Program-made: the position numbers and the translations under genes
Shown here: in pieces, positions 1-64,000 of the stretch
How the letters are laid out: each line of letters starts with the position of its first letter
How positions within the stretch are numbered: position 1 is the first letter of the stretch
From: Smithella sp.
GTDB taxonomy: Bacteria; Desulfobacterota; Syntrophia; Syntrophales; Smithellaceae
Direction of reading: 5' to 3'
DNA: 64,000 nt
Assembly (NCBI GenBank): GCA_049523355.1
Contig: JBEKMY010000001.1
Span: 76,454 to 140,453, forward strand
Notes under the pieces: model-generated
The model's database searches: none
What the model was told of the DNA's origin: nothing
The model's input: the letters and a program-made list of their open reading frames with translations, nothing else

Positions 1-429
1 AACATCAATGCCGAGGTATTGAAGAAATTCCGGGAGATTAGCGAGAAGACCAACGAAGTGAGTCATGTAGTGGCAGAGATAGCTGTGGCATCGGAACAGC
101 AGGATGAGGGCATAAGCCAGGTGACCAAGGCCGTAGAACAGCTCAACGGGCTTACTCAGAAGGCTGTGGCTAATGCCGAGGAATCGGCAAGCTCGGCGGA
201 GGAGATGTCTTCCCAGTCCAAAGAAATGCTCAGCATGGTGGCCAGCTTCAAACTTAACGGTTCAGGACATTTAGACCATGTGCTGCCCAGAGGTAAACAA
301 TCGAAGAGTTTGCTTATGGGTCCCGCGTACAAAGAAAAGAAAATAAATACCATGCCCGTTATTAAACCCGATCCTCGTATAGTGATCCCTTTTGATGACA
401 AAGATCGAAGCATATTGAACACTTTTTAA
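1..429 (+). CDS. Methyl-accepting chemotaxis protein, C-terminal signalling domain (5' truncated by window edge)
   Basis: Frame 1 is open from nt 1. The sequence EIAVASEQQDEGISQVTKAVEQLNGLTQKAVANAEESASSAEEMSSQSKEM is a typical MCP signalling hairpin region. Confidence 0.8.
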   Translation, partial: NINAEVLKKFREISEKTNEVSHVVAEIAVASEQQDEGISQVTKAVEQLNGLTQKAVANAEESASSAEEMSSQSKEMLSMVASFKLNGSGHLDHVLPRGKQSKSLLMGPAYKEKKINTMPVIKPDPRIVIPFDDKDRSILNTF

Positions 430-451
430 ATTTCCAGGGTTTGGATAAAGA

Positions 452-485
452 CCCTTTCTCTTTCTTAAAATAGAAAGAGAAAGGG
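452..485 (+). terminator. Perfect 14-bp hairpin (ccctttctctttct / agaaagagaaaggg, loop taaaat) 23 nt after the MCP stop; no clear U-tract
   Basis: Inverted repeat read directly from the sequence. Its position just 3' of the CDS suggests a terminator or mRNA-stabilising stem. Confidence 0.4.
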
Positions 486-799
486 ACGATATGGAAGTGA
501 CCATAAAGAAACGCGGCATATTTTAAATAAATAATCTTTCGATCCAAGTAGCTAAATTATTGAGCAGATGCATAAAACCAGTGTATTAAAAACAATTCGG
601 CTTTTGTGAAATATTATTCTTTTGCAGGCGATAGTCTCATGATGAGGCACTTCTCATCATAGCCGTTAAAACCCTTTGCCGGTAATCTTTAATAATATTT
701 TCTTTATACCTTAACGGGATCGTCATCATTCTGTAACACAAAACAAATACATTGCTTCTGTAATTGTACAAGAAAATAATTATAATTCAGGAGGGAAAA

Positions 800-2242
800 A
801 TGAAGAAAAGGTTTATTTTAATTGCCGCATTAATACTGCTGGCAACGCCGGCACTGGCGGATAATCAGCCAGCAGATCCCGTACCGGCAAACAGTCAACC
901 GGCGGCAACTACGGATACGGGCATAGCCGTGAAAATGATGGGGGTCAACGTCAAATTTGGCGGTTTCCTGGCGGCGGAAGGTGTTTACCGCGCCAGAAAT
1001 GAAAATTCCGATATTTCGTCGAAGTTTAATGCAATTCCTCTGCCGAATCAAGTAGGCTATTACCAGGACGAAACAAGATTCAGTGCTAGGCAATCCAGGC
1101 TTAACATCTTGGCGCAGGGTGATTACAGCCCCACGATCCACCTGGCCGGATTCTATGAGATGGACTTTTTGGGCGCGGCCTCTACCGCCAATTCCCAAGA
1201 AAGTGACTCCTATAACCCCCGGATTCGTCATCTGTACTCAACGGTTGATTGGGATAACTTCGGCCTGCATTTATTAGGCGGTCAAACATGGTCGCTGGTC
1301 ACGATGAATAATCATGGCATCACTCCGCGTCAAGAAGATATTCCGCTGACGATTGACGCCCAGTACGTACCCGGCTTTTCCTGGGCGCGGCAACCGCAGT
1401 TGCGTCTTGTAAAAGACTGGAACAAGACATATTGGCTGGCAGTTTCCATCGAAACTCCCCAAACCGTTGCCGCAACCGCACCAAACACGGTGGGGACCAA
1501 TTCGTCGCTTAGTCAACCCGGCGGAGGCAGTCTTACCAACGTCAATGTATCCGCGAACACCTACCCTGATTTGGTCATAAAGGCGGCATACGATCCCGGT
1601 TGGGGACATTTTGAAGTTTTTGACTTGACCCGCACCTTTAAGTCAACTTTGCAAGACGCAAGCGGCAACGTCAATGGTAATGAGACTACGACCACTGCCC
1701 TAGGCGGCGGCGTTATTCTTCCGCTGCTTTCGAAACAATTGAATCTGCAGTTAAGCGGTATGTATGGTGAAGGCATCGGGCGTTATGGTTCCGGTCAATT
1801 GCCTGACGTCGCTCAATATGCGAACGGCGAAATCACTCCTATTCGAGAGATACAGCTGCTTGCCGGCGTAAACTGGACTCCCACGAGTTCCCTGACTGTC
1901 TACGGTTATTACGGTTGGGAAAACGCTGAACGTAGAGACCTGGCTTCCGGTGGTAAAGCTTATGGTTATGGCAGTAATTTAGATAATGTTCAAATGGATT
2001 TGCCCGGCACTACCATAGGCAAAGCATTTAATGGCCAAATCAATTCGATTGATCAGTTCACTATCGGAGCATGGTATAAATTTTTCCAGGGCAGATTTGG
2101 AAATATGCAGGCAGGTTTGCAATATTCCTATACAAAAAACACATACTTTAGTGGAAATAATTATAGTGGTACTGCTGCTGCAAATGGTCCTCAGGCCAAC
2201 GATAGTATGGTTTTATCAAGTCTTCGCTTCTATTGGCAATAA
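800..2242 (+). CDS. Outer-membrane beta-barrel porin-like protein
   Basis: GGAGGG RBS 6 nt upstream of the ATG at 800. Signal peptide MKKRFILIAALILLATPALA. Gly/Tyr/Asn-rich alternating pattern and a C-terminal aromatic motif (LRFYWQ). The track ORF begins at 764, but the internal ATG fits better. Confidence 0.65.
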   Translation: MKKRFILIAALILLATPALADNQPADPVPANSQPAATTDTGIAVKMMGVNVKFGGFLAAEGVYRARNENSDISSKFNAIPLPNQVGYYQDETRFSARQSRLNILAQGDYSPTIHLAGFYEMDFLGAASTANSQESDSYNPRIRHLYSTVDWDNFGLHLLGGQTWSLVTMNNHGITPRQEDIPLTIDAQYVPGFSWARQPQLRLVKDWNKTYWLAVSIETPQTVAATAPNTVGTNSSLSQPGGGSLTNVNVSANTYPDLVIKAAYDPGWGHFEVFDLTRTFKSTLQDASGNVNGNETTTTALGGGVILPLLSKQLNLQLSGMYGEGIGRYGSGQLPDVAQYANGEITPIREIQLLAGVNWTPTSSLTVYGYYGWENAERRDLASGGKAYGYGSNLDNVQMDLPGTTIGKAFNGQINSIDQFTIGAWYKFFQGRFGNMQAGLQYSYTKNTYFSGNNYSGTAAANGPQANDSMVLSSLRFYWQ

Positions 2243-2342
2243 GCTTTCTTTGTGTTTGAAAAGGGTTTGTTAACTAAAATAAATACCTGACAAACATGAA
2301 ATGAAGATGTTTAAAGAAAAGGAAAAAGTTTGAAAAATAAAA

Positions 2343-2504
2343 TTGTTTTTTGTAATCACTATGGTTGTGCTTGGATTAACCTTTATTTTTCTTACGGGAT
2401 ACACGAAAAAGGAATTGGTAAAAGAAAGTTCCTCGCAATTACTAACGCAAAAGGAAATAAAACATCGAATTGTTTTATCGATTAACGAAGAGGAGATGAA
2501 ATAG
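2343..2504 (+). CDS. Candidate small membrane-anchored protein (47-53 aa; TTG 2343 or ATG 2361)
   Basis: This ORF is below the track cutoff: (LFFVIT)MVVLGLTFIFLTGYTKKELVKESSSQLLTQKEIKHRIVLSINEEEMK. It has a hydrophobic N-terminus and is followed 40 nt later by a strong terminator. The RBS is weak. Confidence 0.2.
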   Translation: MFFVITMVVLGLTFIFLTGYTKKELVKESSSQLLTQKEIKHRIVLSINEEEMK

Positions 2505-2543
2505 TCTCCGGTAGCTGTATAAAAAGTTACTGATTTTGCTGAT

Positions 2544-2588
2544 TAAGACTTCTCACATCGAACCGATGTGAGAAGTCTTAAAGTTTTT
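2544..2588 (+). terminator. Rho-independent terminator (17-bp perfect stem taagacttctcacatcg/cgatgtgagaagtctta followed by aagttttt)
   Basis: Inverted repeat plus T-run read directly from the sequence. Confidence 0.8.
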
Positions 2589-2810
2589 ACCGATATGATG
2601 TTCTGGAAGTTTCCAATTTATAATTCCGTGTAAGTATGAAAAAAATAGAAGATTAATTGTGTTGCTTGTTCCATCTCATTGCCTCATGGCTCTCTTTTCT
2701 TTAGTTATTTTTCTCCGCAGCTTTACAAATTCGTTGCCTGTCTGGATAAGGTGTGTTACTTTACAAAAAATTCAAGAGGAATAATAAACATTTAAACAAC
2801 CGATAAGTAA

Positions 2811-4091
2811 ATGAATAAATTTCAACCATCCGAATATCTTACCCGTTTAAATGTTGACCGGATGCATTTCGGCCTTAAGGCAATTACCCAACTGCTTTTA
2901 AGTCTGGGAAATCCGCAGGATTCCTATAAGACAATATTGATTGCCGGCACCAACGGTAAAGGATCAACTGCGGCGATGACTTCTTCGATTTTATGCAGTG
3001 CCGGTTATAAAGTTGGTCTTTATACATCCCCGCATCTGGTTGATGTCCGGGAGAGGATTGTCGTAAGCGGCAAGAAAATCGCTCTGGAGGAGTTTAACCG
3101 GACTATCGCTTGTGTGAAAAGTAAAATGGAGCAGCCTGTAACTTATTTTGAATTTTTGACTGCGGTTGCTTTTGTATATTTTCAAAACCGGAAAGTGGAT
3201 ATTGCCGTGCTGGAGGTTGGTTTAGGCGGCAGACTTGACGCGACAAACGTTTGTCAGCCTTTGGCTTCGATAATCACCAATATTACTTTTGATCATACAG
3301 CTTATCTGGGGAATACTCTGGAATCAATCACCCGCGAAAAAGCGGGAATCATCAAAAAAAATGGCATCTGTATTACAGCGGCAAGACAAAAAAAAGTTCT
3401 GGATATTCTGGAAAACGTCTGTCTGCGCCGCCGGGCGAAACTTTACTGCCTCGGACGCGATATAAAAATTAAAAAAAAGGAAGACGGTCTTTTTACTTAT
3501 CGGGGATTGTTTCATAATATAAAAAATCTAACAATTTCTCTGAGAGGCGAACATCAATTATCCAATGCTGCTACTGCTCTGGCAGCAATTGAACTTTGTG
3601 CAAATAAAGGTTTCCATGTTGATGATACGGCGATTTATTCGGGATTGAAGAATACACATTGGGAAGCAAGGATGGAAATGTTACAAGACCAGCCTCTTTT
3701 TCTTCTCGATGGAGCTCATAATCCCGCAGGCATTGGCGCTTTATGCCGGTCTTTAAAAAAAGATTTTTCCCGTCGACGTTTAATTCTTATCTTTGGGGCT
3801 CTTGCCGATAAGGACTATCGGCGAATGCTGCAAAAAATAGTTCCCCTGACCTCAATAATAATATTAACACAAATAAAAACCGTGCGGGCTCTGCCGGTGA
3901 ACGATATGATGGAAACAGTGAAAAAAATGGGTTATACGGCGATTATCACTAAAGATGTAAATCAGGCAATTAAGAAGGCGCTGGCACTGGCAAAAAAACA
4001 GGACTTGATATGCGCGACGGGTTCTTTTTATTTAGCCGGTGAAGTAAAACAGGCATTTATTGACTGTCAACAGGGGGCGCCTCTCCGGTAA
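2811..4091 (+). CDS. folC: Bifunctional folylpolyglutamate synthase / dihydrofolate synthase
   Basis: Mur-ligase P-loop GTNGKGST, and FolC-like motifs including HLVDVRERI and DGAHNPAG. Confidence 0.9.
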   Translation: MNKFQPSEYLTRLNVDRMHFGLKAITQLLLSLGNPQDSYKTILIAGTNGKGSTAAMTSSILCSAGYKVGLYTSPHLVDVRERIVVSGKKIALEEFNRTIACVKSKMEQPVTYFEFLTAVAFVYFQNRKVDIAVLEVGLGGRLDATNVCQPLASIITNITFDHTAYLGNTLESITREKAGIIKKNGICITAARQKKVLDILENVCLRRRAKLYCLGRDIKIKKKEDGLFTYRGLFHNIKNLTISLRGEHQLSNAATALAAIELCANKGFHVDDTAIYSGLKNTHWEARMEMLQDQPLFLLDGAHNPAGIGALCRSLKKDFSRRRLILIFGALADKDYRRMLQKIVPLTSIIILTQIKTVRALPVNDMMETVKKMGYTAIITKDVNQAIKKALALAKKQDLICATGSFYLAGEVKQAFIDCQQGAPLR

Positions 4092-4140
4092 GAGGTGCAA
4101 TGATGAATAGTAATATTCTTTGCCGGTAAAAGCCGAAAGG

Positions 4141-4256
4141 TTTTGCAAAACGCTCATCTGCCGCGTTGCACTGCAAACCGCACCGCTCAACGTATTTTTA
4201 TATACGCCTCGCGATTCGTTTTTTGTTCGCCTTGCATCTCTGGCATTTTTGAACAG
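4141..4256 (+). repeat. Intergenic repeat, family A copy (forward), between folC and lptD
   Basis: Collinear with 38924-39049. Shared blocks are caaaacgc(y)catctgc(s)gcgttgc, a central acgtat..atacg hairpin, and cgccttgcatct..ttttt(r)aacag. Confidence 0.7.
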
Positions 4257-4354
4257 TGAATAATCGCGGGGCTTTAAACAATCCCATTTCATAAAATAAC
4301 CTTATATGATAATAAAAAAGTAAGAAAAAGGCGGTCTTATCAAACAAAGATAAA

Positions 4355-6850
4355 ATGATGAATGCAAGCAGACATAAAATATTAAAATCAGAAAACAACA
4401 GTATAATCTATGTATTAAAATTAGATTTAACGATTGCCTTTCTGATGGCGATAATAATTTTATTTTTATCTCCCGCAGCTTTTGCTGTTGAGGCCGGCAG
4501 CATTGACAATGACACTTCCGGCGATGTGTGCGTTCAGGGGGAAGTAACCATAATTTACAGCGGTGACTCTGGTTATGCCGGTGACGATGAGTTGAATAAT
4601 AAAAAAGAAGCCGCTCCCGTTAAGGACAATGTCCTTCCAAAAAAATTTGATGCTGAAAGTAATGAGAATCATGTGAATATCGAAGCGGACAGCATGGATT
4701 ACGACAATGTTAGTGATGTGTATCACGCTAAAGGGAAAGTAAGCATAATTTACAGCGGAGCCGCTCTCTGGGCCGATGACGTGCAGTTGGATAATAAAAA
4801 TAATGTTGCCACAGCTCAGGGTAACGCGTTTCTTAAAATGGGAGAAGATACTCTGCGGGGCGAAAAAATTGTTTTAAATATTGAAGACAAAACAGGCGCT
4901 GCTTATATGGCCCATGCCTTTTACGCAAGGAATAATTTTTATGTGACGGGCGATAAAATTGAAAAAACCGCAGAGAATACATATTTTATAAAACAACCTG
5001 TTGCCACAACTTGTGATGGCGCTAAGCCTGATTGGGAAATCGTCGGCAGTGAAATGAATGTAACCGTTGAAGGCTATGGTATGATGAAAGATGCCCGGTT
5101 CCTTGCGGAAGGTTTGCCGGTGTTCTATTCCCCGTATCTTCCATTTCCGGCGAAAAGTGAACGTCAGTCGGGATTTCTTATTCCATATTTTTCTAGTTCA
5201 AGTAATGATGGCATCGATATAGAAGTTCCTTATTTCTGGGCTATTTCACCCCAGATGGATGCGACTTTTTACCAGCATTACATCGAAAAAAGAGGATTTC
5301 AAGAAGGTGCGGAATACAGATACTATCTGGGGAATAATTCCTTCGGGACTTTTTATGGCGATTACCTCGAGGACACGGAGCGTATCACCGATACAACCTA
5401 TGAGGCAACAAGCCGCGACTGGCAGGACACGCATAAGCGCTGGTCTTATTATTTTAATAGTCAAACAAATTTTGATCCGCAATTTTATGTAAGAACCGAT
5501 ATAATAAATGTATCCGACAAATGGTATTTTCAGGATTTTTCAGCTCGTAATTACTATCTTGATAATTATGCCGAAACGACAGGGGACAATTTTAAAAATG
5601 TTCCTTTCAAGGCCGACCAGACTCTTCGTTATTTAGAATCAACAGCCAGCGTGTTTAAAGGATGGTCTAATTACAGTTTGACGGGATCGATAAACACCAC
5701 ACAAGATTTTAATGCCGTCAATAATGATCAAACTTTGCAACGATATCCGGAGCTTGTTTTTACCGGCAGTAAACAGCAATTTATGAATACGCCATTATAT
5801 TATGAATTTACCGGAACTTATGATTATTTCTACAGCGGAGAAGGACAAAAGGGACACTACATTGATTTTTCACCAACCGTTTCCATGCCTTTTAATTTAT
5901 CCAGCTATCTTAAAGTAACTCCGCAGTTTTCTCTCAAAGAAACACTTTGGGACCGCGATGACAATCAAATCGGTTCAAACAGTAGAACAGGTGATACAAC
6001 TATCTATAACGCGTCATTATCCTTGAGTAGTCAGGTCTCCCGAGTATTCGATGTAAATATAATAAATTGGGAAAAAATAAGACACGAAATAAAACCGGAA
6101 ATAATCTATTCTTATGTTCCCAACGTATCCCAGGGCAACATACCTTATTATTATTTGCCTGCTTTCTCACCGTTTATGATGCCTGGAACAACTCCCATTA
6201 CAACTGCATCCGGTAAAGCTTTACAGGGGATTGTTGGCACTTTTTCTTCTTTTCCCGTCACAACTTCTTCATACGGTTTAGAGGGACAAAATGCCGTTGC
6301 CTGGTCACTTACAAACACCCTTACGGCCAAAGTAAAGGATGGAGCAGGTGCATACAGCTATATGGAGTTTCTACGGCTTAAATTATTTCAAACTTATGAC
6401 ATCAATGAGGCCAATAAAGGCATGGAGGGGATTACTACGGAAAGAAGGCCTGTATCAGATGTCGGGATGGAATTTGATTTTACTCCTCATAAATATTTTT
6501 CTTTTGTGGCGCGTGATCTATACAATGTTTACGGCGGTTGGGATCAATCGAGTTATGATGTGAATGTCAAAGATTGGCGCAGCGATTCGTTGTCAATCGG
6601 TTACCGCTATACAGTGGATTCTGTTGAAGAACTAGACTTTAGCCTCAAAGCGGTAATTGCCAGAAATATTGATGCCACATTTATTTCGAGACACGATCTG
6701 TTTAATTCCCAAACAATAGAAAACACGTTGGGATTTGTTTATCACAAACAATGCTGGAGTATGGGATTGGATTTTACCCAGACTTCTACCGACACTAGAT
6801 TTTTATTTAAATTCTCACTGGCCGGTTTCGACAAGGCTTCGAATAAATAA
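4355..6850 (+). CDS. lptD: LPS-assembly outer membrane protein LptD (OstA/Imp)
   Basis: 831 aa with an N-terminal signal/TM segment, an OstA_N-like region (ADSMDYDN...YHAKGKV...WADDVQLD) and a long Tyr/Asn/Ser-rich beta-barrel C-terminus. Confidence 0.85.
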   Translation: MMNASRHKILKSENNSIIYVLKLDLTIAFLMAIIILFLSPAAFAVEAGSIDNDTSGDVCVQGEVTIIYSGDSGYAGDDELNNKKEAAPVKDNVLPKKFDAESNENHVNIEADSMDYDNVSDVYHAKGKVSIIYSGAALWADDVQLDNKNNVATAQGNAFLKMGEDTLRGEKIVLNIEDKTGAAYMAHAFYARNNFYVTGDKIEKTAENTYFIKQPVATTCDGAKPDWEIVGSEMNVTVEGYGMMKDARFLAEGLPVFYSPYLPFPAKSERQSGFLIPYFSSSSNDGIDIEVPYFWAISPQMDATFYQHYIEKRGFQEGAEYRYYLGNNSFGTFYGDYLEDTERITDTTYEATSRDWQDTHKRWSYYFNSQTNFDPQFYVRTDIINVSDKWYFQDFSARNYYLDNYAETTGDNFKNVPFKADQTLRYLESTASVFKGWSNYSLTGSINTTQDFNAVNNDQTLQRYPELVFTGSKQQFMNTPLYYEFTGTYDYFYSGEGQKGHYIDFSPTVSMPFNLSSYLKVTPQFSLKETLWDRDDNQIGSNSRTGDTTIYNASLSLSSQVSRVFDVNIINWEKIRHEIKPEIIYSYVPNVSQGNIPYYYLPAFSPFMMPGTTPITTASGKALQGIVGTFSSFPVTTSSYGLEGQNAVAWSLTNTLTAKVKDGAGAYSYMEFLRLKLFQTYDINEANKGMEGITTERRPVSDVGMEFDFTPHKYFSFVARDLYNVYGGWDQSSYDVNVKDWRSDSLSIGYRYTVDSVEELDFSLKAVIARNIDATFISRHDLFNSQTIENTLGFVYHKQCWSMGLDFTQTSTDTRFLFKFSLAGFDKASNK

Positions 6851-6912
6851 ATAGGGGGGCAGGATGACCCTGATCTATTTGATCTTGGTCTACTTAGATG
6901 GAGGATAAAGAG

Positions 6913-7140
6913 ATGAACTTCAAAATCATACTGGTGACGATTCTTGCCGGTATTTGTCTTATCTTTCTGGCTCAGAATATACAAGTTGTCACAGTAAGCT
7001 TTTTATCCTGGGAAATATCGATGTCGCGCGCGGTGCTGATTTTTTTTACCTTATTAATCGGTTTTGTTATCGGGTGGTTCCTGCACAGCTATCTGGCATA
7101 TCGTAAAGATAAAAAGGAATTCCAAAATATTAATTATTAG
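6913..7140 (+). CDS. LapA-domain (DUF1049) small inner-membrane protein
   Basis: GGAGGA RBS 7 nt upstream of the ATG at 6913. Two TM helices (ILVTILAGICLIFLAQN, AVLIFFTLLIGFVIGWFL). Located immediately after lptD. Confidence 0.6.
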   Translation: MNFKIILVTILAGICLIFLAQNIQVVTVSFLSWEISMSRAVLIFFTLLIGFVIGWFLHSYLAYRKDKKEFQNINY

Positions 7141-8032
7141 CCGGCTGCTCCGCGCGAACGTCTGTTTCTGCCGGAGAAAAATAATCCCGCAACCCGTCAT
7201 AGATGTAGAGAACGGCCTTAACGTAAACATCACTGTGGTTGTAAGAAAAAACGGCTTTGTATTTAATATCGTCATCGCCGATGTTTGCTCCTGATAGATT
7301 ATGTTTGTAAAGGTAGTTTTCCACACTGAAGATAGTATCTTCTATAGAGAAGGGATCAATATCATCATCAATCCCATTTGAATTGATGAAAAATGCCAGC
7401 AGGGATGAAGGAATAAACTGACCCCAGCCGATTGCCCCCGCATATGAACTTGTAAAATACTGCGGCGGATGTTTTGTTATTTGTGAAAATTTATAAAGAG
7501 CAGTGATTTCAGAAACGGCAAATTTTGTCCGGTTTGTGAAAATGTATTGAGAGACTAATGAATTGAACGCGTAAAATCTACCGCGTTGCTGATGATCGGC
7601 AAAATTAGTTTCGACGCCAATGATCGCAGCGATCAATTCCTTGTGTATCCCGTGTTTTGCCTCTGCCCTGTTAAACATTTCGATGCGGTCTTCAATAAAT
7701 GGTTTTCCTTTCTTGATTTTAGCATCCACGCCTATTCGCGCAAAATACCATGATATGTCATGTCTCTTGTCAAAATCGGTCAGTTTTTCCGCGGATTTCT
7801 GAAAATATTGGTCTATATTGGGGTAAATCTGGAAAGTTTCATGTTGAATTTGTTTATCGAACCATTCCCCGGGTACTCCGTTTGCGATCAGCGTCTTCTT
7901 CAGTTCTTTAATTTTGACCGACACACCTGAATCCGGGATTTTTTTTACCTGCTCATTATAGGACGTACATCCCCAAAATATGAAGGCTATAGAGACTATG
8001 ACTAGCAGATATCTCAAATTCATTTTACGCAA
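7130..8032 (-). CDS. mltB: Lytic murein transglycosylase (MltB/SLT_2 family), lipoprotein
   Basis: Lipobox-like FIFWGC. Catalytic region IIGVETNF and SYAGAIGWGQFIPSS are typical of the MltB family. Confidence 0.8.
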   Translation of the reverse strand: MRKMNLRYLLVIVSIAFIFWGCTSYNEQVKKIPDSGVSVKIKELKKTLIANGVPGEWFDKQIQHETFQIYPNIDQYFQKSAEKLTDFDKRHDISWYFARIGVDAKIKKGKPFIEDRIEMFNRAEAKHGIHKELIAAIIGVETNFADHQQRGRFYAFNSLVSQYIFTNRTKFAVSEITALYKFSQITKHPPQYFTSSYAGAIGWGQFIPSSLLAFFINSNGIDDDIDPFSIEDTIFSVENYLYKHNLSGANIGDDDIKYKAVFSYNHSDVYVKAVLYIYDGLRDYFSPAETDVRAEQPANN

Positions 8033-8239
8033 TTCATTAATTAGAATATTTGTATCCCTTTGTAAGATATTTTAATCCAAACACCACTGAAATGCCTTTA
8101 CTAGACAATAAACTATATTGTCAAATCTTTTCAAACAGGACTTCCCTTTTTTCCCCCAAGTAACGTATGTTCTTGTAATCACTTCAAGGTTAATGTATAA
8201 ATCCTGTAAAATCAGTTTTTATTATATTGAGACAAAGCA

Positions 8240-8962
8240 ATGCATTTAAAAGAAGTTACTTTTCATTCCGGGAAATATCCGGCAAGAGATTGTTATCCTT
8301 TCAGTCTGGCACTTTTCCATGAAACAAAACAAATAACATTTGATTCGCCGGTTACATTATTCGCCGGCGAAAATGGCACGGGTAAATCAACCTTGCTGGA
8401 GGCGCTTGCCGTCGCCTGCAATATTCACATCTGGCACAACATGGCAACAAGCAGGCCGGATTGTAATCCATATGAGGATAAATTTCACCGGTATATCTCC
8501 GTTGCGTGGTCAAATGGCCGCGTACCGGGCTCTTTTTTCGGATCGAGAGTGTTTCAGCACTTTGCCGAGTTGCTGGATGAGTGGGCGGCGGCGGATCGGG
8601 GCCAGTTAAATTATTTCGGCGGAAAGTCTTTGACCACCCAATCACACGGGCAGTCTTTAATGTCTTTTTTTCGCAGTCGCTATCGGATAAAAGGATTGTA
8701 TCTTCTGGATGAGCCGGAAACAGCGCTATCGCCGCGTTCACAGATAGAGCTTCTGCATCTTTTAGAAAATATGAGCGTTGCCGGTCATGCGCAATTTATT
8801 ATCGCCACACATTCGCCGATTTTGCTGGCCTGTCCGCAGGCAATAATCTATACTTTTGATAATTCTCCGATTCAGCGGATTAAATACGAACAGACAGACC
8901 ATTACCTCGTATATAGAGATTTTATGGCAGATAGAAACAAATATCTAAAACAAAACGGTTAA
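8240..8962 (+). CDS. Stand-alone P-loop ATPase (ABC/SMC-like AAA_21-type fold)
   Basis: Walker A GENGTGKST, signature-like SHGQS, Walker B LYLLDEPETALSP, and an H-loop ATHSP. Confidence 0.65.
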   Translation: MHLKEVTFHSGKYPARDCYPFSLALFHETKQITFDSPVTLFAGENGTGKSTLLEALAVACNIHIWHNMATSRPDCNPYEDKFHRYISVAWSNGRVPGSFFGSRVFQHFAELLDEWAAADRGQLNYFGGKSLTTQSHGQSLMSFFRSRYRIKGLYLLDEPETALSPRSQIELLHLLENMSVAGHAQFIIATHSPILLACPQAIIYTFDNSPIQRIKYEQTDHYLVYRDFMADRNKYLKQNG

Positions 8963-8964
8963 GA

Positions 8965-10110
8965 ATGAAGAGGTATATTATGCTGACCAAGCAAGACATC
9001 ATCGCGGAAGCAAGCCGGTTGAAATTTGCCGATATCGGGTTCACTAATGCCGAGCCTTTTGCATCTCAAAAGGAATACCTTCTGGCGCGTCAGGAAGAAT
9101 ATGGCTGGGCGGAGCAAGCCGGTTTGAATTTGATAGCGGGAACAGATCCCCACAGTATTCTTCCTAATGCTAAATCCATAATTGTGCTGTTGGAATCTTA
9201 TTTTGAAGAATCTTTTTCGCCGAAAATGGAACGTCATTTTGGCCGCTGTTATCTTGATGACGACCGGATTACTAAAGATCGTCTGGCGCTTAAAATCAAG
9301 GCTTTCAGGAAGTTTCTCCAGACGAACGGCGTTGATTCCAGAGTGCCCTTTAATTTGCCGCATAGACTTTCAGCCGCTCGTGCCGGATTGGGAACTTTTG
9401 GCAAAAATTGTCTTTTTTACTCGCGGCGCGTGGCCCGCAAAAGTTCGTTTGTTTTTCCCATCGCTATTGTTGTTGACCATGAATTTGCTGCGGATGAACC
9501 GGATATTGCCGTTGGCTGTCCCGATTGGTGCCGTAATGCCTGCGTGGCGGCATGTCCTACACGCGCCTTCAAAGGAGACGGAAAAATTGATCCCCGCCGC
9601 TGTATATCTTTTTTAACGTATTACGGCGAAGGAATAACTCCGCTTAAACTTCGCGAACCGATGGGTATGTATGTATATGGATGTGATCGCTGTCAAAATG
9701 TCTGTCCCCGCAATATAAATCGGATAACAGAGGAAAAACCCCTAAATCCACGTGTTTTATCCAAATCCACGGATTTTGATCTTTCCCGTCTGCTGCATAT
9801 GGATAAATCATATTTCGAGCAGAAAATATGGCCGCATATGTTCTATATGTCTGCAGATGATATCTGGCGCTGGAAGATGAATGTCGCCCGTGCCATGGGC
9901 AATAGTCTTAATCCGGTTTATGTCGCGGATCTTATCCGTGCGTTTAAAGAAAATTCTGATGAGCGTGTTAACAGCATGATCGCCTGGGCGTTAGGTCGCA
10001 TAGGCAATTTAGAAGCGATGACAGCACTGGAAGAATTTTTTAAAGACAGCAGGGGCATCGTTAAGGAAGAAATCCAACGGGCTATTGAATCAATTCCGGC
10101 AAAGGTTTAA
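8965..10110 (+). CDS. queG: tRNA epoxyqueuosine(34) reductase
   Basis: Two ferredoxin-type Cys clusters (CPDWCRNACVAACP, CDRCQNVCP) plus C-terminal HEAT-like repeats (WALGRIG...), matching the QueG architecture. Confidence 0.85.
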   Translation: MKRYIMLTKQDIIAEASRLKFADIGFTNAEPFASQKEYLLARQEEYGWAEQAGLNLIAGTDPHSILPNAKSIIVLLESYFEESFSPKMERHFGRCYLDDDRITKDRLALKIKAFRKFLQTNGVDSRVPFNLPHRLSAARAGLGTFGKNCLFYSRRVARKSSFVFPIAIVVDHEFAADEPDIAVGCPDWCRNACVAACPTRAFKGDGKIDPRRCISFLTYYGEGITPLKLREPMGMYVYGCDRCQNVCPRNINRITEEKPLNPRVLSKSTDFDLSRLLHMDKSYFEQKIWPHMFYMSADDIWRWKMNVARAMGNSLNPVYVADLIRAFKENSDERVNSMIAWALGRIGNLEAMTALEEFFKDSRGIVKEEIQRAIESIPAKV

Positions 10111-10119
10111 ATTAAAAAA

Positions 10120-10599
10120 TTATTCTTCTTCAATCGAAATGTCAATGACTTCAAAGTTACGCGTACCGCCTGGTGTTTGCACGATGATTTCACTACCGAT
10201 ACGTTTACCGATCAGGGCTTTGCCGATAGGAGATGTCACGGAAATTTTGTTTTTATTGATGTCGGATTCATAAGGGCCTAGCAGTTGATATTTTATTTTT
10301 TCGCCGCTGTCGGTATCTTCCAGGCTGACATAACAGCCGAAAACTACTTTGTCAGTAGTCAACCCTTTTAAATTAATAACGTTGGCCATGGCGAGCTGAT
10401 TTTCCAACTCCTGCTTCCTTCCATAGAGAAAAGACTGTCTTTCTTTGGCGGCGGAATATTCAGCGTTTTCGGAAATGTCACCGTGCGCGCGCGCGACTTC
10501 GATATCTCGAACATTTTCAGGAATGGACACATTCTTTATTGTTTCAATGTCCTTTTTCAATTTTTCAAAACCAGCTTTGGTAATAGGTATTTTTTCCAT
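10120..10599 (-). CDS. greA: Transcription elongation factor GreA
   Basis: MEKIPITKAGFEKLK...ARAHGDISENAEYSAAKERQ is a canonical GreA N-terminal coiled coil. The length of 159 aa also fits. Confidence 0.95.
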   Translation of the reverse strand: MEKIPITKAGFEKLKKDIETIKNVSIPENVRDIEVARAHGDISENAEYSAAKERQSFLYGRKQELENQLAMANVINLKGLTTDKVVFGCYVSLEDTDSGEKIKYQLLGPYESDINKNKISVTSPIGKALIGKRIGSEIIVQTPGGTRNFEVIDISIEEE

Positions 10600-10787
10600 A
10601 GCAACTCCAGATTATTTTGCTGCGTCCTGACGTGATTTGTTCAAAACTACGGGCAGGATAATTACTTAAGCTTTGTTTAGTAGAGAATAAGTACCCTGTC
10701 AAGCAACATTTAACAGAAACATTTAATGGTTCTGTTTTGCCAATTATGCTATTAAAATCTTGATGAATATTAAGGTTTTTAGAAATT

Positions 10788-11556
10788 ATGCTTGATCGCT
10801 TAACAGGGAAATAAATTACTTGCGCGTTTCCATAACCGACAGATGCAATTTGCGTTGCAGTTATTGCCGGCCCAAAGAAGGAATTTCTTTGAAGGGGCAT
10901 GACGATATTTTACGATACGAGGAAATAATTCGCATTGTTTCCATCGCCGTAAAAATGGGATTAGTCAAGGTGCGGATAACAGGAGGCGAGCCGCTTGTGC
11001 GCAGGGGTTTCATCGGCTTTATTACTAGGCTGAAACAAATGCCATCAGGAGTTTCAATGATGATGAAGTTTTGGCATTTGCGGGGCTAACCTTCAATAAA
11101 CCGTTTCAGGTGCGGTTTATTGAATTAATGCCGCTCGGGCAGGCGAAATTAGACTATGGCGAAGATTATATACCTGCAGCGCAATTGATTGAGAAAATTA
11201 GCGAAAGCTTCGAACTGGAACAAATAAAAAATGAAAAGAACAAAACCGACGGTCCGGCCAAAATCTATAAGATAAACGGCGGACGTGGTTAAATCGGTTT
11301 TATTACTCCGGTAAGTGATCATTTTTGTTTGGCATGCAATCGTTTGCGCCTTACTTCCGATGGGAAATTAAGGGTTTGCCTGCTCAAGGAAACGGAAATT
11401 GATTTAAGGAAGGCGCTGCGGGAAAATTGCAGCGATACGGAATTAGAAAAGCTTATAGTGGACGCTATATGATTAAAACCAAAACAACATGATCTGATCT
11501 GTACGGAAAATAGTTTAAGAAAATGTTGCCGGAATATATCGGAGATTGGCGGTTGA
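10788..11556 (+). pseudogene. moaA: Decayed GTP 3',8-cyclase gene (moaA) with frameshifts, an internal deletion and an in-frame stop
   Basis: MoaA-like pieces lie in three frames. MLDRLTGK* starts at 10788. (E)[21 protein letters not shown]...[12 protein letters not shown] runs to about 11040. ...[27 protein letters not shown]...KINGGRG* follows. IGFITPVSDHFCLACNRLRLTSDGKLRVCL...VDAI is followed by a TGA and then LKPKQH...ISEIGG*. About 90-100 codons between the first and second pieces are missing. Confidence 0.8.
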
Positions 11557-11708
11557 AAAACAGTAATTAAAAGGATATATTTTCACAGAAATAAAGTATA
11601 ATCGTATTACTGGAAAGCGGACGGAAAATGCAGGTTAGTCGCGAGGCGGCGAATCACCAATAAATTTATCATGGATTTAATGTAAAAGTTTAATCAGGGA
11701 TAACTCAA

Positions 11709-12491
11709 ATGTTTTTCGATCAAAAAAATACCGGATTTTCCGGAGAAAGATTGAAGACGCCGCGAAGGGACTATGTTTTTGCACGGCAAAAAGAACTTGT
11801 TTTGGATTTGATAGTTCCGCTGTCCGGAGAAAGAATCCTTGATGTAGGATGCGGCACTGGCAATAATCTTCAATTTTTTAGTGAAAAATGGTGTTTTTTA
11901 ACGGGAGTTGATTCCTCCGGAGAAAAACTGGAAATTGCACGGCAAAAATACGGCGACCGCGCCGAATTCATTTCAGGCCAGGCAGAGGATCTTCCCTTTT
12001 CCGACGATGAATTTGATATCGTAACCATAATTAATTTTTTGGAAATTGCGGATAATCCGCGAAAAGTCATTGAAGAAGCCATCAGAGTCTGCCGGGGCCG
12101 TGTTTTTATAGGATTTTTAAATAACTATTCCTTTGTGGGGACAAAACAACGGTTAAAAAAAATATTCGGGTTTCCTCTCTCGCAGGAAATGCGCTTTTTC
12201 AGTTTTCCTGAAATCAGAAATATGGTGATGGATTCAGCAGGCGATACTGCCATTAAGTGGGGTAGTGTTGTTTATTTCCCCGGCATTGTTTATGATTTTT
12301 TTGAAGAACTGGAAGAAATGTTTCCCGTCCGAAAAAATCCATTTGGTGCTTTTATTGGCCTGACTTTTCCCGTAAAATACATTTACCGGACTGCGCAAAG
12401 CCCGATTATGAATTCATTAAAACTAAAAACAGAAAACCCTGACACGGCTCCGGAAGCTGTGCGGGATATGTTGAGGCAAGCGAATAAATGA
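11709..12491 (+). CDS. Class I SAM-dependent methyltransferase (Methyltransf_11-like)
   Basis: Motif I ILDVGCGTGNN, the post-I acidic residue (GVDSS), and the motif LPFSDDEFDIV. Confidence 0.75.
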   Translation: MFFDQKNTGFSGERLKTPRRDYVFARQKELVLDLIVPLSGERILDVGCGTGNNLQFFSEKWCFLTGVDSSGEKLEIARQKYGDRAEFISGQAEDLPFSDDEFDIVTIINFLEIADNPRKVIEEAIRVCRGRVFIGFLNNYSFVGTKQRLKKIFGFPLSQEMRFFSFPEIRNMVMDSAGDTAIKWGSVVYFPGIVYDFFEELEEMFPVRKNPFGAFIGLTFPVKYIYRTAQSPIMNSLKLKTENPDTAPEAVRDMLRQANK

Positions 12492-13498
12492 TTAAAGAAG
12501 CGATGCTTTACGAAAAAATTGATGACCGGCGCGTGCATTGTAATTTATGCGCGCACAGATGCGTAATCAAACCCGATAGACGTGGTGTCTGCGGAGTAAG
12601 GGAAAATAGGGACGGCATTTTATATTCACTGGTTTATGGAACATTGATTGCCGAAAACATTGATCCTATCGAAAAAAAACCATTCTTTCATGTTTTGCCC
12701 TCTTCCAAATCCTATTCCATCGCCACAACGGGATGCAATTTCAGTTGTGAATTTTGCCAGAATCATGAAATTTCGCAGACGCCTCGTTTAACGCGAATGA
12801 TAACAGGCGTTGATTTACCGCCCGCGGAAATTGTCGCCCGGGCGAAAAAAAGCGGTTCGAAAACAATCGCCTATACGTATACCGAACCGACCATCTATTT
12901 TGAACTGGCCTTCGATACGGCGAAAATTGCCATCGAGAATGGTTTGAAAAACGTATTTGTCACCAACGGTTTTATGACCGTCGAAACCATTGAAACGATA
13001 GCTCCGTATTTAGCCGCCGCCAATGTGGATTTGAAATCTTTTCGTGACGAGTTTTACAAAAAACAGTGCGGAGCCGGGTTGAATCCGGTTCTTATGAGTT
13101 TGAAAAAAATGAAAGAAATGGGAATCTGGGTAGAAATAACCACGTTGCTTATTCCCACACTCAATGATAACAAAGAAGAACTCAACGACATCGCGCAATT
13201 TATTGCAGGGCTGGGCATCGAGACTCCCTGGCATATCAGCCGCTTTTATCCGCAATTCAAAATACAGAACCTGCCGGTAACTTCCCTTTCTTCATTGCAT
13301 CTGGCAGCAGAAATCGGAAAACGGGCCGGATTAAAATATGTATACAGCGGCAACGTTCCCGGTGACGAAGGCGAAAGCACATATTGTTTCCATTGCGGCA
13401 ATCTTTTGATTGAACGTCTCGGTTATAAAATCAGCAGCATTAACCTTAAAGGGAATAAATGCCCGAAATGCGGGACGGAACTGGAAGGTATTTTTTAG
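12488..13498 (+). CDS. amrS: AmmeMemoRadiSam-system radical SAM enzyme (AmrS-like)
   Basis: N-terminal CNLCAHRC...RGVCGVR, a radical-SAM CNFSCEFCQN motif, and a C-terminal CFHCG...CPKCG. The start overlaps the upstream stop (ATGA). Confidence 0.8.
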   Translation: MIKEAMLYEKIDDRRVHCNLCAHRCVIKPDRRGVCGVRENRDGILYSLVYGTLIAENIDPIEKKPFFHVLPSSKSYSIATTGCNFSCEFCQNHEISQTPRLTRMITGVDLPPAEIVARAKKSGSKTIAYTYTEPTIYFELAFDTAKIAIENGLKNVFVTNGFMTVETIETIAPYLAAANVDLKSFRDEFYKKQCGAGLNPVLMSLKKMKEMGIWVEITTLLIPTLNDNKEELNDIAQFIAGLGIETPWHISRFYPQFKIQNLPVTSLSSLHLAAEIGKRAGLKYVYSGNVPGDEGESTYCFHCGNLLIERLGYKISSINLKGNKCPKCGTELEGIF

Positions 13499-13549
13499 GG
13501 AAAAATTCCTATGTTTTACGAAGTTCGTATATAAATGAAGGAGGAATAT

Positions 13550-15478
13550 ATGCAACTACAGCATCTTTTTTCACCGGTTACCATTAACGGGATGACCTTA
13601 AAAAACCGGGCGGTTATGCCGCCTATGGGTACAGGATATGGCAATGCCGACAGCACGGTCAGCGACCGTTTGGTAAGTTATCTGGCCCGGCGGGCTCAAG
13701 GAGGCACCGGTCTGATTATTACCGAAGTATGCGCTATCGCTCCGCGCGGCAAGGGTTTCCCCAACGAGATTGGCGTCTGGAATGATGAATTTATTCCGGG
13801 ATTGGCGCGTATTCCGGAGGCCTTACATCGCTTTGGCGCCAAGGCGGCGCTGCAACTGCATCATGCCGGCCGCGAAACCTTTGAGTCTGCGGCCGGCGCT
13901 ATGCCCGAGGCGCCTTCGGCCATACCCAGTGTTATCCTGGGCCAGCCCTGCGAGGCTATGTCGGAGGAGCGTATTGCCGAGGTTATCCGTGCCTTTGCCC
14001 GGGCAGCCGCGCGCGCGCGTCAGGCGGGCTTCGATGCCGTGGAGCTTCATGGAGCGCATGGATATTTATTGAATCAATTTCTTTCCCCTTTTTCGAACCA
14101 GCGCGATGATCAATACGGCGGGAGCGATGAAAATCGTATGCGCTTCATTTTGGAAATTGTTGCGGCAGTGCGCAAAATTGTGGGACGGGATTTTCCTGTC
14201 TGGATTCGCGTATCGGCCGATGAACTGGTGCGCGGGGGGTATGACCTGTCCTTCATGCAGAAGTTCGCTCCCAGGCTGGTTACAGCCGGAATTGACGCCA
14301 TCCACTGTTCGGTCGGAGTCTATTCCACACCCGGCAACCTCGCTATTGCATCTATGGATACCGATCCCGGATTCAACCTGTTCCGCGCCCGCGCGCTCAA
14401 AGAGGTTGTGGATGTGCCGGTTATCGGCGTGGGCCGTATCAATAACCCCGATCTGGCCGATCAGGCCATTGCCAGAGGCGATGCCGACCTGATCAGTTTC
14501 GGCCGTCAGCATCTAACCGATCCGGATTTTATCAACAAAGCCCGCGACGGAGCTATTGATGATATCCGCTGGTGCACGGCCTGCAATCAAGGTTGCATCG
14601 AACGCCTGAGTTTTGAGATGAAGTCCGCAACCTGCAGTTTTAATCCAGAGTGCGGCCGTGAATATAAGGGACAAGCGCCTAAAGCCGCTCCGCCCAAACG
14701 TGTTTGGGTTATAGGCGCCGGGCCAGCCGGTTTGTCAGCCGCCATGGCGGCTTCCGCGCGTGGGCATAAGGTGGAAGTATTTGACAGAGAAGCGCAGCCC
14801 GGAGGGCAGTTGTTATCAGCCAGCCGGCCGCCGCACAAGGCGGCCTTCATGGACTGGGTTGAATGGTCGCTGCGACGCCTGAAGAAAGCTTCCATTGAGA
14901 TACACAGCAGTCAAACGGTGAGAGCCGGCGATATACGGCACCAAATGCCTGATAGCGTGATCCTGGCCTGCGGCGCTTATCCGGTTGTGTTTCCGATTCC
15001 CGGTCTTGATTCCAAAATAGTGGCGGATGCCCGTGATGTGCTTACAGGAAAGGTTGAACCCAAGGGTCCGGCCGTGATTCTGGGAGCGGGCTATGTCGGT
15101 ATGGAAACCGCTGATTATCTGCTGGCCAAAGGTGTTGCGGTCACGGTTCTGGAAATGCAGACTTTTCCGCCCGTAGGCAAGCTTACCGCGCATGGATACT
15201 GGCTGCACAAGCGCATCAAGGATGCCGGCGGCAGATTACTCTTTGGCGCCAAGGTGTCAGGCATTGAAGATGGCGCAGTGCGCTATCGACAGATGGATAC
15301 TGAAAAGGTGGAGAACGCGGCCATGATTATTACCGCCATGGGCGCCAAGTCGGAGAATGCTTTGGAAGATGTACTTAAAGATATGGCCATTCCCTATCGA
15401 ATAGTCGGCGACGCCAAAAGCCCTCGCCGTATTCTGGAGGCCATCCACGAAGGTCATAAGGCAGGGGAAGAGATATAG
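13550..15478 (+). CDS. Old-yellow-enzyme-type FMN oxidoreductase fused to an FAD/NAD(P)-binding domain (2,4-dienoyl-CoA reductase/NADH oxidase-like)
   Basis: AGGAGG RBS before the ATG at 13550. OYE TIM-barrel motifs (MPPMGT, HGAHGYLLNQFLSP), a Cys cluster CTACNQGC...C, and a Rossmann motif VIGAGPAGLSAA. The gene is markedly G+C-rich. Confidence 0.85.
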   Translation: MQLQHLFSPVTINGMTLKNRAVMPPMGTGYGNADSTVSDRLVSYLARRAQGGTGLIITEVCAIAPRGKGFPNEIGVWNDEFIPGLARIPEALHRFGAKAALQLHHAGRETFESAAGAMPEAPSAIPSVILGQPCEAMSEERIAEVIRAFARAAARARQAGFDAVELHGAHGYLLNQFLSPFSNQRDDQYGGSDENRMRFILEIVAAVRKIVGRDFPVWIRVSADELVRGGYDLSFMQKFAPRLVTAGIDAIHCSVGVYSTPGNLAIASMDTDPGFNLFRARALKEVVDVPVIGVGRINNPDLADQAIARGDADLISFGRQHLTDPDFINKARDGAIDDIRWCTACNQGCIERLSFEMKSATCSFNPECGREYKGQAPKAAPPKRVWVIGAGPAGLSAAMAASARGHKVEVFDREAQPGGQLLSASRPPHKAAFMDWVEWSLRRLKKASIEIHSSQTVRAGDIRHQMPDSVILACGAYPVVFPIPGLDSKIVADARDVLTGKVEPKGPAVILGAGYVGMETADYLLAKGVAVTVLEMQTFPPVGKLTAHGYWLHKRIKDAGGRLLFGAKVSGIEDGAVRYRQMDTEKVENAAMIITAMGAKSENALEDVLKDMAIPYRIVGDAKSPRRILEAIHEGHKAGEEI

Positions 15479-15559
15479 GATTTTTATAAATGCTTGCCAT
15501 ATTTTAAATTTTCTTTTAAAATTAGTACGAAACATAGATTAAACAGGAGGTGTTTGGTT

Positions 15560-16003
15560 ATGCAGAGAACGAGCGATCTTTTAAAGAACAAGACGAAAGA
15601 GTTGTGGACGATTCTGCCGGACGCTTCGGTATTTGATGCTCTGAAGCTCATGGCGGAAAAAGAAATTGGGGCATTAATGGTTGTTGATAAAAAGGGCAAG
15701 GTTGCCGGTATTATTACGGAACGCGATTACGCGAGAAAAATTGTCCTGAAAGGAAAAACTTCTCCGAAAACTCTTGTTAAAGAAATTATGACACCTTCCA
15801 GTAAAATGTTTACAGTAAAACCTGATACTTCAGTAGAGGAGTGTATGGTCCTGATGACGGGTAAGCATATAAGACACGTGCCCGTTTTTGACAATGGCAA
15901 ATTTATGGGACTCATTTCTATTGGAGACGTTGTAAAGTCAACTATTTCCGAGAAGGATATGCTGATTGATCACTTGAGTAATTACATCGCGGGAAGGTAT
16001 TAA
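15560..16003 (+). CDS. CBS-domain pair protein
   Basis: AGGAGG RBS before the ATG at 15560. Two CBS repeats (GALMVVDKKGKVAGIITERD; HIRHVPVFDNGKFMGLISIGD). Confidence 0.8.
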   Translation: MQRTSDLLKNKTKELWTILPDASVFDALKLMAEKEIGALMVVDKKGKVAGIITERDYARKIVLKGKTSPKTLVKEIMTPSSKMFTVKPDTSVEECMVLMTGKHIRHVPVFDNGKFMGLISIGDVVKSTISEKDMLIDHLSNYIAGRY

Positions 16004-16039
16004 TTTTCAGGATATCAAAGAGTTACACCTTTGTTATTC

Positions 16040-16072
16040 AAGGCAGGGTTGCGACGGCCCTGCCTTTTATAT
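16040..16072 (+). terminator. Rho-independent terminator (aaggcaggg/ccctgcctt stem followed by ttttat)
   Basis: 9-bp stem and T-rich tail 37 nt after the CBS gene stop. Confidence 0.65.
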
Positions 16073-16275
16073 TACTGAATTTATCTTTAGCGTAAATTTT
16101 GATTACAATTTATCTTGCAATTGGAAAATTGTCCAAAAAGTTTAAAGAGATCAAAGCACTACATGTTGTGGTATAATTATGACGACACCACATTTTATTG
16201 TGTTTTTTTCTTTACAAAGGGTAAATCTTTTGTTACGCTTCCATAAATTATTACAAGTACTATAAAGATGTTTTT

Positions 16276-19200
16276 ATGAATTTAAAAAGGCTAGAAATAT
16301 CCGGTTTTAAATCGTTTCGCGATAAGGTTGTCCTTGATTTTTCCAGCGGCACAACGGGCATTGTCGGTCCCAACGGTTGTGGAAAGTCCAATATCGTTGA
16401 TGCTATACGTTGGGTAATGGGCGAACAAAGGGTTAAGGCTCTGCGCGGTAAAAAGATGGACGATGTTGTTTTCAACGGCAGTCAGGATTCCGCGCCTGTA
16501 AGTATGGCGGAAATTACGATGACCCTAATTGCCAATGGAAACAGTTTCCCCGGCGCTTATTCCGATTTGAATGAAATATCCATTTCCCGTAAGGTTGTTC
16601 TTGAGGGTGAAAGCGAATACTATATCAACAGGGTTCCCTGCCGTCTTCTTGATGTTAAAGAATTCTTCATGGGCACCGGTGTCGGCGCCAGAACTTATTC
16701 TCTGGTCGAACAGGGACATGTGTCCAATCTTGTCGAAGCCAAACCGGAAGATAGAAGATTGTTTATAGAAGATGCCGCCGGTGTATCCAAATACAAAAGC
16801 CGGAAGGATGCCGCTGTCCGTAAAATGGAAGCGACAAAGCAAAACATGGTTCGGCTCAACGACATTCTTAAGGAAGTGAAATCCCAGCTCAATGCCATCT
16901 CAAGGCAGGCCAAGAGAGCGGAACAGTATAAAAACATAAAACAGCAAAGCAAAGAAACGGAATTAACGATTGCCCTGCAAAGCCATATTGAACTCGCCGA
17001 AAAAGGATCTTCGCTGCAGGCCGAGCGCGCGGATCTGCAAAATCAGGATGCCGTTATACACGCGAATATCGAGGCTAAAGAATCAGCAATCGATGAGCTT
17101 AAAGTGAAGCTTTTGGAAAATGAGGAGCTAATAGCCAGAAGTCAGCATGATCTCTACGAGATTAAAAACACTATAAGCATTAAAGAGAAAAGCATCGAAT
17201 TTGCCCGGCGTCAAATCATTGACACTTCCGAACGCAAGCAAAAAGATTTGGCGGAAATTCAGTTGTTGCAGACAAAGAAAGACGATTTAATTGCCGAAAT
17301 TGAAAATTTGCAAAAAAGCGCGGCCCAGGCCGAAAATAAAATCACCGTTTTGAAAGCTGAGCATGATGAAGGTCAGCAAAAAGTTCAAGAGCTTATCAAT
17401 GCCAATAAAGAAGTAATTAATCAATTGGAAGAAAAGAAGATTTTATATATTGATATCGTGACAGAAAAAGCCAAGCTTAAAAATATGGTTTCCAGTCTGA
17501 GCAAAAATATTGAGGATTTAGTAAAGCGCGAGGAAAGAGAAACACGTGAACTGGATGAAGATAAAAAGATGTTTGCTGATTTAGTAAGCAAACTGGAGAT
17601 GGTAAATGAAGAATTAAAGAAGGATGAAGTCCAAATCATTAAACTGGAAGAAAAAAAAGTGATGGCTTCATGCGAGCTTGAGCGATCTAAATCAGATTTA
17701 CAGCTTAACGAAGAAGATGTAGCTAAAATCAAGGAAGAAAACAGCGTCAAGTCTTCCCGGTTAATTTCCTTAAAAGAGTTTCAGGAAGCGTCTAAGTGGT
17801 GTAATGAAGGTGTCAAAAAAATAATCGAAAATAAGGAACACAGCGATAAATTTTACGGAGTTGTGGCCGATCATATAAGTGTACCGCGCGAATATGAAGC
17901 AGCTGTGGAAGCTGTTTTGGGAGAGAAATTACAATATGTGGTGGTTAAAAGTCAGGAAGACGGCGTGCGCGCGATTGATTATTTAAAAAACTACCAGTTG
18001 GGCAGAGGAAGTTTTGCCTCGGTAGATTTGAGAAACAACAACGCGAAAACATACAGTGACGAACACCTCCAGGAAGCTCAACCTCTATTGCAGAAAATTA
18101 AAGTCCATGAAGATTTTAAACAAATTGCCGATTGTCTGTTGGGCGACGTTTTGCTGATACCGACAATTGAAAACGGCATTTCTCTGTGGAAGAAAAATGG
18201 TTTTCGTGGCACTTTTGTCACACCGGAGGGAGATATCATCAGTCCGCATGGTGTATTGACGGGCGGTAGTGGTTCTGCGGTTGAGAAAAGCCTTCTGGCG
18301 ACAAAAAGAGAAATTGGTGAATTGGAAATAGAAGTATCGGCGCTGGTCGCGGATCTGGAGGTAAAAACAAGTCAAAAAAATAATCTTGTTTCCACTATTT
18401 CGCGATGGGAGGAAGAACTCAGTCAAATAAAAACGGATATTCATTCGCTGGAAATTGCTGTTAATGGCAGAAAAAAGGATCACGAACGGTTTGAAGCCGA
18501 GACGAACAGGTTAAAACAGAGGATCGTTGTTTTGGAATTTAACCGGCAAAATCTTAACGCGGAAAAATCCGAAGCCGAAGGAAAATCTCAAATATTTAAC
18601 GCCGATATTTTACGCAAGGATGAAGAGGAAAAAGAAATCAATGAAGTCATTTCCATCTTTAACGGCAAGAGAGAGCAGTCCCGGGCGGAAATTGATGAGC
18701 AGGAACGTTATTTAACGGGTAAGAAAATAGAAATGGCTTCTCTGGAAGAAAAAAAAGAAGCTGACCTGCGGACAATATCACGACTGCAAAATGATATCAG
18801 TGCCATTGCCACTGAGAATAACATTAAGGGCGAGGAGATTGTTTCGTGCGAAACACAAATTGTGGAATTAACTCAAACAATCGAAAGTGAGCAGGGATTG
18901 CTAAAAGAACTTTATCGGGACTTCGCGGCGCAGGAAACGATACTGGTGGAAAAGAAAGCGGAACAAAATCGTGAAGACGCGCAACTGAAAATAAAAGAAA
19001 ATGAAATCAGGGAAATAAAAAAGAAACTTGATGAATTGCGTCAGCAGATCAATGAAATGGAAATTCAGTGCAGGGAAGTGGCCTTAAATAGCGAAAATCT
19101 GAAAAAAGTAATTGCCGAAAAACACGATGTTGATCTGGAATGCATGGCCTCGGGATTTGAAAAGATTGAAGAAGAAAAACTGGCTGAACTTATCGCCTTA

Positions 19201-19824
19201 TTGGAAAAGAATAAACAAATGATAGATGAATTCGGCGAGGTAAATTTGCTTGCCCTTAATGAATATGAAGAGCTTGATAAGCGTTACAGCTTTTTATCAG
19301 AGCAAGTAGCCGATTTAAGTTCTTCTCTCAATGTTCTGCAAAGGACGATTACGCGCATTAATAAAATATCCCGTGCCCGATTTGCCGAAACCTTTGAAGC
19401 CGTCAACATCTGTTTTAAAGAAGTATTCGCGCAGATATTTCCGGGAGGTCATGGTGAACTGCTGCTGACTGATGAAAATGATTTGCTGGAAACAGGAGTG
19501 GATATTGATATCCAGGTTCCCGGCAAAAGAAGGCAAAATGTTAATTTGCTTTCCGGCGGTGAAAAATCGCTGGTTGCCGTCGCTCTGATTTTTGCCATTT
19601 TGAAGTATCGTCCGTCGCCGTTTTTGATTTTAGACGAAGTTGACGCCGCTTTGGATGACGCCAACACCAATCTTTTTAACCGGTTGATTAAGGATGTCGC
19701 CCAAAAATCTCAGGTTGTCATGATTACGCACAACAAGAGCACAATGGAAGTTGCCGATACACTTTTTGGCGTGACCATGCAAAAACAGGGGATATCAACG
19801 TTGGTTTCCGTCAATCTCAATTGA
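16276..19824 (+). CDS. smc: Chromosome segregation protein SMC
   Basis: 1182 aa. N-terminal Walker A GPNGCGKSN, long coiled coils, a hinge, and a C-terminal LSGGEKSLVAVALIFAI...LDEVDAALD. Confidence 0.95.
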   Translation: MNLKRLEISGFKSFRDKVVLDFSSGTTGIVGPNGCGKSNIVDAIRWVMGEQRVKALRGKKMDDVVFNGSQDSAPVSMAEITMTLIANGNSFPGAYSDLNEISISRKVVLEGESEYYINRVPCRLLDVKEFFMGTGVGARTYSLVEQGHVSNLVEAKPEDRRLFIEDAAGVSKYKSRKDAAVRKMEATKQNMVRLNDILKEVKSQLNAISRQAKRAEQYKNIKQQSKETELTIALQSHIELAEKGSSLQAERADLQNQDAVIHANIEAKESAIDELKVKLLENEELIARSQHDLYEIKNTISIKEKSIEFARRQIIDTSERKQKDLAEIQLLQTKKDDLIAEIENLQKSAAQAENKITVLKAEHDEGQQKVQELINANKEVINQLEEKKILYIDIVTEKAKLKNMVSSLSKNIEDLVKREERETRELDEDKKMFADLVSKLEMVNEELKKDEVQIIKLEEKKVMASCELERSKSDLQLNEEDVAKIKEENSVKSSRLISLKEFQEASKWCNEGVKKIIENKEHSDKFYGVVADHISVPREYEAAVEAVLGEKLQYVVVKSQEDGVRAIDYLKNYQLGRGSFASVDLRNNNAKTYSDEHLQEAQPLLQKIKVHEDFKQIADCLLGDVLLIPTIENGISLWKKNGFRGTFVTPEGDIISPHGVLTGGSGSAVEKSLLATKREIGELEIEVSALVADLEVKTSQKNNLVSTISRWEEELSQIKTDIHSLEIAVNGRKKDHERFEAETNRLKQRIVVLEFNRQNLNAEKSEAEGKSQIFNADILRKDEEEKEINEVISIFNGKREQSRAEIDEQERYLTGKKIEMASLEEKKEADLRTISRLQNDISAIATENNIKGEEIVSCETQIVELTQTIESEQGLLKELYRDFAAQETILVEKKAEQNREDAQLKIKENEIREIKKKLDELRQQINEMEIQCREVALNSENLKKVIAEKHDVDLECMASGFEKIEEEKLAELIALLEKNKQMIDEFGEVNLLALNEYEELDKRYSFLSEQVADLSSSLNVLQRTITRINKISRARFAETFEAVNICFKEVFAQIFPGGHGELLLTDENDLLETGVDIDIQVPGKRRQNVNLLSGGEKSLVAVALIFAILKYRPSPFLILDEVDAALDDANTNLFNRLIKDVAQKSQVVMITHNKSTMEVADTLFGVTMQKQGISTLVSVNLN

Positions 19825-19832
19825 TTCCATTC

Positions 19833-19940
19833 CTAAATCAAAGCACTATTTTTGTCGGCGTTGTTGTGGGCTTCATCAACGTATATAAAATACACTTCGT
19901 TGCCTTAATTCTGGCCGCCTCAATATCATCTTTGGTTTAG
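19833..19940 (+). repeat. Intergenic repeat, family B copy with terminal inverted repeats (ctaaatcaaag / ctttggtttag)
   Basis: Collinear with 52803-52925. Shared blocks are ggcttc(m)tcaacgtat..aaatac and gccgcc..at(c)ctttg. Located between smc and ftsY. Confidence 0.6.
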
Positions 19941-20016
19941 AAATGGCATAATAGAAATCTTTACTTCTTTATAAAAAATAGTTATTAATTAATCATCATA
20001 CAGGAAAGGTGTTGCT

Positions 20017-20937
20017 ATGGGGAAGATGAGTTTTTTTGAAAAATTAAAAACAGGGCTGACCAAAACGCGAGATGCTTTGACGAAAAATCTGGATAATCTT
20101 ATTTTCGGTAAAAGGGTCATAGACAAAGAGCTTTTTGACGAACTTGAAGAGCTTCTCATCTCGGCGGATATGGGGCCCCAATTTACTTACGATTTAATTG
20201 ATGATGTCAAACAGCGAGTCAGTCGTAATGAACTGAAAAACGTTCAGGAAATAAAAAGTGTTTTACAGGAGCGGATGACTGCTATTTTACAAAAGACGGA
20301 CAAGCCCATGACCATTCCCCAAGGGAAGCCCTTTATTATTATGGCAATCGGGGTAAATGGCAGTGGCAAAACAACTACCATTGGCAAATTAGCCAATTTA
20401 CTGAAAAGTAATGGCCACGAGATTATGCTGGTTGCCGCCGATACTTTCCGGGCAGCGGCTGTTGAACAGTTGGAAGTGTGGGGTTCACGCGTGGGCGCGC
20501 CGGTTGTTAAGCAAAAAACGAATGCCGATCCGGCAGCAGTAGTTTTTGACGCTATGGCAAAAATAAAAGCGGGTTTCACCGGCGTTGTTATCGTGGATAC
20601 GGCAGGGCGATTGCATACCCGGGTAAATTTGATGGAAGAGCTAAAGAAGATAAAAAAAATTATTAACAAAGAACTACCGGGATTGTCACCGGAGATATTA
20701 TTGGTTCTTGACGCGACAACCGGCCAGAATGCCGTCATTCAGGCGAAGATATTTAAAGAAGAAATCGGAGCGACCGGTATTGTTTTGACCAAGCTCGATG
20801 GAACCTCCAAGGGCGGCGTAATTGTCCGGATTGTCAGTGAGCTTGCTCTGCCCGTTCAATATATCGGAGTCGGTGAAGGGTTGGATGATTTGCGCGTTTT
20901 CGACAGTAATAATTTTGCAAAGGCTCTTTTAGATTAA
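20017..20937 (+). CDS. ftsY: Signal recognition particle receptor FtsY
   Basis: NG domain with GVNGSGKTTTIGKLA, DTAGRL and TKLDGTSKGG. This is the short form lacking an acidic A domain. Confidence 0.95.
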   Translation: MGKMSFFEKLKTGLTKTRDALTKNLDNLIFGKRVIDKELFDELEELLISADMGPQFTYDLIDDVKQRVSRNELKNVQEIKSVLQERMTAILQKTDKPMTIPQGKPFIIMAIGVNGSGKTTTIGKLANLLKSNGHEIMLVAADTFRAAAVEQLEVWGSRVGAPVVKQKTNADPAAVVFDAMAKIKAGFTGVVIVDTAGRLHTRVNLMEELKKIKKIINKELPGLSPEILLVLDATTGQNAVIQAKIFKEEIGATGIVLTKLDGTSKGGVIVRIVSELALPVQYIGVGEGLDDLRVFDSNNFAKALLD

Positions 20938-20964
20938 AACATTACGAAACTTCGGCAGGGTATT

Positions 20965-21609
20965 ATGAATAAAATCTTTGCCATAGGAGATATTCACGGC
21001 TGTCTGGAAAAGCTCAAGGATCTGATGCCGAAAACCGGTATTGATAATCAAAATGATACATTAATCTTTATCGGCGATTATATTGATCGCGGTAAATTCA
21101 GCTCCGAAGTTGTTGATCATGTTATCCGCTTGCAGAAAGAATATAAAAAAGTAGTTTGCCTCCGGGGTAATCATGAGGACATGTTTGCGCATTATCTGGA
21201 AGGTACGAATGAAGATATGTATTTGAACAATGGCGGTATTAATACTCTTCATTCCTATGAAATTATACTTTCGGATGATACTGAAGAAAGAAAGCGTAAA
21301 ATTCCTGCAGAGCACCGGAAATTTTTCGAATCGCTTTTGCCGTATTATGAAACTGAGGACTACATATTTGTACACGCCGGCATGAAGCCGGGATTATCAC
21401 TGCAAGAACAAACAATGCATGATTTGTTATGGATACGGCACGAGTTCATAGATGCGGAATATGACTTCGGTAAAACAGTTGTTTTTGGCCATACTCCTTT
21501 AAATAATCCTTTAATTAACAAAAATATGATAGGTATAGATACTGGGGCCGTTTACGGCGGAAAACTTACCTGCGTGGAACTGCCAAAAATAAAGATTTAT
21601 CAGGCGTAG
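20965..21609 (+). CDS. Metallophosphoesterase (PPP-family Ser/Thr phosphatase / ApaH-like)
   Basis: GDIHGC, GDYIDRG and GNHE motifs. Confidence 0.8.
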   Translation: MNKIFAIGDIHGCLEKLKDLMPKTGIDNQNDTLIFIGDYIDRGKFSSEVVDHVIRLQKEYKKVVCLRGNHEDMFAHYLEGTNEDMYLNNGGINTLHSYEIILSDDTEERKRKIPAEHRKFFESLLPYYETEDYIFVHAGMKPGLSLQEQTMHDLLWIRHEFIDAEYDFGKTVVFGHTPLNNPLINKNMIGIDTGAVYGGKLTCVELPKIKIYQA

Positions 21610-21611
21610 AT

Positions 21612-22514
21612 ATGAAAATTATCGAATGTGTTCCAAATTTCAGTGAAGGACGCGATCGAAAAAAAATCGCGGCGATTGCCCACGTTTTTAAATCATTCTC
21701 TGGTGTGCGGCTGGCCGATTTCAGCAGCGATGCCGATCATAACCGGAGTGTTTTTACTTTTTTTGGAAAGCCGGAGGATGTGCTGGAAGCGGCGCTGGCC
21801 GCATGCGGCAAAGCTGTGAAGTTAATTGATATGCGTGAACAAGCCGGGGTGCATCCGCGCCTGGGCGCCGTTGATGTTGTGCCTTTTATTCCGTTGGGTA
21901 AAGCGAAGATGAAAGATGCCGTTGATTTAGCTCATACTTTCGGATGTCAATTATACAAGCGCTTTGGTGTTCCTGTATATTTTTACGGGCATGCGGCAAT
22001 GGTTTCCGGACGAAAGGAATTAGCCGATGTTCGCCACGGCGGTTATGAAGCGCTGCAAAGTAAAATGATTAATCCTGAAGGCGCTCCCGATATTGGTAAT
22101 TCCGAGTTTAACGCGCGGTCCGGCGCAACCGTTGTAGGAGCGCGTGAGCCGCTGGTTGCTTTTAATATTGATTTAAATTCCAATGATTTGCGTCTGGTGC
22201 GAAATATCGCTTCGCAAATCAGGGAAAAAAACGGCGGATTGAAACATGTTCGCGCAATTGGAGTAATTCTGAAAAACCGCGGTGTGGCGCAGGTATCCAT
22301 AAATCTCACCAATTGTAAGGAAACGCCTTTTAAAGTTATTTTTGATCAAGTGGCACAATTGGCTGCCAAACGTGGAGTCCAAATATTGGAGTCTGAATTA
22401 ATAGGCCTGGTGCCGAAATGCGCCTTTGCCGGCACAAATCCCGATTACCTGAAGCTCAAAGATTTTGATAAAAATCGTCTTTTGGAAACGCATCTGAAAA
22501 TTTTAGAAGATTAA
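21612..22514 (+). CDS. ftcD: Glutamate formimidoyltransferase (FtcD N-terminal transferase domain only)
   Basis: MKIIECVPNFSEGRD is the canonical formiminotransferase N-terminus. The length of 300 aa also fits. Confidence 0.85.
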   Translation: MKIIECVPNFSEGRDRKKIAAIAHVFKSFSGVRLADFSSDADHNRSVFTFFGKPEDVLEAALAACGKAVKLIDMREQAGVHPRLGAVDVVPFIPLGKAKMKDAVDLAHTFGCQLYKRFGVPVYFYGHAAMVSGRKELADVRHGGYEALQSKMINPEGAPDIGNSEFNARSGATVVGAREPLVAFNIDLNSNDLRLVRNIASQIREKNGGLKHVRAIGVILKNRGVAQVSINLTNCKETPFKVIFDQVAQLAAKRGVQILESELIGLVPKCAFAGTNPDYLKLKDFDKNRLLETHLKILED

Positions 22515-22527
22515 TCTTTAAATTTTT

Positions 22528-22842
22528 TTATTTATTCTTCGCTTCTTTTTTCCTGGCTTTGGCCATTGCTTTGATAAGTTTTTTATCGAGATTTTTTACT
22601 GAGTCAGGCATGATGGAAGACGATTTTGTCTTCAGGGAATCTGAGACAACGCTGGCTGTTGAACCTGACGACGGCATGTCTTTATTTGGAAACTGCGATT
22701 TTCCTGCGCGGCGTTGCCGGACTTTTTTGGCAATTGCCTCTGCCATCATCTTGCCGAACTGGCCGATAAATCCGGCAATGAGGACAAGGACAATCCATTT
22801 AAGAACAGACCATGAGCCTATGTATTTCAGAATATCCGTCAT
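22528..22842 (-). CDS. Small membrane protein of unknown function
   Basis: One TM helix (WIVLVLIAGFIGQFG) followed by a basic, Ser-rich tail. It is the last gene of the minus-strand gat-mtnA operon. Confidence 0.45.
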   Translation of the reverse strand: MTDILKYIGSWSVLKWIVLVLIAGFIGQFGKMMAEAIAKKVRQRRAGKSQFPNKDMPSSGSTASVVSDSLKTKSSSIMPDSVKNLDKKLIKAMAKARKKEAKNK

Positions 22843-22857
22843 CTTTAAATTAACATC

Positions 22858-23472
22858 CTAATTTAATATAAGTAGCTGCCCCGGATTATTAAAAAGGTAA
22901 TCGGGTTTGGCCGCGGCCATTTTTTCTTTACTGTGCCAGCCCCACGTTACACCGACAGTTTTCACCCCGGCCTCCTTGCCTTCCTTGATATCGCCGGTTG
23001 TGTCGCCGATGTAATAAATATCGTCCAGCGCAACGTGATATTTTTTCGCTGCGTAAAGTATTTTCTCTTTTTTGCTGAACATAAAATCTGACCCAAGAAT
23101 TTCTTTGAAATATTCATCGTAATTAAAAAAATCCAGGGCTTCTTTAATGGATGCGTAATCATTGGAGGAAACAACAATGAGGCAATGGTTTTTGTGTAAT
23201 TCTTCTATAACCGGAGCGACTTCGGGGAAAGGTTTCATATCCTTGATTTTTACCCGCGCGAGAATATCTTCAGAGGCTTTCATAAACACATCTAAATCCA
23301 CGCCTTTATTTACGAGGGATTCATAAAAATTATCTTCGAAGAGCTCCAGAAATTTTTCCCGGTCGAGAATCAGCGGCTGATTTATGTCTTTCAGGCAATC
23401 GATTACTGTCTTTTCATAAACATCCAGAGAATCGACAATGACACCGTCAAAATCAAAAAGAAACAACTTCAT
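22858..23472 (-). CDS. HAD-IA family hydrolase (phosphatase)
   Basis: DFDGVIVDS motif I, a VSSN-type motif II, and GDTTGDI motif IV. Confidence 0.75.
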   Translation of the reverse strand: MKLFLFDFDGVIVDSLDVYEKTVIDCLKDINQPLILDREKFLELFEDNFYESLVNKGVDLDVFMKASEDILARVKIKDMKPFPEVAPVIEELHKNHCLIVVSSNDYASIKEALDFFNYDEYFKEILGSDFMFSKKEKILYAAKKYHVALDDIYYIGDTTGDIKEGKEAGVKTVGVTWGWHSKEKMAAAKPDYLFNNPGQLLILN

Positions 23473-24518
23473 TAAAGTTTTTCCCCTTTATGCAGACTGG
23501 CGATGGATATGCGATAGGGTTTTTTCAAAACGCCTTTCTCCGTGATAATTGCCTTGATAAATCGCGCCGGCGTTACGTCAAATGCCGGATTATAAACTTT
23601 TGTCCCTTCCGGTGCGCAGGGAACTCCTTTAAAATGCGTCACCTCTTCACTTTTTCTTTCTTCAATAGGGATGGCGTCACCTGTTTTTAAAGAAACATCA
23701 ATTGTTGAAGTTGGTGCGGCTACGTAAAATGGAATGCGATGCGCCCGTGCCAGAACCGCCAGAGAATAAGTGCCGATTTTATTGGCAGTGTCTCCGTTGG
23801 CGGCAATTCTATCGGCTCCCACAATAATTTTGTCAATCTTTTCCTGCCGCATGAGAAATCCCGCCATATTATCCGTGATCAGTGTAAAGGGAATTTTTTC
23901 TTTTTTTAATTCCCAAGCTGTGAGTCTTGCTCCCTGTAAAACAGGTCTTGTCTCGTCCACATAAACATGCAGTTTTTTGCCCTGCTCGCGGGCGGCACGA
24001 ATGACACCGAGCGCTGTGCCATATCCGGCTGTAGCCAGAGCGCCTGCATTGCAGTGAGTCAGGATATTTTCTCCATCGGCAAGAAATAGGCTTCCGTGTT
24101 TTCCGATTTGTCTGTTGATTTCTATATCTTCCGAATAAATGCGCCTGGCTTCATTGATAAGTTCTGTAACCTGATCGCTTTGGTTTACTTTTTTTGTCCG
24201 GTCAACGACTTTTTTCATGCGTTCCAGCGCCCAGAAGAGGTTGCGTGCCGTTGGCCTTGCCTTCGCAATTTTATCGCAAATAGCGAAAAAATCTCGCCGG
24301 AATATATCCTGCGGTCCGTACGGAAGCCGCAGAGCTCCCAAAGCTGCGCCCATCGCGGCGGCGACGCCAATAGCGGGAGCGCCGCGCACGGTTAAATCTC
24401 TAATGGAGGAAATTATTTCTTCATAGGATTTACAGGTAACGTATCTTTCGGCAAGCGGCAGAGCGTTCTGATCAATTAAAACTACCGCATTATTTTTCCA
24501 AACAATTGTTTTAATCAT
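23472..24518 (-). CDS. mtnA: S-methyl-5-thioribose-1-phosphate isomerase
   Basis: eIF-2B/MtnA family: [20 protein letters not shown] and [19 protein letters not shown]. Confidence 0.9.
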
Positions 24519-25948
24519 TGTCCGGCAAGCATCTTTTTGAGAAGTTCGTTAACGAGCTGCGGGTTGGCTTTGCCATGGGTTGCCTTCATCACCTGACCGA
24601 CAAAAAATCCGAAAAGCTTTTCCTTTCCGCCGCGATAATCCGCAAGCTGATTGGGATTTGCTTTAATTATAGAGGTGATTGATTCAATCAACTCGCCTTC
24701 ATCCGTAATTTGCACCAGGCCTTTTTCTTTGATAATTGTCTGCGGCGATTTACCCGTTTTATACATATCTTCAACGATTTCTTTGGCCATTTTCCCGCTG
24801 ACAGCGCCTTCATCAATCAACCGAATCATATCCGCCAGAGATTTAGCCGTGATGGGACATTGACGAATGTCGCGCTTTTCTTCATTGAGAAAGCGCATAA
24901 CATCGCCCATGATCCAGTTGCTGGCTGCTTTAGGCTGCAAACAGAACTTTACCACTTCTTCATAGTAATGTGCCAGCGCCTTGTCGGCGGTTAGCACGCC
25001 CGCGTCGTAGGCGGGAATCTGATAATCTTTAACAAATCTTTCCCGTTTGTCCAGCGGCAGTTCGGGAAGGTCTTTTCTGATTTTTGCTATCCATGCGTCA
25101 TCGACTAAAATCGGCACTAAATCCGGATCTGGAAAATAACGGTAATCATGGGCTTCCTCTTTACTGCGCATTGAGTTTGTCGCGCCTTGCGCATCATCCC
25201 ACAAACGGGTTTCCTGAATAACGGTGCCGCCGTTTTCCACAAGGTATTGTTGACGCTTGATTTCGTAATCCAGTGCGCGCTGCACATTGCGGAAGGAATT
25301 CATATTTTTCAATTCCGTCCTTGTGCCGAATTCCTTCTGGCCTTTTGGTCTGATGGAGATATTGGCATCGCATCGGAAAGAGCCTTCTTCCATATTCCCG
25401 TCACAAATTTCCAGATAAACCAGAATTTCGTGCAGGCGTTTGAGGTAGTCGGCCGCTTCTTCGGATGAACGCATATCCGGTTCGCTGACAATTTCAATCA
25501 AAGGAACGCCGGTGCGGTTCAAGTCGACGTAACTCGACGGGTTATGTTCATCGTGCATCAGTTTGCCAGCGTCTTCTTCCATGTGAATTCTGGTGATGCC
25601 TATTTTCGTTTGCTCTCCGTTAACATTCAGAAAAACATAGCCGTGCTCCGCGAGCGGATAGGCGTATTGGGATATCTGATAGCCCTTGGGCAAGTCGGGG
25701 TAAAAATAATTTTTTCGGGCAAAACTGCATGATTTGTTAATTTCACAATTAGTCGCCAGCGCCATCTTCATGGCGTATTCCACAACTTTTTTATTTAAAA
25801 CCGGCAGAACCCCGGGCATGCCAAGACAAACGGGGCATGTGTGGCTGTTGGGTGCTCCGCCGAATTTAGTGGAACAACCGCAGAATATTTTTGTGTCCGT
25901 TAACATTTGGGCGTGAACTTCCAGCCCTATGACTGTTTCAAATTCCAT
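24515..25948 (-). CDS. gatB: Asp-tRNA(Asn)/Glu-tRNA(Gln) amidotransferase subunit B
   Basis: [14 protein letters not shown]..., 477 aa, canonical GatB. Confidence 0.95.
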
Positions 25949-27405
25949 TATAATGAAGGCCTCCTCTTTTCAATTTTAGCATTTTTCTCATAAGCAGAGG
26001 CAATTTGAATCAATTTCCCTTCCTCAAAATGGCTGGACAGAAACTGCATTCCTATCGGCAGGCCGCCTGACGTAAATCCGCATGGGATGGAGATTCCCGG
26101 TATTCCCGCAAGATTTGTTGATATGGTGAAAATATCGGAAAGATACATTTGCAATGGATTGTCGGTTTTTTCGCCGATTTTAAAAGCCGGTGTCGGCGTG
26201 GTTGGAGTGAGAATAACGTCGCAATTTTTAAAGGCTTCTTCAAAATCCCGCTTGATTAATGCCCGTACCTGTGAGGCTTTTTTATAGTAGGCATCGTAAT
26301 AACCGGCTGACAAAGCATAGGTGCCAATCATGATTCTTCTTTTAACTTCCGCGCCGAATCCCTGCATACGTGTCTTTTTGTACATATCCAGAAGATCGCG
26401 GATATCGGTTGCTCTAAAGCCGTATCTGACGCCATCGTAACGCGCCAGGTTGGAGCAGGCCTCTGCCGGAGCGATAATATAATAGACAGCAAGACAATAT
26501 TGAGTGTGCGGAAGCGATATATCCACGCATTGCCCTCCGCTTTGTTCGATTACAGAGATCGCTTTTTTAATGGCGGCGTTCACTTCCGGATCAATGCCTT
26601 CCACAAAATATTCTTTGGGAATGCCTACTCTCCAGCCTTTAATATCCCGTCCGGTAAATTGCCGGTAATCGGGAACTTCCGTAGGTACGGAAGTTGATTC
26701 TCTGGAATCGAAACCCGCCAGAACATTCATCATAATGGCACAGTCTTCCACGTCTTTGGTAAAAGGACCTATTTGATCTAGCGATGACGCAAACGCGATA
26801 AGACCAAAGCGCGATACACGGCCATAAGTCGGTTTCATGCCGACAATGCCGCAAAGCGCCGCAGGCTGGCGGATGGAACCTCCGGTATCGGAACCAATGG
26901 AAGCGATACATTCATCGGCGGCAACCGCCGTAGCTGAACCTCCGCTGGAACCGCCGGGGATTCGCTCTAAATCCCACGGATTGCGGGTAGGCCCGAAATA
27001 TGAAGTTTCCGTGGAGGAGCCCATGGCAAATTCATCCATGTTAGTTTTGCCGACAAATACGGCTCCGGCAGCCGTTAGTTTTTCTATAACGGTCGCGTTA
27101 TAAGGGGGAATAAAATTGTGCAATATATGCGAACCACATGTTGTGGTAATGCCTTTAGTGCAGACAAGATCTTTTAACGCGACGGGAATTCCCGTTAATG
27201 GTTTTATATTGCCGTTCTTAATATTTTCATCGGCTTTTGCCGCAGCAGCAAAAGCTTCTTCCTTCATTAAACGGATGTAGGAATGCACCCGTTCTTCAAC
27301 GGCATCAATGCGTGAAAAAACGGACTCGGTAATCTGTGTTGCCGACACGCTGCCGTTTTTAATTTTTTCCTGCAATTCGTGAATGGTTAACTGATGTAAC
27401 TCCAT
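25948..27405 (-). CDS. gatA: Glu-tRNA(Gln) amidotransferase subunit A
   Basis: Amidase signature GGSSGGSA...[12 protein letters not shown], 485 aa. Confidence 0.95.
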
Positions 27406-27454
27406 GATCTCCTCTAATAACGTCTTGCATAAATAGTTATTTATATTTTTTTAA

Positions 27455-27570
27455 CGACTTTATGAAAAAGTTTCATACACAAGGCGTGCAAGACCTGAAG
27501 GATGAGACGTACTTTTTTCGTACGTCGCAATGCCGAAGGTTGCAGCGCAACGTAGTATATGGACTTTTAC
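27455..27570 (-). repeat. Intergenic repeat, family A copy (reverse orientation) inserted between gatC and gatA
   Basis: The reverse complement is collinear with 40204-40313 and 38924-39049. The central perfect hairpin is gacgtac-ttttttc-gtacgtc (27506-27526). Confidence 0.75.
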
Positions 27571-27578
27571 CAAAGCCA

Positions 27579-27866
27579 TTAGTCGATGACTTTGGGCACG
27601 CGGAAGAACTCGCCGCGCGCGTCCGGCGCGTTCGCTAATGAATTTTCCGTGCCGATTGAATCCAATATTTTATCTTCGCGAAACGCGTTAGTCATGGCAA
27701 TCGCGTGGCTCATCGGCTCCACGCCTTTGGTATCCAGCTCGTTTAACTTATCTATGTAGAGCAGAATATCGTTGAGTTGAGCGGTAAATTTTTCTTTTTC
27801 CTTGTCTGTTACTTCCAGACGCGCTAAATTCGCCACATATTCAACTTCCTCAGAGCTTATTTTCAA
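27579..27866 (-). CDS. gatC: Glu-tRNA(Gln) amidotransferase subunit C
   Basis: 95 aa, MKISSEEVEYVANLARLEV..., canonical GatC. Confidence 0.9.
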   Translation of the reverse strand: MKISSEEVEYVANLARLEVTDKEKEKFTAQLNDILLYIDKLNELDTKGVEPMSHAIAMTNAFREDKILDSIGTENSLANAPDARGEFFRVPKVID

Positions 27867-27878
27867 AGCACATCCTCC

Positions 27879-28937
27879 TTAAAACACTTTCCAGCAGGGA
27901 CTGATTCTGGAAATAACTTTATTAATAGTTGATTGGCTGGCTTCCTCATCAGTCTCTTTTTCCAGTGAAGATAGTTTTTCTTCCGTAAAATGTGTTTCAT
28001 CCAGCATCTCTTCCAGAACAGCCTTTACCGACTTGGTTAATCCGGCTACATGATAACCGCCTTCCAGCACGGCTACAAGACGTCCCTGGCAGCAGGCATC
28101 GGCAATATTGAGTAATATGCGCGTCATAGCGGCAAATCCTTTCGGTGTTACGCGCATGCCGCCCAGCGGGTCTTGAAAATAAGTATCAAAGCCGGCGGAT
28201 AATAAAATCAATTCCGGTTTATATTCTAAAGCTACCGGCTGTAGAATTTTATGAAATATTTTTACGAAGGAGGAATCTCCCGCTCCCATACTTAAAGGAA
28301 CATTTATGGTATAATATTCTCCCTGACCCCGGCCGATTTCCTGCAAATCTCCAGTTCCCGGGTAATAGGGATACTGGTGCGTGGAAAAATATAAAATACG
28401 CTGATCGCCATAAAAACTGTGCTGGGTGCCGTTGCCATGATGTAAATCCCAATCAACTATTAATATTCTTTTTAAATTGTATTTCAAAATGGCGTGCATT
28501 GCCCCGATAGCAATATTATTAAAAACGCAGAAACCGGCGGCGGTATCTTTTTCCGCGTGATGTCCAGGAGGCCGTACAAGAGCAAACGCGTTATCCACTT
28601 TACCTTCGATAACGCTGTCAATGGCATTACAGACTCCGCCAACCGCCAGTTTCGCTATTTCGTAGGTTTCCGGAGATGTGGCAGTATCAGGATCAAGATA
28701 TACACTGCGCTTTCCCGCAGTGCTCGCTATGAATTCCACGTAGGAAGGAGAATGAATAGTTTCAATCTCCTTGTGAGTGGCTTCGCGAGGCTCTATATGA
28801 GTGAATTTCCAGGATTCCAGTGGATTATCCAGCATTTCATAAATTGCCGCAAGCCTTTCCGGGCTTTCCGGATGAGCAAATCCAGCCGAATGCTGTAAAT
28901 ACCTTGTATCCTTGACAATACCTGTTTTTCTGGACAA
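27879..28937 (-). CDS. Histone deacetylase-family amidohydrolase (AcuC/HDAC class II-like)
   Basis: RPPGHHA, DWDLHHGNGTQ and EGGY motifs. Confidence 0.85.
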   Translation of the reverse strand: MSRKTGIVKDTRYLQHSAGFAHPESPERLAAIYEMLDNPLESWKFTHIEPREATHKEIETIHSPSYVEFIASTAGKRSVYLDPDTATSPETYEIAKLAVGGVCNAIDSVIEGKVDNAFALVRPPGHHAEKDTAAGFCVFNNIAIGAMHAILKYNLKRILIVDWDLHHGNGTQHSFYGDQRILYFSTHQYPYYPGTGDLQEIGRGQGEYYTINVPLSMGAGDSSFVKIFHKILQPVALEYKPELILLSAGFDTYFQDPLGGMRVTPKGFAAMTRILLNIADACCQGRLVAVLEGGYHVAGLTKSVKAVLEEMLDETHFTEEKLSSLEKETDEEASQSTINKVISRISPCWKVF

Positions 28938-29167
28938 GCGATCCTTCTTTTATAACAATCAGTTAAATTTTGGTTCATTTATCACAAATAGCTTCAAAGA
29001 GCAAAGTATTTCCCCTGTTTTTTTAAATATCTGTTTTATGCTTCCATTAATTTTTATAAATGAAATTTGATAAAATCCTGATAAAGGCAGACTACAAAAA
29101 ACATTGACAAAAACAGCAATCAATATATAGGTATACGTCAAATATGGAAGCAGGGGATTAATTATCA

Positions 29168-29458
29168 ATGTTTGGCGTGGGAATGCTGAAGTTTATTATA
29201 ATTGCGGCGATCGCGCTGATTGTTATTGGTCCAAAAAAATTGCCTGATTTGGCCAGAACTCTTGGCAGGGGATTCAATGAATTCCGTAAGGCTCTTGATG
29301 GAGTAACCGACGATTTTAAACAAACATTACAAGACGAGGGAAAGCCAAAAGACGAAAAACCCCAAGATGATGGACTGAAAGATTCGCCTTTATTGAAACA
29401 AAGCGATGCCGAAGAATCCAGTCTGGATTCATTCAATAAAATTTCCTGCAAACAATAA
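29168..29458 (+). CDS. tatA: Twin-arginine translocase TatA/TatB-family subunit
   Basis: MFGVGMLKFIIIAAIALIVIGPKKLPDLARTLGRGFNEFRKA is a canonical TatA/B N-terminus. Confidence 0.85.
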   Translation: MFGVGMLKFIIIAAIALIVIGPKKLPDLARTLGRGFNEFRKALDGVTDDFKQTLQDEGKPKDEKPQDDGLKDSPLLKQSDAEESSLDSFNKISCKQ

Positions 29459-29514
29459 ATCCCAATATAAATTTTTCCGGATTGTAAAACCAAATATAAG
29501 CGAAATGTTAAATT

Positions 29515-30303
29515 ATGGGAAATAACGAAGATAAAAAAGATAACGAAAACAGCGAAAACAGCGAAGACAGAAAAATGTCATTGACCGAACATTTAATAGA
29601 ACTACGCAAGAGCCTTACACGGTCTATAATAGCTATTTGTCTCGGTTTTTGTTTTTGTTATTACTATAAAGACTTCATTTTCGACATAGTTACCAGACCA
29701 CTCACCCAAGTATTGCCCAAGAACAGCTATCTGATTTATACCGGATTAACGGAAGCCTTCTTTACATACATGAAAGTAGCTTTTTTTGCTTCTCTCATAA
29801 TTACATGCCCGTATGTACTTTATCAGATATGGAAATTTATAGCGCCGGCCCTTCATGCCAGAGAGAAAAAATATGTAATTCCCTTTGTGATTTCTTCCTC
29901 TTCGCTTTTTGTAGGCGGTGTTTTATTTGGATATCTTGTGGCTCTACCGCCCGCCTTTAAGTTTTTTGTCAGTTTTAATAATCAATATTTGCAGGCGATG
30001 CTGTCCTTTAAGGATTATTTGTCGCTTTTTGTGACATTTTTACTGGGATTTGGCATATCTTTTGAGTTGCCGGTATTTATTTTTTTTCTGACTAAACTGG
30101 GGATAGTAAATGCCGCAATGCTTTCCAAACAACGAAGGTACGCTATTTTAATCATTTTTATAGTTGCCGCCATTTTAACGCCTTCACCGGATGCTTTAAG
30201 CCAGATATTAATGGCAATTCCCTTGATGTTTTTGTATGAAGTTAGTATATTTGTTTCCCGATTTGCCGGGAAGAAAAAAGTAGAATCCGAAAATAAAGAA
30301 TAA
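29515..30303 (+). CDS. tatC: Twin-arginine translocase subunit TatC
   Basis: MSLTEHLIELRK..., six predicted TM segments, 262 aa. Confidence 0.9.
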   Translation: MGNNEDKKDNENSENSEDRKMSLTEHLIELRKSLTRSIIAICLGFCFCYYYKDFIFDIVTRPLTQVLPKNSYLIYTGLTEAFFTYMKVAFFASLIITCPYVLYQIWKFIAPALHAREKKYVIPFVISSSSLFVGGVLFGYLVALPPAFKFFVSFNNQYLQAMLSFKDYLSLFVTFLLGFGISFELPVFIFFLTKLGIVNAAMLSKQRRYAILIIFIVAAILTPSPDALSQILMAIPLMFLYEVSIFVSRFAGKKKVESENKE

Positions 30304-30306
30304 TGG

Positions 30307-32361
30307 TTGGTAAAAATTATGCCGTTGCGTCGTAGAAGGTCAAATAAAAAAATTGAAAGAGATGGTGATGGAGAAGTTAAAAAACTTTCCACTCTTTTTA
30401 CTATCTTCATGGGTGTGATTGTTGTTGTTTTACTGATGACGGTTGGTGGAACTGTTGCCTACTATGCATTTACCCTGGATTTACCCGGAATTGACGCTCT
30501 TAAAGATTATCGTCCAAGCATTGCCTCTCGTGTTTATGATAATAACAACCAATTAATTGATGAATTTTTTCTGGAAGATAGAAAACTTGTCCGGATCAAT
30601 GAAGTTCCGAAGATGGTAATCCATGCTTTTGTTGCCGCGGAAGATTCCCGTTTTTATGAGCATAAGGGTGTGGATATACTTGGCATTTTCCGAGCAGTAT
30701 TAAAAAATTTTGAAGCAGGGCATATAATCCAGGGAGCCAGCACTATTACGCAACAGGTAGCCAAGATGATGTATCTTTCACCAGAAAAAAAATATACTCG
30801 TAAGCTAAAAGAAGCAATTCTTGCTTATAAAATTGATAAGTACCTGAATAAAGACGAAATTCTAAATTTATATCTAAACCAGATTTATCTGGGACACGGC
30901 ACCTACGGAATAGAATCGGCGGCATTGGGTTACTTCGGCAAAAGCGCCAAAGATTTGAAACTGCAAGAAGCGGCCCTGCTGGCTGGCTTGCCTAAAGCTC
31001 CCAGCACCTACTCACCGTTTCTTCATTATGAAAAAGCCAAACAAAGACAAATTTATGTTCTTACACGTATGATGGAAGACGGTTACATATCAAAGGAAGA
31101 AATGGAAAAAGCGTCCGTCGCTCCATTGAAATTGCGGCCAATAAGACCCAAAGATAAGGTTGCCGCTTATTTTGTGGAAAACGTCCGCCGCTATGTGCAG
31201 GAAAAATATGGCGCCGACGTTCTATACAAGGAAGGTCTTTCCATTTATACGACACTGGATTTGAACGCGCAAAAATACGCAAGCGAAGCTATGGAAAAAG
31301 GTTTAAAGGATTTGGAAGAAAGAGAGAAATATCAACCCGGTCTTGTTCAGGGCGCGCTTTTTTGCATGGATGTGAAGACAGGCGCTATTCGTGCGATGGT
31401 CGGGGGACGTGATTTCAATAAAAGTGAATTCAACCGCGCGACACAGTCCCGCAGGCAACCCGGCTCAGCTTTCAAACCTATTATTTACACAGCGGCTTTT
31501 GATAAGGGTTTGACTCCGGCAACGGTATTTGTTGATTCTCCTATTTCTCTGGAAGATCCGTCTCAGGAAGGCGGTGTCTGGAAACCGAAAAACTTTGATG
31601 AAAAATTCATGGGGCCGATTACCATGAGGACCGCACTTGTTCTTTCCCGCAATGTTGTTACAGTTAAAATTTTACAGGAAATCGGGGTGGATTACGTGGT
31701 ATCATACGCTGCGAATATGGGAATCACTTCACCTCTGGTGCGGACATTATCATTGGCGTTAGGTGTATCCGGCGTAACGCTGCAGGAACTCGTCCAGGCC
31801 TATGGTGTTCTGGCTAATCAGGGTATAAAAGTAACGCCGTATTTCATTAAAAAGATAGTTGACCGCACCGGTAATGTTTTTGAAGAGACAAAGGTTCAGT
31901 CGGAACAGGTTATTGATCCCCGTATCGCTTTTATAACAACCCATGTAATGCAGGATGTTGTGACAAGGGGTACCGGTACGTTTGTTAGGGGCATAGGAAG
32001 ACCAGTTGCCGCGAAAACCGGAACGACAAATGACAATCGTGACGCCTGGTTTATCGGCGCCACCCCCTCCCTGATTACCGGAATTTGGGTTGGTTTTGAT
32101 CAGGAAATGACTCTGGGAAAACAGGAAGTAGGTGGAAAAACGGCGGCTCCGATCTGGCTTTATTTTATGGAAAATGCCCTGCAAAAAACGCCTGTGGAAT
32201 CATTTCCCGTGCCGCAAGGTATTGTGTTTGTCAAGGTTAATTCCCAGACAGGAAAGCCGTCAAGCGGTGCAGGAACCATTTCCGAAGCCTTCCTGGAAGG
32301 CGCAGCGCCAAAAGAAAGAGCCGGCGGCATGACTGACGACAAAGAAGATTTATTCCGATAA
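30307..32361 (+). CDS. mrcA: Penicillin-binding protein 1A (bifunctional glycosyltransferase/transpeptidase)
   Basis: GT51 motifs (AAEDSRFYEHKGVD, GASTITQQ). Transpeptidase motifs SAFKP, SRN and KTGTT. The true start may be the ATG at 30319. Confidence 0.9.
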   Translation: MVKIMPLRRRRSNKKIERDGDGEVKKLSTLFTIFMGVIVVVLLMTVGGTVAYYAFTLDLPGIDALKDYRPSIASRVYDNNNQLIDEFFLEDRKLVRINEVPKMVIHAFVAAEDSRFYEHKGVDILGIFRAVLKNFEAGHIIQGASTITQQVAKMMYLSPEKKYTRKLKEAILAYKIDKYLNKDEILNLYLNQIYLGHGTYGIESAALGYFGKSAKDLKLQEAALLAGLPKAPSTYSPFLHYEKAKQRQIYVLTRMMEDGYISKEEMEKASVAPLKLRPIRPKDKVAAYFVENVRRYVQEKYGADVLYKEGLSIYTTLDLNAQKYASEAMEKGLKDLEEREKYQPGLVQGALFCMDVKTGAIRAMVGGRDFNKSEFNRATQSRRQPGSAFKPIIYTAAFDKGLTPATVFVDSPISLEDPSQEGGVWKPKNFDEKFMGPITMRTALVLSRNVVTVKILQEIGVDYVVSYAANMGITSPLVRTLSLALGVSGVTLQELVQAYGVLANQGIKVTPYFIKKIVDRTGNVFEETKVQSEQVIDPRIAFITTHVMQDVVTRGTGTFVRGIGRPVAAKTGTTNDNRDAWFIGATPSLITGIWVGFDQEMTLGKQEVGGKTAAPIWLYFMENALQKTPVESFPVPQGIVFVKVNSQTGKPSSGAGTISEAFLEGAAPKERAGGMTDDKEDLFR

Positions 32362-32517
32362 AAATTAATCTTTTCCTAAAAGTTTTTATACATACCAGCG
32401 GCAAAACACCGTGAGAAATAAAGATTTGTTTTAATAACATAATAAGTTAGTTAAATTTAATAATTAATAAAAATGTTTTTGATGATTCCTGTTACCGACG
32501 AGAAGAAAACTTGAAAG

Positions 32518-33372
32518 ATGTCAGATCGCAACGCAAGCAGCACCGCTTTAGGAACATTATATATGCGGGCCGTGCATCAATTGCTGGACGCGTATCCTTT
32601 AATCCTTGATGATCCTGCCGCCCTCACCTTGTTGGGGGAAGATGCTATGCGGCAGATTAAGAAAAGCCATAAACACCATCGCAAACTTGAAGCGCGTGCG
32701 TTGCGCGCTCATGTTGTCCTGCGTTCGCGTTTCACCGAAGACCGCCTTGCCGAAGCCGTTGAACGGGGAGTTGTGCAATATGTAATTCTTGGCGCAGGCT
32801 TCGATACCTTTGCCTTCAGACAGCCTGTATGGGCCCGGAATTTGAAAATCTTTGAAATCGATCAGCCGGCAACACAGGCTCAGAAACGCGTCCGGTTATC
32901 TGAGGCAGGTATGGTCATTTTGCCAAACCTGCGATTTGCCGCTATTGATTTTGAACGTGAATCATTGCGTGACGGGCTTATCAGGAACGGTGTTTCTATG
33001 ACCGAGCCAACATTCTTTTCCTGGCTTGGCGTTACCATGTATATTCAGGAAGAGGCGATTAATACTGTTCTCCGGACAGTTGTCGAGTTTCCGGCCCAAA
33101 GCGAAATCGTATTCACTTTTACCCAACCTCCGGATTTATTATCAGGGGCGGAAAGCAAGTTTCATTCTTCACTTTCCAAAGTTGTTACCGATGCCGGAGA
33201 GCCTTTTGTCAGTTACTTTACTCTGGCCGCAATCGAAGGGAAATTGCGTGACGCGGGATTTAAAAATATAGCATTTCTTTCAAACGACGAAGCCGAAAAA
33301 CGATACTTCCGTAAGCGTCCGCCGGACCTCTTCATCTCAAAACGCACCTCCATCGCCTACGCAATGCTTTAA
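32518..33372 (+). CDS. Class I SAM-dependent methyltransferase (LCM/TIGR00027-like O-methyltransferase family)
   Basis: The N-terminal STALGTLYMRAVH..., VILGAGFDT and WLGVTMY motifs are typical of this family. Confidence 0.7.
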   Translation: MSDRNASSTALGTLYMRAVHQLLDAYPLILDDPAALTLLGEDAMRQIKKSHKHHRKLEARALRAHVVLRSRFTEDRLAEAVERGVVQYVILGAGFDTFAFRQPVWARNLKIFEIDQPATQAQKRVRLSEAGMVILPNLRFAAIDFERESLRDGLIRNGVSMTEPTFFSWLGVTMYIQEEAINTVLRTVVEFPAQSEIVFTFTQPPDLLSGAESKFHSSLSKVVTDAGEPFVSYFTLAAIEGKLRDAGFKNIAFLSNDEAEKRYFRKRPPDLFISKRTSIAYAML

Positions 33373-33412
33373 TCTGGTCGAACTGGTGTTATAATGTGAG
33401 CTAAAAATGTGG

Positions 33413-33441
33413 TTGACAAACATTTTGTTTTTCGCTATTTA
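33413..33441 (+). promoter_or_regulatory. Sigma-70-type promoter candidate for the ilv leader (TTGACA - 17 nt - TATTTA)
   Basis: Perfect -35 hexamer, 17-nt spacer and a 4/6 match at -10, about 30 nt upstream of the leader ORF. Confidence 0.5.
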
Positions 33442-33473
33442 TTGTTCAGATTAATTTAATGGAATGAAAATTT

Positions 33474-33575
33474 ATGTTTCTTAAAGATTTAGACAGCGGC
33501 ATTATCCGGATACTGAAAAAAGTATTGGTCCTCGTAGTGGTCGTACTTACGGGGTCTGCCGCTCTGTATCTTTAG
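33474..33575 (+). CDS. Candidate ilv leader peptide (33 aa, MFLKDLDSGIIRILKKVLVLVVVVLTGSAALYL)
   Basis: 17 of 33 residues are Ile/Leu/Val, including the run VLVLVVVVL. It lies between a promoter-like site and hairpin/U-tract structures, 150 nt upstream of ilvB. Confidence 0.45.
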   Translation: MFLKDLDSGIIRILKKVLVLVVVVLTGSAALYL

Positions 33576-33595
33576 GAAATAAAAACAAAAGATAC

Positions 33596-33676
33596 AAGCC
33601 GCAGGCTCCTGAAGCCCGCGGCTTTGTTGTTTCAGGCAAAAAGCCGCTTTTTCGAAAAGAAACTGGCGGTTTTTTT
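33596..33676 (+). promoter_or_regulatory. Candidate transcription attenuator (two hairpin+U-tract structures with an alternative pairing)
   Basis: Hairpin 1 is aagccgcaggc/gcccgcggctt (33596-33624), followed by tttgttgttt. The segment gcggcttt (33618-33625) can instead pair with aaagccgc (33640-33647). A second stem, aaaaagccgc...gcggttttttt, ends in T7 (33670-33676). Confidence 0.45.
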
Positions 33677-33725
33677 AGTTTTAATGAATTTAAGTTTATA
33701 AATTGCATTTTGAGGGAGATATAAG

Positions 33726-35429
33726 ATGAAGCTGAGAGGAACTCAAATACTACTGAAGGCGCTTGAAGAAGAAAAGGTTGATATTATCTTCGGGTATCCC
33801 GGGGGAGCCGTTCTTGATATCTACGATCAGCTTTATAAAAGTAATACGAAACATATTCTGGTTCGGCATGAGCAGGGCGCTGTGCATGCCGCAGACGGCT
33901 ACGCCCGCGCTACGGGAAAAGTGGGAGTGTGCCTTGTTACCTCAGGTCCCGGAGCCACCAATACCGTTACCGGCATTGCCACGGCGAATATGGATTCCAT
34001 TCCTCTTGTCATTTTTACGGGACAGGTGCCCACGGGACTTATCGGTAATGATGCTTTTCAGGAATGCGATATTACAGGAATAACACGTCCCTGTACAAAG
34101 CATAATTTTCTGGTGCGCAATATTGACGAGCTCGCTTCGACGATTAAAGAAGCATTTCATATCGCCCGCTCGGGAAGACCGGGGCCGGTTCTTGTTGATT
34201 TGCCCAAAAATGTGATGGTGGCGGAAACAGAATATGACCCCGCCAATATAAAAATCAGAAACTATGAAGCGTCATACAAACCGGCTCCCAAGAAAATGTC
34301 CAATCTCTTTGAAATGCTGACTTCCGCTAAAAGACCTCTAATCATGACCGGCGGCGGTGTTATCTTGGGAAAGGCCTCCGCGCAGCTAACGGGGCTGGCC
34401 AGAAGATATCAGATTCCGGTTACCGGCACTTTGATGGGGTTGGGTTCTTTTCCGGGGAGTGATTCGCTCTGGTTGGGAATGCTGGGGATGCACGGCACTT
34501 ACTACGCGAATATGGCCATCAGCCACTGCGATTTACTTCTTGCCGTGGGCGTGAGATTTGACGACAGGGTCACCGGCACCATTGAGACATTTGCTGCCAA
34601 CGCCAAAATTGTCCAGATTGATGTTGACCCATCCTCCATTAATAAAAATGTTACTGTCGATTTGCCGATAATCGGCGATACAACAGCGGTACTTAATGAT
34701 TTGCTTAAATTCCTGGATGAACATAATTATACATATGAAGCAGCCCGGCGGCAGGAATGGCTGGGGCAGATTGCCGAATGGAAAGAAAAAGTGCCGTTGA
34801 CATATTGCCAAAACAGCAAAGAAATTAAACCGCAGTTTGTAATTGAAACTCTGCATAAATTGACTAAAAGCGACGCGATTATCACAACGGAAGTCGGTCA
34901 AAATCAGATGTGGACAGCGCAGTTTTTTCCTTTTGAAAAGCCTAATACTTTTATTTCTTCGGGCGGATTGGGGACAATGGGTTTCGGCCTGCCCGCGGCT
35001 ATAGGCATCAAATGCGCCTTTCCGGATAAACAGGTTGTGGATATTGCCGGCGACGGCAGCATCCAGATGAATATTCAGGAACTGGCCACTGCCGCGCAAT
35101 ACAAAATTAACGTGAAAATAGTCCTGTTGAACAATGGCTATCTGGGAATGGTCCGCCAGTGGCAGGAATTATTTTACGAGAAGCGCTATTCGCATACCGA
35201 TATGACTTACGCCCCTGACTTTGTTAAATTAGCGGAGGCGTTTGGCGTTGTCGGTCTGCGTGCCAGTAAACCGGAAGAAGTGGAAGCCGTTCTTCAAAAG
35301 GGGCTTTCCATGGACAAACCGGTGCTGATGGATTTCCGGGTGTCGCGTGAAGAAGGTGTTTATCCTATGGTGCATCCCGGCGATTCAATAGCCAATATGT
35401 CGCTGGGGAGCAGAGAAATGATTAACTAA
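33726..35429 (+). CDS. ilvB: Acetolactate synthase (AHAS) large subunit
   Basis: ThDP enzyme, 567 aa: GYPGGAVLDIYD, GPGATN and GLGTMGFGLPAAIG...GDGS. Confidence 0.95.
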   Translation: MKLRGTQILLKALEEEKVDIIFGYPGGAVLDIYDQLYKSNTKHILVRHEQGAVHAADGYARATGKVGVCLVTSGPGATNTVTGIATANMDSIPLVIFTGQVPTGLIGNDAFQECDITGITRPCTKHNFLVRNIDELASTIKEAFHIARSGRPGPVLVDLPKNVMVAETEYDPANIKIRNYEASYKPAPKKMSNLFEMLTSAKRPLIMTGGGVILGKASAQLTGLARRYQIPVTGTLMGLGSFPGSDSLWLGMLGMHGTYYANMAISHCDLLLAVGVRFDDRVTGTIETFAANAKIVQIDVDPSSINKNVTVDLPIIGDTTAVLNDLLKFLDEHNYTYEAARRQEWLGQIAEWKEKVPLTYCQNSKEIKPQFVIETLHKLTKSDAIITTEVGQNQMWTAQFFPFEKPNTFISSGGLGTMGFGLPAAIGIKCAFPDKQVVDIAGDGSIQMNIQELATAAQYKINVKIVLLNNGYLGMVRQWQELFYEKRYSHTDMTYAPDFVKLAEAFGVVGLRASKPEEVEAVLQKGLSMDKPVLMDFRVSREEGVYPMVHPGDSIANMSLGSREMIN

Positions 35430-35430
35430 A

Positions 35431-35525
35431 GACTTCGTGAAAAGTCTGGGGGCATGGCCTTGCTTCGCATATGCGCTGCAAGGCAAATACCTTGATCGCC
35501 TCGTATCCGGAACTTTTGACGAAAC
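35431..35525 (-). repeat. Divergent member of the intergenic repeat superfamily, inserted between ilvB and ilvN
   Basis: Terminal inverted repeats gacttcgtgaaaagtc / gaacttttgacgaaac. The left end matches the reverse complement of 40303-40319. The central 7-bp hairpin is gccttgc...gcaaggc (35457-35484). Confidence 0.5.
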
Positions 35526-35562
35526 CTTTAAAAAAATAATAAATAATGACGAGGTTAAAAAA

Positions 35563-36048
35563 ATGGAAAAAAAGGAACACATAATTTCAATACTTGTTCA
35601 CAACAAGCCGGACGTGCTGGCCAGAATTGCCGGAACGCTGGGTGGTAAAGGCTATAACATTGAAAGCCTCAGCGTGAATTCGACCACGCAATACGAAATA
35701 TCAAAAATAGTTATGACCACCGTGGGCTCTCAGGAAACGGTTACTCGTATTGAAAATCAACTGCAAAGGCTTGTTGATGTTATTGCGGTTGATGATTTAA
35801 CCAATGTGGAATCGATTCATCGCGAGCTTATTCTTGTTCGCCTGAATTTAACAACTGACAAAAAAGAGCAGATAAAGAAAGCGGTTGACACAAATAAATG
35901 GAAAGTAATAGTGTCCGCCGATGCGTATATGATTTTGGAAATAACCGGCGACCAGTCACAAATCGGTTTTGCTTTGGCGCGTTTGGAACCGCTGGGTATC
36001 GCTGATATAACAAGAACAGGAATTATAGCGTTGAATTTGGAGAACTAA
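35563..36048 (+). CDS. ilvN: Acetolactate synthase small (regulatory) subunit
   Basis: ACT domain HIISILVHNKPDVLARIAGTLGGKGYNIESLSV. The track ORF (35437) is extended 5' through the repeat, so the ATG at 35563 is preferred. Confidence 0.9.
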   Translation: MEKKEHIISILVHNKPDVLARIAGTLGGKGYNIESLSVNSTTQYEISKIVMTTVGSQETVTRIENQLQRLVDVIAVDDLTNVESIHRELILVRLNLTTDKKEQIKKAVDTNKWKVIVSADAYMILEITGDQSQIGFALARLEPLGIADITRTGIIALNLEN

Positions 36049-36083
36049 TACAATTTATCAATATTTAATTATAGGGGGTTATC

Positions 36084-37139
36084 ATGGCAAAAATTAATTT
36101 TGGCGGAGTTATGGAAGATGTCATCACATCGAAAGAATTTTCTTTGAAGAGGGCTCAAAAAGTTTTGAAAAATGAAGTCGTTGCGGTGCTGGGTTACGGT
36201 GTTCAGGGGCCGGCGCAGGCTTTTAATATGAGAGATAACGGTATCAATGTTATTATCGGTCAGGCAAAGGAAGATAAGCGATATTGGAAAAAGGCCATTG
36301 CCGATGGCTGGGTGCCCGGTAAAACGCTTTTTCCTATTGAAGAAGCTGTTCAGCGTGGCACGATTATTCAGTATCTTGTTTCCGATGCCGCTCAGAAAAT
36401 TCTCTGGCCCAAGGTCAAGGCCAATCTGAAAAAAGGCGACGCGCTTTATTTTTCGCATGGATTTTCCGTTGTTTATAAAAAGCAGACCAGCGTTATTCCG
36501 CCTGCTTTTGTAGATGTTATCATGGTCGCGCCTAAAGGATCGGGGACCAGTGTCCGCAGAAATTTTCTGGATGGCAGTGGTATAAACTCCAGTTTTGCCG
36601 TGCATCAGGATTACACCGGACGAGCCATGGAAAGAACTCTGGCTCTGGGCATCGCCATCGGCTCAGGGTTTTTGTTCCCGACCACTTTCCAGAAGGAAGT
36701 TTACAGTGATTTGACCGGCGAACGCGGCGTGCTCATGGGCGCGCTGGCGGGCATGATGGAGGCGCAGTACAATGAACTTCGCAAACATGGTCACACTCCC
36801 AGCGAAGCCTTCAACGAAACAGTTGAAGAACTCACTCAAAGCCTTATTCGACTGGTTGCGGAAAATGGCATGGATTGGATGTACGCCAATTGCTCAGCCA
36901 CGGCTCAGCGCGGAGCTCTGGACTGGCGCCATAAGTTCCGCAAGGCGGTAGCGCCGGTATTTACCGAACTTTATAAATCCGTAGCGAACGGCAAAGAAAC
37001 GGAAATTGTGTTGCGAGTCAACAGCGCTCCGGATTATAAAGTTAAACTGGAAAAAGAACTCAAAGAAATGCGTGATTCGGAAATGTGGAAAGCGGGAGCC
37101 GCCGTTCGCGAATTGAGACCGGAAAAACGAAAAAAATAA
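36084..37139 (+). CDS. ilvC: Ketol-acid reductoisomerase
   Basis: VAVLGYGVQGPAQAFNMRDNG and class I KARI motifs, 351 aa. Confidence 0.95.
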   Translation: MAKINFGGVMEDVITSKEFSLKRAQKVLKNEVVAVLGYGVQGPAQAFNMRDNGINVIIGQAKEDKRYWKKAIADGWVPGKTLFPIEEAVQRGTIIQYLVSDAAQKILWPKVKANLKKGDALYFSHGFSVVYKKQTSVIPPAFVDVIMVAPKGSGTSVRRNFLDGSGINSSFAVHQDYTGRAMERTLALGIAIGSGFLFPTTFQKEVYSDLTGERGVLMGALAGMMEAQYNELRKHGHTPSEAFNETVEELTQSLIRLVAENGMDWMYANCSATAQRGALDWRHKFRKAVAPVFTELYKSVANGKETEIVLRVNSAPDYKVKLEKELKEMRDSEMWKAGAAVRELRPEKRKK

Positions 37140-37260
37140 CAGACGGCTCTGTAAAGAGTCCATCTGCGGAGCCTGCCGAGGTTATGGCCGGTGTAATGCT
37201 GCATGGCAATCTGTATTTTATTTATTAAGAAATTTGTTAAATTAAAAGGGAGAGTAAACA

Positions 37261-38922
37261 ATGAGAAGCGATCTCATGAAAAAAGGTTTGGAGCGGGCGC
37301 CGCATCGTTCACTTTTTAAGGCGATGGGCTATACGGATGAAGAAATTGCGCAGCCATTGATTGGTGTTGTAAATTCCGCCAATGAAATTATTCCCGGACA
37401 CATCCATCTGGATTTAATCACTCAGGATGTTAAAGCGGGAATCCGTACGGCTGGGGGCACACCAGTGGAATTTCCGGTTATCGGCGTTTGTGACGGCATC
37501 GCGATGGGACATGCCGGTATGAAATATTCACTTGCCAGCCGCGAACTGATTGCCGATTCCATCGAGATTATGGCCAATGCTCATCCTTTTGACGCTCTCG
37601 TGTTCATTCCTAATTGCGACAAGATTATTCCCGGCATGCTCATGGCGGCATTGCGCCTGAACATTCCGGCTATTTTCATCAGCGGCGGTCCGATGCTGGC
37701 GGGACAACTTCAGGGTAAAGGCGTCGACCTCATCAGCGTTTTTGAAGGTGTGGGAGCGGTCAAAGCCAAAAAAATGACAGCCGCCGCGTTGAAGCAGCTG
37801 GAGGATTGCGCCTGTCCTGGTTGCGGTTCCTGCTCCGGCATGTACACGGCCAATTCCATGAACTGTGTAACGGAAGCGCTTGGTCTTGGATTACCCGGCC
37901 ATGGAACTATTCCGGCGGTGCTGGCTTCCCGTCACCGGCTGGCCAAACATGCCGGGATGAAAATAATGGATTTACTCAAGCGCAACGTCAGGCCGCGCGA
38001 TATCTGTACTCTTGCCGCTTTTAAAAATGCCATCGCCGTGGATATGGCGCTTGGTTGTTCCACCAATACCGTTTTACATATTCCCGCCGTTGCTCATGAA
38101 GCGGGAATCAAGCTCGATTTAAACCTCTTCAATAAAATCAGCGGGGAAACGCCCAATCTCTGCAAGCTCAGTCCAGCCGGACATCATCATATTGAAGATC
38201 TGGATGCGGCAGGTGGCATTCAGGCCGTAATGAAAGTAATCAGCGCCCTGGGCGTGATTGATGAAAAGGCAATTACCGTAACCGGCAAAACAGTCGGCGC
38301 CAATTTAAAAAACGCACGTGTTTTGAATACTGACGTAATCAGAACTTTGAAAAATGCCTATTCACAGCAGGGCGGCATCGCGATTTTGCGCGGTAATCTC
38401 GCGCCGGATGGAGCGGTGGTGAAACAATCCGCAGTGGCGCAGGCGATGCAGATAAACGAAAGCAGGGCCCGCGTGTTTGATTGCGAAGATGACGCCATCG
38501 CGGCAATCCTGGGCGGCAGGATTAAAGGCGGCGACATTGTGGTTATCCGCTATGAAGGACCCAAAGGCGGCCCGGGCATGAGAGAAATGCTTTCGCCCAC
38601 TTCAGCAATCGTGGGAATGGGGCTGGATAAGACAGTGGCGCTTTTGACGGACGGACGTTTCAGCGGCGGCACGCAGGGCGCGGCAATCGGCCACATATCG
38701 CCCGAAGCCGCGGAAGGCGGACCGATCGCGCTTGTAAAAGAAGGCGATATTATTGCCATTGATATTCCGGCCAAAAAGCTGAACCTGAAAGTAAGCGATC
38801 AGGAACTGGCTAAGAGAAGAAAGAGTTTAAAGCCGTTTAAACCGGCAATAACGTCAGGCTATCTGGCGAGATACGCCAAGTTGGTGACGTCGACGTCAAC
38901 GGGCGCAATCTTCAAAGACTGA
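37261..38922 (+). CDS. ilvD: Dihydroxy-acid dehydratase
   Basis: 553 aa: [26 protein letters not shown] and [15 protein letters not shown]. Confidence 0.95.
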
Positions 38923-38923
38923 T

Positions 38924-39049
38924 GGGGCTGTCCCAAAACGCCCATCTGCGGCGTTGCGCTTCGCCTTTCGTCATTGCGACGTATGCACAAAATACGTCTC
39001 ATTTCTCAAGGCTCGCGCGCCTTGCATCTGAACGTTTTTAAACAGCCCC
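38924..39049 (+). repeat. Intergenic repeat, family A (most complete copy), with terminal inverted repeats ggggctgt..aaaacg / cgttttt..acagcccc
   Basis: It starts 2 nt after the ilvD stop. The central perfect hairpin is gacgtat-gcacaaa-atacgtc (38978-38998). Collinear with 4141-4256, 27455-27570 (reverse complement), 40204-40313 and 41422-41457. Confidence 0.75.
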
Positions 39050-39054
39050 CAAAT

Positions 39055-39141
39055 GTTTTTAAATACGTATGCGGAGCCGACTCCTCGCCGCCGCGTTATC
39101 CATTGAAATCAAAATGGTATATATAGTAATCTTTGGTTTGA
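39055..39141 (+). repeat. Right-half fragment(s) of the family B repeat abutting the family A copy
   Basis: aaatacgtatgcggagccgactcctcgccgccgcgttatccattgaa...tggtat matches 52866-52925. The following atctttggtttgag matches the right end of 19833-19940. Confidence 0.55.
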
Positions 39142-39169
39142 GATAGGAATAAAATAAGAAGTAACTGTC

Positions 39170-39192
39170 ATTGCCGGGTTTGACCCGGCAAT
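39170..39192. repeat. REP-like 9-bp palindromic hairpin (attgccggg-tttga-cccggcaat)
   Basis: Perfect inverted repeat read directly from the sequence. Only a single copy occurs in this window. Confidence 0.4.
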
Positions 39193-39450
39193 CCAATGTT
39201 ATATGTGTAATCTTTTCAAAATAGATTATACGGGATTATATGTATCGCTTAAGCGACCACAGCCGTTTGAACCAAAGGCAAGTTTTGTAATCGCCTGCAA
39301 CGAGTCTTAGATCTATCCAACATGCTTTAAGGTTAAGCGAAAAGGATATTTAAGCAACACTCCGCAAAAGACACGACCTGATAAATAAATGTTATTCTGT
39401 ATTTTACCCTGATTTTTAGAATTCTCGTATAGTCGTTCTTTTTTGTTTTT

Positions 39451-40194
39451 CTATTTTCTTGCCGCAAGTATTTGGCGGACCCTTTCCAATTCCTGCTGAT
39501 TGTCCACCTCCACGGAATCATGGGGAGTGATGACAACTTTAATTTTATATCCGTATTCCAGAGCGCGAAGCTGTTCGAGGGCTTCGAGCTTTTCCAGTTT
39601 TCCTTCTGGGAGTTTGGTGAAGACATCGAGAAAATCACGACGGTAAGCGTAAATGCCATGATGTTTATAGTAATCTGCTTTCAGGGATTTGTCGCGCACG
39701 TAAGGAATCGTCGCCCGGGAAAAATAAAGGGCGAAGTTCTGATGATCGAGGACAACCTTAACCGCGTGCGGATGGATTATTTCTTCATCAAGAAGAATTT
39801 TATAAATCAGCGTGGACATGACAATTGCCGGGTCGTCAACCAATGGCTGGATGACTTCGTCCACCTGCACGGGCTCAAAGATCGGTTGATCGCCTTGGAT
39901 ATTGACGACAATCGCGTCAGCAGGAAGATTAAGCGATTTTACCGCTTCGGAGATTCTATCCGTGCCGGAGCGATGCGTGGTTGACGTCATAATGGCATTA
40001 CCGCCGAATTTATTTACAGCGTCGAATATTCGCAGGTCGTCAGTTGCCACCGCCACATAGGGGATGGCTTTGGCTTTTGCTACACGTTCGTAGACATGTT
40101 GAATCATCGGTTTTCCGCACAGGTCAGCCAGAGGTTTCCCGGGAAAACGGCTGGATTCGTATCTTGAGGGGATGATGCAAACAATTTTTCTCAT
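39451..40194 (-). CDS. kdsB: 3-deoxy-manno-octulosonate cytidylyltransferase (CMP-KDO synthetase)
   Basis: IIPSRYESSRFPGKPL, and IVVNIQGDQP. The ATG at 40194 is preferred over the TTG at 40200. Confidence 0.9.
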   Translation of the reverse strand: MRKIVCIIPSRYESSRFPGKPLADLCGKPMIQHVYERVAKAKAIPYVAVATDDLRIFDAVNKFGGNAIMTSTTHRSGTDRISEAVKSLNLPADAIVVNIQGDQPIFEPVQVDEVIQPLVDDPAIVMSTLIYKILLDEEIIHPHAVKVVLDHQNFALYFSRATIPYVRDKSLKADYYKHHGIYAYRRDFLDVFTKLPEGKLEKLEALEQLRALEYGYKIKVVITPHDSVEVDNQQELERVRQILAARK

Positions 40195-40203
40195 TAACAA
40201 CTC

Positions 40204-40313
40204 CGTAAAAAGTCAATATACTACGTTGCACCGCATCCTTCGTCCTTGCGGCCTACGCTTAAGGAGGCCGCACTCCTCAGGCTTTGTGCGCCTTGTCTGG
40301 GGAGCTTTTTACG
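40204..40313 (+). repeat. Intergenic repeat, family A copy between hldD and kdsB
   Basis: Terminal inverted repeats cgtaaaaagtc / gagctttttacg. The 5' part is nearly identical to the reverse complement of 27540-27570. The central hairpin is replaced by gcggcct-acgcttaagg-aggccgc (40248-40271). Confidence 0.75.
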
Positions 40314-40372
40314 AAGTCGCTTAAAACAGTATAATCGAATAAAATGCTTATTATTTTGTTTCTTAAATATTT

Positions 40373-41350
40373 TTACTTCCCTAAATGCGGGTCGTCTTTC
40401 TGCAAATAATTCACCACGTAATCACGCACGGAATCTTCCATGGAAGAAAAAGATACCGGATATCCGACAGAGTGCAGCTTATCCATTTCCGCCTGCGTAA
40501 AGTACTGGTATTGATTGCGTATAGATTCGGGCATTTCAATATATTCAATCTTTTGCCTGGTTCCCATGGCGGCAAAAACAGCACTGATCAAATCATTCCA
40601 TGTTCTGGCCTTTCCCGTTCCCAGATTAAAAATACCATTTATATCCTGATTCTTAAAAAGCCACCATAAAACATCTATACAATCTTTGACATAAACAAAA
40701 TCACGCATCTGTCCGCCATCGGGATATTGGGGCAAATAGGATTTGAATAGGCGGACCTTACCCGTTTCTTTGATTTGATTAAATGCTTTGAAGATTACGC
40801 TGGTCATATCGGCTTTGTGATATTCATTTGGACCGAAGACATTGAAAAATTTGATTCCGGCGATTTTGTCTTCCCATGAATGTCTCAAGACTCTTAAATC
40901 AAAAACCTGCTTGGAATAGCCATACATATTGATTGGTTTGAGTTCACTTATTTTGCTATGGTCATCGGAAAAGCCCTGCTTGCCATCGCCATATGTCGCG
41001 GCAGAACTGGCGTAAATAAAACGAATATTGCGTTCCAGCGCCCATTCGGCCAACTGGCCGGTATAAGCAAAATTATTTTGCCAGAGGTAATCAGCATCGC
41101 GTTCCGTCGTGGATGAACAGGCTCCCATATGTATTATCGCTTCAACGTCAAAAGACAGCGTGTCGTTATAAATCAAATCATAAAATTCGTCTTTATGGAT
41201 GTAATTAACGAAGCGGAGATTGACCAGATTTTTCCATTTATCGGTCTTTCCCAGACGGTCAACGACTACTATATCTTCAATGCCTTCCTGATTAAGCTTC
41301 CAGACAAAAGCGCTGCCGATAAATCCGGCGCCACCTGTAACGATAATCAT
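40373..41350 (-). CDS. hldD: ADP-L-glycero-D-manno-heptose 6-epimerase
   Basis: MIIVTGGAGFIGS..., an SDR extended family member, with YGYSK catalytic motif; 325 aa. Confidence 0.85.
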   Translation of the reverse strand: MIIVTGGAGFIGSAFVWKLNQEGIEDIVVVDRLGKTDKWKNLVNLRFVNYIHKDEFYDLIYNDTLSFDVEAIIHMGACSSTTERDADYLWQNNFAYTGQLAEWALERNIRFIYASSAATYGDGKQGFSDDHSKISELKPINMYGYSKQVFDLRVLRHSWEDKIAGIKFFNVFGPNEYHKADMTSVIFKAFNQIKETGKVRLFKSYLPQYPDGGQMRDFVYVKDCIDVLWWLFKNQDINGIFNLGTGKARTWNDLISAVFAAMGTRQKIEYIEMPESIRNQYQYFTQAEMDKLHSVGYPVSFSSMEDSVRDYVVNYLQKDDPHLGK

Positions 41351-41421
41351 TTGCTTTGCTCCTTTGTTTTTTATGAGACAGCCTTAAGTAATACTGAACA
41401 CGAATGCTGTCAATAAAAAAA

Positions 41422-41457
41422 GAGCTGTCCCAAAACACCCATCTGCGGCGTTGCGCC
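41422..41457 (+). repeat. Truncated 5' end of the family A repeat
   Basis: gagctgtcccaaaacacccatctgcggcgttgcgc matches 38925-38959 with 2-3 mismatches and then diverges. Confidence 0.7.
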
Positions 41458-41468
41458 GCAAACTGCAT

Positions 41469-42323
41469 TTATTGAATCCACGGGGATTCTTTACTGACGG
41501 TTAAAACGCGGCAGGGTGCATCCCCCTTAATCATTATAAAATTAATCTGCCTGCCCGTGATTCCGCCCGAGCCGCGATACGAAAAAAATTGATCCTGGCG
41601 GCAGGAAGTGCATAAATTAGAAACATCTATATTTTCTTCGGGAATGCCGCAATTCATGATTTGCCTGCGGTTAGCTTCAGGCAAATCGACCATACACTTG
41701 TTCAGTCCTTCACCGGGAAATAGAAAATCCTTATGGTCTTTCTGACTTCGAAAAGCATATGCTGTTTCTTCATCAAGTTCGAAACAGCACGGGCCGATAG
41801 CCGGTCCTATCGCTGCCAGAATATCCCATGGAGATGAACCACATTTTTCATAAAGAAGGCGGATGACTTTAGCGCTGATTTCCAGCGCGGTGCCCCTCCA
41901 GCCCGCATGAACCGCGGCAATGATCTTTTTTACCCGGTCAACAATAAATACCGGCACGCAATCGGCAGTCTTGATGCAAATAGCAAGATTCTGGCGGTTG
42001 GTGACAATGGCATCATAATTCAGAACGCCATCCATTGGCAAATACTCGCCATAAGGTTTAATGACAAAAATAGCATCTCCATGAACCTGATTTAGGGTGA
42101 TAAACTGATCCAGCGGTATGCCAAATGCCACAGCCAGGCGATTCCAGTTTTGTAAAACGGTACTTTCCAAATCACCTTCCTTGAAGCTCATGTTCAGAGA
42201 TGCGTAATCTTCATCCGATGCGCCCCCGAGTCTTGTACAGAAGGCATGAGTTAAAAAATCGCATCCGCTCAAAAATGAAGATTCATAATACTGTAAAGAA
42301 TGTTTTTTATGCAGATAGAACAT
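41469..42323 (-). CDS. pgeF: Peptidoglycan editing factor PgeF (YfiH/DUF152 laccase-domain protein)
   Basis: TADCVPV, AAVHAGWRGT and CTSC...FFSYR motifs. Confidence 0.8.
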   Translation of the reverse strand: MFYLHKKHSLQYYESSFLSGCDFLTHAFCTRLGGASDEDYASLNMSFKEGDLESTVLQNWNRLAVAFGIPLDQFITLNQVHGDAIFVIKPYGEYLPMDGVLNYDAIVTNRQNLAICIKTADCVPVFIVDRVKKIIAAVHAGWRGTALEISAKVIRLLYEKCGSSPWDILAAIGPAIGPCCFELDEETAYAFRSQKDHKDFLFPGEGLNKCMVDLPEANRRQIMNCGIPEENIDVSNLCTSCRQDQFFSYRGSGGITGRQINFIMIKGDAPCRVLTVSKESPWIQ

Positions 42324-42327
42324 TTTT

Positions 42328-43347
42328 TTACCTCAATTTATCTTTCCGATTAGCAGTGATGGATTTAATAGAATTAATGTGTAAACGCAACTTCGCGCAC
42401 AAATCAGCCATATCCCGCGGCATGTCCGCTTTAAATTCGACCCGTCTGCTATTTGCCGGATGAATAAAAGAAAGATGCGCGGCATGCAGAGCCTGCCGGT
42501 TAAATTCTTTCATCTGGATCTTCAACAGGGGATCGGCAATAGCGCGGATTTTGGCGGAGTTGCCGTAAACGGCATCACCGATAACCGGGTACCCGAGATC
42601 AGACAAGTGCACGCGAATTTGATGTGTGCGACCGGTTTTAATTTCCACCTCCAGCAGAGTTGCCACACCGTAACGTTCGCTTACTTTCCAAAAGGTGAGC
42701 GCTTCCTTGCCCCGCTTGGTTTTTGTAGACATCTTTTTACGGTCAACAGTATGCCTGCCAACCGGTTTTACTATTTCTCCCTGATTGTCCTTCATATCAC
42801 CCCAGACCAAGGCCAGATATTTTTTTTGCACCTCATGCTTTTCAAATTGATATGATAGACGGCGATGCGCGTCGTCTGATTTTGCCGCCACAATCAGGCC
42901 GGAGGTATCTTTATCCAGCCTGTGCACTATGCCCGGCCTGAGGACACCGCCGATTCCCGATAAATCATGGCAATGATACAGTAAGGCGTTGACAAGCGTT
43001 TTTTCAGGGTTGCCCGGCGCCGGATGCACGACCATTCCTGCCGGTTTGTTAATCACAATAATCGTCTCGTCTTCGTAAACAATATTAAGAGGCATTTCCT
43101 GAGGCGTGGCAGCAGCTTCCACAGGCGGCCTTTGAGTTAAAATGATGACATCGCCATCTTTGAGGCGCTGGCTGACTTTAGGCGCTTTGCCGTTAACCAG
43201 CACATCGCCTTTTTCGATAATCTGTTTGACATGCGAACGGGAAATTGCCGCGTCGCTCAGCGACAGAAAGATATCAAGCCTTTGGCCGATTTGACTTTTG
43301 TTTATCGTAAAGCTTATTTTTGCAAATTGTTCGTTTGAAATGGCCAA
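42328..43347 (-). CDS. rluD: RluA-family 23S rRNA pseudouridine synthase (RluD-like)
   Basis: S4 domain N-terminus, catalytic HRLDKDTSGL, and GRTHQIRVH. Confidence 0.85.
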   Translation of the reverse strand: MAISNEQFAKISFTINKSQIGQRLDIFLSLSDAAISRSHVKQIIEKGDVLVNGKAPKVSQRLKDGDVIILTQRPPVEAAATPQEMPLNIVYEDETIIVINKPAGMVVHPAPGNPEKTLVNALLYHCHDLSGIGGVLRPGIVHRLDKDTSGLIVAAKSDDAHRRLSYQFEKHEVQKKYLALVWGDMKDNQGEIVKPVGRHTVDRKKMSTKTKRGKEALTFWKVSERYGVATLLEVEIKTGRTHQIRVHLSDLGYPVIGDAVYGNSAKIRAIADPLLKIQMKEFNRQALHAAHLSFIHPANSRRVEFKADMPRDMADLCAKLRLHINSIKSITANRKDKLR

Positions 43348-43359
43348 ATTATTACTCCG

Positions 43360-44670
43360 CTAATACTCTAAACTGGCCTGTTTACGGCAATAATCACGGA
43401 AATTATTTACAGCAATAAAAAATTCCCGCATCATTATCACCCAGAGATAACGGCCGCGAGGTGTTAAATGCAAATAAGGGGGAAAATAACGGAAAGCCCT
43501 GACGATTTCAAAGGCGGCTATTTCCTTCCATAAAGTATTTAAAAACTTACCGTTATATTTTTCCTGCAACGCCGTGATATCAAGTTTTGTGCTGAATAAT
43601 TTCATCATAAAATCATAACTCATTTGATCGTGAAGATCAAACTTGCGGGAAGCCTGCAATGGCAGTTTGCCCTGTTCCAGAGAAGCTATATATTTTTCTA
43701 TATCAAAAGTATTGGAATAGCAGGTTCCGTGCAGATAGCCGATAGCGCCGCTGCCTAAACCGGCATATTCGTCGTAATCGACAACATATTCATCAATCAG
43801 AGTTTTTTTACGGGAAAAGCACCAGGCCGAAGAAAAATCATAATTTTTTTCCAGACGTCTAACTATCAGTTTATATAATTTTTCTTCGCCTCTAAAATCA
43901 ATATTCCCTATGGTTTTTCCCATTATTTCCTGAGTTAAGGCGGAAATCATCAAAGGGTAAAAGGTAACCTGTTCCATGTTTAGATTTAGCAGAATGGCTA
44001 AATCCGCGTCGAGCATTTCCGATGTTTGTCCGGGGAAATTAAAAATCATGTCGGCATTTAAGGTATCAAAGCAGCCTTGTGTATTTTTAAGCCGCTCCAC
44101 GATAGTCTTGCCCGAACCGTATTTGTCATAGCGTCCGATTATCTTAAGCAGAATGTCATTGAATGTTTGCACTCCCACGGAAAGCCTTTTGACGCCGCTT
44201 TGTTGTAAAATTTCAATATTCTTTGAATTTAAATGATTAGGATTTGTTTCTACGGATATATCCGTTATAGAAAAAACTTCCCGCGTCAAATTTAGAGTTT
44301 CCGCCAGTTCATCAATAAGCACGGTCGGGGTGCCTCCGCCTACATAAATGCCCTTGAATTTATAGCCTTTTTCGTGATAGATCTTAATTTCCCGACGCAA
44401 AGCATTAAAATATCTTTTAGTTAATGTTTGTTCAAAGGTTATCCTGTGAAAGGAACAGTAGGGGCAGAGTTCTTCACAAAAAGGAATGTGTATATAGAGG
44501 AGCCGCTGTTTATCATCGTTACAGGAGGGCAATTCCGGAAACGTTCCCTCTTCAAATTTTAACGAGCGGGCAAACTCCCATTTTACCATGTAGGTAACAA
44601 TTTGATTAATCAAAGACATATCCTTGCAAAGTGGATTTTCACAAAATTTAGCCTGTATATTGTTTAGCAA
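43360..44670 (-). CDS. Radical SAM protein of the HemN/HemZ (oxygen-independent coproporphyrinogen III oxidase-like) family
   Basis: CEELCPYCSF radical-SAM cluster, GGGTPT, and a HemN_C-like C-terminus; 436 aa. The exact function is not assignable. Confidence 0.7.
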   Translation of the reverse strand: MLNNIQAKFCENPLCKDMSLINQIVTYMVKWEFARSLKFEEGTFPELPSCNDDKQRLLYIHIPFCEELCPYCSFHRITFEQTLTKRYFNALRREIKIYHEKGYKFKGIYVGGGTPTVLIDELAETLNLTREVFSITDISVETNPNHLNSKNIEILQQSGVKRLSVGVQTFNDILLKIIGRYDKYGSGKTIVERLKNTQGCFDTLNADMIFNFPGQTSEMLDADLAILLNLNMEQVTFYPLMISALTQEIMGKTIGNIDFRGEEKLYKLIVRRLEKNYDFSSAWCFSRKKTLIDEYVVDYDEYAGLGSGAIGYLHGTCYSNTFDIEKYIASLEQGKLPLQASRKFDLHDQMSYDFMMKLFSTKLDITALQEKYNGKFLNTLWKEIAAFEIVRAFRYFPPYLHLTPRGRYLWVIMMREFFIAVNNFRDYCRKQASLEY

Positions 44671-44760
44671 AAGACGTATGATAATTGCAAGCTACAATTA
44701 CTTGAAATAATGAAGAATAGGTGGTAAATGGCTCCAAAATAATTTTTTAAGTGAAGTTTT

Positions 44761-45324
44761 ATGTCATCCAAAAGAGTTTTAACACTATGGAATGATGAGG
44801 GAGAAAACCCTAAGGATACTTCTATCCTGAGAAAGAAATCCGTCGAATTGCCAGTGCCTCTGGATAAAGAATCGCGGGAAATAATACAGACATTAATAGA
44901 TTCCTTTTTGGAAAAGAAAGATGAGGCCGTGGGATTGGCCGCACCGCAAATAGGCATTAATAAAAGAGTAATTGTTTTCCGCAACAAGGGTTTTGAAGAA
45001 AAGGGCAGGATAAAAAATGCCGGCGATATCGAAGTTATGGTTAATCCTCGGATAAATCAGGCGCGTGGTGAAAAAGTAACTATGCCTGAAGGTTGTCTAT
45101 CCTGTCCTGAAATTCAGATTGAAGTAAGCCGCTTCCCTGAAATTAAAGTGCGCGCTTTAGACGCCAAAGGAGAAAAAGTTAATAAAAGATATGAAGATTT
45201 TGTCGCCCGCGTTATTCAACATGAAATTGATCATTTGGATGGCAAACTGATTGTTGATTACGGAGGCGACATGTACTATCCCAAAAGTAAACAGCAATTC
45301 TTTGAAAAACTTTTTAAATATTAA
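44761..45324 (+). CDS. def: Peptide deformylase
   Basis: The three PDF motifs GLAAPQIG, EGCLS and QHEIDHLDG. Confidence 0.9.
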   Translation: MSSKRVLTLWNDEGENPKDTSILRKKSVELPVPLDKESREIIQTLIDSFLEKKDEAVGLAAPQIGINKRVIVFRNKGFEEKGRIKNAGDIEVMVNPRINQARGEKVTMPEGCLSCPEIQIEVSRFPEIKVRALDAKGEKVNKRYEDFVARVIQHEIDHLDGKLIVDYGGDMYYPKSKQQFFEKLFKY

Positions 45325-45351
45325 TCCGCTGGAAATTTTGGATTAAATCTT

Positions 45352-45417
45352 GAAATCTCTTCTAAGTTGTAGTAGTCCTCAAGCCGGTAATAAATACCGG
45401 GGTAATGAAGAGATTTC
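45352..45417 (+). other. Nested inverted repeats in the 265-nt gcvT leader (11-bp outer stem gaaatctcttc/gaagagatttc enclosing ccggta-ataaa-taccgg)
   Basis: Perfect inverted repeats read directly from the sequence. Further stems lie at 45462-45496 and 45531-45561, the latter followed by ttattttt. Confidence 0.3.
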
Positions 45418-45589
45418 CCGCGAATTAAATTCCCCCCGGAGAAACCAGCTTCATGTTAAAAATCCAATGCCTTCATTGCAATCGTATAGTATTGGAGAAT
45501 AATTCTTTCTAAAAGAGTTACTTTTTTGTGGCGATATGCCTGCTCATCCTTTTCTTATCGCTTATTTTTAAACACGGAGTGAAATAAAA

Positions 45590-46684
45590 TTGAAAAAAAC
45601 ACCATTATATGAAAAGCACGTCGCTCTAAAGGCTAAAATAATTGATTTTGGCGGCTGGGCTATGCCTGTGCAATACACCAATGTTCTTGATGAACACAGG
45701 ACAACCAGAAGCGCCGCCGGTCTTTTTGACATCTGCCATATGGGGGAGTTTGAAGTCAAAGGCCCGCAGGCGTTTGACTTTTTACAACTGGTTTTGACCA
45801 GAAATTTAGCAGATCAAGCTATCGGGCAGGTTAAACTATCCGCTCTGCTCAATGAAGAAGGCGGTGTTATTGATGATTTAACCGTATATAAAATAAATGA
45901 GAATTCCTACATGCTGGTAACCAACGCCACACCCAGAGAACGTGACTGGCAATGGATAAAATCACTCAAACAGTCTAAAATATTTGATTGCGATTTAAAA
46001 GATATCAGCGATAATACGGGTAAATTGGACTTACAGGGTCCGCGTTCTGAAGAAATTTTGCAAAAACTGACTCAGGCTGATCTGAAAACTCTGCGTTTCT
46101 ATCATTTTTGCGAGTCTAATGTTGCGGGATTTAAGACCATCATTTCCCGCAGCGGCTACACGGGAGAAGATGGATTTGAGATTTATGCCGAAAGTAATAT
46201 TATTGGCGAAATATGGGACAAGCTAATGGATGCAGGCGCTATTTCCGGTCTAAAACCGGCTGGATTGGGTGCTCGCGACACTTTACGCCTCGAAGGGGGC
46301 ATGATGCTCAACGGTCAGGATATGGACGAATCGGTAAGTCCGCTGGAAGTGCCTTATAGCTGGATAGTTGATGCGCGCAAAGAATTTGTCGGGTCTGCCG
46401 CGCTCAGAGCAAAACAAAATTCCGGAATCACAAAAAAGCTGGCAGGAATGGAAATAACCGGACGCGGCATAGCACGCCACGGTTACAAAGTTTTTCATAA
46501 AACGCAGGAAATCGGCGTTGTGACCTCCGGAACATTTTCGCCCACATTGAATAAGGCGATAGGTTTGGCATTTATAGATATTAATTTCAGCGCGCCGGAT
46601 ACGGAAATAGAAATTGATATTCGCAATACATTAATTCCGGCAAAAATTGTGAAACTCCCATTTTATAAACGGGAAAAGCGATAA
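45590..46684 (+). CDS. gcvT: Glycine cleavage system aminomethyltransferase (T protein)
   Basis: TTG start with a GGAG RBS. KKTPLYEKH...FGGWAMPVQY...GLFDICHMGEF is canonical GcvT. Confidence 0.95.
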   Translation: MKKTPLYEKHVALKAKIIDFGGWAMPVQYTNVLDEHRTTRSAAGLFDICHMGEFEVKGPQAFDFLQLVLTRNLADQAIGQVKLSALLNEEGGVIDDLTVYKINENSYMLVTNATPRERDWQWIKSLKQSKIFDCDLKDISDNTGKLDLQGPRSEEILQKLTQADLKTLRFYHFCESNVAGFKTIISRSGYTGEDGFEIYAESNIIGEIWDKLMDAGAISGLKPAGLGARDTLRLEGGMMLNGQDMDESVSPLEVPYSWIVDARKEFVGSAALRAKQNSGITKKLAGMEITGRGIARHGYKVFHKTQEIGVVTSGTFSPTLNKAIGLAFIDINFSAPDTEIEIDIRNTLIPAKIVKLPFYKREKR

Positions 46685-46789
46685 ACTGTAAAAGGTATTT
46701 TTAAAAGGCAGTAATATCAGATAGTGCCAGACCGGCGTATGCCGGGACCTTTTTATAAACGGGCAAAAACAATATTAAGGAGGAACATA

Positions 46790-47188
46790 ATGTCCAAACA
46801 AAACCCCCAAGACAGACTATATTCCCGCGATCATGAATGGGTAAAAGATAATGGAGACTCAACTGTAATCATTGGCATAACTGATTACGCTCAGGAAATG
46901 CTTACAGATATTGTTTTTGTTGACTTGCCGGAAATCGGAAGAAAAGTTGTCCAAAAGGCTACGGTGGCTGTTGTCGAATCGGTAAAGTCTGTATCCGATA
47001 TTTACTCTCCGGTTGGAGGAGAAGTAATTGATGTAAATAAAATGCTGGAAGACACGCCGGAGTTGATCAATCAGGATGCTTTCGGAGAGGGCTGGATCGT
47101 CAAAATGCGACCCTCCGACGCGAGCGAACTAAAGATGCTGCTAAGCGCGGCAGATTATGAAGAAATGCTGAAAGAGGAAAAAAAATAG
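46790..47188 (+). CDS. gcvH: Glycine cleavage system H protein
   Basis: AAGGAGG RBS. YSRDHEWV..., and the lipoyl-lysine motif VESVKSVSDIYSPV. Confidence 0.95.
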   Translation: MSKQNPQDRLYSRDHEWVKDNGDSTVIIGITDYAQEMLTDIVFVDLPEIGRKVVQKATVAVVESVKSVSDIYSPVGGEVIDVNKMLEDTPELINQDAFGEGWIVKMRPSDASELKMLLSAADYEEMLKEEKK

Positions 47189-47190
47189 AG

Positions 47191-48516
47191 ATGGACTATT
47201 GCCCTCACACTCCGGATGATATCAAACAAATGCAGGCAGCAATCGGCGTTGCCGGCGTTGATGAACTTTTTGCCGATATTCCACAAAAATTCAGATTAAA
47301 ACAAATTCCGGATATTCCATCCGCCATGTCCGAGCTGGAAACCGTCTCTGTCATGAGTGAACTGGCCCGAAAAAATAAACTGCCGCAGTTGACTTTGACC
47401 GGCGCGGGAGCTTATCATCATTTTATTCCGGCGGTTGTCGGGCATATTGTGGGGCGAGCGGAATTTTATACAGCCTATACCCCTTATCAGGCAGAGATCA
47501 GCCAGGGCATTCTTCAGGCGATTTATGAATATCAGACCATGATTGCCCATCTCACCGGCACTGAAATTGCCAACGCTTCTATGTATGATGGGGCTTCCGC
47601 CATGATCGAGGCTGCGGTTCTTTGCGCGAAAATGTCCGGCAAAACTAAAATTATAGTTGCCCGGTCGGTGCATCCCGAATATCGGCAGGTTTTACAGACC
47701 TACTGCTGGGCAAACGGCTATTCAGTTGTTGAACTGGCATACATGCCGTCCGGTCAAATTGATTTGAATGCTTTGCAAAATGAGCTTGATGATCAGGTTG
47801 CCGCTGTGTTGGTACAAAGCCCCAATTTCTTCGGTGTCATTGAAGATATTGCTCCTGTTGCTGATGATGTGCATAAAAAAGGAGCATTGCTTGTTGCCGG
47901 TTTCACTGATAGCACAAGCCTGGGAATTCTTAAACCGGCTGGTGCGGCCGGCGCGGATTTTGTCGCGGGCGAAGGCCAGAGTTTTGGCAATCCTCTTAAT
48001 TACGGCGGCCCTTATCTGGGGATTTTTGCCGCCCGTGAAAAATTTATGCGCCGGATACCCGGAAGACTTGTCGGCGCGACGGAGGATAAAAAAGGCCGGC
48101 GCGGATTTGTGCTGACTTTACAAACCCGTGAACAGCATATCCGCAGGGAAAAGGCGACTTCCAACATTTGTTCAAACGAAGCCCTCTGCGCGCTTGCCGC
48201 CGGCGTTTATCTTGCCGCTTTGGGAAAAAATTTACGCAAACTTGCCGAACTAAATATTTACAAAACACAATATTTGAAAAATAAACTCTTGCAGCTTGCG
48301 GGCTGGCAGGAAGTATTTACCGCTCCTGTTTATAACGAAATTGTTTTACGCTGTCCCGATTCAAAGAAGCTAAACGAAAAACTGAAAAACGAGGGGATCA
48401 TCGGCGGCTATGAATTGCAAAAGGATTATCCGGAACTTGAAAATTCTTTACTCTTATGCGCCACGGAAATGATTTCGAAAACCGGTATTGATCGGGTGGT
48501 GGATATAATTAAATAA
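47191..48516 (+). CDS. gcvPA: Glycine dehydrogenase (decarboxylating) subunit 1
   Basis: 441 aa with YTPYQAEISQG; split P-protein N-terminal half. Confidence 0.95.
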   Translation: MDYCPHTPDDIKQMQAAIGVAGVDELFADIPQKFRLKQIPDIPSAMSELETVSVMSELARKNKLPQLTLTGAGAYHHFIPAVVGHIVGRAEFYTAYTPYQAEISQGILQAIYEYQTMIAHLTGTEIANASMYDGASAMIEAAVLCAKMSGKTKIIVARSVHPEYRQVLQTYCWANGYSVVELAYMPSGQIDLNALQNELDDQVAAVLVQSPNFFGVIEDIAPVADDVHKKGALLVAGFTDSTSLGILKPAGAAGADFVAGEGQSFGNPLNYGGPYLGIFAAREKFMRRIPGRLVGATEDKKGRRGFVLTLQTREQHIRREKATSNICSNEALCALAAGVYLAALGKNLRKLAELNIYKTQYLKNKLLQLAGWQEVFTAPVYNEIVLRCPDSKKLNEKLKNEGIIGGYELQKDYPELENSLLLCATEMISKTGIDRVVDIIK

Positions 48517-48594
48517 CTGACATTTTGCCATTGCCAGAAGTCTGTCATTAGCGGCAACGAAGCAATCTCGCATTTAATCACCAGGGGAATACGA

Positions 48595-50037
48595 ATGGAA
48601 TTGATATTTGAAATAAGCAAACCCGGACGAAGCGCCGCGGATATTTCCAAAAGCGATGTACCCGTTTTTAATATTGAAGATGCAATAAGTAAAAAATATC
48701 TGCGTAATGATCTTGATTTGCCGGAAGTTGCCGAAATTGATTTAATCAGGCATTACACAAATTTATCACGGCGTAATTTTGGTGTCGATCTGGGTTTCTA
48801 TCCTCTGGGTTCCTGCACAATGAAATACAATCCAAAAGTTAACGAGAATGTCGCAATGCTTCCCGGATTCACCGGATTACATCCTTATGCTGATGCTGAA
48901 TTTTCTCAGGGCAATCTGCAACTGATGTATGAAATGCAAAAATATTTATGCGGCATTTTCGGTATGGCTGAATTTACCCTGCAACCGGCGGCGGGCGCGC
49001 ATGGCGAACTTACCGGCATGATGATGATTAAAAAATATTTTGAAAAAAAAGGCCGGAAGCGCCGCGTTATTCTGATACCTGACGCCGCTCATGGAACCAA
49101 TCCGGCATCCGCCGCGCTTTGTGGATTTGATACGGTGGAGCTTCGTTCCAACAGCGAAGGAGGCGTTGATATTGAACACCTGCAGTCTTTGATGACGGAG
49201 GATGTGGCCGCTTTGATGCTGACCAATCCCAACACGCTGGGATTGTTTGAACGTAATATTGAGAAGGTGGCGCAAATTATTCACGATAAAGGCGGATTGC
49301 TCTATGGTGATGGCGCTAATGCCAATGCTTTTATGGGCAAAACCAGGCCGGGCGATTTGGGCTTCGATGTTATTCAACTCAACCTGCATAAAACATTTTC
49401 AACGCCGCATGGCGGCGGAGGACCCGGCAGCGGTCCTGTGGGTGTGGGTAAAGCTCTTATCGATTTTCTACCCATACCCCGTATTTTAAAAACCGGTGAT
49501 AAATATAGTTGGTCGGAAAAATTCCCGGATACTATCGGTCGCGTTCGCTCTTTTTACGGGAATTTTAATGTAATTGTGAAAGCCTATGCCTATATTCGCT
49601 CTTTAGGAGCGGAAGGATTAACGCATGCTACCGAAATGGCTGTGCTCAACGCCAACTACATCAAAGAAAAACTAAAACCATATTATGATTTGTCTTATGA
49701 TCGGGGCTGTATGCACGAGTGTGTGTTTTCAGGAAAGAGACAAGTTGCCGAAAATGGGGTGCACACGACGGATATTGCCAAAAAGTTGATTGATTATGGT
49801 TATCATCCGCCGACTATTTATTTTCCGTTGATTGTGCCTGAAGCGATTATGATTGAGCCAACGGAGACGGAAAGTAAAGAAACTCTGGATATTTTCTGTG
49901 AGGCCATGATTTCCATAGCCCGCGAGGCCAAAGAAAATCCTGACGGTGTGAAAAACGCGCCGCTGACAACGCCGGTTACCAGACTCGATGAAGTGCTGGC
50001 CGCGCGCAAACCGGATGTGTGCTGGAAAAAACCTTAG
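48595..50037 (+). CDS. gcvPB: Glycine dehydrogenase (decarboxylating) subunit 2
   Basis: 480 aa with the PLP-lysine region [16 protein letters not shown]. Confidence 0.95.
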
Positions 50038-50141
50038 GTTTTGTTCATTGAGGAGTGCCTGGCGCACAGGCTTGCCCTCGGCCTGATCGGGGATGGCAAT
50101 CCCGTTTCTATATGCGATTGTTAGCTCATGTAGAATAATCT

Positions 50142-51005
50142 ATGAATCAAATAAACGAAAAATCGCAAATCCTCCGCAAGCCTTCATGGTTAAAAGTTCG
50201 TCCTCCTTATTCCAATGAATGCCGCAATATAAAATTAACCCTTGCCGGGTTTCAATTGCATACTGTTTGTCAGGAAGCGGCCTGTCCAAATATGGCCGAA
50301 TGCTTTGCCAATGGCACGGCAACATTCCTGATTATGGGAAATGTTTGCACACGCGACTGCCTATATTGTAATGTCGAACACGGGAAACCCGCGGCAATTG
50401 ACGAAAAAGAAATTCATCATTTAATAGACGCTGCAAAAAAGATGAAACTGGAATATATCGTAATTACTTCCGTTACCCGCGATGATTTGCCGGATGGCGG
50501 AGCTTCGGTCTTTTCTCAATATGTCGGTGAATTGCGAAGGGCTTTGCCTGCCTGCAGGATAGAAATATTAATTCCCGATTTTGAGGGAAATCAAACGGCA
50601 CTGGAAAAAGTTATTCAGGCAAGGCCGGATGTAATCAACCACAATATGGAAGTTGTAAAACCAATGTTTGCGCAATTGAGGCCGCAGGGCAATTACGATG
50701 TTTCCCTTAATCTGCTCAAAAAAATAAGTTCATCTTCAGTTATTTCCAAAAGCGGTTTTATGATAGGCTTCGGAGAAAGCCGTGAGGATGTTCTTCGACT
50801 GATTGATGATCTGGCATGGGTTGACTGCGAGCGTCTGACCATCGGGCAATATCAGCAGCCGACGCTTAAACACTGGCCGGTGGCTAAATATTATCACCCT
50901 GATGAATTTGCCGGGTTCGAAGAAATAGCTTATAAGAAAGGTTTTAAATATGTGGAAGCGGGGCCGCTGGTGCGCAGCTCTTATCACGCCGCAAAAGCAC
51001 TTTAG
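50142..51005 (+). CDS. lipA: Lipoyl synthase
   Basis: CQEAACPN and CTRDCLYC clusters; 287 aa. Confidence 0.95.
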   Translation: MNQINEKSQILRKPSWLKVRPPYSNECRNIKLTLAGFQLHTVCQEAACPNMAECFANGTATFLIMGNVCTRDCLYCNVEHGKPAAIDEKEIHHLIDAAKKMKLEYIVITSVTRDDLPDGGASVFSQYVGELRRALPACRIEILIPDFEGNQTALEKVIQARPDVINHNMEVVKPMFAQLRPQGNYDVSLNLLKKISSSSVISKSGFMIGFGESREDVLRLIDDLAWVDCERLTIGQYQQPTLKHWPVAKYYHPDEFAGFEEIAYKKGFKYVEAGPLVRSSYHAAKAL

Positions 51006-51062
51006 AGGGTCGGGCATCCGTTTTGTATAATAACGTTGTGATACAAATGATGAGGTATAAAT

Positions 51063-52421
51063 ATGTCTGGGAATTATGATTTGATCGTAATCGGCGGTGG
51101 TCCGGGCGGGCTTGCCGCCGCGGAACTTGCCGCGGCAAGGGAAAAACGAGTCCTTATTATTGAAAAAGACGGTTGGGGCGGCACGTGCACACATCGGGGC
51201 TGTATACCAACCAAAGCGCTTCTTAGTTGCAGCAAATATTACGCGGATTTAAAAAAACTAAAAAGAATAGGAATTAATATAACGGACGCTTCCATTGATT
51301 TCTCCGCTATTAAAAAACATCAGCAGCAAATTATGAAAGTTTCCGCTTTGGGTGCGCAAAAAGTTCTTACCGAAGGCAAAGTAGAAACTAAATTGGGCAC
51401 TGGTGAAATTACTTCTCCCAAGGAAGTGCGTTTTACCGATGCGTCGGGAAAAAGCGAAAGCTTTTTTACCCAAAATATTATTATCACTTGGGGTTCTGTG
51501 CCGCAAATTCTTCCGGGAATTAATCTCTCCGAAAGAATTTTGACATCAGATGGTATACTGAATTTGACTTCACTTCCGTCAAGCATAATAATTGTCGGCG
51601 GCAGTGTCATCGGTGTGGAATTCGCGACCTTTTTTGCCGAACTGGGATCAAAAGTAACAATAGTGGAAATATTGGACAGGATCATTCCTCTTGAGGATCA
51701 GGAATGCGCGGAAATGCTGAGTCAGGAATTGATCCGCATGGGAGTTGCCGTTAACACTTCGACAAAACTTGAGAGCCTGAAAGATACAGGCAGCGGCATT
51801 ATAATGCTTGCCCGAAAGGATGGCAAACCATTGGAGATGAGCGCCGACTGTGCGCTTCTTTGCACGGGAAGAAAACCTTTGTTAAATACGGAAGAGTTAG
51901 ACAGACTGGGGATTGAATATACAAAGGCCGGAATAAAAATAGATAAAAATATGATGACTAATGTGGCCGGTATTTATGCGGTGGGCGACGTCACCGGCGG
52001 CATGATGCTGGCGCATCGGGCGATGCAGCAGGCAAAATTCGCGGCAGCATATATCTTTGGAGATAATGACTTTTCCTATAATGAAAACTTTATTCCTTCA
52101 GTTGTTTACAGTCATCCGCAGATTGCGCGTGTAGGTTTTACACAAAAACGCACCGAAGATGAAGGCCTTTCCGTAGAAGTTGTTAAATCCAATTACAGCG
52201 CCAACATTATTGCGCGTGCCGAATTGCTGGGACAGGGCTTTGTAAAAGCTATCTTCCATCAGGATAAACTTATCGGCGCGACGATTGCCGGCGAAGATGC
52301 CGCTGAGTTAATCGCACCTTTGATATTGGCCGTGTCCAATGGGTTAACCAAAAAGCAGATGCGGTCATGGGTGCTGCCGCATCCGACTTTGAGTGAAATA
52401 TTTGCATCACTTAGTGATTAA
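51063..52421 (+). CDS. lpdA: Dihydrolipoyl dehydrogenase (L protein)
   Basis: GGGPGG, redox disulfide GGTCTHRGCIPTK, and a C-terminal HPTLSE. Confidence 0.9.
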   Translation: MSGNYDLIVIGGGPGGLAAAELAAAREKRVLIIEKDGWGGTCTHRGCIPTKALLSCSKYYADLKKLKRIGINITDASIDFSAIKKHQQQIMKVSALGAQKVLTEGKVETKLGTGEITSPKEVRFTDASGKSESFFTQNIIITWGSVPQILPGINLSERILTSDGILNLTSLPSSIIIVGGSVIGVEFATFFAELGSKVTIVEILDRIIPLEDQECAEMLSQELIRMGVAVNTSTKLESLKDTGSGIIMLARKDGKPLEMSADCALLCTGRKPLLNTEELDRLGIEYTKAGIKIDKNMMTNVAGIYAVGDVTGGMMLAHRAMQQAKFAAAYIFGDNDFSYNENFIPSVVYSHPQIARVGFTQKRTEDEGLSVEVVKSNYSANIIARAELLGQGFVKAIFHQDKLIGATIAGEDAAELIAPLILAVSNGLTKKQMRSWVLPHPTLSEIFASLSD

Positions 52422-52452
52422 ACAAAGATTTTAAATGAAGCAGGAGCCTATT

Positions 52453-52803
52453 ATGAAATTAATAAATTATGAATCCGTTACACCAACTCATTTTGATAAT
52501 GATGCGGCCAGGGGAGTTGCCGGTCGTGTGGTGGCGGGCAAGGCTGACGGAGCGAAAAATTTTTGCATGCGGATTTTTGAAATTGCTCCGGGAGGGCATA
52601 CGCCGAAACACACTCATCCGTGGGAACATGAAATGTTTATTCACTCAGGTGTTGGTGAAATTTACGGTAACGGTAAGTGGAATCCGATCAAGCCGGGAAA
52701 TGTTGTTTTCATGCCTCCTGATGAAGAACATCAGGTTAGAAATACTGGCAAGGAACTCTTGATTCTGGCTTGTTTGGTGCCGTCAATCGCACCTGAATTA
52801 TGA
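52453..52803 (+). CDS. Cupin-domain protein
   Basis: AGGAG RBS before the ATG at 52453. Cupin motifs GGHTPKHTHPWEHEMF and GNVVFMPPDEEHQVRN. Confidence 0.75.
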   Translation: MKLINYESVTPTHFDNDAARGVAGRVVAGKADGAKNFCMRIFEIAPGGHTPKHTHPWEHEMFIHSGVGEIYGNGKWNPIKPGNVVFMPPDEEHQVRNTGKELLILACLVPSIAPEL

Positions 52804-52925
52804 TACCAAGCCGCATTCTTTGGCTAACTTTGTTAGCAGCGTCGTCGGCTTCCTCAACGTATTAGAAATACGCCTGCGGAGCCTCCTCCTTGCCGCCGCG
52901 TTATCCTTTGAATGCGACTTGGTAT
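52803..52925 (+). repeat. Intergenic repeat, family B, complete copy with 16-bp terminal inverted repeats (ataccaagccgcattc / gaatgcgacttggtat)
   Basis: The TIRs match 15/16. The central hairpin is cgtatt-aga-aatacg (52858-52872). It fills the convergent gap between the cupin gene and the FAD oxidoreductase gene. Confidence 0.7.
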
Positions 52926-52947
52926 AAAAATTTGTGTGATATTATAT

Positions 52948-54294
52948 TTAACGCGGGAATGACTTTACATACTCGGCTGATTTTTCGCCCGCCATATATC
53001 CTGTCGAGAAAGCGGCCTGCAAGTTATAGCCTCCGGTATCCGCGTCGATGTCCATAACCTCGCCGCAAAAGTACAATCCGTTGATTAATCGCGAAGCCAT
53101 TGTGCGCTGTTCTATCTCCGCAAGAGAAACACCTCCTGCCGTAACTATTGCCTTTTCCAGCGCTAAAGGTGATTTTATATTAAAGCGCAGCGCTTTGAGG
53201 ATCTCAACAATTTTCCCTCTTTCGAGGGCAGTGATCTGATGCGCCAGTTTTTCTTTATCAATGCCGGTCAATTCGATAAACGGTTCAATCATCTTGGCGG
53301 GCAGATATTCTTTCATGATGCCGCTGATTTTTCTTTTACTGGATTTGTCCATATCCCGCTGCAGGCGCTTGTGCAATTGTTCCGGGGTCAATGCCGGTTT
53401 TAAATCAATCAACAAAGATACAGGACCTTTCTCCAAAGCTTCAACAACAGACAGACTCATCAACAAAATAATCGGTCCGCCTAATCCGAAATGAGTGAAA
53501 AGCATTTCCCCGAAGCGGCTTTCAATTACCGGATGCCGCGGCGATTTTTTTTCTCCGCGGCCATATACGCAATCAGGCGTGAGAGTTGAATTAATTGAGG
53601 CCGCCATACCCTGAAACGCCGTTACGCGGACATTGCGCAGGCTCACTCCCTGCATGGATTGAGCAAGTTTTTGTTCATGCACAATCAAAGCCACTAATGC
53701 CGGTTTTAGTTTTACTATGTTGTGCCCCAGCGCGGCGCTGATTTTATAGCCATCGCCGGTGGAACCGGTAGATGGCCAGGTCGAGCCGCCCGTTGCCAGT
53801 ATAACCGCTTTGGAGAAATATTCTCCTTGCGATGTCCTGACACCGTAAACGACATTATTTTTTATTATAATTCCGGTAACCTTGGTATTCAGTTTTACAC
53901 GGACATTATTTTGAGAGAGATATTTTTTTAAAACACGTACGACATCATGAGCATCATCAGAGACAGGAAATATTCTACCGCCGCGTTCCACCTTGGTGGC
54001 GAGGCCGAGATTGTTCAAAAAAGCAAGCAACTCCGGACGGAAAAAATTATGAAAAGCGCTGAACAGGAAACGGCCGTTATCTCCATACATGGAAATAAAA
54101 TTCTTCAAATCCGCCGAATTGGTTAAATTACAACGTGTCTTGCCGCTGACCAGAATTTTTTTTCCGCAACTATCTGTTTTTTCAAGCAGTAAAACTCCAG
54201 CGCCCAATTCTCCGGCACGGCCCGCTGCCATAAGGCCGGCGGCCCCACCGCCAACAACAATAATATCGCCATTTGTTGCTTCTTCCATGTTCAT
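52948..54294 (-). CDS. HI0933/BaiN-like NAD(P)/FAD-dependent oxidoreductase
   Basis: DIIVVGGGAAGLMAAG Rossmann motif, and a C-terminal GGYNLQAAFSTG typical of the HI0933 family. The start is ambiguous (54312, 54294 or 54288). Confidence 0.75.
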   Translation of the reverse strand: MNMEEATNGDIIVVGGGAAGLMAAGRAGELGAGVLLLEKTDSCGKKILVSGKTRCNLTNSADLKNFISMYGDNGRFLFSAFHNFFRPELLAFLNNLGLATKVERGGRIFPVSDDAHDVVRVLKKYLSQNNVRVKLNTKVTGIIIKNNVVYGVRTSQGEYFSKAVILATGGSTWPSTGSTGDGYKISAALGHNIVKLKPALVALIVHEQKLAQSMQGVSLRNVRVTAFQGMAASINSTLTPDCVYGRGEKKSPRHPVIESRFGEMLFTHFGLGGPIILLMSLSVVEALEKGPVSLLIDLKPALTPEQLHKRLQRDMDKSSKRKISGIMKEYLPAKMIEPFIELTGIDKEKLAHQITALERGKIVEILKALRFNIKSPLALEKAIVTAGGVSLAEIEQRTMASRLINGLYFCGEVMDIDADTGGYNLQAAFSTGYMAGEKSAEYVKSFPR

Positions 54295-54428
54295 ATATTT
54301 GCATCTCCGCATTCCCTATGTGCCTAACATGAAAGGATATTATTGGTCAATCAGTGATTTATGGCAGCCAACGCATCCATGCAGCTTGCTGCGGCGCGCG
54401 CGAGCGAATATTGAATTATAATTTCCTT

Positions 54429-54445
54429 AAGAATCGAAGATTCTT
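54429..54445. promoter_or_regulatory. 17-bp palindrome aagaatc-gaa-gattctt, a candidate enhancer (UAS) site about 165 nt upstream of the sigma-54 promoter
   Basis: Perfect 7-bp arms read directly from the sequence. The distance upstream of the -24/-12 element is typical for bEBP sites. Confidence 0.3.
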
Positions 54446-54606
54446 TGCGGATTTCCTAGGAGAGGTTCGATATGTATGATGAATTATTCCCCACAGTAGG
54501 GTAATCATTCCCCATTTCGTGAATAAAAAATGGTAGACGTTTTTCATGAAAAAATATTAATCATTTATTTCAATAACATAGAAATTATAAATTAGTTTTT
54601 GTTTAT

Positions 54607-54622
54607 TGGCATACAAGTTGCT
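54607..54622 (+). promoter_or_regulatory. Sigma-54 (-24/-12) promoter TGGCAT-acaag-TTGCT
   Basis: It matches the consensus TGGCAC-N5-TTGCW, with GG and GC separated by exactly 10 nt. It lies 38 nt upstream of the ATG at 54660, with a GGAGG RBS in between. A sigma-54 activator gene lies 3 kb away. Confidence 0.7.
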
Positions 54623-54659
54623 TTAGTGCATATCAGAAATAATGTGGAGGTAGTTAATC

Positions 54660-55025
54660 ATGAAGAAAGCTTTATGGTATATGGTTGGCGCGATTTTCCT
54701 TTTGTCAACTTTAGCTTTTGCCGCTGATAAAACCGCTTCCCCAGTTAGGACAAATGTTGTAAAGGCCGCCAGGATGCATGCTACAGGAAAAGTTGTCGAA
54801 ATTTCCAATGAGTCAATTAAGATTGAACGCACCGTTAAAGGCGATATAGAAAACATGGAGTTTAATTTAGATAAGCCATCTGCCGGTATCATGGTAAATG
54901 ATCCCGTGAAAATAGATTACACGGAAAAAGATGGCAAACTAACAGCATCGAGAGTGGCCAAAGTCATTTTGAAGAAAAAAGAAGTTAAACCGTCTGGAGC
55001 AAAGTCGGCCTCAGATAAAAAATAG
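54660..55025 (+). CDS. Small secreted protein (121 aa), a beta-rich domain with a Lys-rich tail
   Basis: Signal peptide MKKALWYMVGAIFLLSTLAFA|AD, GGAGG RBS. I did not recognise a family. Confidence 0.65.
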   Translation: MKKALWYMVGAIFLLSTLAFAADKTASPVRTNVVKAARMHATGKVVEISNESIKIERTVKGDIENMEFNLDKPSAGIMVNDPVKIDYTEKDGKLTASRVAKVILKKKEVKPSGAKSASDKK

Positions 55026-55104
55026 TTGCAGTTTATTTGGAGTCCCTTAATTTTAAGGGGTATTATTAAAATAAAAAAAGTAATTTAACAAGGAGGGTTT
55101 TAAG

Positions 55105-55323
55105 ATGAAACGTTTAGGATTGTTTGTTATCGCATTGGTTTTCGCATTTTGCACCACCGTTATGGCTGCTGAGCCTGCTGCCGCTCCCGCTGCTGCTCCC
55201 GCTGCAGAAAAAGCTGCTCCCGCAAAAGCAGAGAAAGTAAAGAAAGCAAAGAAAGCAAAGAAAGCAAAGAAAGCAAAGAAAGCTGAAGAGAAAACTGAAG
55301 AAGCAGCACCCGCAGCAAAATAA
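55105..55323 (+). CDS. Small secreted Ala/Pro/Lys low-complexity protein (72 aa)
   Basis: AAGGAGG RBS. Signal peptide MKRLGLFVIALVFAFCTTVMA|AEP. The mature part is AAP repeats followed by (KKA)n, ending in EEAAPAAK. Confidence 0.65.
   Translation: MKRLGLFVIALVFAFCTTVMAAEPAAAPAAAPAAEKAAPAKAEKVKKAKKAKKAKKAKKAEEKTEEAAPAAK
55239..55283 (+). repeat. Perfect 9-bp tandem repeat aaagaaagc x5 (encodes the KKA repeats)
   Basis: Counted directly from the sequence; five identical units. Confidence 0.95.
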
Positions 55324-55350
55324 GGTTGTAAAAACTTTATGTAGTTCAAA

Positions 55351-55385
55351 TTAAGGGACAGGTATTACTTGTCCCTTAATTTTGA
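55351..55385 (+). terminator. Rho-independent terminator (ttaagggaca/tgtcccttaa followed by ttttgag)
   Basis: 10-bp stem plus T-run, 28 nt after the stop codon. Confidence 0.65.
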
Positions 55386-55427
55386 GTATATTAAAATAAA
55401 AAGTGATTTAACAAGGAGAATTTTAAG

Positions 55428-55736
55428 ATGAAGCGTTTAGTATTACTTGTAGTAGCATTAGTTTTCGCGTTTAGCACCACCGCAATGGCAGTTGATCAGG
55501 CAACAGTGGCCGACACAAAGGTTGAGAAAGCAGCAGTGAAAGCCGACGTAAAAGTTGATAAGGCCGCAGTGAAAGCCGACGCAAAGAAAGCCAAAGACGA
55601 AAAGAAAGCTGAAGCAAAGGCAGCCAAAGCCGCAGCGAAGGCCGACGCAAAGAAAGCCAAAGCTGAAAAGAAAGCCGATGCAAAGAAAGCTAAAGCCGAC
55701 AAGAAAGCTGAAGAAGCAGCTCCCGCAGCAAAATAA
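55428..55736 (+). CDS. Small secreted Ala/Lys low-complexity protein (102 aa), paralog of 55105-55323
   Basis: AAGGAG RBS. Signal peptide MKRLVLLVVALVFAFSTTAMA|VDQ. Repeats of the AAVKAD/AKKAKAEKKA type and the same C-terminus EEAAPAAK. The upstream 60 nt is nearly identical to that of 55105. Confidence 0.65.
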   Translation: MKRLVLLVVALVFAFSTTAMAVDQATVADTKVEKAAVKADVKVDKAAVKADAKKAKDEKKAEAKAAKAAAKADAKKAKAEKKADAKKAKADKKAEEAAPAAK

Positions 55737-55760
55737 GGTTGTAAAACTTTATAAGATTTG

Positions 55761-55797
55761 AAAGAAGGGACAGGTTAACCTGTCCCTTCTTTTTTTG
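55761..55797 (+). terminator. Strong rho-independent terminator (aaagaagggacagg-ttaa-cctgtcccttcttt followed by a T-run)
   Basis: 14-bp stem, 4-nt loop and a T-run. Confidence 0.85.
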
Positions 55798-55840
55798 TTT
55801 ACTGCTAGTTAATTATTTTTATTTTTGATATATTAACAAT

Positions 55841-57415
55841 ATGTTTATAAAAATATTCAATAAGATGGTCACTTACTATAATAATTTAACGGTGCGTGTA
55901 AGACTGATTGCGCTGACTGTTGTCGGCCTTGCTTTAACTATGGCCATTTGGGGATTTATTCAGCTTACGGCTCTGGATAGGATATTGGTCGATCAACAGG
56001 CAAAAAGACTTGAAGGCGTGGCTGATACAATCAGCACATTTTATCAATTTTTCCCGACAAAACGTGGACTTCTGGCACTTGATTCAGCTCTTAAAGATTT
56101 CATTCAAGACGATGTGCGTTTGGCGAGAATTGATATTTTTGATACCAGTCATAATGATGTTGATTATGTTGCCGGAGCCAGCCGGGTCCAATATGAATGG
56201 CCGGATGATATTGTTGCTTCCACCAGAGATAAAAATAAACCGCGTTATGTTAAAATAGAGACAGAAAGCGGTCCCGCGCTGGGTCTGCTTTATCCTGCTT
56301 CAGGAGAGACAAAAAATTCGCATATTGTTGTGGGTATTATTGGTTTTTCACGAGCGAATGCCGAAATTATAAGTAGAGCACAACAATTACTGATTTTCAG
56401 CAGTGTCGGATTATTAATGTTCATTCTTCTGGTATTAGGATTAAGTTATCGATGGATAATTGAAAGACCATTGAAACTGATCATTCAGACAATTGATGAA
56501 TTTCAAAAAGGACAATATGTAAACCGGATTCCCATAGCTCATCTGGATGAATGGGGACAGATATCTCATCACTTTAACATTATGGCTGATGAGATTCAGG
56601 ATGTAATGAATAGAAACCTTGATCTTAACAGGCATCTGGAAGACCGTGTCCGCGAAGAGACTCTCAATGTGGTTCAGTTGCAAAAACAAGTTGCTGATTT
56701 AAAACAATTAACTGCTTTAGGACAATTGACGGCTAATCTCGCTCATGATTTAGGCACGCCGCTTCATTCCATCGGCGGCCTGGCTAAACTTCTTTTGGAA
56801 AGAGGGGGATGGGCGCCGGACGTAGCCCATAAACTTAATTTGATTGTTCAGCAAACTCAACGATTGGATAACGTCATTCAAAATGTTCGCAGAGCCACGC
56901 GCCTTCCGGAACCTCATTTTGAAATGTTGACCATTGGGCAAATATTAAGTGAAACACTGCCTCTTGTCGAACCATTCATGCAAAAAAATAAAGTAGAAAT
57001 GAGAGTGAATATAGACGCGAATGTTAAACCTTTGTTCGTGGATCGTTATCGCATCCAGACAGCACTCATGAATATAATCCAAAACGCTCTAGAGGCAATG
57101 CCGCGGGGAGGAGAAATAAGTATATCGGCTCAAAATCTTTCCCCCAGAAATTTTGAGTCGATAACCATTAGTGATACAGGTGCGGGAATGACATCTGACA
57201 TCGTTGAAAAAGTGTGCGAACCGTTTTTCAGCACAAGGCAGGATGAGGGCTTGCGCGGGCTTGGATTGGCAATTGTCCGCGATATCATCAAAGTCCATCG
57301 CGGCACAATGGAAATAAAAAGTTCGCCCCAACAGGGAACATCCATTATTCTTTACCTGCCGTTATCGTATAATCAGGAGCATGACCAGCAAAAACCCGTT
57401 TCAAGGCAGAACTAA
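55841..57415 (+). CDS. Sensor histidine kinase (2 TM + periplasmic domain, HAMP, HisKA, HATPase_c)
   Basis: TM1 LIALTVVGLALTMAIWGF, TM2 LLIFSSVGLLMFILLVLGL, H-box LAHDLGTPLHSI, N-box QNALEAM and G-boxes DTGAGM / GLGLAIV. Confidence 0.85.
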   Translation: MFIKIFNKMVTYYNNLTVRVRLIALTVVGLALTMAIWGFIQLTALDRILVDQQAKRLEGVADTISTFYQFFPTKRGLLALDSALKDFIQDDVRLARIDIFDTSHNDVDYVAGASRVQYEWPDDIVASTRDKNKPRYVKIETESGPALGLLYPASGETKNSHIVVGIIGFSRANAEIISRAQQLLIFSSVGLLMFILLVLGLSYRWIIERPLKLIIQTIDEFQKGQYVNRIPIAHLDEWGQISHHFNIMADEIQDVMNRNLDLNRHLEDRVREETLNVVQLQKQVADLKQLTALGQLTANLAHDLGTPLHSIGGLAKLLLERGGWAPDVAHKLNLIVQQTQRLDNVIQNVRRATRLPEPHFEMLTIGQILSETLPLVEPFMQKNKVEMRVNIDANVKPLFVDRYRIQTALMNIIQNALEAMPRGGEISISAQNLSPRNFESITISDTGAGMTSDIVEKVCEPFFSTRQDEGLRGLGLAIVRDIIKVHRGTMEIKSSPQQGTSIILYLPLSYNQEHDQQKPVSRQN

Positions 57416-57488
57416 GAAATGCCCTGTTAATGTCTTGCCGGTAAAGTTCTGGTGTTGGGGATGATTTTAATTCTGTCGAAGTAGAAGA

Positions 57489-58835
57489 TTAGTTATCCGC
57501 TGATAATTTTTCATCCAAAAGGCCATAACGGCGAATCTTTAGACGCAATGTTTTCCGATCAATGCACAAAAGCTGCGCGGTTTTAGATTGATTCCATGAA
57601 GTTTCTTTCAGCATTTGTAAAATCTTATCCCGTTCTGCTGCCTCCAATGGTGATAGATTCAATGCGGCGGCTTCTTCTTTTCTTTCTTTTTGCTGCTGGA
57701 ACTGCTCCGGCAGATTTTCCGGAAGGATTACCTCGAAAGGTGAAAGCAGCAAAGTTTGTTGCAGAACATTTTCCATTTCCCGGACATTGCCCGGCCAGCT
57801 GTATGCCATAAGCAACTCCATTGCTTTTAATGAAATGTGCACATTAGGATAGCCGAACTTCTTCAGTAAGGATTCAATAAGCAAAGGGATATCCTCTTTG
57901 TGCTCTCTGAGCGGTGGAACACGCAAACGCACGATAAACCTGTATAGCAAATCCAGGCGAAAGTGGCCGTTACTTACTTCTTCATCAATATTTTTATTGG
58001 CTGCCGCCAGCACGCGCACAGCTACATTGTGAACTTCATGGCTGCCGATTCTTCGTACTTCGCCGTTTTGCATAAACCGCAAAAACTTACCTTGCAGGGC
58101 TGTTGACATTTCCGTAATTTCATCAAGAAGAACAGTCCCGCCTGCCGCCGATTCCAGTAATCCGGTATACTGATGAGAAGCGCCGGTAAAGGATCCTTTT
58201 TCGTATCCGAACAGTTCAGATTCCAATAAATTATCGGGAATGGCTCCGCAATGGACTACGACAAAAGGTTTGTCTCTCCGTGAAGACATGCTGTGTAATG
58301 AACGGGCGGTCAATTCTTTCCCTGTTCCGCTTTCACCTTCTATTAAAACACTGGCTGAAGCATCGGCAATACGCGCAATTTGTTTGTAGAATTCAACCAT
58401 CATTGCCGATGAACCAATCATTTTCGGTTCTTCGGTTACCCGCGTTTGCAGTTTCATGCGCTTTTCCCGAAGTTCCCGTACATCAAGCACTTTTCTGACA
58501 ATAGAACGACAGTCTTCGGGAGAAAACGGTTTGCTGATATAATCCCACGCACCCAGACTTATAGCCTCCATTGTCGTTTCCAGAGAACCGTAAGCGGTCA
58601 TGAGAATAACCGGTAAATCCGGCCATTTTTTTTGTACCTCACCCAAGAATTGCAGACCATCCATTTTAGGCATGCGAATATCAGACATGAGTAAATCATA
58701 TGACGAAAGATCTTGCTCCATAGCTTCCTGCGCGGAGGTATAAGTTGTCACATCATAGCCGTCAAGACGTAGAGCTTCCTGCAGAAATTCGCAGGCAACC
58801 GCGTCATCATCAATAACTAAAATACGATTTTTCAT
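57489..58835 (-). CDS. Sigma-54-dependent response regulator (REC + AAA+ + Fis-type HTH; NtrC/ZraR family)
   Basis: REC domain (ILVIDDD..., DLLMSDIRMPKMDG). Walker A GESGTGKE, GAFTGA-type loop EKGSFTGA, and a C-terminal HTH WNQSKTAQLLCIDRKTL. Confidence 0.9.
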   Translation of the reverse strand: MKNRILVIDDDAVACEFLQEALRLDGYDVTTYTSAQEAMEQDLSSYDLLMSDIRMPKMDGLQFLGEVQKKWPDLPVILMTAYGSLETTMEAISLGAWDYISKPFSPEDCRSIVRKVLDVRELREKRMKLQTRVTEEPKMIGSSAMMVEFYKQIARIADASASVLIEGESGTGKELTARSLHSMSSRRDKPFVVVHCGAIPDNLLESELFGYEKGSFTGASHQYTGLLESAAGGTVLLDEITEMSTALQGKFLRFMQNGEVRRIGSHEVHNVAVRVLAAANKNIDEEVSNGHFRLDLLYRFIVRLRVPPLREHKEDIPLLIESLLKKFGYPNVHISLKAMELLMAYSWPGNVREMENVLQQTLLLSPFEVILPENLPEQFQQQKERKEEAAALNLSPLEAAERDKILQMLKETSWNQSKTAQLLCIDRKTLRLKIRRYGLLDEKLSADN

Positions 58836-58906
58836 AAAATTACCTGTCTTTTATAACAAACCCTGCTTTTTTGATAAAAAACAGTTAAATAAAGAAAAGA
58901 AGATTA

Positions 58907-59356
58907 TTAAGGCAGGGTAGCAATGAAAAATCCCGAGAGCTTTTTGCTGCCTAAAGCATCTTGAGCGATTATTTCGCAATGAAATCTTTTTTCGCCGTTT
59001 TCTTCGAACTTTTTGACAATTTTGCCGCTGACTATTATTGTTGCCCTGTCTTTTGTGTTTTCTTCGTCATCCCAATCAACCGGTTCTGTCATACTCAAAA
59101 AACGGGCGCCAAATTTTCTTAAATACTTGTTTTCAATCCAGGACGTTATGGCTTCGCCAACAATACCCATAATTAACATGCCGTGGGCAATAACATTTTT
59201 CATGCCGATCAGTTTAATGAAGGTCTGGTCATGGTGAAGCGGATTAAAATCACCCGAAGCCCCGGCATAACGGACCAGATCCGTTCTGGTAATGGGCGCG
59301 GAAGTATAAACGGGCATTTCATTTCCAATTTCAATATCGTTATAATTTATGACCAT
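58907..59356 (-). CDS. MaoC-family (R)-specific hydratase/dehydratase, catalytic hotdog subunit
   Basis: Hydratase-2 motif YAGASGDFNPLHHD; 149 aa. Confidence 0.8.
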   Translation of the reverse strand: MVINYNDIEIGNEMPVYTSAPITRTDLVRYAGASGDFNPLHHDQTFIKLIGMKNVIAHGMLIMGIVGEAITSWIENKYLRKFGARFLSMTEPVDWDDEENTKDRATIIVSGKIVKKFEENGEKRFHCEIIAQDALGSKKLSGFFIATLP

Positions 59357-59362
59357 ATCTTC

Positions 59363-59827
59363 CTATATTTCCATTAATGTTGATCGGTATTTAATTAACA
59401 GTTCACCCTGCTGATTTACAAGTTCCGTTTCCAGAATCGTAACATCAATAGCTCTTCTCCCTTTTCCCTTGGTATACATATCTATAACTTTCATTTTGCG
59501 GGTAATGATATCGCCGGCATAAATGTTGCCAAAATATTCATATTCTTCTTCTCTGTCTAAAAGCCTGTTGAGATCGATACCCAAAATTTTAATTGTACCC
59601 ATCAATCCGCCGCCTGTCCAGAAAAAGGAACTTGTCGCGAAGGTCGGAGGAGCTATAATGCCTTTATAACCGGCTTTTTTCGCGGCTTCCTCATCATAGT
59701 ATATCGGATTGATTTCTTCCTTCCTTCCCTTTTGAGAAATGGCAATGGCAAACTCGATAATTTTATCTTTCTCCACTGTAAAAGTATAGGCCGGTAATTC
59801 CATTCCTATCTTTGATTTGTCTGCCAT
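59363..59827 (-). CDS. MaoC_dehydrat_N-type hotdog subunit (non-catalytic partner, HadA-like)
   Basis: GGAGG RBS before the ATG at 59827. Its length, its position 7 nt upstream of the catalytic subunit, and the GIIAPPTF motif are typical of the N-terminal hotdog half. Confidence 0.7.
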   Translation of the reverse strand: MADKSKIGMELPAYTFTVEKDKIIEFAIAISQKGRKEEINPIYYDEEAAKKAGYKGIIAPPTFATSSFFWTGGGLMGTIKILGIDLNRLLDREEEYEYFGNIYAGDIITRKMKVIDMYTKGKGRRAIDVTILETELVNQQGELLIKYRSTLMEI

Positions 59828-59893
59828 TATATCCTCCGTATATAGGTATACTGATATCATATTTCTTGCGGAATGGCACGATTTAATTACAAA

Positions 59894-59921
59894 ATTATAA
59901 CTGCTTAAATATTCTTGCCAA
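59894..59921 (-). promoter_or_regulatory. Sigma-70-type promoter candidate (TTGGCA - 16 nt - TATAAT on the minus strand) upstream of the MaoC pair
   Basis: Perfect -10 and a 5/6 match at -35, read on the reverse complement. Confidence 0.4.
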
Positions 59922-59975
59922 AAATATTTTTATATATCTTCATTTCCTCCGATAAGGATAATAAGGTATCTGTTC

Positions 59976-61619
59976 CTAACTCAAGACAGCTCCCTTGGCC
60001 GCGGAACCAACCATTTTAACGTACCGCCGCATATATCCGGCAGGGATACTGCGCTGGGGCGCAATCCATTTGCCAAGCCTCTTTTGCATTTCATTGTCGC
60101 TTATGGCCACGCTCAGGGAACGCGCCGGGATATCAATCATAATTTCGTCGCCGTCGATGAGCGCCGCCATAGGACCGCCCACATAGGCCTCCGGCGAAAC
60201 ATGGCCAATGCACGGCCCCGCCGTGGCGCCCGAAAAACGGCCATCGGTGATGAGCGCCACATTCTTGATGCCGTACAACTCCAATCCCATCGTGACTGCC
60301 AGTGTTTCGGGCATGCCCGGGCCGCCCCTGGGGCCTTCATAGCGGATAACGATTACCGAACCTTCCCTGATGCTTCCTCCGCGAATGGCTGACAGAGCTG
60401 CCTTCTCACCTTCGAACACCTGTGCCGGACCTTGGAATACACGCATTTCAGGAGCAATGGCCGAGGTTTTGACCACCGAACCGTCGGGGGCCAGGTTGCC
60501 GAAGAGAATGACCGTGCCGCCTTCGGCCTGAAAGGCATGGGCCTTATCAGGGATAACGGTTTCATTTATGATAACTGCTTCGGCGATTATCTGTTCCACA
60601 GTGACGCCTCCTACATTCAAGGCTTCTAAATGCAGATCATCAGCCAGGCGTTTCATAACCACCGGAACGCCACCCGCCATATAAAAATCAATTAAACCAT
60701 ACGGGCCGCTGGGAGAGATTCCGCACAGAGTCGGAATCTTGATGCCCATCTCGTTAAAGCGCTCAAGGGGCAATTCCAGGCCCAGTTCATGGGCAATAGC
60801 CGGCAGATGCAGAGTGGCGTTGGTTGAACCGCCAATAGCCAGATTTACAATAAGGGCGTTTTCCAACGCCTGTGGTGTGATAATTTTCGAGGCGGTCAAA
60901 TCTTCATCAAGCAGTTCCACGATCCGCTTGCCGGCCTCACGCGCCATTGCAAGCCTGCCGGAATGAAAGGCCGGAATGTTGGCTGATCCGGGCAGAGCCA
61001 ATCCCATGGCCTCGGCAAGACATTGCATGGTGTTGGCCGTACCCATGACCTCGCACGATCCACATGTGGCGGCTGTGCATGAGGCGAGTTTGTCGAGCGG
61101 GTCGGTATAATATTTATGGTCTGCCGCTTCGTTTTTACTTGGTTTGAAACGGATATCCCATGAATTGGGACCTCCCGTGACAAAAATAACCGGCATGTTG
61201 AGTCTTGCCGCCGCCATGATCATGCCCGGTATGATCTTGTCGCAACTCGCGATAAAGACCAGGGCATCGTAGCGCATGCTGCGGACATGGGTTTCGATGA
61301 TATCGGCGATAAGATCGCGTTGGGCCAGGACAAAGCGCATACCTTCATGTCCCTCGGTCATGCCGTCGCACGGCGCGGGCACATTGAATTCGAACGGCAA
61401 TCCGCCCGCAGCATGGATTCCTTCCTTCACGCGCTGAGCGATCGTGTTTAAGTGCATGTGGCCGGGATTAATCTCAGTGAAGGAATTGGCGATTCCTATA
61501 ATGGGTTTAACCGAGGCTTCGTTGATGTCCACGCCGGTGCCCATAAAAATGTATCGCCTTACAATACTGATCGGGAAATCGCTTTCGTCGAAAATTGCCT
61601 GGCTTTTGGGTTTCTTCAT
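59976..61619 (-). CDS. IlvD/Edd-family dehydratase, second paralog (substrate unknown)
   Basis: 547 aa: [36 protein letters not shown] and RYEGPRGGPGMPE. It is clearly diverged from the ilvD at 37261 and is G+C-rich. Confidence 0.85.
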   Translation of the reverse strand: MKKPKSQAIFDESDFPISIVRRYIFMGTGVDINEASVKPIIGIANSFTEINPGHMHLNTIAQRVKEGIHAAGGLPFEFNVPAPCDGMTEGHEGMRFVLAQRDLIADIIETHVRSMRYDALVFIASCDKIIPGMIMAAARLNMPVIFVTGGPNSWDIRFKPSKNEAADHKYYTDPLDKLASCTAATCGSCEVMGTANTMQCLAEAMGLALPGSANIPAFHSGRLAMAREAGKRIVELLDEDLTASKIITPQALENALIVNLAIGGSTNATLHLPAIAHELGLELPLERFNEMGIKIPTLCGISPSGPYGLIDFYMAGGVPVVMKRLADDLHLEALNVGGVTVEQIIAEAVIINETVIPDKAHAFQAEGGTVILFGNLAPDGSVVKTSAIAPEMRVFQGPAQVFEGEKAALSAIRGGSIREGSVIVIRYEGPRGGPGMPETLAVTMGLELYGIKNVALITDGRFSGATAGPCIGHVSPEAYVGGPMAALIDGDEIMIDIPARSLSVAISDNEMQKRLGKWIAPQRSIPAGYMRRYVKMVGSAAKGAVLS

Positions 61620-61778
61620 TCTGACCTCCTCAAAATGGTTTTAAAAATGGAATCCGCCTCAGAACGACCCTGGCTACAAGACGGATTTTTGTATTTAATG
61701 GAAAATGGGTAAAATTGGTCTTAACAGCTCCTTTGGTTTATCGGGTTTTTTGGGAAGTATCCACGCGCGCATTTGCAA

Positions 61779-62351
61779 TTATTTCTTTTTTGTCCAACTG
61801 CCGTTATTGTCCTGCACCCACCAGCCGGACTGAGCTTTTTCTCTCCAAAGGTTGGCAAATATTTTCTTTATTTGGGATACCGCTTCCGGTCCAGGTTTAT
61901 TCGCGTTTGCGATTTCACTATAGAGCGCCGCGCGGTCTTTGTTTTCCTCATCTAACAGGTTATTGGCAACGCTTCTTTCCAGAACGCTCAATGCTGCCGT
62001 ATCTATGGCCTCGACAAGACCGTTATTGCTCTCGCCTATCGTGCCTTTATCAAAATATATTTTTAAATTCTTGAACCTCTTCTTTATAGATTTTTTGATA
62101 CCGAGGACAGCGGGGGGTGACACATCAATATTCACATCGGCGTATGCCGTTTTGACGCCAAACATTACATCCAACCGGCTTGTCGGGCCTGCCTTTTGGG
62201 CGGGTGCTTCTTTGTCCTTAATGCGGATATCGTCAACTATCCTGTCCGCCGCCTTCTGAATTTCAGCCGCCGGGCAATAATTATAAACAGTGAAACAGGC
62301 AACAATAAAAAAAATTGCAACATAACCGATTGCTCCGATTTTTGTTTGCAT
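61779..62351 (-). CDS. YdbL/DUF1318-family periplasmic lipoprotein
   Basis: Lipobox FIVAC. The C-terminal EENKDRAALYSEIA...GWWVQDNNGSWTKK is typical of DUF1318. Confidence 0.65.
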   Translation of the reverse strand: MQTKIGAIGYVAIFFIVACFTVYNYCPAAEIQKAADRIVDDIRIKDKEAPAQKAGPTSRLDVMFGVKTAYADVNIDVSPPAVLGIKKSIKKRFKNLKIYFDKGTIGESNNGLVEAIDTAALSVLERSVANNLLDEENKDRAALYSEIANANKPGPEAVSQIKKIFANLWREKAQSGWWVQDNNGSWTKKK

Positions 62352-62642
62352 AAAGCCTCCTGTTTGAAAAATGTTTTTTCTTTTAACATAATTATATTTT
62401 TACGACACGTTCTTTGTTGCTTTCGGAGGGCATTAGCGATGTCCTTGCTTCATTATACATAATTAAAAAATCTTATTTTATCTCATCGCATTAATCAATT
62501 GTTACGCTGCCGTTTAATGTTCATTATAAAAACAGTTTAATTCTTGTCGGACAAATGCCTACATGGTGTAAGCTTATGTCTCACGGTTAATTCGGACTGA
62601 CGCTGATATTATCAACCATCTTCTTGTAGTATAAAATAATCA

Positions 62643-62772
62643 CTTTTCAAGGGGTACATGTATTGCATCCGCCATATGTAATACGCTCCTACGTTGCGGC
62701 AGGTTACTCAGAGTATGCGAGTCTGACAAACAGGAACGAAGCCCATCGTCGGAGCGTACCCCTCCTGAAAAG
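62643..62772 (+). ncRNA. Candidate structured RNA / structured 5' leader upstream of acs
   Basis: Nested complementary segments: cttttca (62643-49)/tgaaaag (62766-72); ggggtac (62651-57)/gtacccc (62756-62); gctcc (62685-89)/ggagc (62751-55); and a branching 9-bp hairpin at 62660-62684. I did not recognise an Rfam family. Confidence 0.25.
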
Positions 62773-62916
62773 ATTTGGCAAGGTCATATATCTCTAAAAA
62801 GAGCGGGCAAAGAGACGCATGGCTAAAATGGCTTATTAACAAAAACAAACATCGTGCCTTTTTGGCGGAATTTGGCGGAAATAGAAGGCATAAAAAATAA
62901 TTTTAAGGAGAATATT

Positions 62917-64000
62917 ATGGCTGAAATTAATGAAACAGATTTTTACGACAAGGTCTTTCCTGTGCCTGAAAGAGTAAGAGAGAAATCTTACGTCAAGAGC
63001 AGGAAGGAGTATGATAAGCTCTACAAAGAGTCTATCGATGATCCGGATGCTTTCTGGGCGAAAATGGCGTCTACAAGACTAAGCTGGTTTAAACCGTTTG
63101 ACAAAAAGAAAGTATCGGACTGGTCATTTGATCAGGGGAAAGTTCATTCCAAGTGGTTTGAAGGCGGCAAGCTCAATGTTAGTTACAACTGTCTGGATCG
63201 TCATCTGGAAACCAAGAAAAACAAGGCCGCGATCATTTTTGAAGGCAACGATCCCAATGACTGGAAGGTTTATACCTATCAGGATATGTATCGCGAAGTA
63301 AACAAGTTCGCCAATGTTTTGAAAAGCCTGGGCGTTAAAAAGGGCGATAGGGTTTCCATTTTTCTGCCCATGATCGCGGAACTGTCTATTGTCATGCTGG
63401 CATGCGCCCGCATCGGCGCCATTCATGCTATTGTTTTCGGCGGATTCTCGGCGGAAGCTTTAAGAGACCGTATTAATAACTGCGGCGCTAAAGTTGTTAT
63501 TACCTGCGACGGCACTTACCGCGGCTCCAAGGCAGTTCCCCAGAAAGCCACATGCGACAAGGCAGTGGATCAGTGTCCCGGTGTGCAAACCATGATTGTT
63601 GTGAAACGCACCGGAACGGAAGTTGTCATGAAAGAAGGCCGCGACGTCTGGTATGAAAAATTAATGGCCGAGGCGGCGCCCTATTGCAAACCTGAAGAAA
63701 TGGACGCGGAAGATCCTCTGTTCATTCTTTACACCTCCGGTTCTACCGGACAACCCAAGGGCGTTGTGCACACCACAGCCGGTTATCTGCTTTATGCGTC
63801 CATGACCCAGCAGTATGCCTTTGATGTTCGCGATGAAGATACTTACTGGTGCACGGCCGATATCGGCTGGGTCACCGGTCACAGCTATGTTGTCTACGGA
63901 CCGCTTTGCAACGGTTTCAGCAGCATCCTTTTCGAAGGCGTTCCCAACTATCCTAATTTCGATAGATTCTGGGCTGTCTGCGAGAAATACAGCGTTAATA
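62917..64000 (+). CDS. acs: Acetyl-CoA synthetase (3' truncated by window edge)
   Basis: [26 protein letters not shown]...[17 protein letters not shown]...[15 protein letters not shown]...[14 protein letters not shown] is canonical Acs. It is absent from the ORF track because there is no stop codon within the window. Confidence 0.95.

Follow-up and report, generated by a model that had tools for sequence, protein, structure and literature searches.

The intergenic repeats in a 64,000-nucleotide stretch of Smithella sp. DNA (hereafter the window) are best read as decaying copies of two families of hairpin-forming, non-coding elements of the MITE type, a reading to which we assign a probability of roughly 80%. 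The two families, called A and B here, appear to constitute a new family or small superfamily of MITEs that is uncatalogued in Rfam, plasmid and phage collections, and the literature. Elements of this kind are already well known, and the families described here are real, abundant, and phylogenetically widespread. Family A combines several features by which a MITE is recognized: a short non-coding unit, common terminal inverted repeats, a 6-bp duplication, and presence or absence at orthologous sites.

Repeat copies in the window

The list of sites is based on profile searches (nhmmer), repeat finding, and blastn over the whole 64-kb window. Family A was searched with two profiles, one built from Smithella-type A copies and an independent one trained solely on copies from other genomes (the outside-genome HMM). 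Profile searches and local alignment gave ten to eleven sites for families A and B together. An earlier note on this DNA had claimed at least ten intergenic sites in 64 kb, and the profile searches recovered every site that it listed.

Four full copies of family A are present. The copy at 38923-39048 (plus strand; E = 6e-34 with the Smithella-type HMM; hairpin z = -6.1) is followed in score by those at 27454-27580 (minus strand; E = 6e-32; hairpin z = -5.6), 40196-40320 (plus strand; E = 2e-30), and 4136-4258 (plus strand; E = 1e-21). With the outside-genome HMM, the four full copies reach E values of 7e-31, 2e-28, 3e-28, and 9e-8, the last of which belongs to 4136-4258. That copy is decayed (hairpin folding z = -0.7) and is flanked by a Mur-ligase-like (folC-type) gene and lptD. 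The minus-strand copy lies in the gatCAB operon, as judged from the GatC, amidase, and GatB domains that Pfam identified around it, and is located 1-2 nt past the gatC stop and upstream of gatA in the orientation of the operon. A Syntrophus MAG (locus L032) carries an A copy at the identical gatC-gatA place and in the same orientation. The copy at 40196-40320 occupies the spacer between an epimerase gene and a kdsB-like cytidylyltransferase gene, and its orientation is opposite to both. The A copies of the window are about 73% alike and are therefore regarded as old relics.

Three further sites hold partial or divergent members of the family. A truncated copy at 41423-41466 (plus strand; E = 1.5e-6 with the Smithella-type HMM; E = 0.003 with the outside-genome HMM at 41431-41460) retains the left third only, is 97% identical to 38927-38959, and is situated in the spacer of the epimerase gene and a Cu-oxidase_4 gene. 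Read on the minus strand, it presents a terminator-like hairpin and T run (41463-41441) directly after the Cu-oxidase_4 gene. In locus L020, the equivalent spacer holds a full A copy in the opposite orientation. In a left-end remnant at 37139-37175 (plus strand) in the ilvC-ilvD spacer, the left inverted repeat and CCATCTGCGG are joined to AGCC. This remnant, previously described as a short chimera at about 37160-37185, is recovered with a weak E value of 0.003 by the outside-genome HMM (37139-37169). Finally, a 104-bp element at 35427-35530 in the ilvB-ilvN spacer (outside-genome HMM E = 0.03 at 35429-35527; hairpin z = -5.4) has A-type terminal inverted repeats, TAAAGACTTCGTGAAAAGTC and TAAAGGTTTCGTCAAAAGTT, around an unrelated interior, with end-motif matches at 35427-35446 (plus) and 35511-35530 (minus). 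Because this element has only the A ends in common with the family, its orientation carries no meaning and no strand is assigned. We therefore do not retain the previous description of 35431-35525 as a reverse-complement copy.

Family B is represented by two full copies. The one at 52803-52925 (plus strand; B HMM E = 2e-44 over 52789-52943; hairpin z = -4.6) starts on the third base of the TGA (52801-52803) that terminates a cupin-domain gene, is bracketed by TA on both sides, and is 88-95% identical to B copies in loci L035 and L138. The other, at about 19826-19945 (plus strand; B HMM E = 1e-34 over 19802-19962; hairpin z = -3.5), represents what we call the 19826 subtype and begins 2 nt past the smc stop (19822-19824), upstream of ftsY. 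Copies of family B also occur in Smithella MAGs. An alignment of 11 B copies revealed a conserved interior and arms of about 18 nt that are variable but complementary, and most copies are TA-bracketed on either side (TGA-TA-CCAAG...CTTGG-TA-TAA). From the sequences, these brackets would fit, without proving, an IS630/Tc1-like origin, and the TA may just as well come from the inverted repeat. Among the loci, no empty site strictly orthologous to a B copy was found, and consequently the TA duplication of family B is inseparable from an extended inverted repeat.

The earlier note had joined the two families into a superfamily, with the copy at 4141-4256 as a bridge. Three short collinear blocks are indeed common to A and B (GCnGCGTYG, ACGTAT-loop-ATACGYCT, and CGCCTTG), whereas their overall similarity by HMM is not significant. 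The bridge itself is supported: the B HMM matches the center of the copy at 4136-4258 (4186-4210, E = 0.011), and alignment with B copies agrees. Since this copy has a B-type center, we regard it as an A/B hybrid. The superfamily link is only partly established, through this one hybrid and the three blocks.

The two families meet immediately downstream of ilvD, where a pile-up of three fragments had been proposed. The ilvD stop codon (TGA) occupies 38920-38922, and the A copy at 38923-39048 begins directly after it. This A element of about 126 nt (GGGGCTGTCCCAAAACGCCCATCTGCGGCGTTGCGC...GCGCGCCTTGCATCTGAACGTTTTTAAACAGCCCC) is followed by a second, different segment at 39057-39133 (plus strand). 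This segment, which abuts the A copy, corresponds to the right half of a B element (E = 7e-15 at B HMM positions 86-164; 82% identity to 52866-52926). The third fragment, at 39129-39153 (plus strand; ATCTTTGGTTTGAGATAGGAATAA), comes from another B element of the 19826 subtype, whose right end it represents, as identified by local alignment to 19927-19951. An equally high score was obtained in just 1 of 500 shuffles, which makes this stub weakly significant. The proposed pile-up thus resolves into an A copy, a B right half, and a weakly significant B stub.

For a comparison of the ilv region, 80 loci of relatives were fetched through IlvD; the exact IlvD protein is also present on peat metagenome contigs. 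After the ilvD stop, a full B copy is found in four loci (L125, L126, L137, and L138) and an A copy in three (L130, L140, and L156) as well as in the window and L127, the latter two having A plus the right half of B. The site is empty in L129, L132, L159, and others. Homologues of the stub at 39129-39153 (B ends) follow ilvD in L125, L127, and L156. This varied occupancy among relatives marks the position after ilvD as a recurrent insertion spot. A plausible history is that the A copy landed in, or recombined with, a resident B copy lying beside the stub of an older one, and removed the left half of the resident copy.

Spread, anatomy, and mobility of family A

Further copies in related genomes, for which the earlier note had recommended a search, were found with a degenerate 27-nt left-core pattern (CGTTGCRCNNCNNCYTTCGNCNTTGCG) scanned over one-genome-per-species contigs. 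The pattern matched at least 120 stretches, which derive from 71 MAGs among the matches listed. Among the same listed matches, the hosts are almost all Desulfobacterota (Desulfobacterales, Syntrophales including Smithella and Syntrophus, and Syntrophobacterales), and three are Nitrospirae MAGs, one of which contributes three contigs. Lone matches on very short contigs were attributed to Dehalococcoidales and Porphyromonadaceae, possibly through binning errors. In 822 kb of fetched loci, the HMM of outside copies located 153 A sites. Across syntenic regions, protein identity is 60-78% to the Syntrophus MAG of L032 and to a Syntrophales MAG (L020). Both this synteny and the B copies in Smithella MAGs place the window in a Syntrophales-like genome of the Smithella/Syntrophus type, one that comes from peat.

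The canonical A element is an imperfect hairpin of about 128 nt with terminal inverted repeats of about 20 bp, the left of which reads TGAYGNNNTCGTAAAAAGTC. Within it, a core of about 90 nt forms an imperfect palindrome (...GCGTTGCGCTGCATCCTTCGTCATTGCG-GCGTAC-loop-GTACGC-CTCATTCCTCAGGATTTGCGCGCCTTGC...), and the consensus can be written as TGACGGCTTCGTAAAAAGTCC-GGATGCTGCGTTGCGCTGCATCCTTCGTCATTGCGGCGTAC-loop-GTACGCCTCATTCCTCAGGATTTGCGCGCCTTGCCTGCGG-ACTTTTTACGAAGCCGTC. The right end often recurs (GACTTTTTACGAGnnCATC) 8-20 nt past the inverted copy of the end. Unit length ranges from 72 to 180 bp, and variants with internal hairpin insertions occur in L030, L043, L074, and L094. The units are without coding capacity: 105 of the 153 sites are clear of ORFs, and the remainder overlap solely naive ORF extensions, which are spurious. 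Furthermore, loop lengths and insertions vary and are out of frame, which argues against a conserved ORF.

Allowing up to 4 substitutions, the end motif TGAYGNNNTCGTAAAAAGTC occurs 401 times in the loci. These occurrences divide into 236 at core ends, 77 at second right ends, and 88 outside recognized A cores, and some of the last group bracket unrelated interiors. Ends of about 20 nt of the A type surround other interiors in L034, L048, L066, L095, and L105 and at 35427-35530 in the window; those in L066 and L105 form minimal elements of 72 bp. Because the same ends enclose differing interiors, the ends are the common denominator of family A.

Target duplication speaks for mobility. A 6-bp direct repeat flanks the composite A element perfectly in 22 of 53 copies and with at least 5 of 6 positions matching in 32, compared to 1.0 and 5.7, respectively, when left and right flanks are shuffled between copies. 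Registers other than 6 bp fare worse. The repeat varies by copy, with the consensus AWNNWT and frequently a C before and a G after it; examples are AATATT (L039 and L108), ATTCTT (L015 and L099), AACCTT (L016 and L028), AATGAT (L019), and CTGCAG/CTACAG. Target-site duplications, which the earlier note had proposed to look for, are thus present in the well-preserved copies of relatives, and none was recognizable in the window's own copies or in the Smithella-type A copies after ilvD.

The A copies also carry a record of amplification. Mean pairwise identity is 0.89 within a MAG (up to 0.97; 0.94 in JBBIWB) versus 0.79 between MAGs, and these genome-specific subfamilies reflect amplification within genomes. 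Orthologous spacers can be filled or empty, where the empty sites stem from different species and exact insertion junctions are not resolvable from them. The kdsB/epimerase spacer is empty in L134 (an 18-bp spacer) and in L020 (the genes overlap, ATGA), is filled by an A copy in the window and in L125 and L130, and in L128 contains similar ends with a different interior. Likewise, in the ilvC-ilvD spacer, L126 and L146 have a full A copy, L138 a right half, L128 a solitary left end, and the window the remnant described above.

These observations are consistent with the following model. A DDE-type transposase, encoded elsewhere, would bind the A ends of about 20 bp, insert the element between genes or between cistrons at AT-rich targets of 6 bp, and duplicate the target. 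The landing place would often be just past a stop codon or just upstream of a ribosome-binding site. Bursts of transposition would generate the genome-specific subfamilies, and decay by point mutation, internal replacement, and deletion would leave halves and lone ends. Copies that are co-transcribed with their neighbors, such as the one between gatC and gatA, would form long RNA hairpins. Any putative effect on the host, through termination or mRNA stability, is secondary in this model.

A partner enzyme was sought in several places. Pfam scans of about 59 ORFs (nearly all candidates of at least 70 aa in the window) found housekeeping genes only and no transposase, integrase, or Y1 (RAYT-type) domain, in agreement with the earlier statement that the window contains no transposase. 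In 1.5 Mb of fetched loci, no transposase-bearing element with A ends was found, and inverted end pairs 0.4-6 kb apart numbered just two, both chance pairings of separate copies. An end-motif scan of viral contigs returned 13 stretches with a few MITE copies, and no transposase-bearing element among them. ORF families that recur beside the elements were considered and are not transposases (FabF-like synthases, radical-SAM/SPASM enzymes, Nuo/Mrp subunits, ABC ATPases, and PFOR). A 1.1-kb difference between L060 and L056 was likewise rejected as an insertion sequence, since it corresponds to a 412-aa housekeeping ORF next to a downstream gene that is conserved. IS481, IS1634, IS21, and ISNCY/ISDol1 are among the insertion-sequence groups with 4-7-bp duplications, and the ISNCY/ISDol1 group (Desulfococcus) makes duplications of 6-7 bp; these groups are possible leads to the parent element.

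Hairpin structure and rival explanations

The terminal inverted repeats had been proposed to fold the whole element into a hairpin, and six of seven window copies do form long imperfect hairpins (z = -3.4 to -6.1). Pairing and covariation were counted on a 65-copy alignment. The whole A element is one long hairpin of 46 pairs, with 90% of the cells paired compared to 36-48% with slid partners, and double-sided changes occur in 32 pairs compared to 16.4 in shuffles. Compensated variation is seen in the middle of the inverted repeat (GGCTTCGT/ACGAAGCC, GGCCTCGT/ACGAGGCC, GATGCCGC/GCGGCATC, and CTGTTGAA/TTCAACAG), and the near-constant parts are the A5/T5 tracts, the outermost GAYG, and the internal loops (CTTCGTCATTGCG and CTCATTCCTCAGG). 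The core is better conserved than the middle of the inverted repeats, although conservation of the left core is partly an artifact because copies were collected with a left-core pattern. Variable end middles and a conserved core are unusual for a transposase-binding end and could mean that selection acts on the hairpin itself. The compensated pattern is expected of a selected structure, but inheritance from different master copies, or ends that co-evolve with variant transposases, can produce it as well.

Given this pattern, the elements might chiefly be structured nucleic acids that serve the host, with transposition merely the means of spread. Candidate roles are an intercistronic RNA stabilizer, an attenuator, a terminator, or a protein-binding site, similar to ERIC or BIME, and such a function would explain conservation across orders. 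We consider this explanation unlikely. The covarying stems and nearly invariant internal loops and A5/T5 tracts are in its favor, as is the A copy alike in place and orientation at gatC-gatA in two genera whose GatA proteins are 78% identical. However, close relatives show orthologous copies freely reduced to halves or lone ends or lost altogether, the collection method inflates left-core conservation, and Rfam is negative. In addition, G-U and A-C mismatch counts are strand-symmetric (about 44 versus 56) and hence give no RNA signal specific to one strand. A modest bias exists in the orientation of copies with respect to co-directional genes (36 the same and 17 the opposite, based on crude gene calls), and it hints at some transcript-level constraint; nevertheless, both orientations are in use. 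An internal promoter at the left end (TTGACG-N17-TATGCT) was rejected because only 26 of 143 copies have it, and the window shows no enrichment of promoter-like sites over shuffles. An intrinsic terminator was also rejected. The truncated copy is terminator-like at 41441-41463 (minus strand), but full copies fail terminator scoring, the one other appearance being a weak candidate, the central hairpin at 38978-38998 with 3 G-C pairs.

Repeats of the REP/BIME or REPIN type, whose single-stranded hairpins are mobilized by a RAYT transposase (Y1, IS200-like), would also be abundant, long, imperfect intergenic hairpins whose arms show compensating changes, and the lack of a DDE partner in our searches is compatible with them. 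This origin is nonetheless highly improbable. Neither REP/RAYT nor IS200/IS605 systems make a 6-bp target-site duplication, the units, at 70-170 bp and with terminal repeats of 20 bp, are unlike paired REPs of 20-40 nt, and the window has no Y1_Tnp domain. The target duplication, the unit size, and the absence of a Y1/RAYT gene from what was seen thus leave REP/BIME unsupported. The earlier note had allowed for either REP/BIME or MITE-type repeats; it is the MITE half that stands, on the inverted repeats of about 20 bp, the 6-bp duplication, the subfamilies, and the filled and empty sites. Chance or low-complexity similarity among AT-rich spacers has a negligible probability; the earlier note had named similarity no better than low-complexity matches as grounds for discarding the repeats. 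The sites at 35429-35527, 37139-37169, and 39129-39153 are weakly significant alone, but E values reach 1e-44 in the window and 7e-31 with the outside-genome HMM, and hundreds of related copies exist elsewhere. For the main copies, the profile E values rule it out.

A more speculative extension, which we rate as rather unlikely, is that the asymmetric, conserved core with its covarying stems is a functional RNA or single-stranded DNA hairpin module carried on interchangeable transposon ends across Desulfobacterota and into Nitrospirae, such that A, B, and hybrids such as 4136-4258 are one mobile "cargo hairpin." The module could then be recognized by a conserved host or transposon protein. Alternatively, under the same low odds, an undescribed, hairpin-dependent mode of movement may keep the arms complementary. 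If the core were functional, the family would be a counterpart of ERIC from a different phylum, with clear evidence of how it spreads, which ERIC lacks.

Known systems and genomic consequences

Under the preferred MITE reading, the closest analogues are Correia, RUP, and Nezha in terms of mechanism and ERIC in terms of a conserved, transcribed palindrome of about 127 bp with insertion variants. Bacterial MITEs such as Correia/CREE of Neisseria, RUP of Streptococcus pneumoniae, and Nezha of cyanobacteria are likewise non-coding, 70-170 bp long, and bounded by terminal inverted repeats. MITEs in general also have in common with family A a short target duplication, many intergenic copies, genome-specific subfamilies, a whole-element hairpin, and frequent co-transcription with neighbors. 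Correia and RUP make a TA duplication, whereas family A has a different end (TGAYGNNNTCGTAAAAAGTC) and the 6-bp AWNNWT duplication. Family A further differs from these MITEs in its often doubled right end, in a core conserved beyond the end middles, and in its hosts (Desulfobacterota and Nitrospirae), and no parent insertion sequence was found for it in the material searched.

ERIC (or IRU) of Enterobacteriaceae and Vibrio is also an imperfect palindrome of about 127 bp, transcribed, intergenic, found across genera, and without a known transposase. Its size variants come from internal insertions at fixed places, and family A likewise has internal hairpin insertions. There is no sequence relation between the two, as the ERIC2 22-mer gave 0 matches in the window at up to 3 mismatches. 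Clear target duplications and recent within-genome bursts distinguish family A; to our knowledge, neither has been established for ERIC. REP, BIME, and REPIN repeats are similarly abundant extragenic palindromes with arms kept complementary, but REP units are 20-40 nt, lack a target duplication, and have a RAYT gene that is usually repeat-flanked, none of which applies to family A. Family B resembles IS630/Tc1-mariner-derived MITEs in the TA brackets of most copies, a length of about 125 bp, and inverted ends, and differs in that its arms vary yet stay complementary and no IS630-like transposase was found. Integron attC sites were considered and rejected, since the elements are dispersed over several housekeeping operons (ilvBNCD, gatCAB, and smc/ftsY) and the window has no integrase domain.

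The earlier impression that this is not a described family fits the database results. Rfam at its gathering score gave zero matches on the elements in the whole window, and at E of up to 1 none fell on the elements in canonical copies from L024, L035 (including a B copy), L059, and L068. Off the elements, the Rfam output consisted of SRP RNA and chance matches. A blastn search of plasmid and phage collections with the composite consensus gave zero matches, and literature searches by sequence strings and by topic did not find the family in these taxa. The text of a 2024 NAR survey of MITEs (PMC11602168) does not mention it.

The repeats account for about ten otherwise odd non-coding stretches in the window. 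More broadly, they mark a putative transposase active across Desulfobacterales and Syntrophales, and apparently Nitrospirae, which implies exchange between co-resident anaerobes. Insertions within essential operons (gatC-gatA, ilvB-ilvN, and ilvC-ilvD) place a 60-bp RNA hairpin where it could affect expression. In peat, the elements might also help to tell apart strains of Smithella and Syntrophus populations. Contig ends lie right beside many copies, and the repeats therefore probably break short-read assemblies. In MAG annotation, the elements yield spurious short ORFs, such as MRRTLAYAAMTKDEAQRSIRTFY... in L060.

Copies in the gatCAB operon and end-to-end junctions

Family A, one of two related MITE-type intergenic hairpin elements, has a copy between gatC and gatA in each of two genera: at 27454-27580 in the window and at 4036-4164 in a locus from a Syntrophus MAG (L032). 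Each copy begins 1-2 nt past the gatC stop codon and lies within the gatCAB operon in the orientation of the operon, and the GatA proteins of the two organisms are 78% identical. The two copies belong to different subfamilies, one of the CCATATAC type and the other of the GGATGC type, which points to independent hits on an insertion hot spot or to copy replacement rather than to simple vertical descent.

In three loci fetched from other genomes (L057 at ~4150-4400, L096 at ~5860-6060, and L040 at ~2430-2490), the right end of one element meets the left end of its neighbor, and precisely the 6-bp target separates the two. The junction in L057, for example, reads ...GAGCATC-AGATTT-GACGGC..., with an identical AGATTT again at the opposite flank. 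Such an arrangement suggests either that one element inserted into the target duplication of a copy already in place, or that the two are joined end to end, as happens with insertion sequences of the copy-out/paste-in type. A full copy of family B, the related element, was observed in Smithella sp. SPRUCE 522 (L035, 4508-4635), starting 4 nt after an SRP RNA gene (4407-4504).

A truncated copy and a second palindromic repeat

Directly past the stop codon of a Cu-oxidase_4 gene, the truncated A copy in the window can be read as a hairpin of 10 pairs with a T-rich run behind it (41441-41463, minus strand). The host may thereby have recruited a transposon relic for use as a terminator.

A small perfect palindrome, GTCATTGCCGGGTTTGACCCGGCAATCC, occurs once in the window (39167-39194) and represents a second short palindromic repeat family that is unrelated to the first. 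Its motif, GTCATTSCSGG-loop-CCSGSAATC, has 15 occurrences across 13 fetched loci. It is located downstream of ilvD in L142 (regular expression match) and in L149 and L156 (by eye), and it is also present within elements of L095 and L128 whose family A-type ends bracket other interiors.

Annotation, assembly, and other coding features

Spurious ORFs, such as MRRTLAYAAMTKDEAQRSIRTFYVAV..., arise from the element at 5916-6185 of L060, and gene callers could label such ORFs as hypothetical proteins in MAGs. The elements probably also break assemblies, since many copies are located at contig ends (L010, L013, L048, and L071).

A second ILVD_EDD-family dehydratase paralogue (59976-61616, minus strand) resembles ilvD in its coding sequence, and this similarity accounts for two long "inverted repeats" (I2 and I4) that are not repeat elements. 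Pfam searches returned zero families for a 492-aa ORF (764-2239, plus strand; E<=0.01) and zero for two Lys/Ala-rich ORFs (54660-55733). The latter carry 9-nt and 33-nt tandem repeats with duplicated flanks, and may encode histone-H1-like or low-complexity basic proteins.

Follow-up and report, generated by a model that had tools for sequence, protein, structure and literature searches.

A 7-bp hairpin in Smithella is the tip of a ~125-nt intergenic repeat present in multiple copies

The segment at 40204–40313 of a Smithella contig raises the question of why short perfect hairpins of differing sequence recur at one position of a dispersed repeat, and whether their stems are maintained by selection. 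The original prediction listed five such stems in the 64 kb of DNA analyzed here (hereafter the window), at 38978–38998, 27506–27526, 40248–40271, 35457–35484 and 52858–52872. All five are present in the sequence, and the first two indeed differ by a single compensatory pair (T:A to C:G). A perfect 7-bp stem is not rare in itself, with about 30 estimated to arise by chance per strand in 64 kb, and non-randomness here follows from the same aligned position of the hairpins in homologous copies together with family-wide covariation, not from the stem alone. As detailed below, the hairpin is the tip (apical stem P5) of a non-coding intergenic repeat of ~125 nt that occurs in multiple copies.

Folded as a single strand, the repeat is one long, imperfectly paired hairpin in which five helices can be distinguished, the order from the outside in being outer stem P1, the pairing between two conserved blocks, P4, a large internal loop and P5. 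Full elements measure 122–131 nt, extending to ~160 nt where a third arm is present. The outer arms are terminal inverted repeats that make up P1 (21 model pairs, 84% paired, with covariation at every pair), and this stem is bracketed by A5/T5 tracts of which both columns are nearly invariant. The conserved blocks, 16–17 nt each (CATCTGCNGCGTTGCRC and GCGCGCCTTGCATCTG), pair with each other leaving fixed bulges and are near-identical in Thermodesulfobacteriota, Gallionellaceae, Gemmatimonadota and Rokubacteria. Features that are asymmetric are likewise conserved across phyla, namely a TT bulge, a single-T bulge, a 2×2 TC/TC loop and the large internal loop with its unlike sides (TCGTCAYTGC versus CTCAYTCCTC), and the P5 tip and bulged blocks together probably constitute a protein recognition surface. 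Of 132 copies, 28 have a third arm that can take the place of the inner 3′ arm as partner of the 5′ arm, and in three-arm copies the best partner of the outermost arm is the 5′ arm. Truncated, nested and tandem partial copies also occur. Open reading frames that cross the element are spurious.

Family members were collected by a pattern scan, giving at least 120 loci, and then with a covariance model, R1, which returned at least 139 copies, some without a match to the pattern, in many phyla but mostly in Thermodesulfobacteriota; one Desulfatibacillaceae metagenome-assembled genome (MAG) holds at least 15. Sequence conservation is strand-specific, R1 scoring 100–115 bits on the forward strand versus 16–22 bits on the reverse.

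The repeat occurs in the window as four full copies, accompanied by three or more remnants. Copy A (38922–39050, plus strand) scores 114.8 bits against R1 over its full length, folds as one long hairpin and begins at the final base of the ilvD stop codon (TGA, 38920–38922); its P5 at 38978–38998 (plus) reads GACGTAT, loop GCACAAA, ATACGTC. Copy C (40194–40322, plus; 101.1 bits) encloses the segment under study and has a gene of the minus strand on either side; read in complement, its 5′ arm provides a GGAG located 7 nt upstream of the kdsB ATG (40192–40194, minus strand). Its apical hairpin (GCGGCCT/ACGCTTAAGG/AGGCCGC, 40248–40271, plus) is the same hairpin as P5, with the perfect 7-bp stem shifted 2 bp outward of the family register; the orthologous copy in relative L129 (95% IlvD identity) carries the ordinary-register stem GGCCTAC/GTAGGCC. 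Copy B (27452–27582, minus; 99.7 bits) lies between gatC and gatA (Pfam GatC and Amidase), has the gatC stop codon (TAA, 27579–27581) within its first 4 nt, and presents at 27506–27526 (minus) the P5 GACGTAC, loop GAAAAAA, GTACGTC. Copy F (4140–4261, plus; 56.3 bits, nhmmer E = 8e-23), a member of a diverged subfamily (AAACCGCACCGCTCAACGTAT...), is situated between a Mur-ligase gene and lptD, with P5 ACGTAT/ATACG at 4189–4208.

Covariance-model alignment places the hairpins of copies A, B and C at the same position, as originally proposed, and adds to these the hairpin of copy F, a full copy absent from the original list, at the same model positions. The fourth hairpin of that list, GCCTTGC/GCAAGGC at 35457–35484, is not a P5 homologue. 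It belongs to copy D (35426–35530, plus), a degenerate copy between ilvB and ilvN that scores 19.1 bits with 45 nt of unaligned interior, and of which the outer arms remain together with a 3′ block that has diverged, while the interior has given way to what looks like an inverted duplication of the CGCCTTGC block. In relative L132 the same site is occupied by a full element. The other remnants are smaller. Fragment E (41433–41468, plus; nhmmer E = 3e-5) comprises the 5′ arm and first conserved block and, read on the minus strand, folds into a hairpin of 10 bp with GGGTGTTTTG behind it, immediately past the stop codon of a Cu-oxidase_4 gene. A further remnant at 37140–37169 (plus), consisting of the 5′ arm and CCATCTGCGG, directly follows the ilvC stop codon, at a site where L129 has a full element and where several species retain the 5′ arm directly after the stop despite a changed interior. 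The fifth listed stem, CGTATT/AATACG at 52858–52872, is the P5-like tip of a full "family B" copy (52802–52926, plus) recognized by fold and motif search and scoring only 9.1 bits against R1. This copy is a long hairpin related to the repeat, though its outer blocks differ, and resembles the Geobacter elements Gmet_R1010 and R1013 (...CCGCGTTATC...) discussed below. The 3′ half of another "family B" element (39061–39121, plus), a direct repeat 82% identical to 52866–52926, lies 10 nt beyond the 3′ terminus of copy A at 39050.

The stem had been described as conserved in position but not in sequence, which overstates the matter: across 102 copies there is a clear consensus, GGCGUAC/GUACGCC, found in 25 of them, and many of the 48 distinct stem versions are this consensus with one mismatch. 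Full swaps do nevertheless occur, as in GGCCUAC/GUAGGCC, GGCGGGC/GCCCGCC and CAUGUAC/GUACAU. The central contention, that a stem kept while its sequence changes signals selection on structure, holds when assessed on 106–119 family members. When the alignment is fitted to the model, paired cells make up 87.6% versus 71.5% in shuffles, and our covariation score amounts to 0.42 versus 0.16 in shuffles, with none of 500 shuffles (which ignore relatedness) reaching the observed value and controls with slid partners scoring 0.05–0.09. Double changes are seen at all seven apical-stem pairs, and the extra pair that lengthens P5 covaries as well (A:T 32, G:C 22, C:G 5, mismatches 8). The signal is strong in P1, P4 and P5, where compensatory substitutions keep the pairing, and is limited to defined helices; it is also present in a plain, structure-blind MAFFT alignment, in which P5 and the next helix score 0.338 versus 0.158 in shuffles and at most 0.135 with slid partners. 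RNAalifold applied to the raw MAFFT alignment of all subtypes recovered the conserved helix alone, since the variable helices are misaligned there, and the structure was therefore set by hand on a subfamily alignment. Taken together, these data support selection on the fold of the repeat.

The target of this selection is probably a folded single strand, which could be DNA during mobilization or RNA in read-through transcripts. Both strands of the element fold. On the strand with the conserved blocks, P1 and P5 have about 2.5 A·C mismatches for each G·U, and an A·C mismatch at the second P5 pair persists across many lineages; in P3, G·U predominates. In 116 of 133 copies the complementary strand has the more stable fold, by ~8 kcal/mol. 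Assignment of the folding strand from wobble pairs was dropped because these signals conflict.

The elements are located at the 3′ ends of genes and are scarce in divergent promoter regions. With gene strands given relative to the element, 31 copies lie between two sense genes, 21 between two antisense genes, 19 between convergent genes and 3 between divergent genes. In 70 of 139 copies a co-oriented open reading frame of at least 100 codons ends between −11 and +7 nt from the 5′ end of the element. The genes that the elements follow are ordinary housekeeping genes, and all three stop codons are in use (TGA 24, TAG 10, TAA 9). The position of copy B inside the gatCAB operon speaks against a simple terminator role. 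Searches with Rfam models at gathering threshold gave no match in the window and eight loci, and at E ≤ 10 the region 38900–40350, with copies A and C, gave chance-level matches only, all outside the elements. BLAST against 72,556 plasmids returned no match, and the conserved blocks, sought as literal text in 8 million papers, matched only an unrelated primer. Three candidate identities were discarded. Signal recognition particle (SRP) RNA was considered for copies beside dnaX, ybaB and recR, but no Rfam SRP model matches those loci and the shared words CAAGGC and AGAUG come in another order; a SECIS or other recoding signal after UGA does not fit with housekeeping genes, the use of all three stops and the lack of SECIS features; and integron attC sites differ in that GTTGCGC deviates from GTTRRRY and its partner AAGGCGC is not RYYYAAC, while the flanks are housekeeping operons, among them ilv, gatCAB, kdsB and lptD.

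Evidence for mobility comes from Smithella relatives with 90–95% IlvD identity, in which four orthologous intergenic sites differ as to whether they hold a copy, copy C being shared with L129. The placement at gene 3′ ends, where many copies touch the stop codon, and the truncated, nested and tandem partial copies add to this evidence. Some young copies are flanked by direct repeats of 8–10 bp, which most copies lack or retain only in decayed form. Of 133 elements, 9 have flanking repeats of 8 nt or longer versus 1.4 expected, and 6 have flanking repeats of 9 nt or longer versus ~0.45 expected (examples are CATTCTTTGA at L091, CATAATGGAC at L123, AAATTGGAT at L099, CCATGAGTC at L053 and AACTGTGAT at L030). 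Their length varies between 7 and 10 nt, with odd cases of 20–33 nt, a range that one DDE transposase would not usually give. The long flanking repeats of L059, L121 and L125 were rejected as target duplications, as these are tandem or partial duplications, and no clear target-site duplication surrounds the copies in the window. Neither a transposase or RAYT gene nor any other gene recurs in the 8-kb flanks of the 120 listed loci, where all-against-all clustering of 3,364 open reading frames gave housekeeping and spurious clusters only. A search for a longer element with matching ends (arm pairs 0.5–3.5 kb apart), which was noisy and covered ~1.1 Mb of flanks, produced no candidate insertion sequence, a weak negative. 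At one orthologous site the same arm encloses different cores in the window and L129 on the one hand and L132 on the other, which could reflect recombination into mosaics or insertion of an element into a hairpin already in place.

The closest likeness to the tip is offered by the CGTC-tagged REPs described by Di Nocera et al. (2013, BMC Genomics 14:522; PMC3733652), which include Neisseria dRS3 and Rickettsia RPE-4/6. In the tip, as in their format, an unpaired CGTC (variants TGTC, CCTC and CGGC) precedes the stem, which usually opens with A:T and closes on a short loop, and a pyrimidine tail (TCC in the tip) follows; like these REPs the repeat is intergenic, multi-copy, spread over several phyla and with no linked transposase found. 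CGTC directly precedes the stem in 47 of 106 copies, most others having one-base variants (CGGC, AGTC, TGTC, CATC and CTTC), with GCAC and TCGT among the other tetranucleotides and CCTC in beta-type copies; the stem-opening pair is A:T in 32, G:C in 22 and C:G in 5 copies, and the tail is TCC in the repeat versus CCA in CGTC REPs. The Smithella relatives also carry a second repeat (GTCATTCCCGC...GCGGGAATCCAG), a classic unit of the CGTC-1 type that has the same outer arms as the element. CGTC REPs are, however, units of 20–40 nt, usually in head-to-head dimers, whereas the repeat carries one REP-like unit atop a 125-nt hairpin, to which two conserved bulged blocks, covarying helix P4 and 20-bp outer arms are added. 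Its stem has 11–12 bp with a bulge and a mismatch as compared to 8–9 bp, and its loops 4–8 nt as compared to 4–5 nt. The earlier suggestion to look at REP/RAYT-type systems was well placed as regards the format of the tip; no transposase recurs in the flanks of the listed loci. REPINs, mobilized by RAYT (Bertels and Rainey 2011), are also REP-based mobile hairpins of ~100 nt with compensatory stem changes, but consist of two inverted REPs with, per genome, a RAYT gene flanked by them, whereas the repeat has one tip, blocks that are not self-palindromic and no RAYT seen.

Bacterial MITEs (Correia, ERIC, Nezha and Chunjie of Geobacter uraniireducens) share with the repeat small size (100–250 bp in MITEs), lack of coding capacity, inverted arms of ~20 bp and folding over their whole length into a stable hairpin; Chunjie, compared by description only, has 21-bp terminal inverted repeats and 9-bp direct repeats. 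Shared too are intergenic and sometimes intra-operonic location, flanking direct repeats of 8–10 bp, in the repeat at some young copies only, many truncated copies and presence/absence variation. Unlike MITEs, the repeat has termini that vary between subfamilies, has no parent insertion sequence that we could find and is GC-neutral rather than AT-rich. Variable termini with a conserved interior are the opposite of the typical MITE pattern. SPRITE and terminator-like repeats resemble the repeat in having a stem between A and T runs, a location just after stop codons, readability on both strands and terminator-like remnants. The hairpin of the repeat is far longer than a terminator stem, and in the main subtypes the T run falls inside the outer stem.

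Geobacter metallireducens carries intergenic "predicted short RNA elements" of ~112 nt, Gmet_R1001–1024, sometimes located in operons (dapAB-dapL), of which 24 copies were published (2009, BMC Microbiol 9:109, Additional file 4; PMC2700814). These have a central palindrome, CGTAGC-GCT-GCTACGCC (GRCGTAGCGCTGCTACGCC), followed by TCCGCG (PMC2700814), and share the flanking motifs ATCT..CGTTG and GCCTTG with the repeat. In G. sulfurreducens the element GSU0160.1 is placed between dapAB and dapL. A Geobacteraceae family copy, L061, aligns to all six Gmet_R copies tested (z = 5.5–9, 0 of 200 shuffles). Window copies give z values of ~0–4 that are not individually significant, and an nhmmer profile of the seed alignment finds no significant Gmet_R match, so that the link is a transitive one through L061, by which the Gmet_R elements are probable relatives of the repeat. 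The 2009 paper gives no structure, covariation, distribution or function (PMC2700814). The family is absent from Rfam, and its apparent literature record consists of that genome-paper listing, without analysis.

We favor, with reasonable though not high confidence, the reading of the repeat as a MITE/REP-like mobile hairpin element, and thereby as a small mobile palindromic repeat of a type that is, in broad terms, familiar. It would spread as DNA by means of a transposase supplied in trans. Judged from its sequence, the whole element appears to have the anatomy of a bidirectional intrinsic terminator or 3′-end stabilizer, and such anatomy would make insertions at stop codons tolerable and would let remnants persist as terminator-like hairpins. 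The A5/T5 tracts bracket the stem in both directions; a simple terminator scan, which cannot score hairpins of ~90 nt, does call fragment E terminator-like (41463–41441, minus).

REP and SPRITE elements are thought to act as barriers to 3′-exonucleases, and it is possible, though we hold it the lesser prospect, that mobility explains only the origin of the repeat and that the host selects on the RNA fold of a cis-acting structure in 3′ untranslated regions and intercistronic spacers, be it a bidirectional terminator, an attenuator or an exonuclease barrier. The placement at gene 3′ ends away from divergent promoters, the 5′ ends abutting stop codons, the A5/T5 tracts, the persistence of the 5′ arm after the ilvC stop across species, the switch-like layout given by the third arm and the likeness of fragment E to what may be a working terminator are all consistent with this. 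A terminator, however, needs no conserved bulged 17-nt blocks, the orientation bias among tandem genes is weak (31 sense versus 21 antisense), the G·U and A·C counts in the variable helices lend no support to the mRNA-sense strand, and copy B is sense-oriented within gatCAB.

Extra-helical bases are typical of DNA hairpins recognized by proteins, as in IS608 and attC, and the conserved TT and T bulges, as well as the strand-specific sequence conservation, would fit with single-stranded DNA being the relevant form. In such a scenario, which we regard as somewhat doubtful, the CGTC-tagged tip and bulged blocks would be the substrate of a hairpin-recognizing enzyme with its gene at another place in the genome, be it a RAYT, a HUH transposase of the IS200/IS605 type or a different structure-specific recombinase, as for REP/REPIN. 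The layout of the tip (CGTC, RYTGC-GGCGTAC-loop-GTACGCC-TCAY, TCC) matches the CGTC-REP format (PMC3733652), and the second repeat in relatives, with the same arms, is a dRS3-like CGTC-1 REP. Yet clustering revealed no Y1/HUH gene within 8 kb of any copy, Di Nocera et al. (PMC3733652) did not find a transposase dedicated to CGTC REPs, HUH transposition leaves no target duplication whereas flanking repeats of 8–10 nt occur, and the repeat holds a single REP-like unit within a larger hairpin rather than a REP doublet. An unlikely but more far-reaching variant is a horizontally spreading structured module with its own dedicated recognition protein for the bulged blocks and CGTC-tagged tip, with interchangeable arms as the insertion interface and homing to hairpins near stop codons. 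If true, this would represent a new class of mobile terminator or structured single-stranded DNA/RNA element and might explain the movement of "orphan" CGTC REPs.

Very improbable in our view is that structure is not selected at all and that the arms are kept complementary by template switching or gene conversion within the element at replication. Correction between arms is established for quasi-palindromes, and in an imperfect palindrome of which both strands fold, as here, it is mechanistically possible; the interior of copy D indeed resembles a palindromization event. Such correction would, however, erase asymmetry, whereas the bulges, the 2×2 loop and the unlike-sided internal loop are conserved across phyla, the A·C at the second P5 pair persists and covariation is confined to defined helices. 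Hardly credible, finally, are trans-acting small-RNA genes with pyrimidine-rich loops (UCCUC) pairing, for example, with ribosome-binding sites: the conserved loops and covarying stems are as in structured RNAs and the Geobacter annotators guessed at "predicted short RNA elements" (PMC2700814), but no conserved promoter was found, stop codons and in one copy the ribosome-binding site of a neighboring gene are overlapped, the orientation of copies is not fixed, truncation is frequent, close relatives differ in which sites hold a copy, and dozens of copies per genome are atypical.

Returning to the favored mobile hairpin element, small palindromic repeats help to shape the intergenic DNA of bacteria, yet a structure has been defined for few of them, and no enzyme is known to mobilize CGTC-tagged REPs. 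The present family combines five helices, three of these with abundant covariation, with conserved bulged blocks that resemble a protein-binding site, a distribution over several phyla and landing at stop codons. Its sequences also carry possible signs of co-option, with an arm that may serve as the kdsB ribosome-binding site and a remnant that may act as a terminator-like hairpin. Elements of this family now generate spurious open reading frames and probably affect operon and terminator prediction, and a covariance model of the R1 type would allow them to be masked or labeled in Thermodesulfobacteriota and other MAGs.

Region 40204–40313 is the internal part of one copy (copy C) of a dispersed intergenic repeat of about 125 nt, and a profile search located four full copies in the window: A (38922–39050, plus strand), B (27452–27582, minus strand), C (40194–40322, plus strand) and F (4140–4261, plus strand), the last of which was absent from the original prediction. 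To these are added a 5′ fragment (E, 41433–41468), a weak, gutted copy (D, 35426–35530) and a further remnant at 37140–37169. The second repeat type that had been recognized in the window as "family B" (52802–52926, with a half copy at 39061–39121) is a related long hairpin, with a tip like that of the element and outer blocks that differ from it. Upon folding, every copy of the element, as a single strand, forms one long imperfect hairpin comprising, from the outside inward, helix P1 (about 20 bp, with an A5 tract in the 5′ arm and a T5 tract in the 3′ arm), a 2 × 2 TC/TC loop, P2 (UGC:GCA), a TT bulge, P3 (GCGU-GCR with YGC-GCGC and one bulged U), a small internal loop, P4 (5–6 bp), a large internal loop whose two sides differ (TCGTCAYTGC versus CTCAYTCCTC) and the apical P5, a 7-bp stem with a 4–8-nt loop and the stem with which the original prediction was concerned. 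P2 and P3 are contained in the conserved blocks CATCTGCNGCGTTGCRC and GCGCGCCTTGCATCTG. Every stem listed in that prediction is present in the window exactly as written, and their treatment as one homologous set holds overall, with one exception. The perfect stem of copy C sits 2 bp outward of the family register; in the orthologue of this copy in a Smithella relative (L129) the stem, GGCCTAC/GTAGGCC, is in the ordinary register. The exception is copy D, in which the interior has been replaced and what is retained is the arms and a 3′ block that has diverged; its hairpin GCCTTGC/GCAAGGC is not homologous to P5 and appears to have arisen by inverted duplication of the CGCCTTGC block. Between two plus-strand genes, at 2542–2582, is a near-perfect palindrome (…TAAGACTTCTCACATCG-AT-CGATGTGAGAAGTCTTA…), each arm of which is about 19 bp long; its ends are similar to the repeat's outer arms, and it could represent either a "core-less" hairpin or an ordinary terminator.

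A search of one genome per GTDB species, by a pattern that specified the two conserved blocks alone and put no constraint on centre or ends, yielded at least 120 loci. The matches listed are mostly from Thermodesulfobacteriota (Smithella, Syntrophaceae, Desulfatibacillaceae, Desulfobacterales and Geobacteraceae), the others listed being from Gallionellaceae, Burkholderiaceae, Rhodocyclaceae, Gemmatimonadota, Rokubacteria, Terriglobia, Nitrospirae and one Marinobacterium isolate. A covariance model of the element (R1), built from 34 sequences with the structure specified by hand, finds 139 copies within the loci listed (at least 120) and the window, with scores of 100–145 bits on the forward strand versus 16–57 bits on the reverse strand. 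Block conservation is in part an artefact of the search pattern, by which centre and arms were unconstrained; about 20 of the 139 copies fail the pattern, their blocks having diverged. Rfam contained no family matching the element. In the dnaX-ybaB-recR neighbourhood several copies are located, of which two closely precede dnaX and two immediately follow recR (L015:90–213, L103:476–605, L011:1580–1708 and L095:7367–7491); they may represent orthologous insertions among related MAGs or reflect a preferred site.

The proposal that selection acts on the structure is supported by covariation above shuffled and slid controls on two alignments. On the R1-fitted alignment of 106 copies, which leans towards its model, standard pairs occupy 87.6% of cells versus 71.5% after shuffling, and the covariation score is 0.42 versus 0.16, a value reached by 0 of 500 shuffles and dropping to 0.05–0.09 when partners are slid by 1–3 columns. 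In these copies both-side changes occur in 21/21 P1, 5/5 P4 and 7/7 P5 pairs, P3 being simply conserved. Because of this leaning, the count was repeated on a structure-blind MAFFT alignment of 119 sequences, covering P4, P5 and two intended P5a pairs (these proved off by 1–2 columns and so contribute noise and no signal), and the score is 0.338, compared with 0.158 after shuffling and no more than 0.135 after sliding. P5 exists in 48 distinct versions in 102 copies, GGCGUAC/GUACGCC being the commonest, with clean swaps including GGCCUAC/GUAGGCC, GGCGGGC/GCCCGCC, CAUGUAC/GUACAU and GGCGUAU/AUACGCC, and an extra pair that lengthens the apical stem covaries as well (A:T 32, G:C 22, C:G 5, mismatches 8). 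The shuffle tests ignore shared ancestry; still, the effect is large, is limited to defined helices and involves subfamilies of different phyla. Passive homogenization of a palindrome is opposed by the fixed asymmetry of the element, namely the TT bulge, the U bulge and the unlike loop sides.

With respect to the strand that folds, A·C mismatches outnumber G·U about 2.5:1 in P1 and P5 of the block-carrying strand and G·U predominates in P3, a pattern that persists after clustering at 80–95% identity. The complementary strand has the more stable fold, by about 8 kcal/mol, in 116 of 133 copies, and part of this difference may stem from purine-rich loops, not pairing. In either reading direction a T run comes after a stem, and the minus strand of fragment E, located immediately 3′ of a gene, is predicted by scan to be a terminator.

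The window is from an uncultured Smithella, the name carried by its 99%-identical IlvD homologues, and the contigs are of peat-metagenome origin. Orthologous sites were compared in five Smithella relatives (IlvD identity 90–95%). The site after ilvD carries the element in the window and in L129 and is empty in the other four relatives, and the site upstream of kdsB carries it in the window and in L129; in L132 the same 5′ arm, AACAACTCCGTAAAAAG, leads into another repeat. The ilvB-ilvN spacer contains the gutted copy D in the window and a full element in L132, and measures 36–58 nt elsewhere; the ilvC-ilvD spacer contains a 5′ remnant alone in the window and a full element in L129. Two element-free ilvB-ilvN spacers have short palindromes across the ilvB stop codon (L129:3190–3215 and L131:3290–3310; ATGACTTTTGACGAAGTCAT; CTGACGACATCGTCAG), which could represent either scars of excision or deletion or resident hairpins targeted by the element. 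A third arm, located 8–10 nt downstream in 28 of 132 copies, repeats the 3′ arm in direct orientation and beats the inner arm at pairing with the 5′ arm. Direct repeats (8–10 nt) flank some such copies, with a length of at least 8 nt in 9 elements versus 1.4 expected and at least 9 nt in 6 versus about 0.45 expected. Truncated, nested and tandem partial copies are frequent. No transposase or other recurrent gene was found within 4 kb of the copies, nor was a longer element bounded by the same ends. In a Bacteroidales MAG (L059:1–400) the element is contained in a roughly 210-nt tandem duplication whose unit takes in the 3′ portion of a tRNA-like sequence (GGGGTCGAACCTGGAGACTTCAGATCCA).

Classified by the strand of the flanking genes relative to the element (E), 31 copies are tandem and sense (+E+), 21 tandem and antisense (−E−), 19 convergent (+E−) and 3 divergent (−E+). 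The copies therefore prefer gene 3′ ends and shun promoter regions, with a weak bias in orientation relative to transcription as judged from the sense versus antisense tandem counts. In 70 of 139 copies a same-strand ORF of at least 100 codons ends −11 to +7 nt from the 5′ end of the element, the peak corresponding to use of the TGA in the consensus start ...TGAYGG... as stop codon, and on the other side gene ends cluster at 16–40 nt, the length of the third arm. In the window, copy A begins with the final base of the ilvD stop codon, the gatC stop codon lies inside copy B, copy D adjoins the ilvB stop and the remnant at 37140 adjoins that of ilvC. We infer that insertion in or just after the last codons of a gene is tolerated by virtue of the stop codons that the ends of the element supply. 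At 40192–40215 on the minus strand, the complement of the copy C 5′ arm reads ...ACGGAGTTGTTAATG, so that a Shine-Dalgarno sequence, GGAG, precedes the kdsB start codon by 7 nt; the arm at this site, ACTCCGTAAAAAG, is retained in L129 and L132 despite the different repeat inside the latter, and it looks like a repeat arm co-opted as the kdsB ribosome-binding site. Inverted matches of 73–87% (37591–37691 versus 61168–61268 and 38542–38587 versus 60305–60350) connect ilvD with a 547-aa minus-strand ORF (59976–61619), probably a second dihydroxy-acid or phosphogluconate dehydratase paralogue in the window. At 55070–55750, tandem 9-nt and 33-nt repeats code lysine/alanine-rich (AKKA-like) sequence in two adjacent, partly duplicated short ORFs (55070–55172 and 55393–55495 are 82% identical, the 3′ ends of both ORFs 91%), suggestive of duplicated histone-H1-like basic proteins.

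The tip of the element, with the layout CGTC / RYTGC-GGCGTAC-loop-GTACGCC-TCAY / TCC, is in the format of the CGTC-tagged REPs of Di Nocera et al. (PMC3733652), that is, unpaired tag, stem, short loop and tail, and for these REPs no dedicated transposase was found by those authors. In the relatives, the alternative core GTCATTCCCGC...GCGGGAATCCAG represents a classic unit of the CGTC-1/dRS3 type. A second repeat family of this dRS3-like, CGTC-1 REP type, present in Smithella relatives (TTGTCATTCCCGC...GCGGGAATCCAG; L130:4850–5000, L132:10290–10400 and L133:4790–4990), is bounded by the element's own arms GTAAAAAG / CTTTTTAC, which suggests modular elements with common arms. As a whole, the element behaves as a MITE, a nearby described example, likened by description, being Chunjie from Geobacter uraniireducens, with 21-bp TIRs and 9-bp direct repeats. 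It differs from a textbook MITE in its conserved bulged interior, its variable, exchangeable arms, its third arm and its adjacency to stop codons. The "predicted short RNA elements" Gmet_R1001–1024 of Geobacter metallireducens (PMC2700814) were undetected by a profile of element seeds, and are seen as probable distant relatives because a Geobacteraceae copy (L061) aligns to them at z = 5.5–9. We regard the repeat as a structured and mobile intergenic element of REP/MITE-like kind, from a family that is widespread and essentially uncharacterised.
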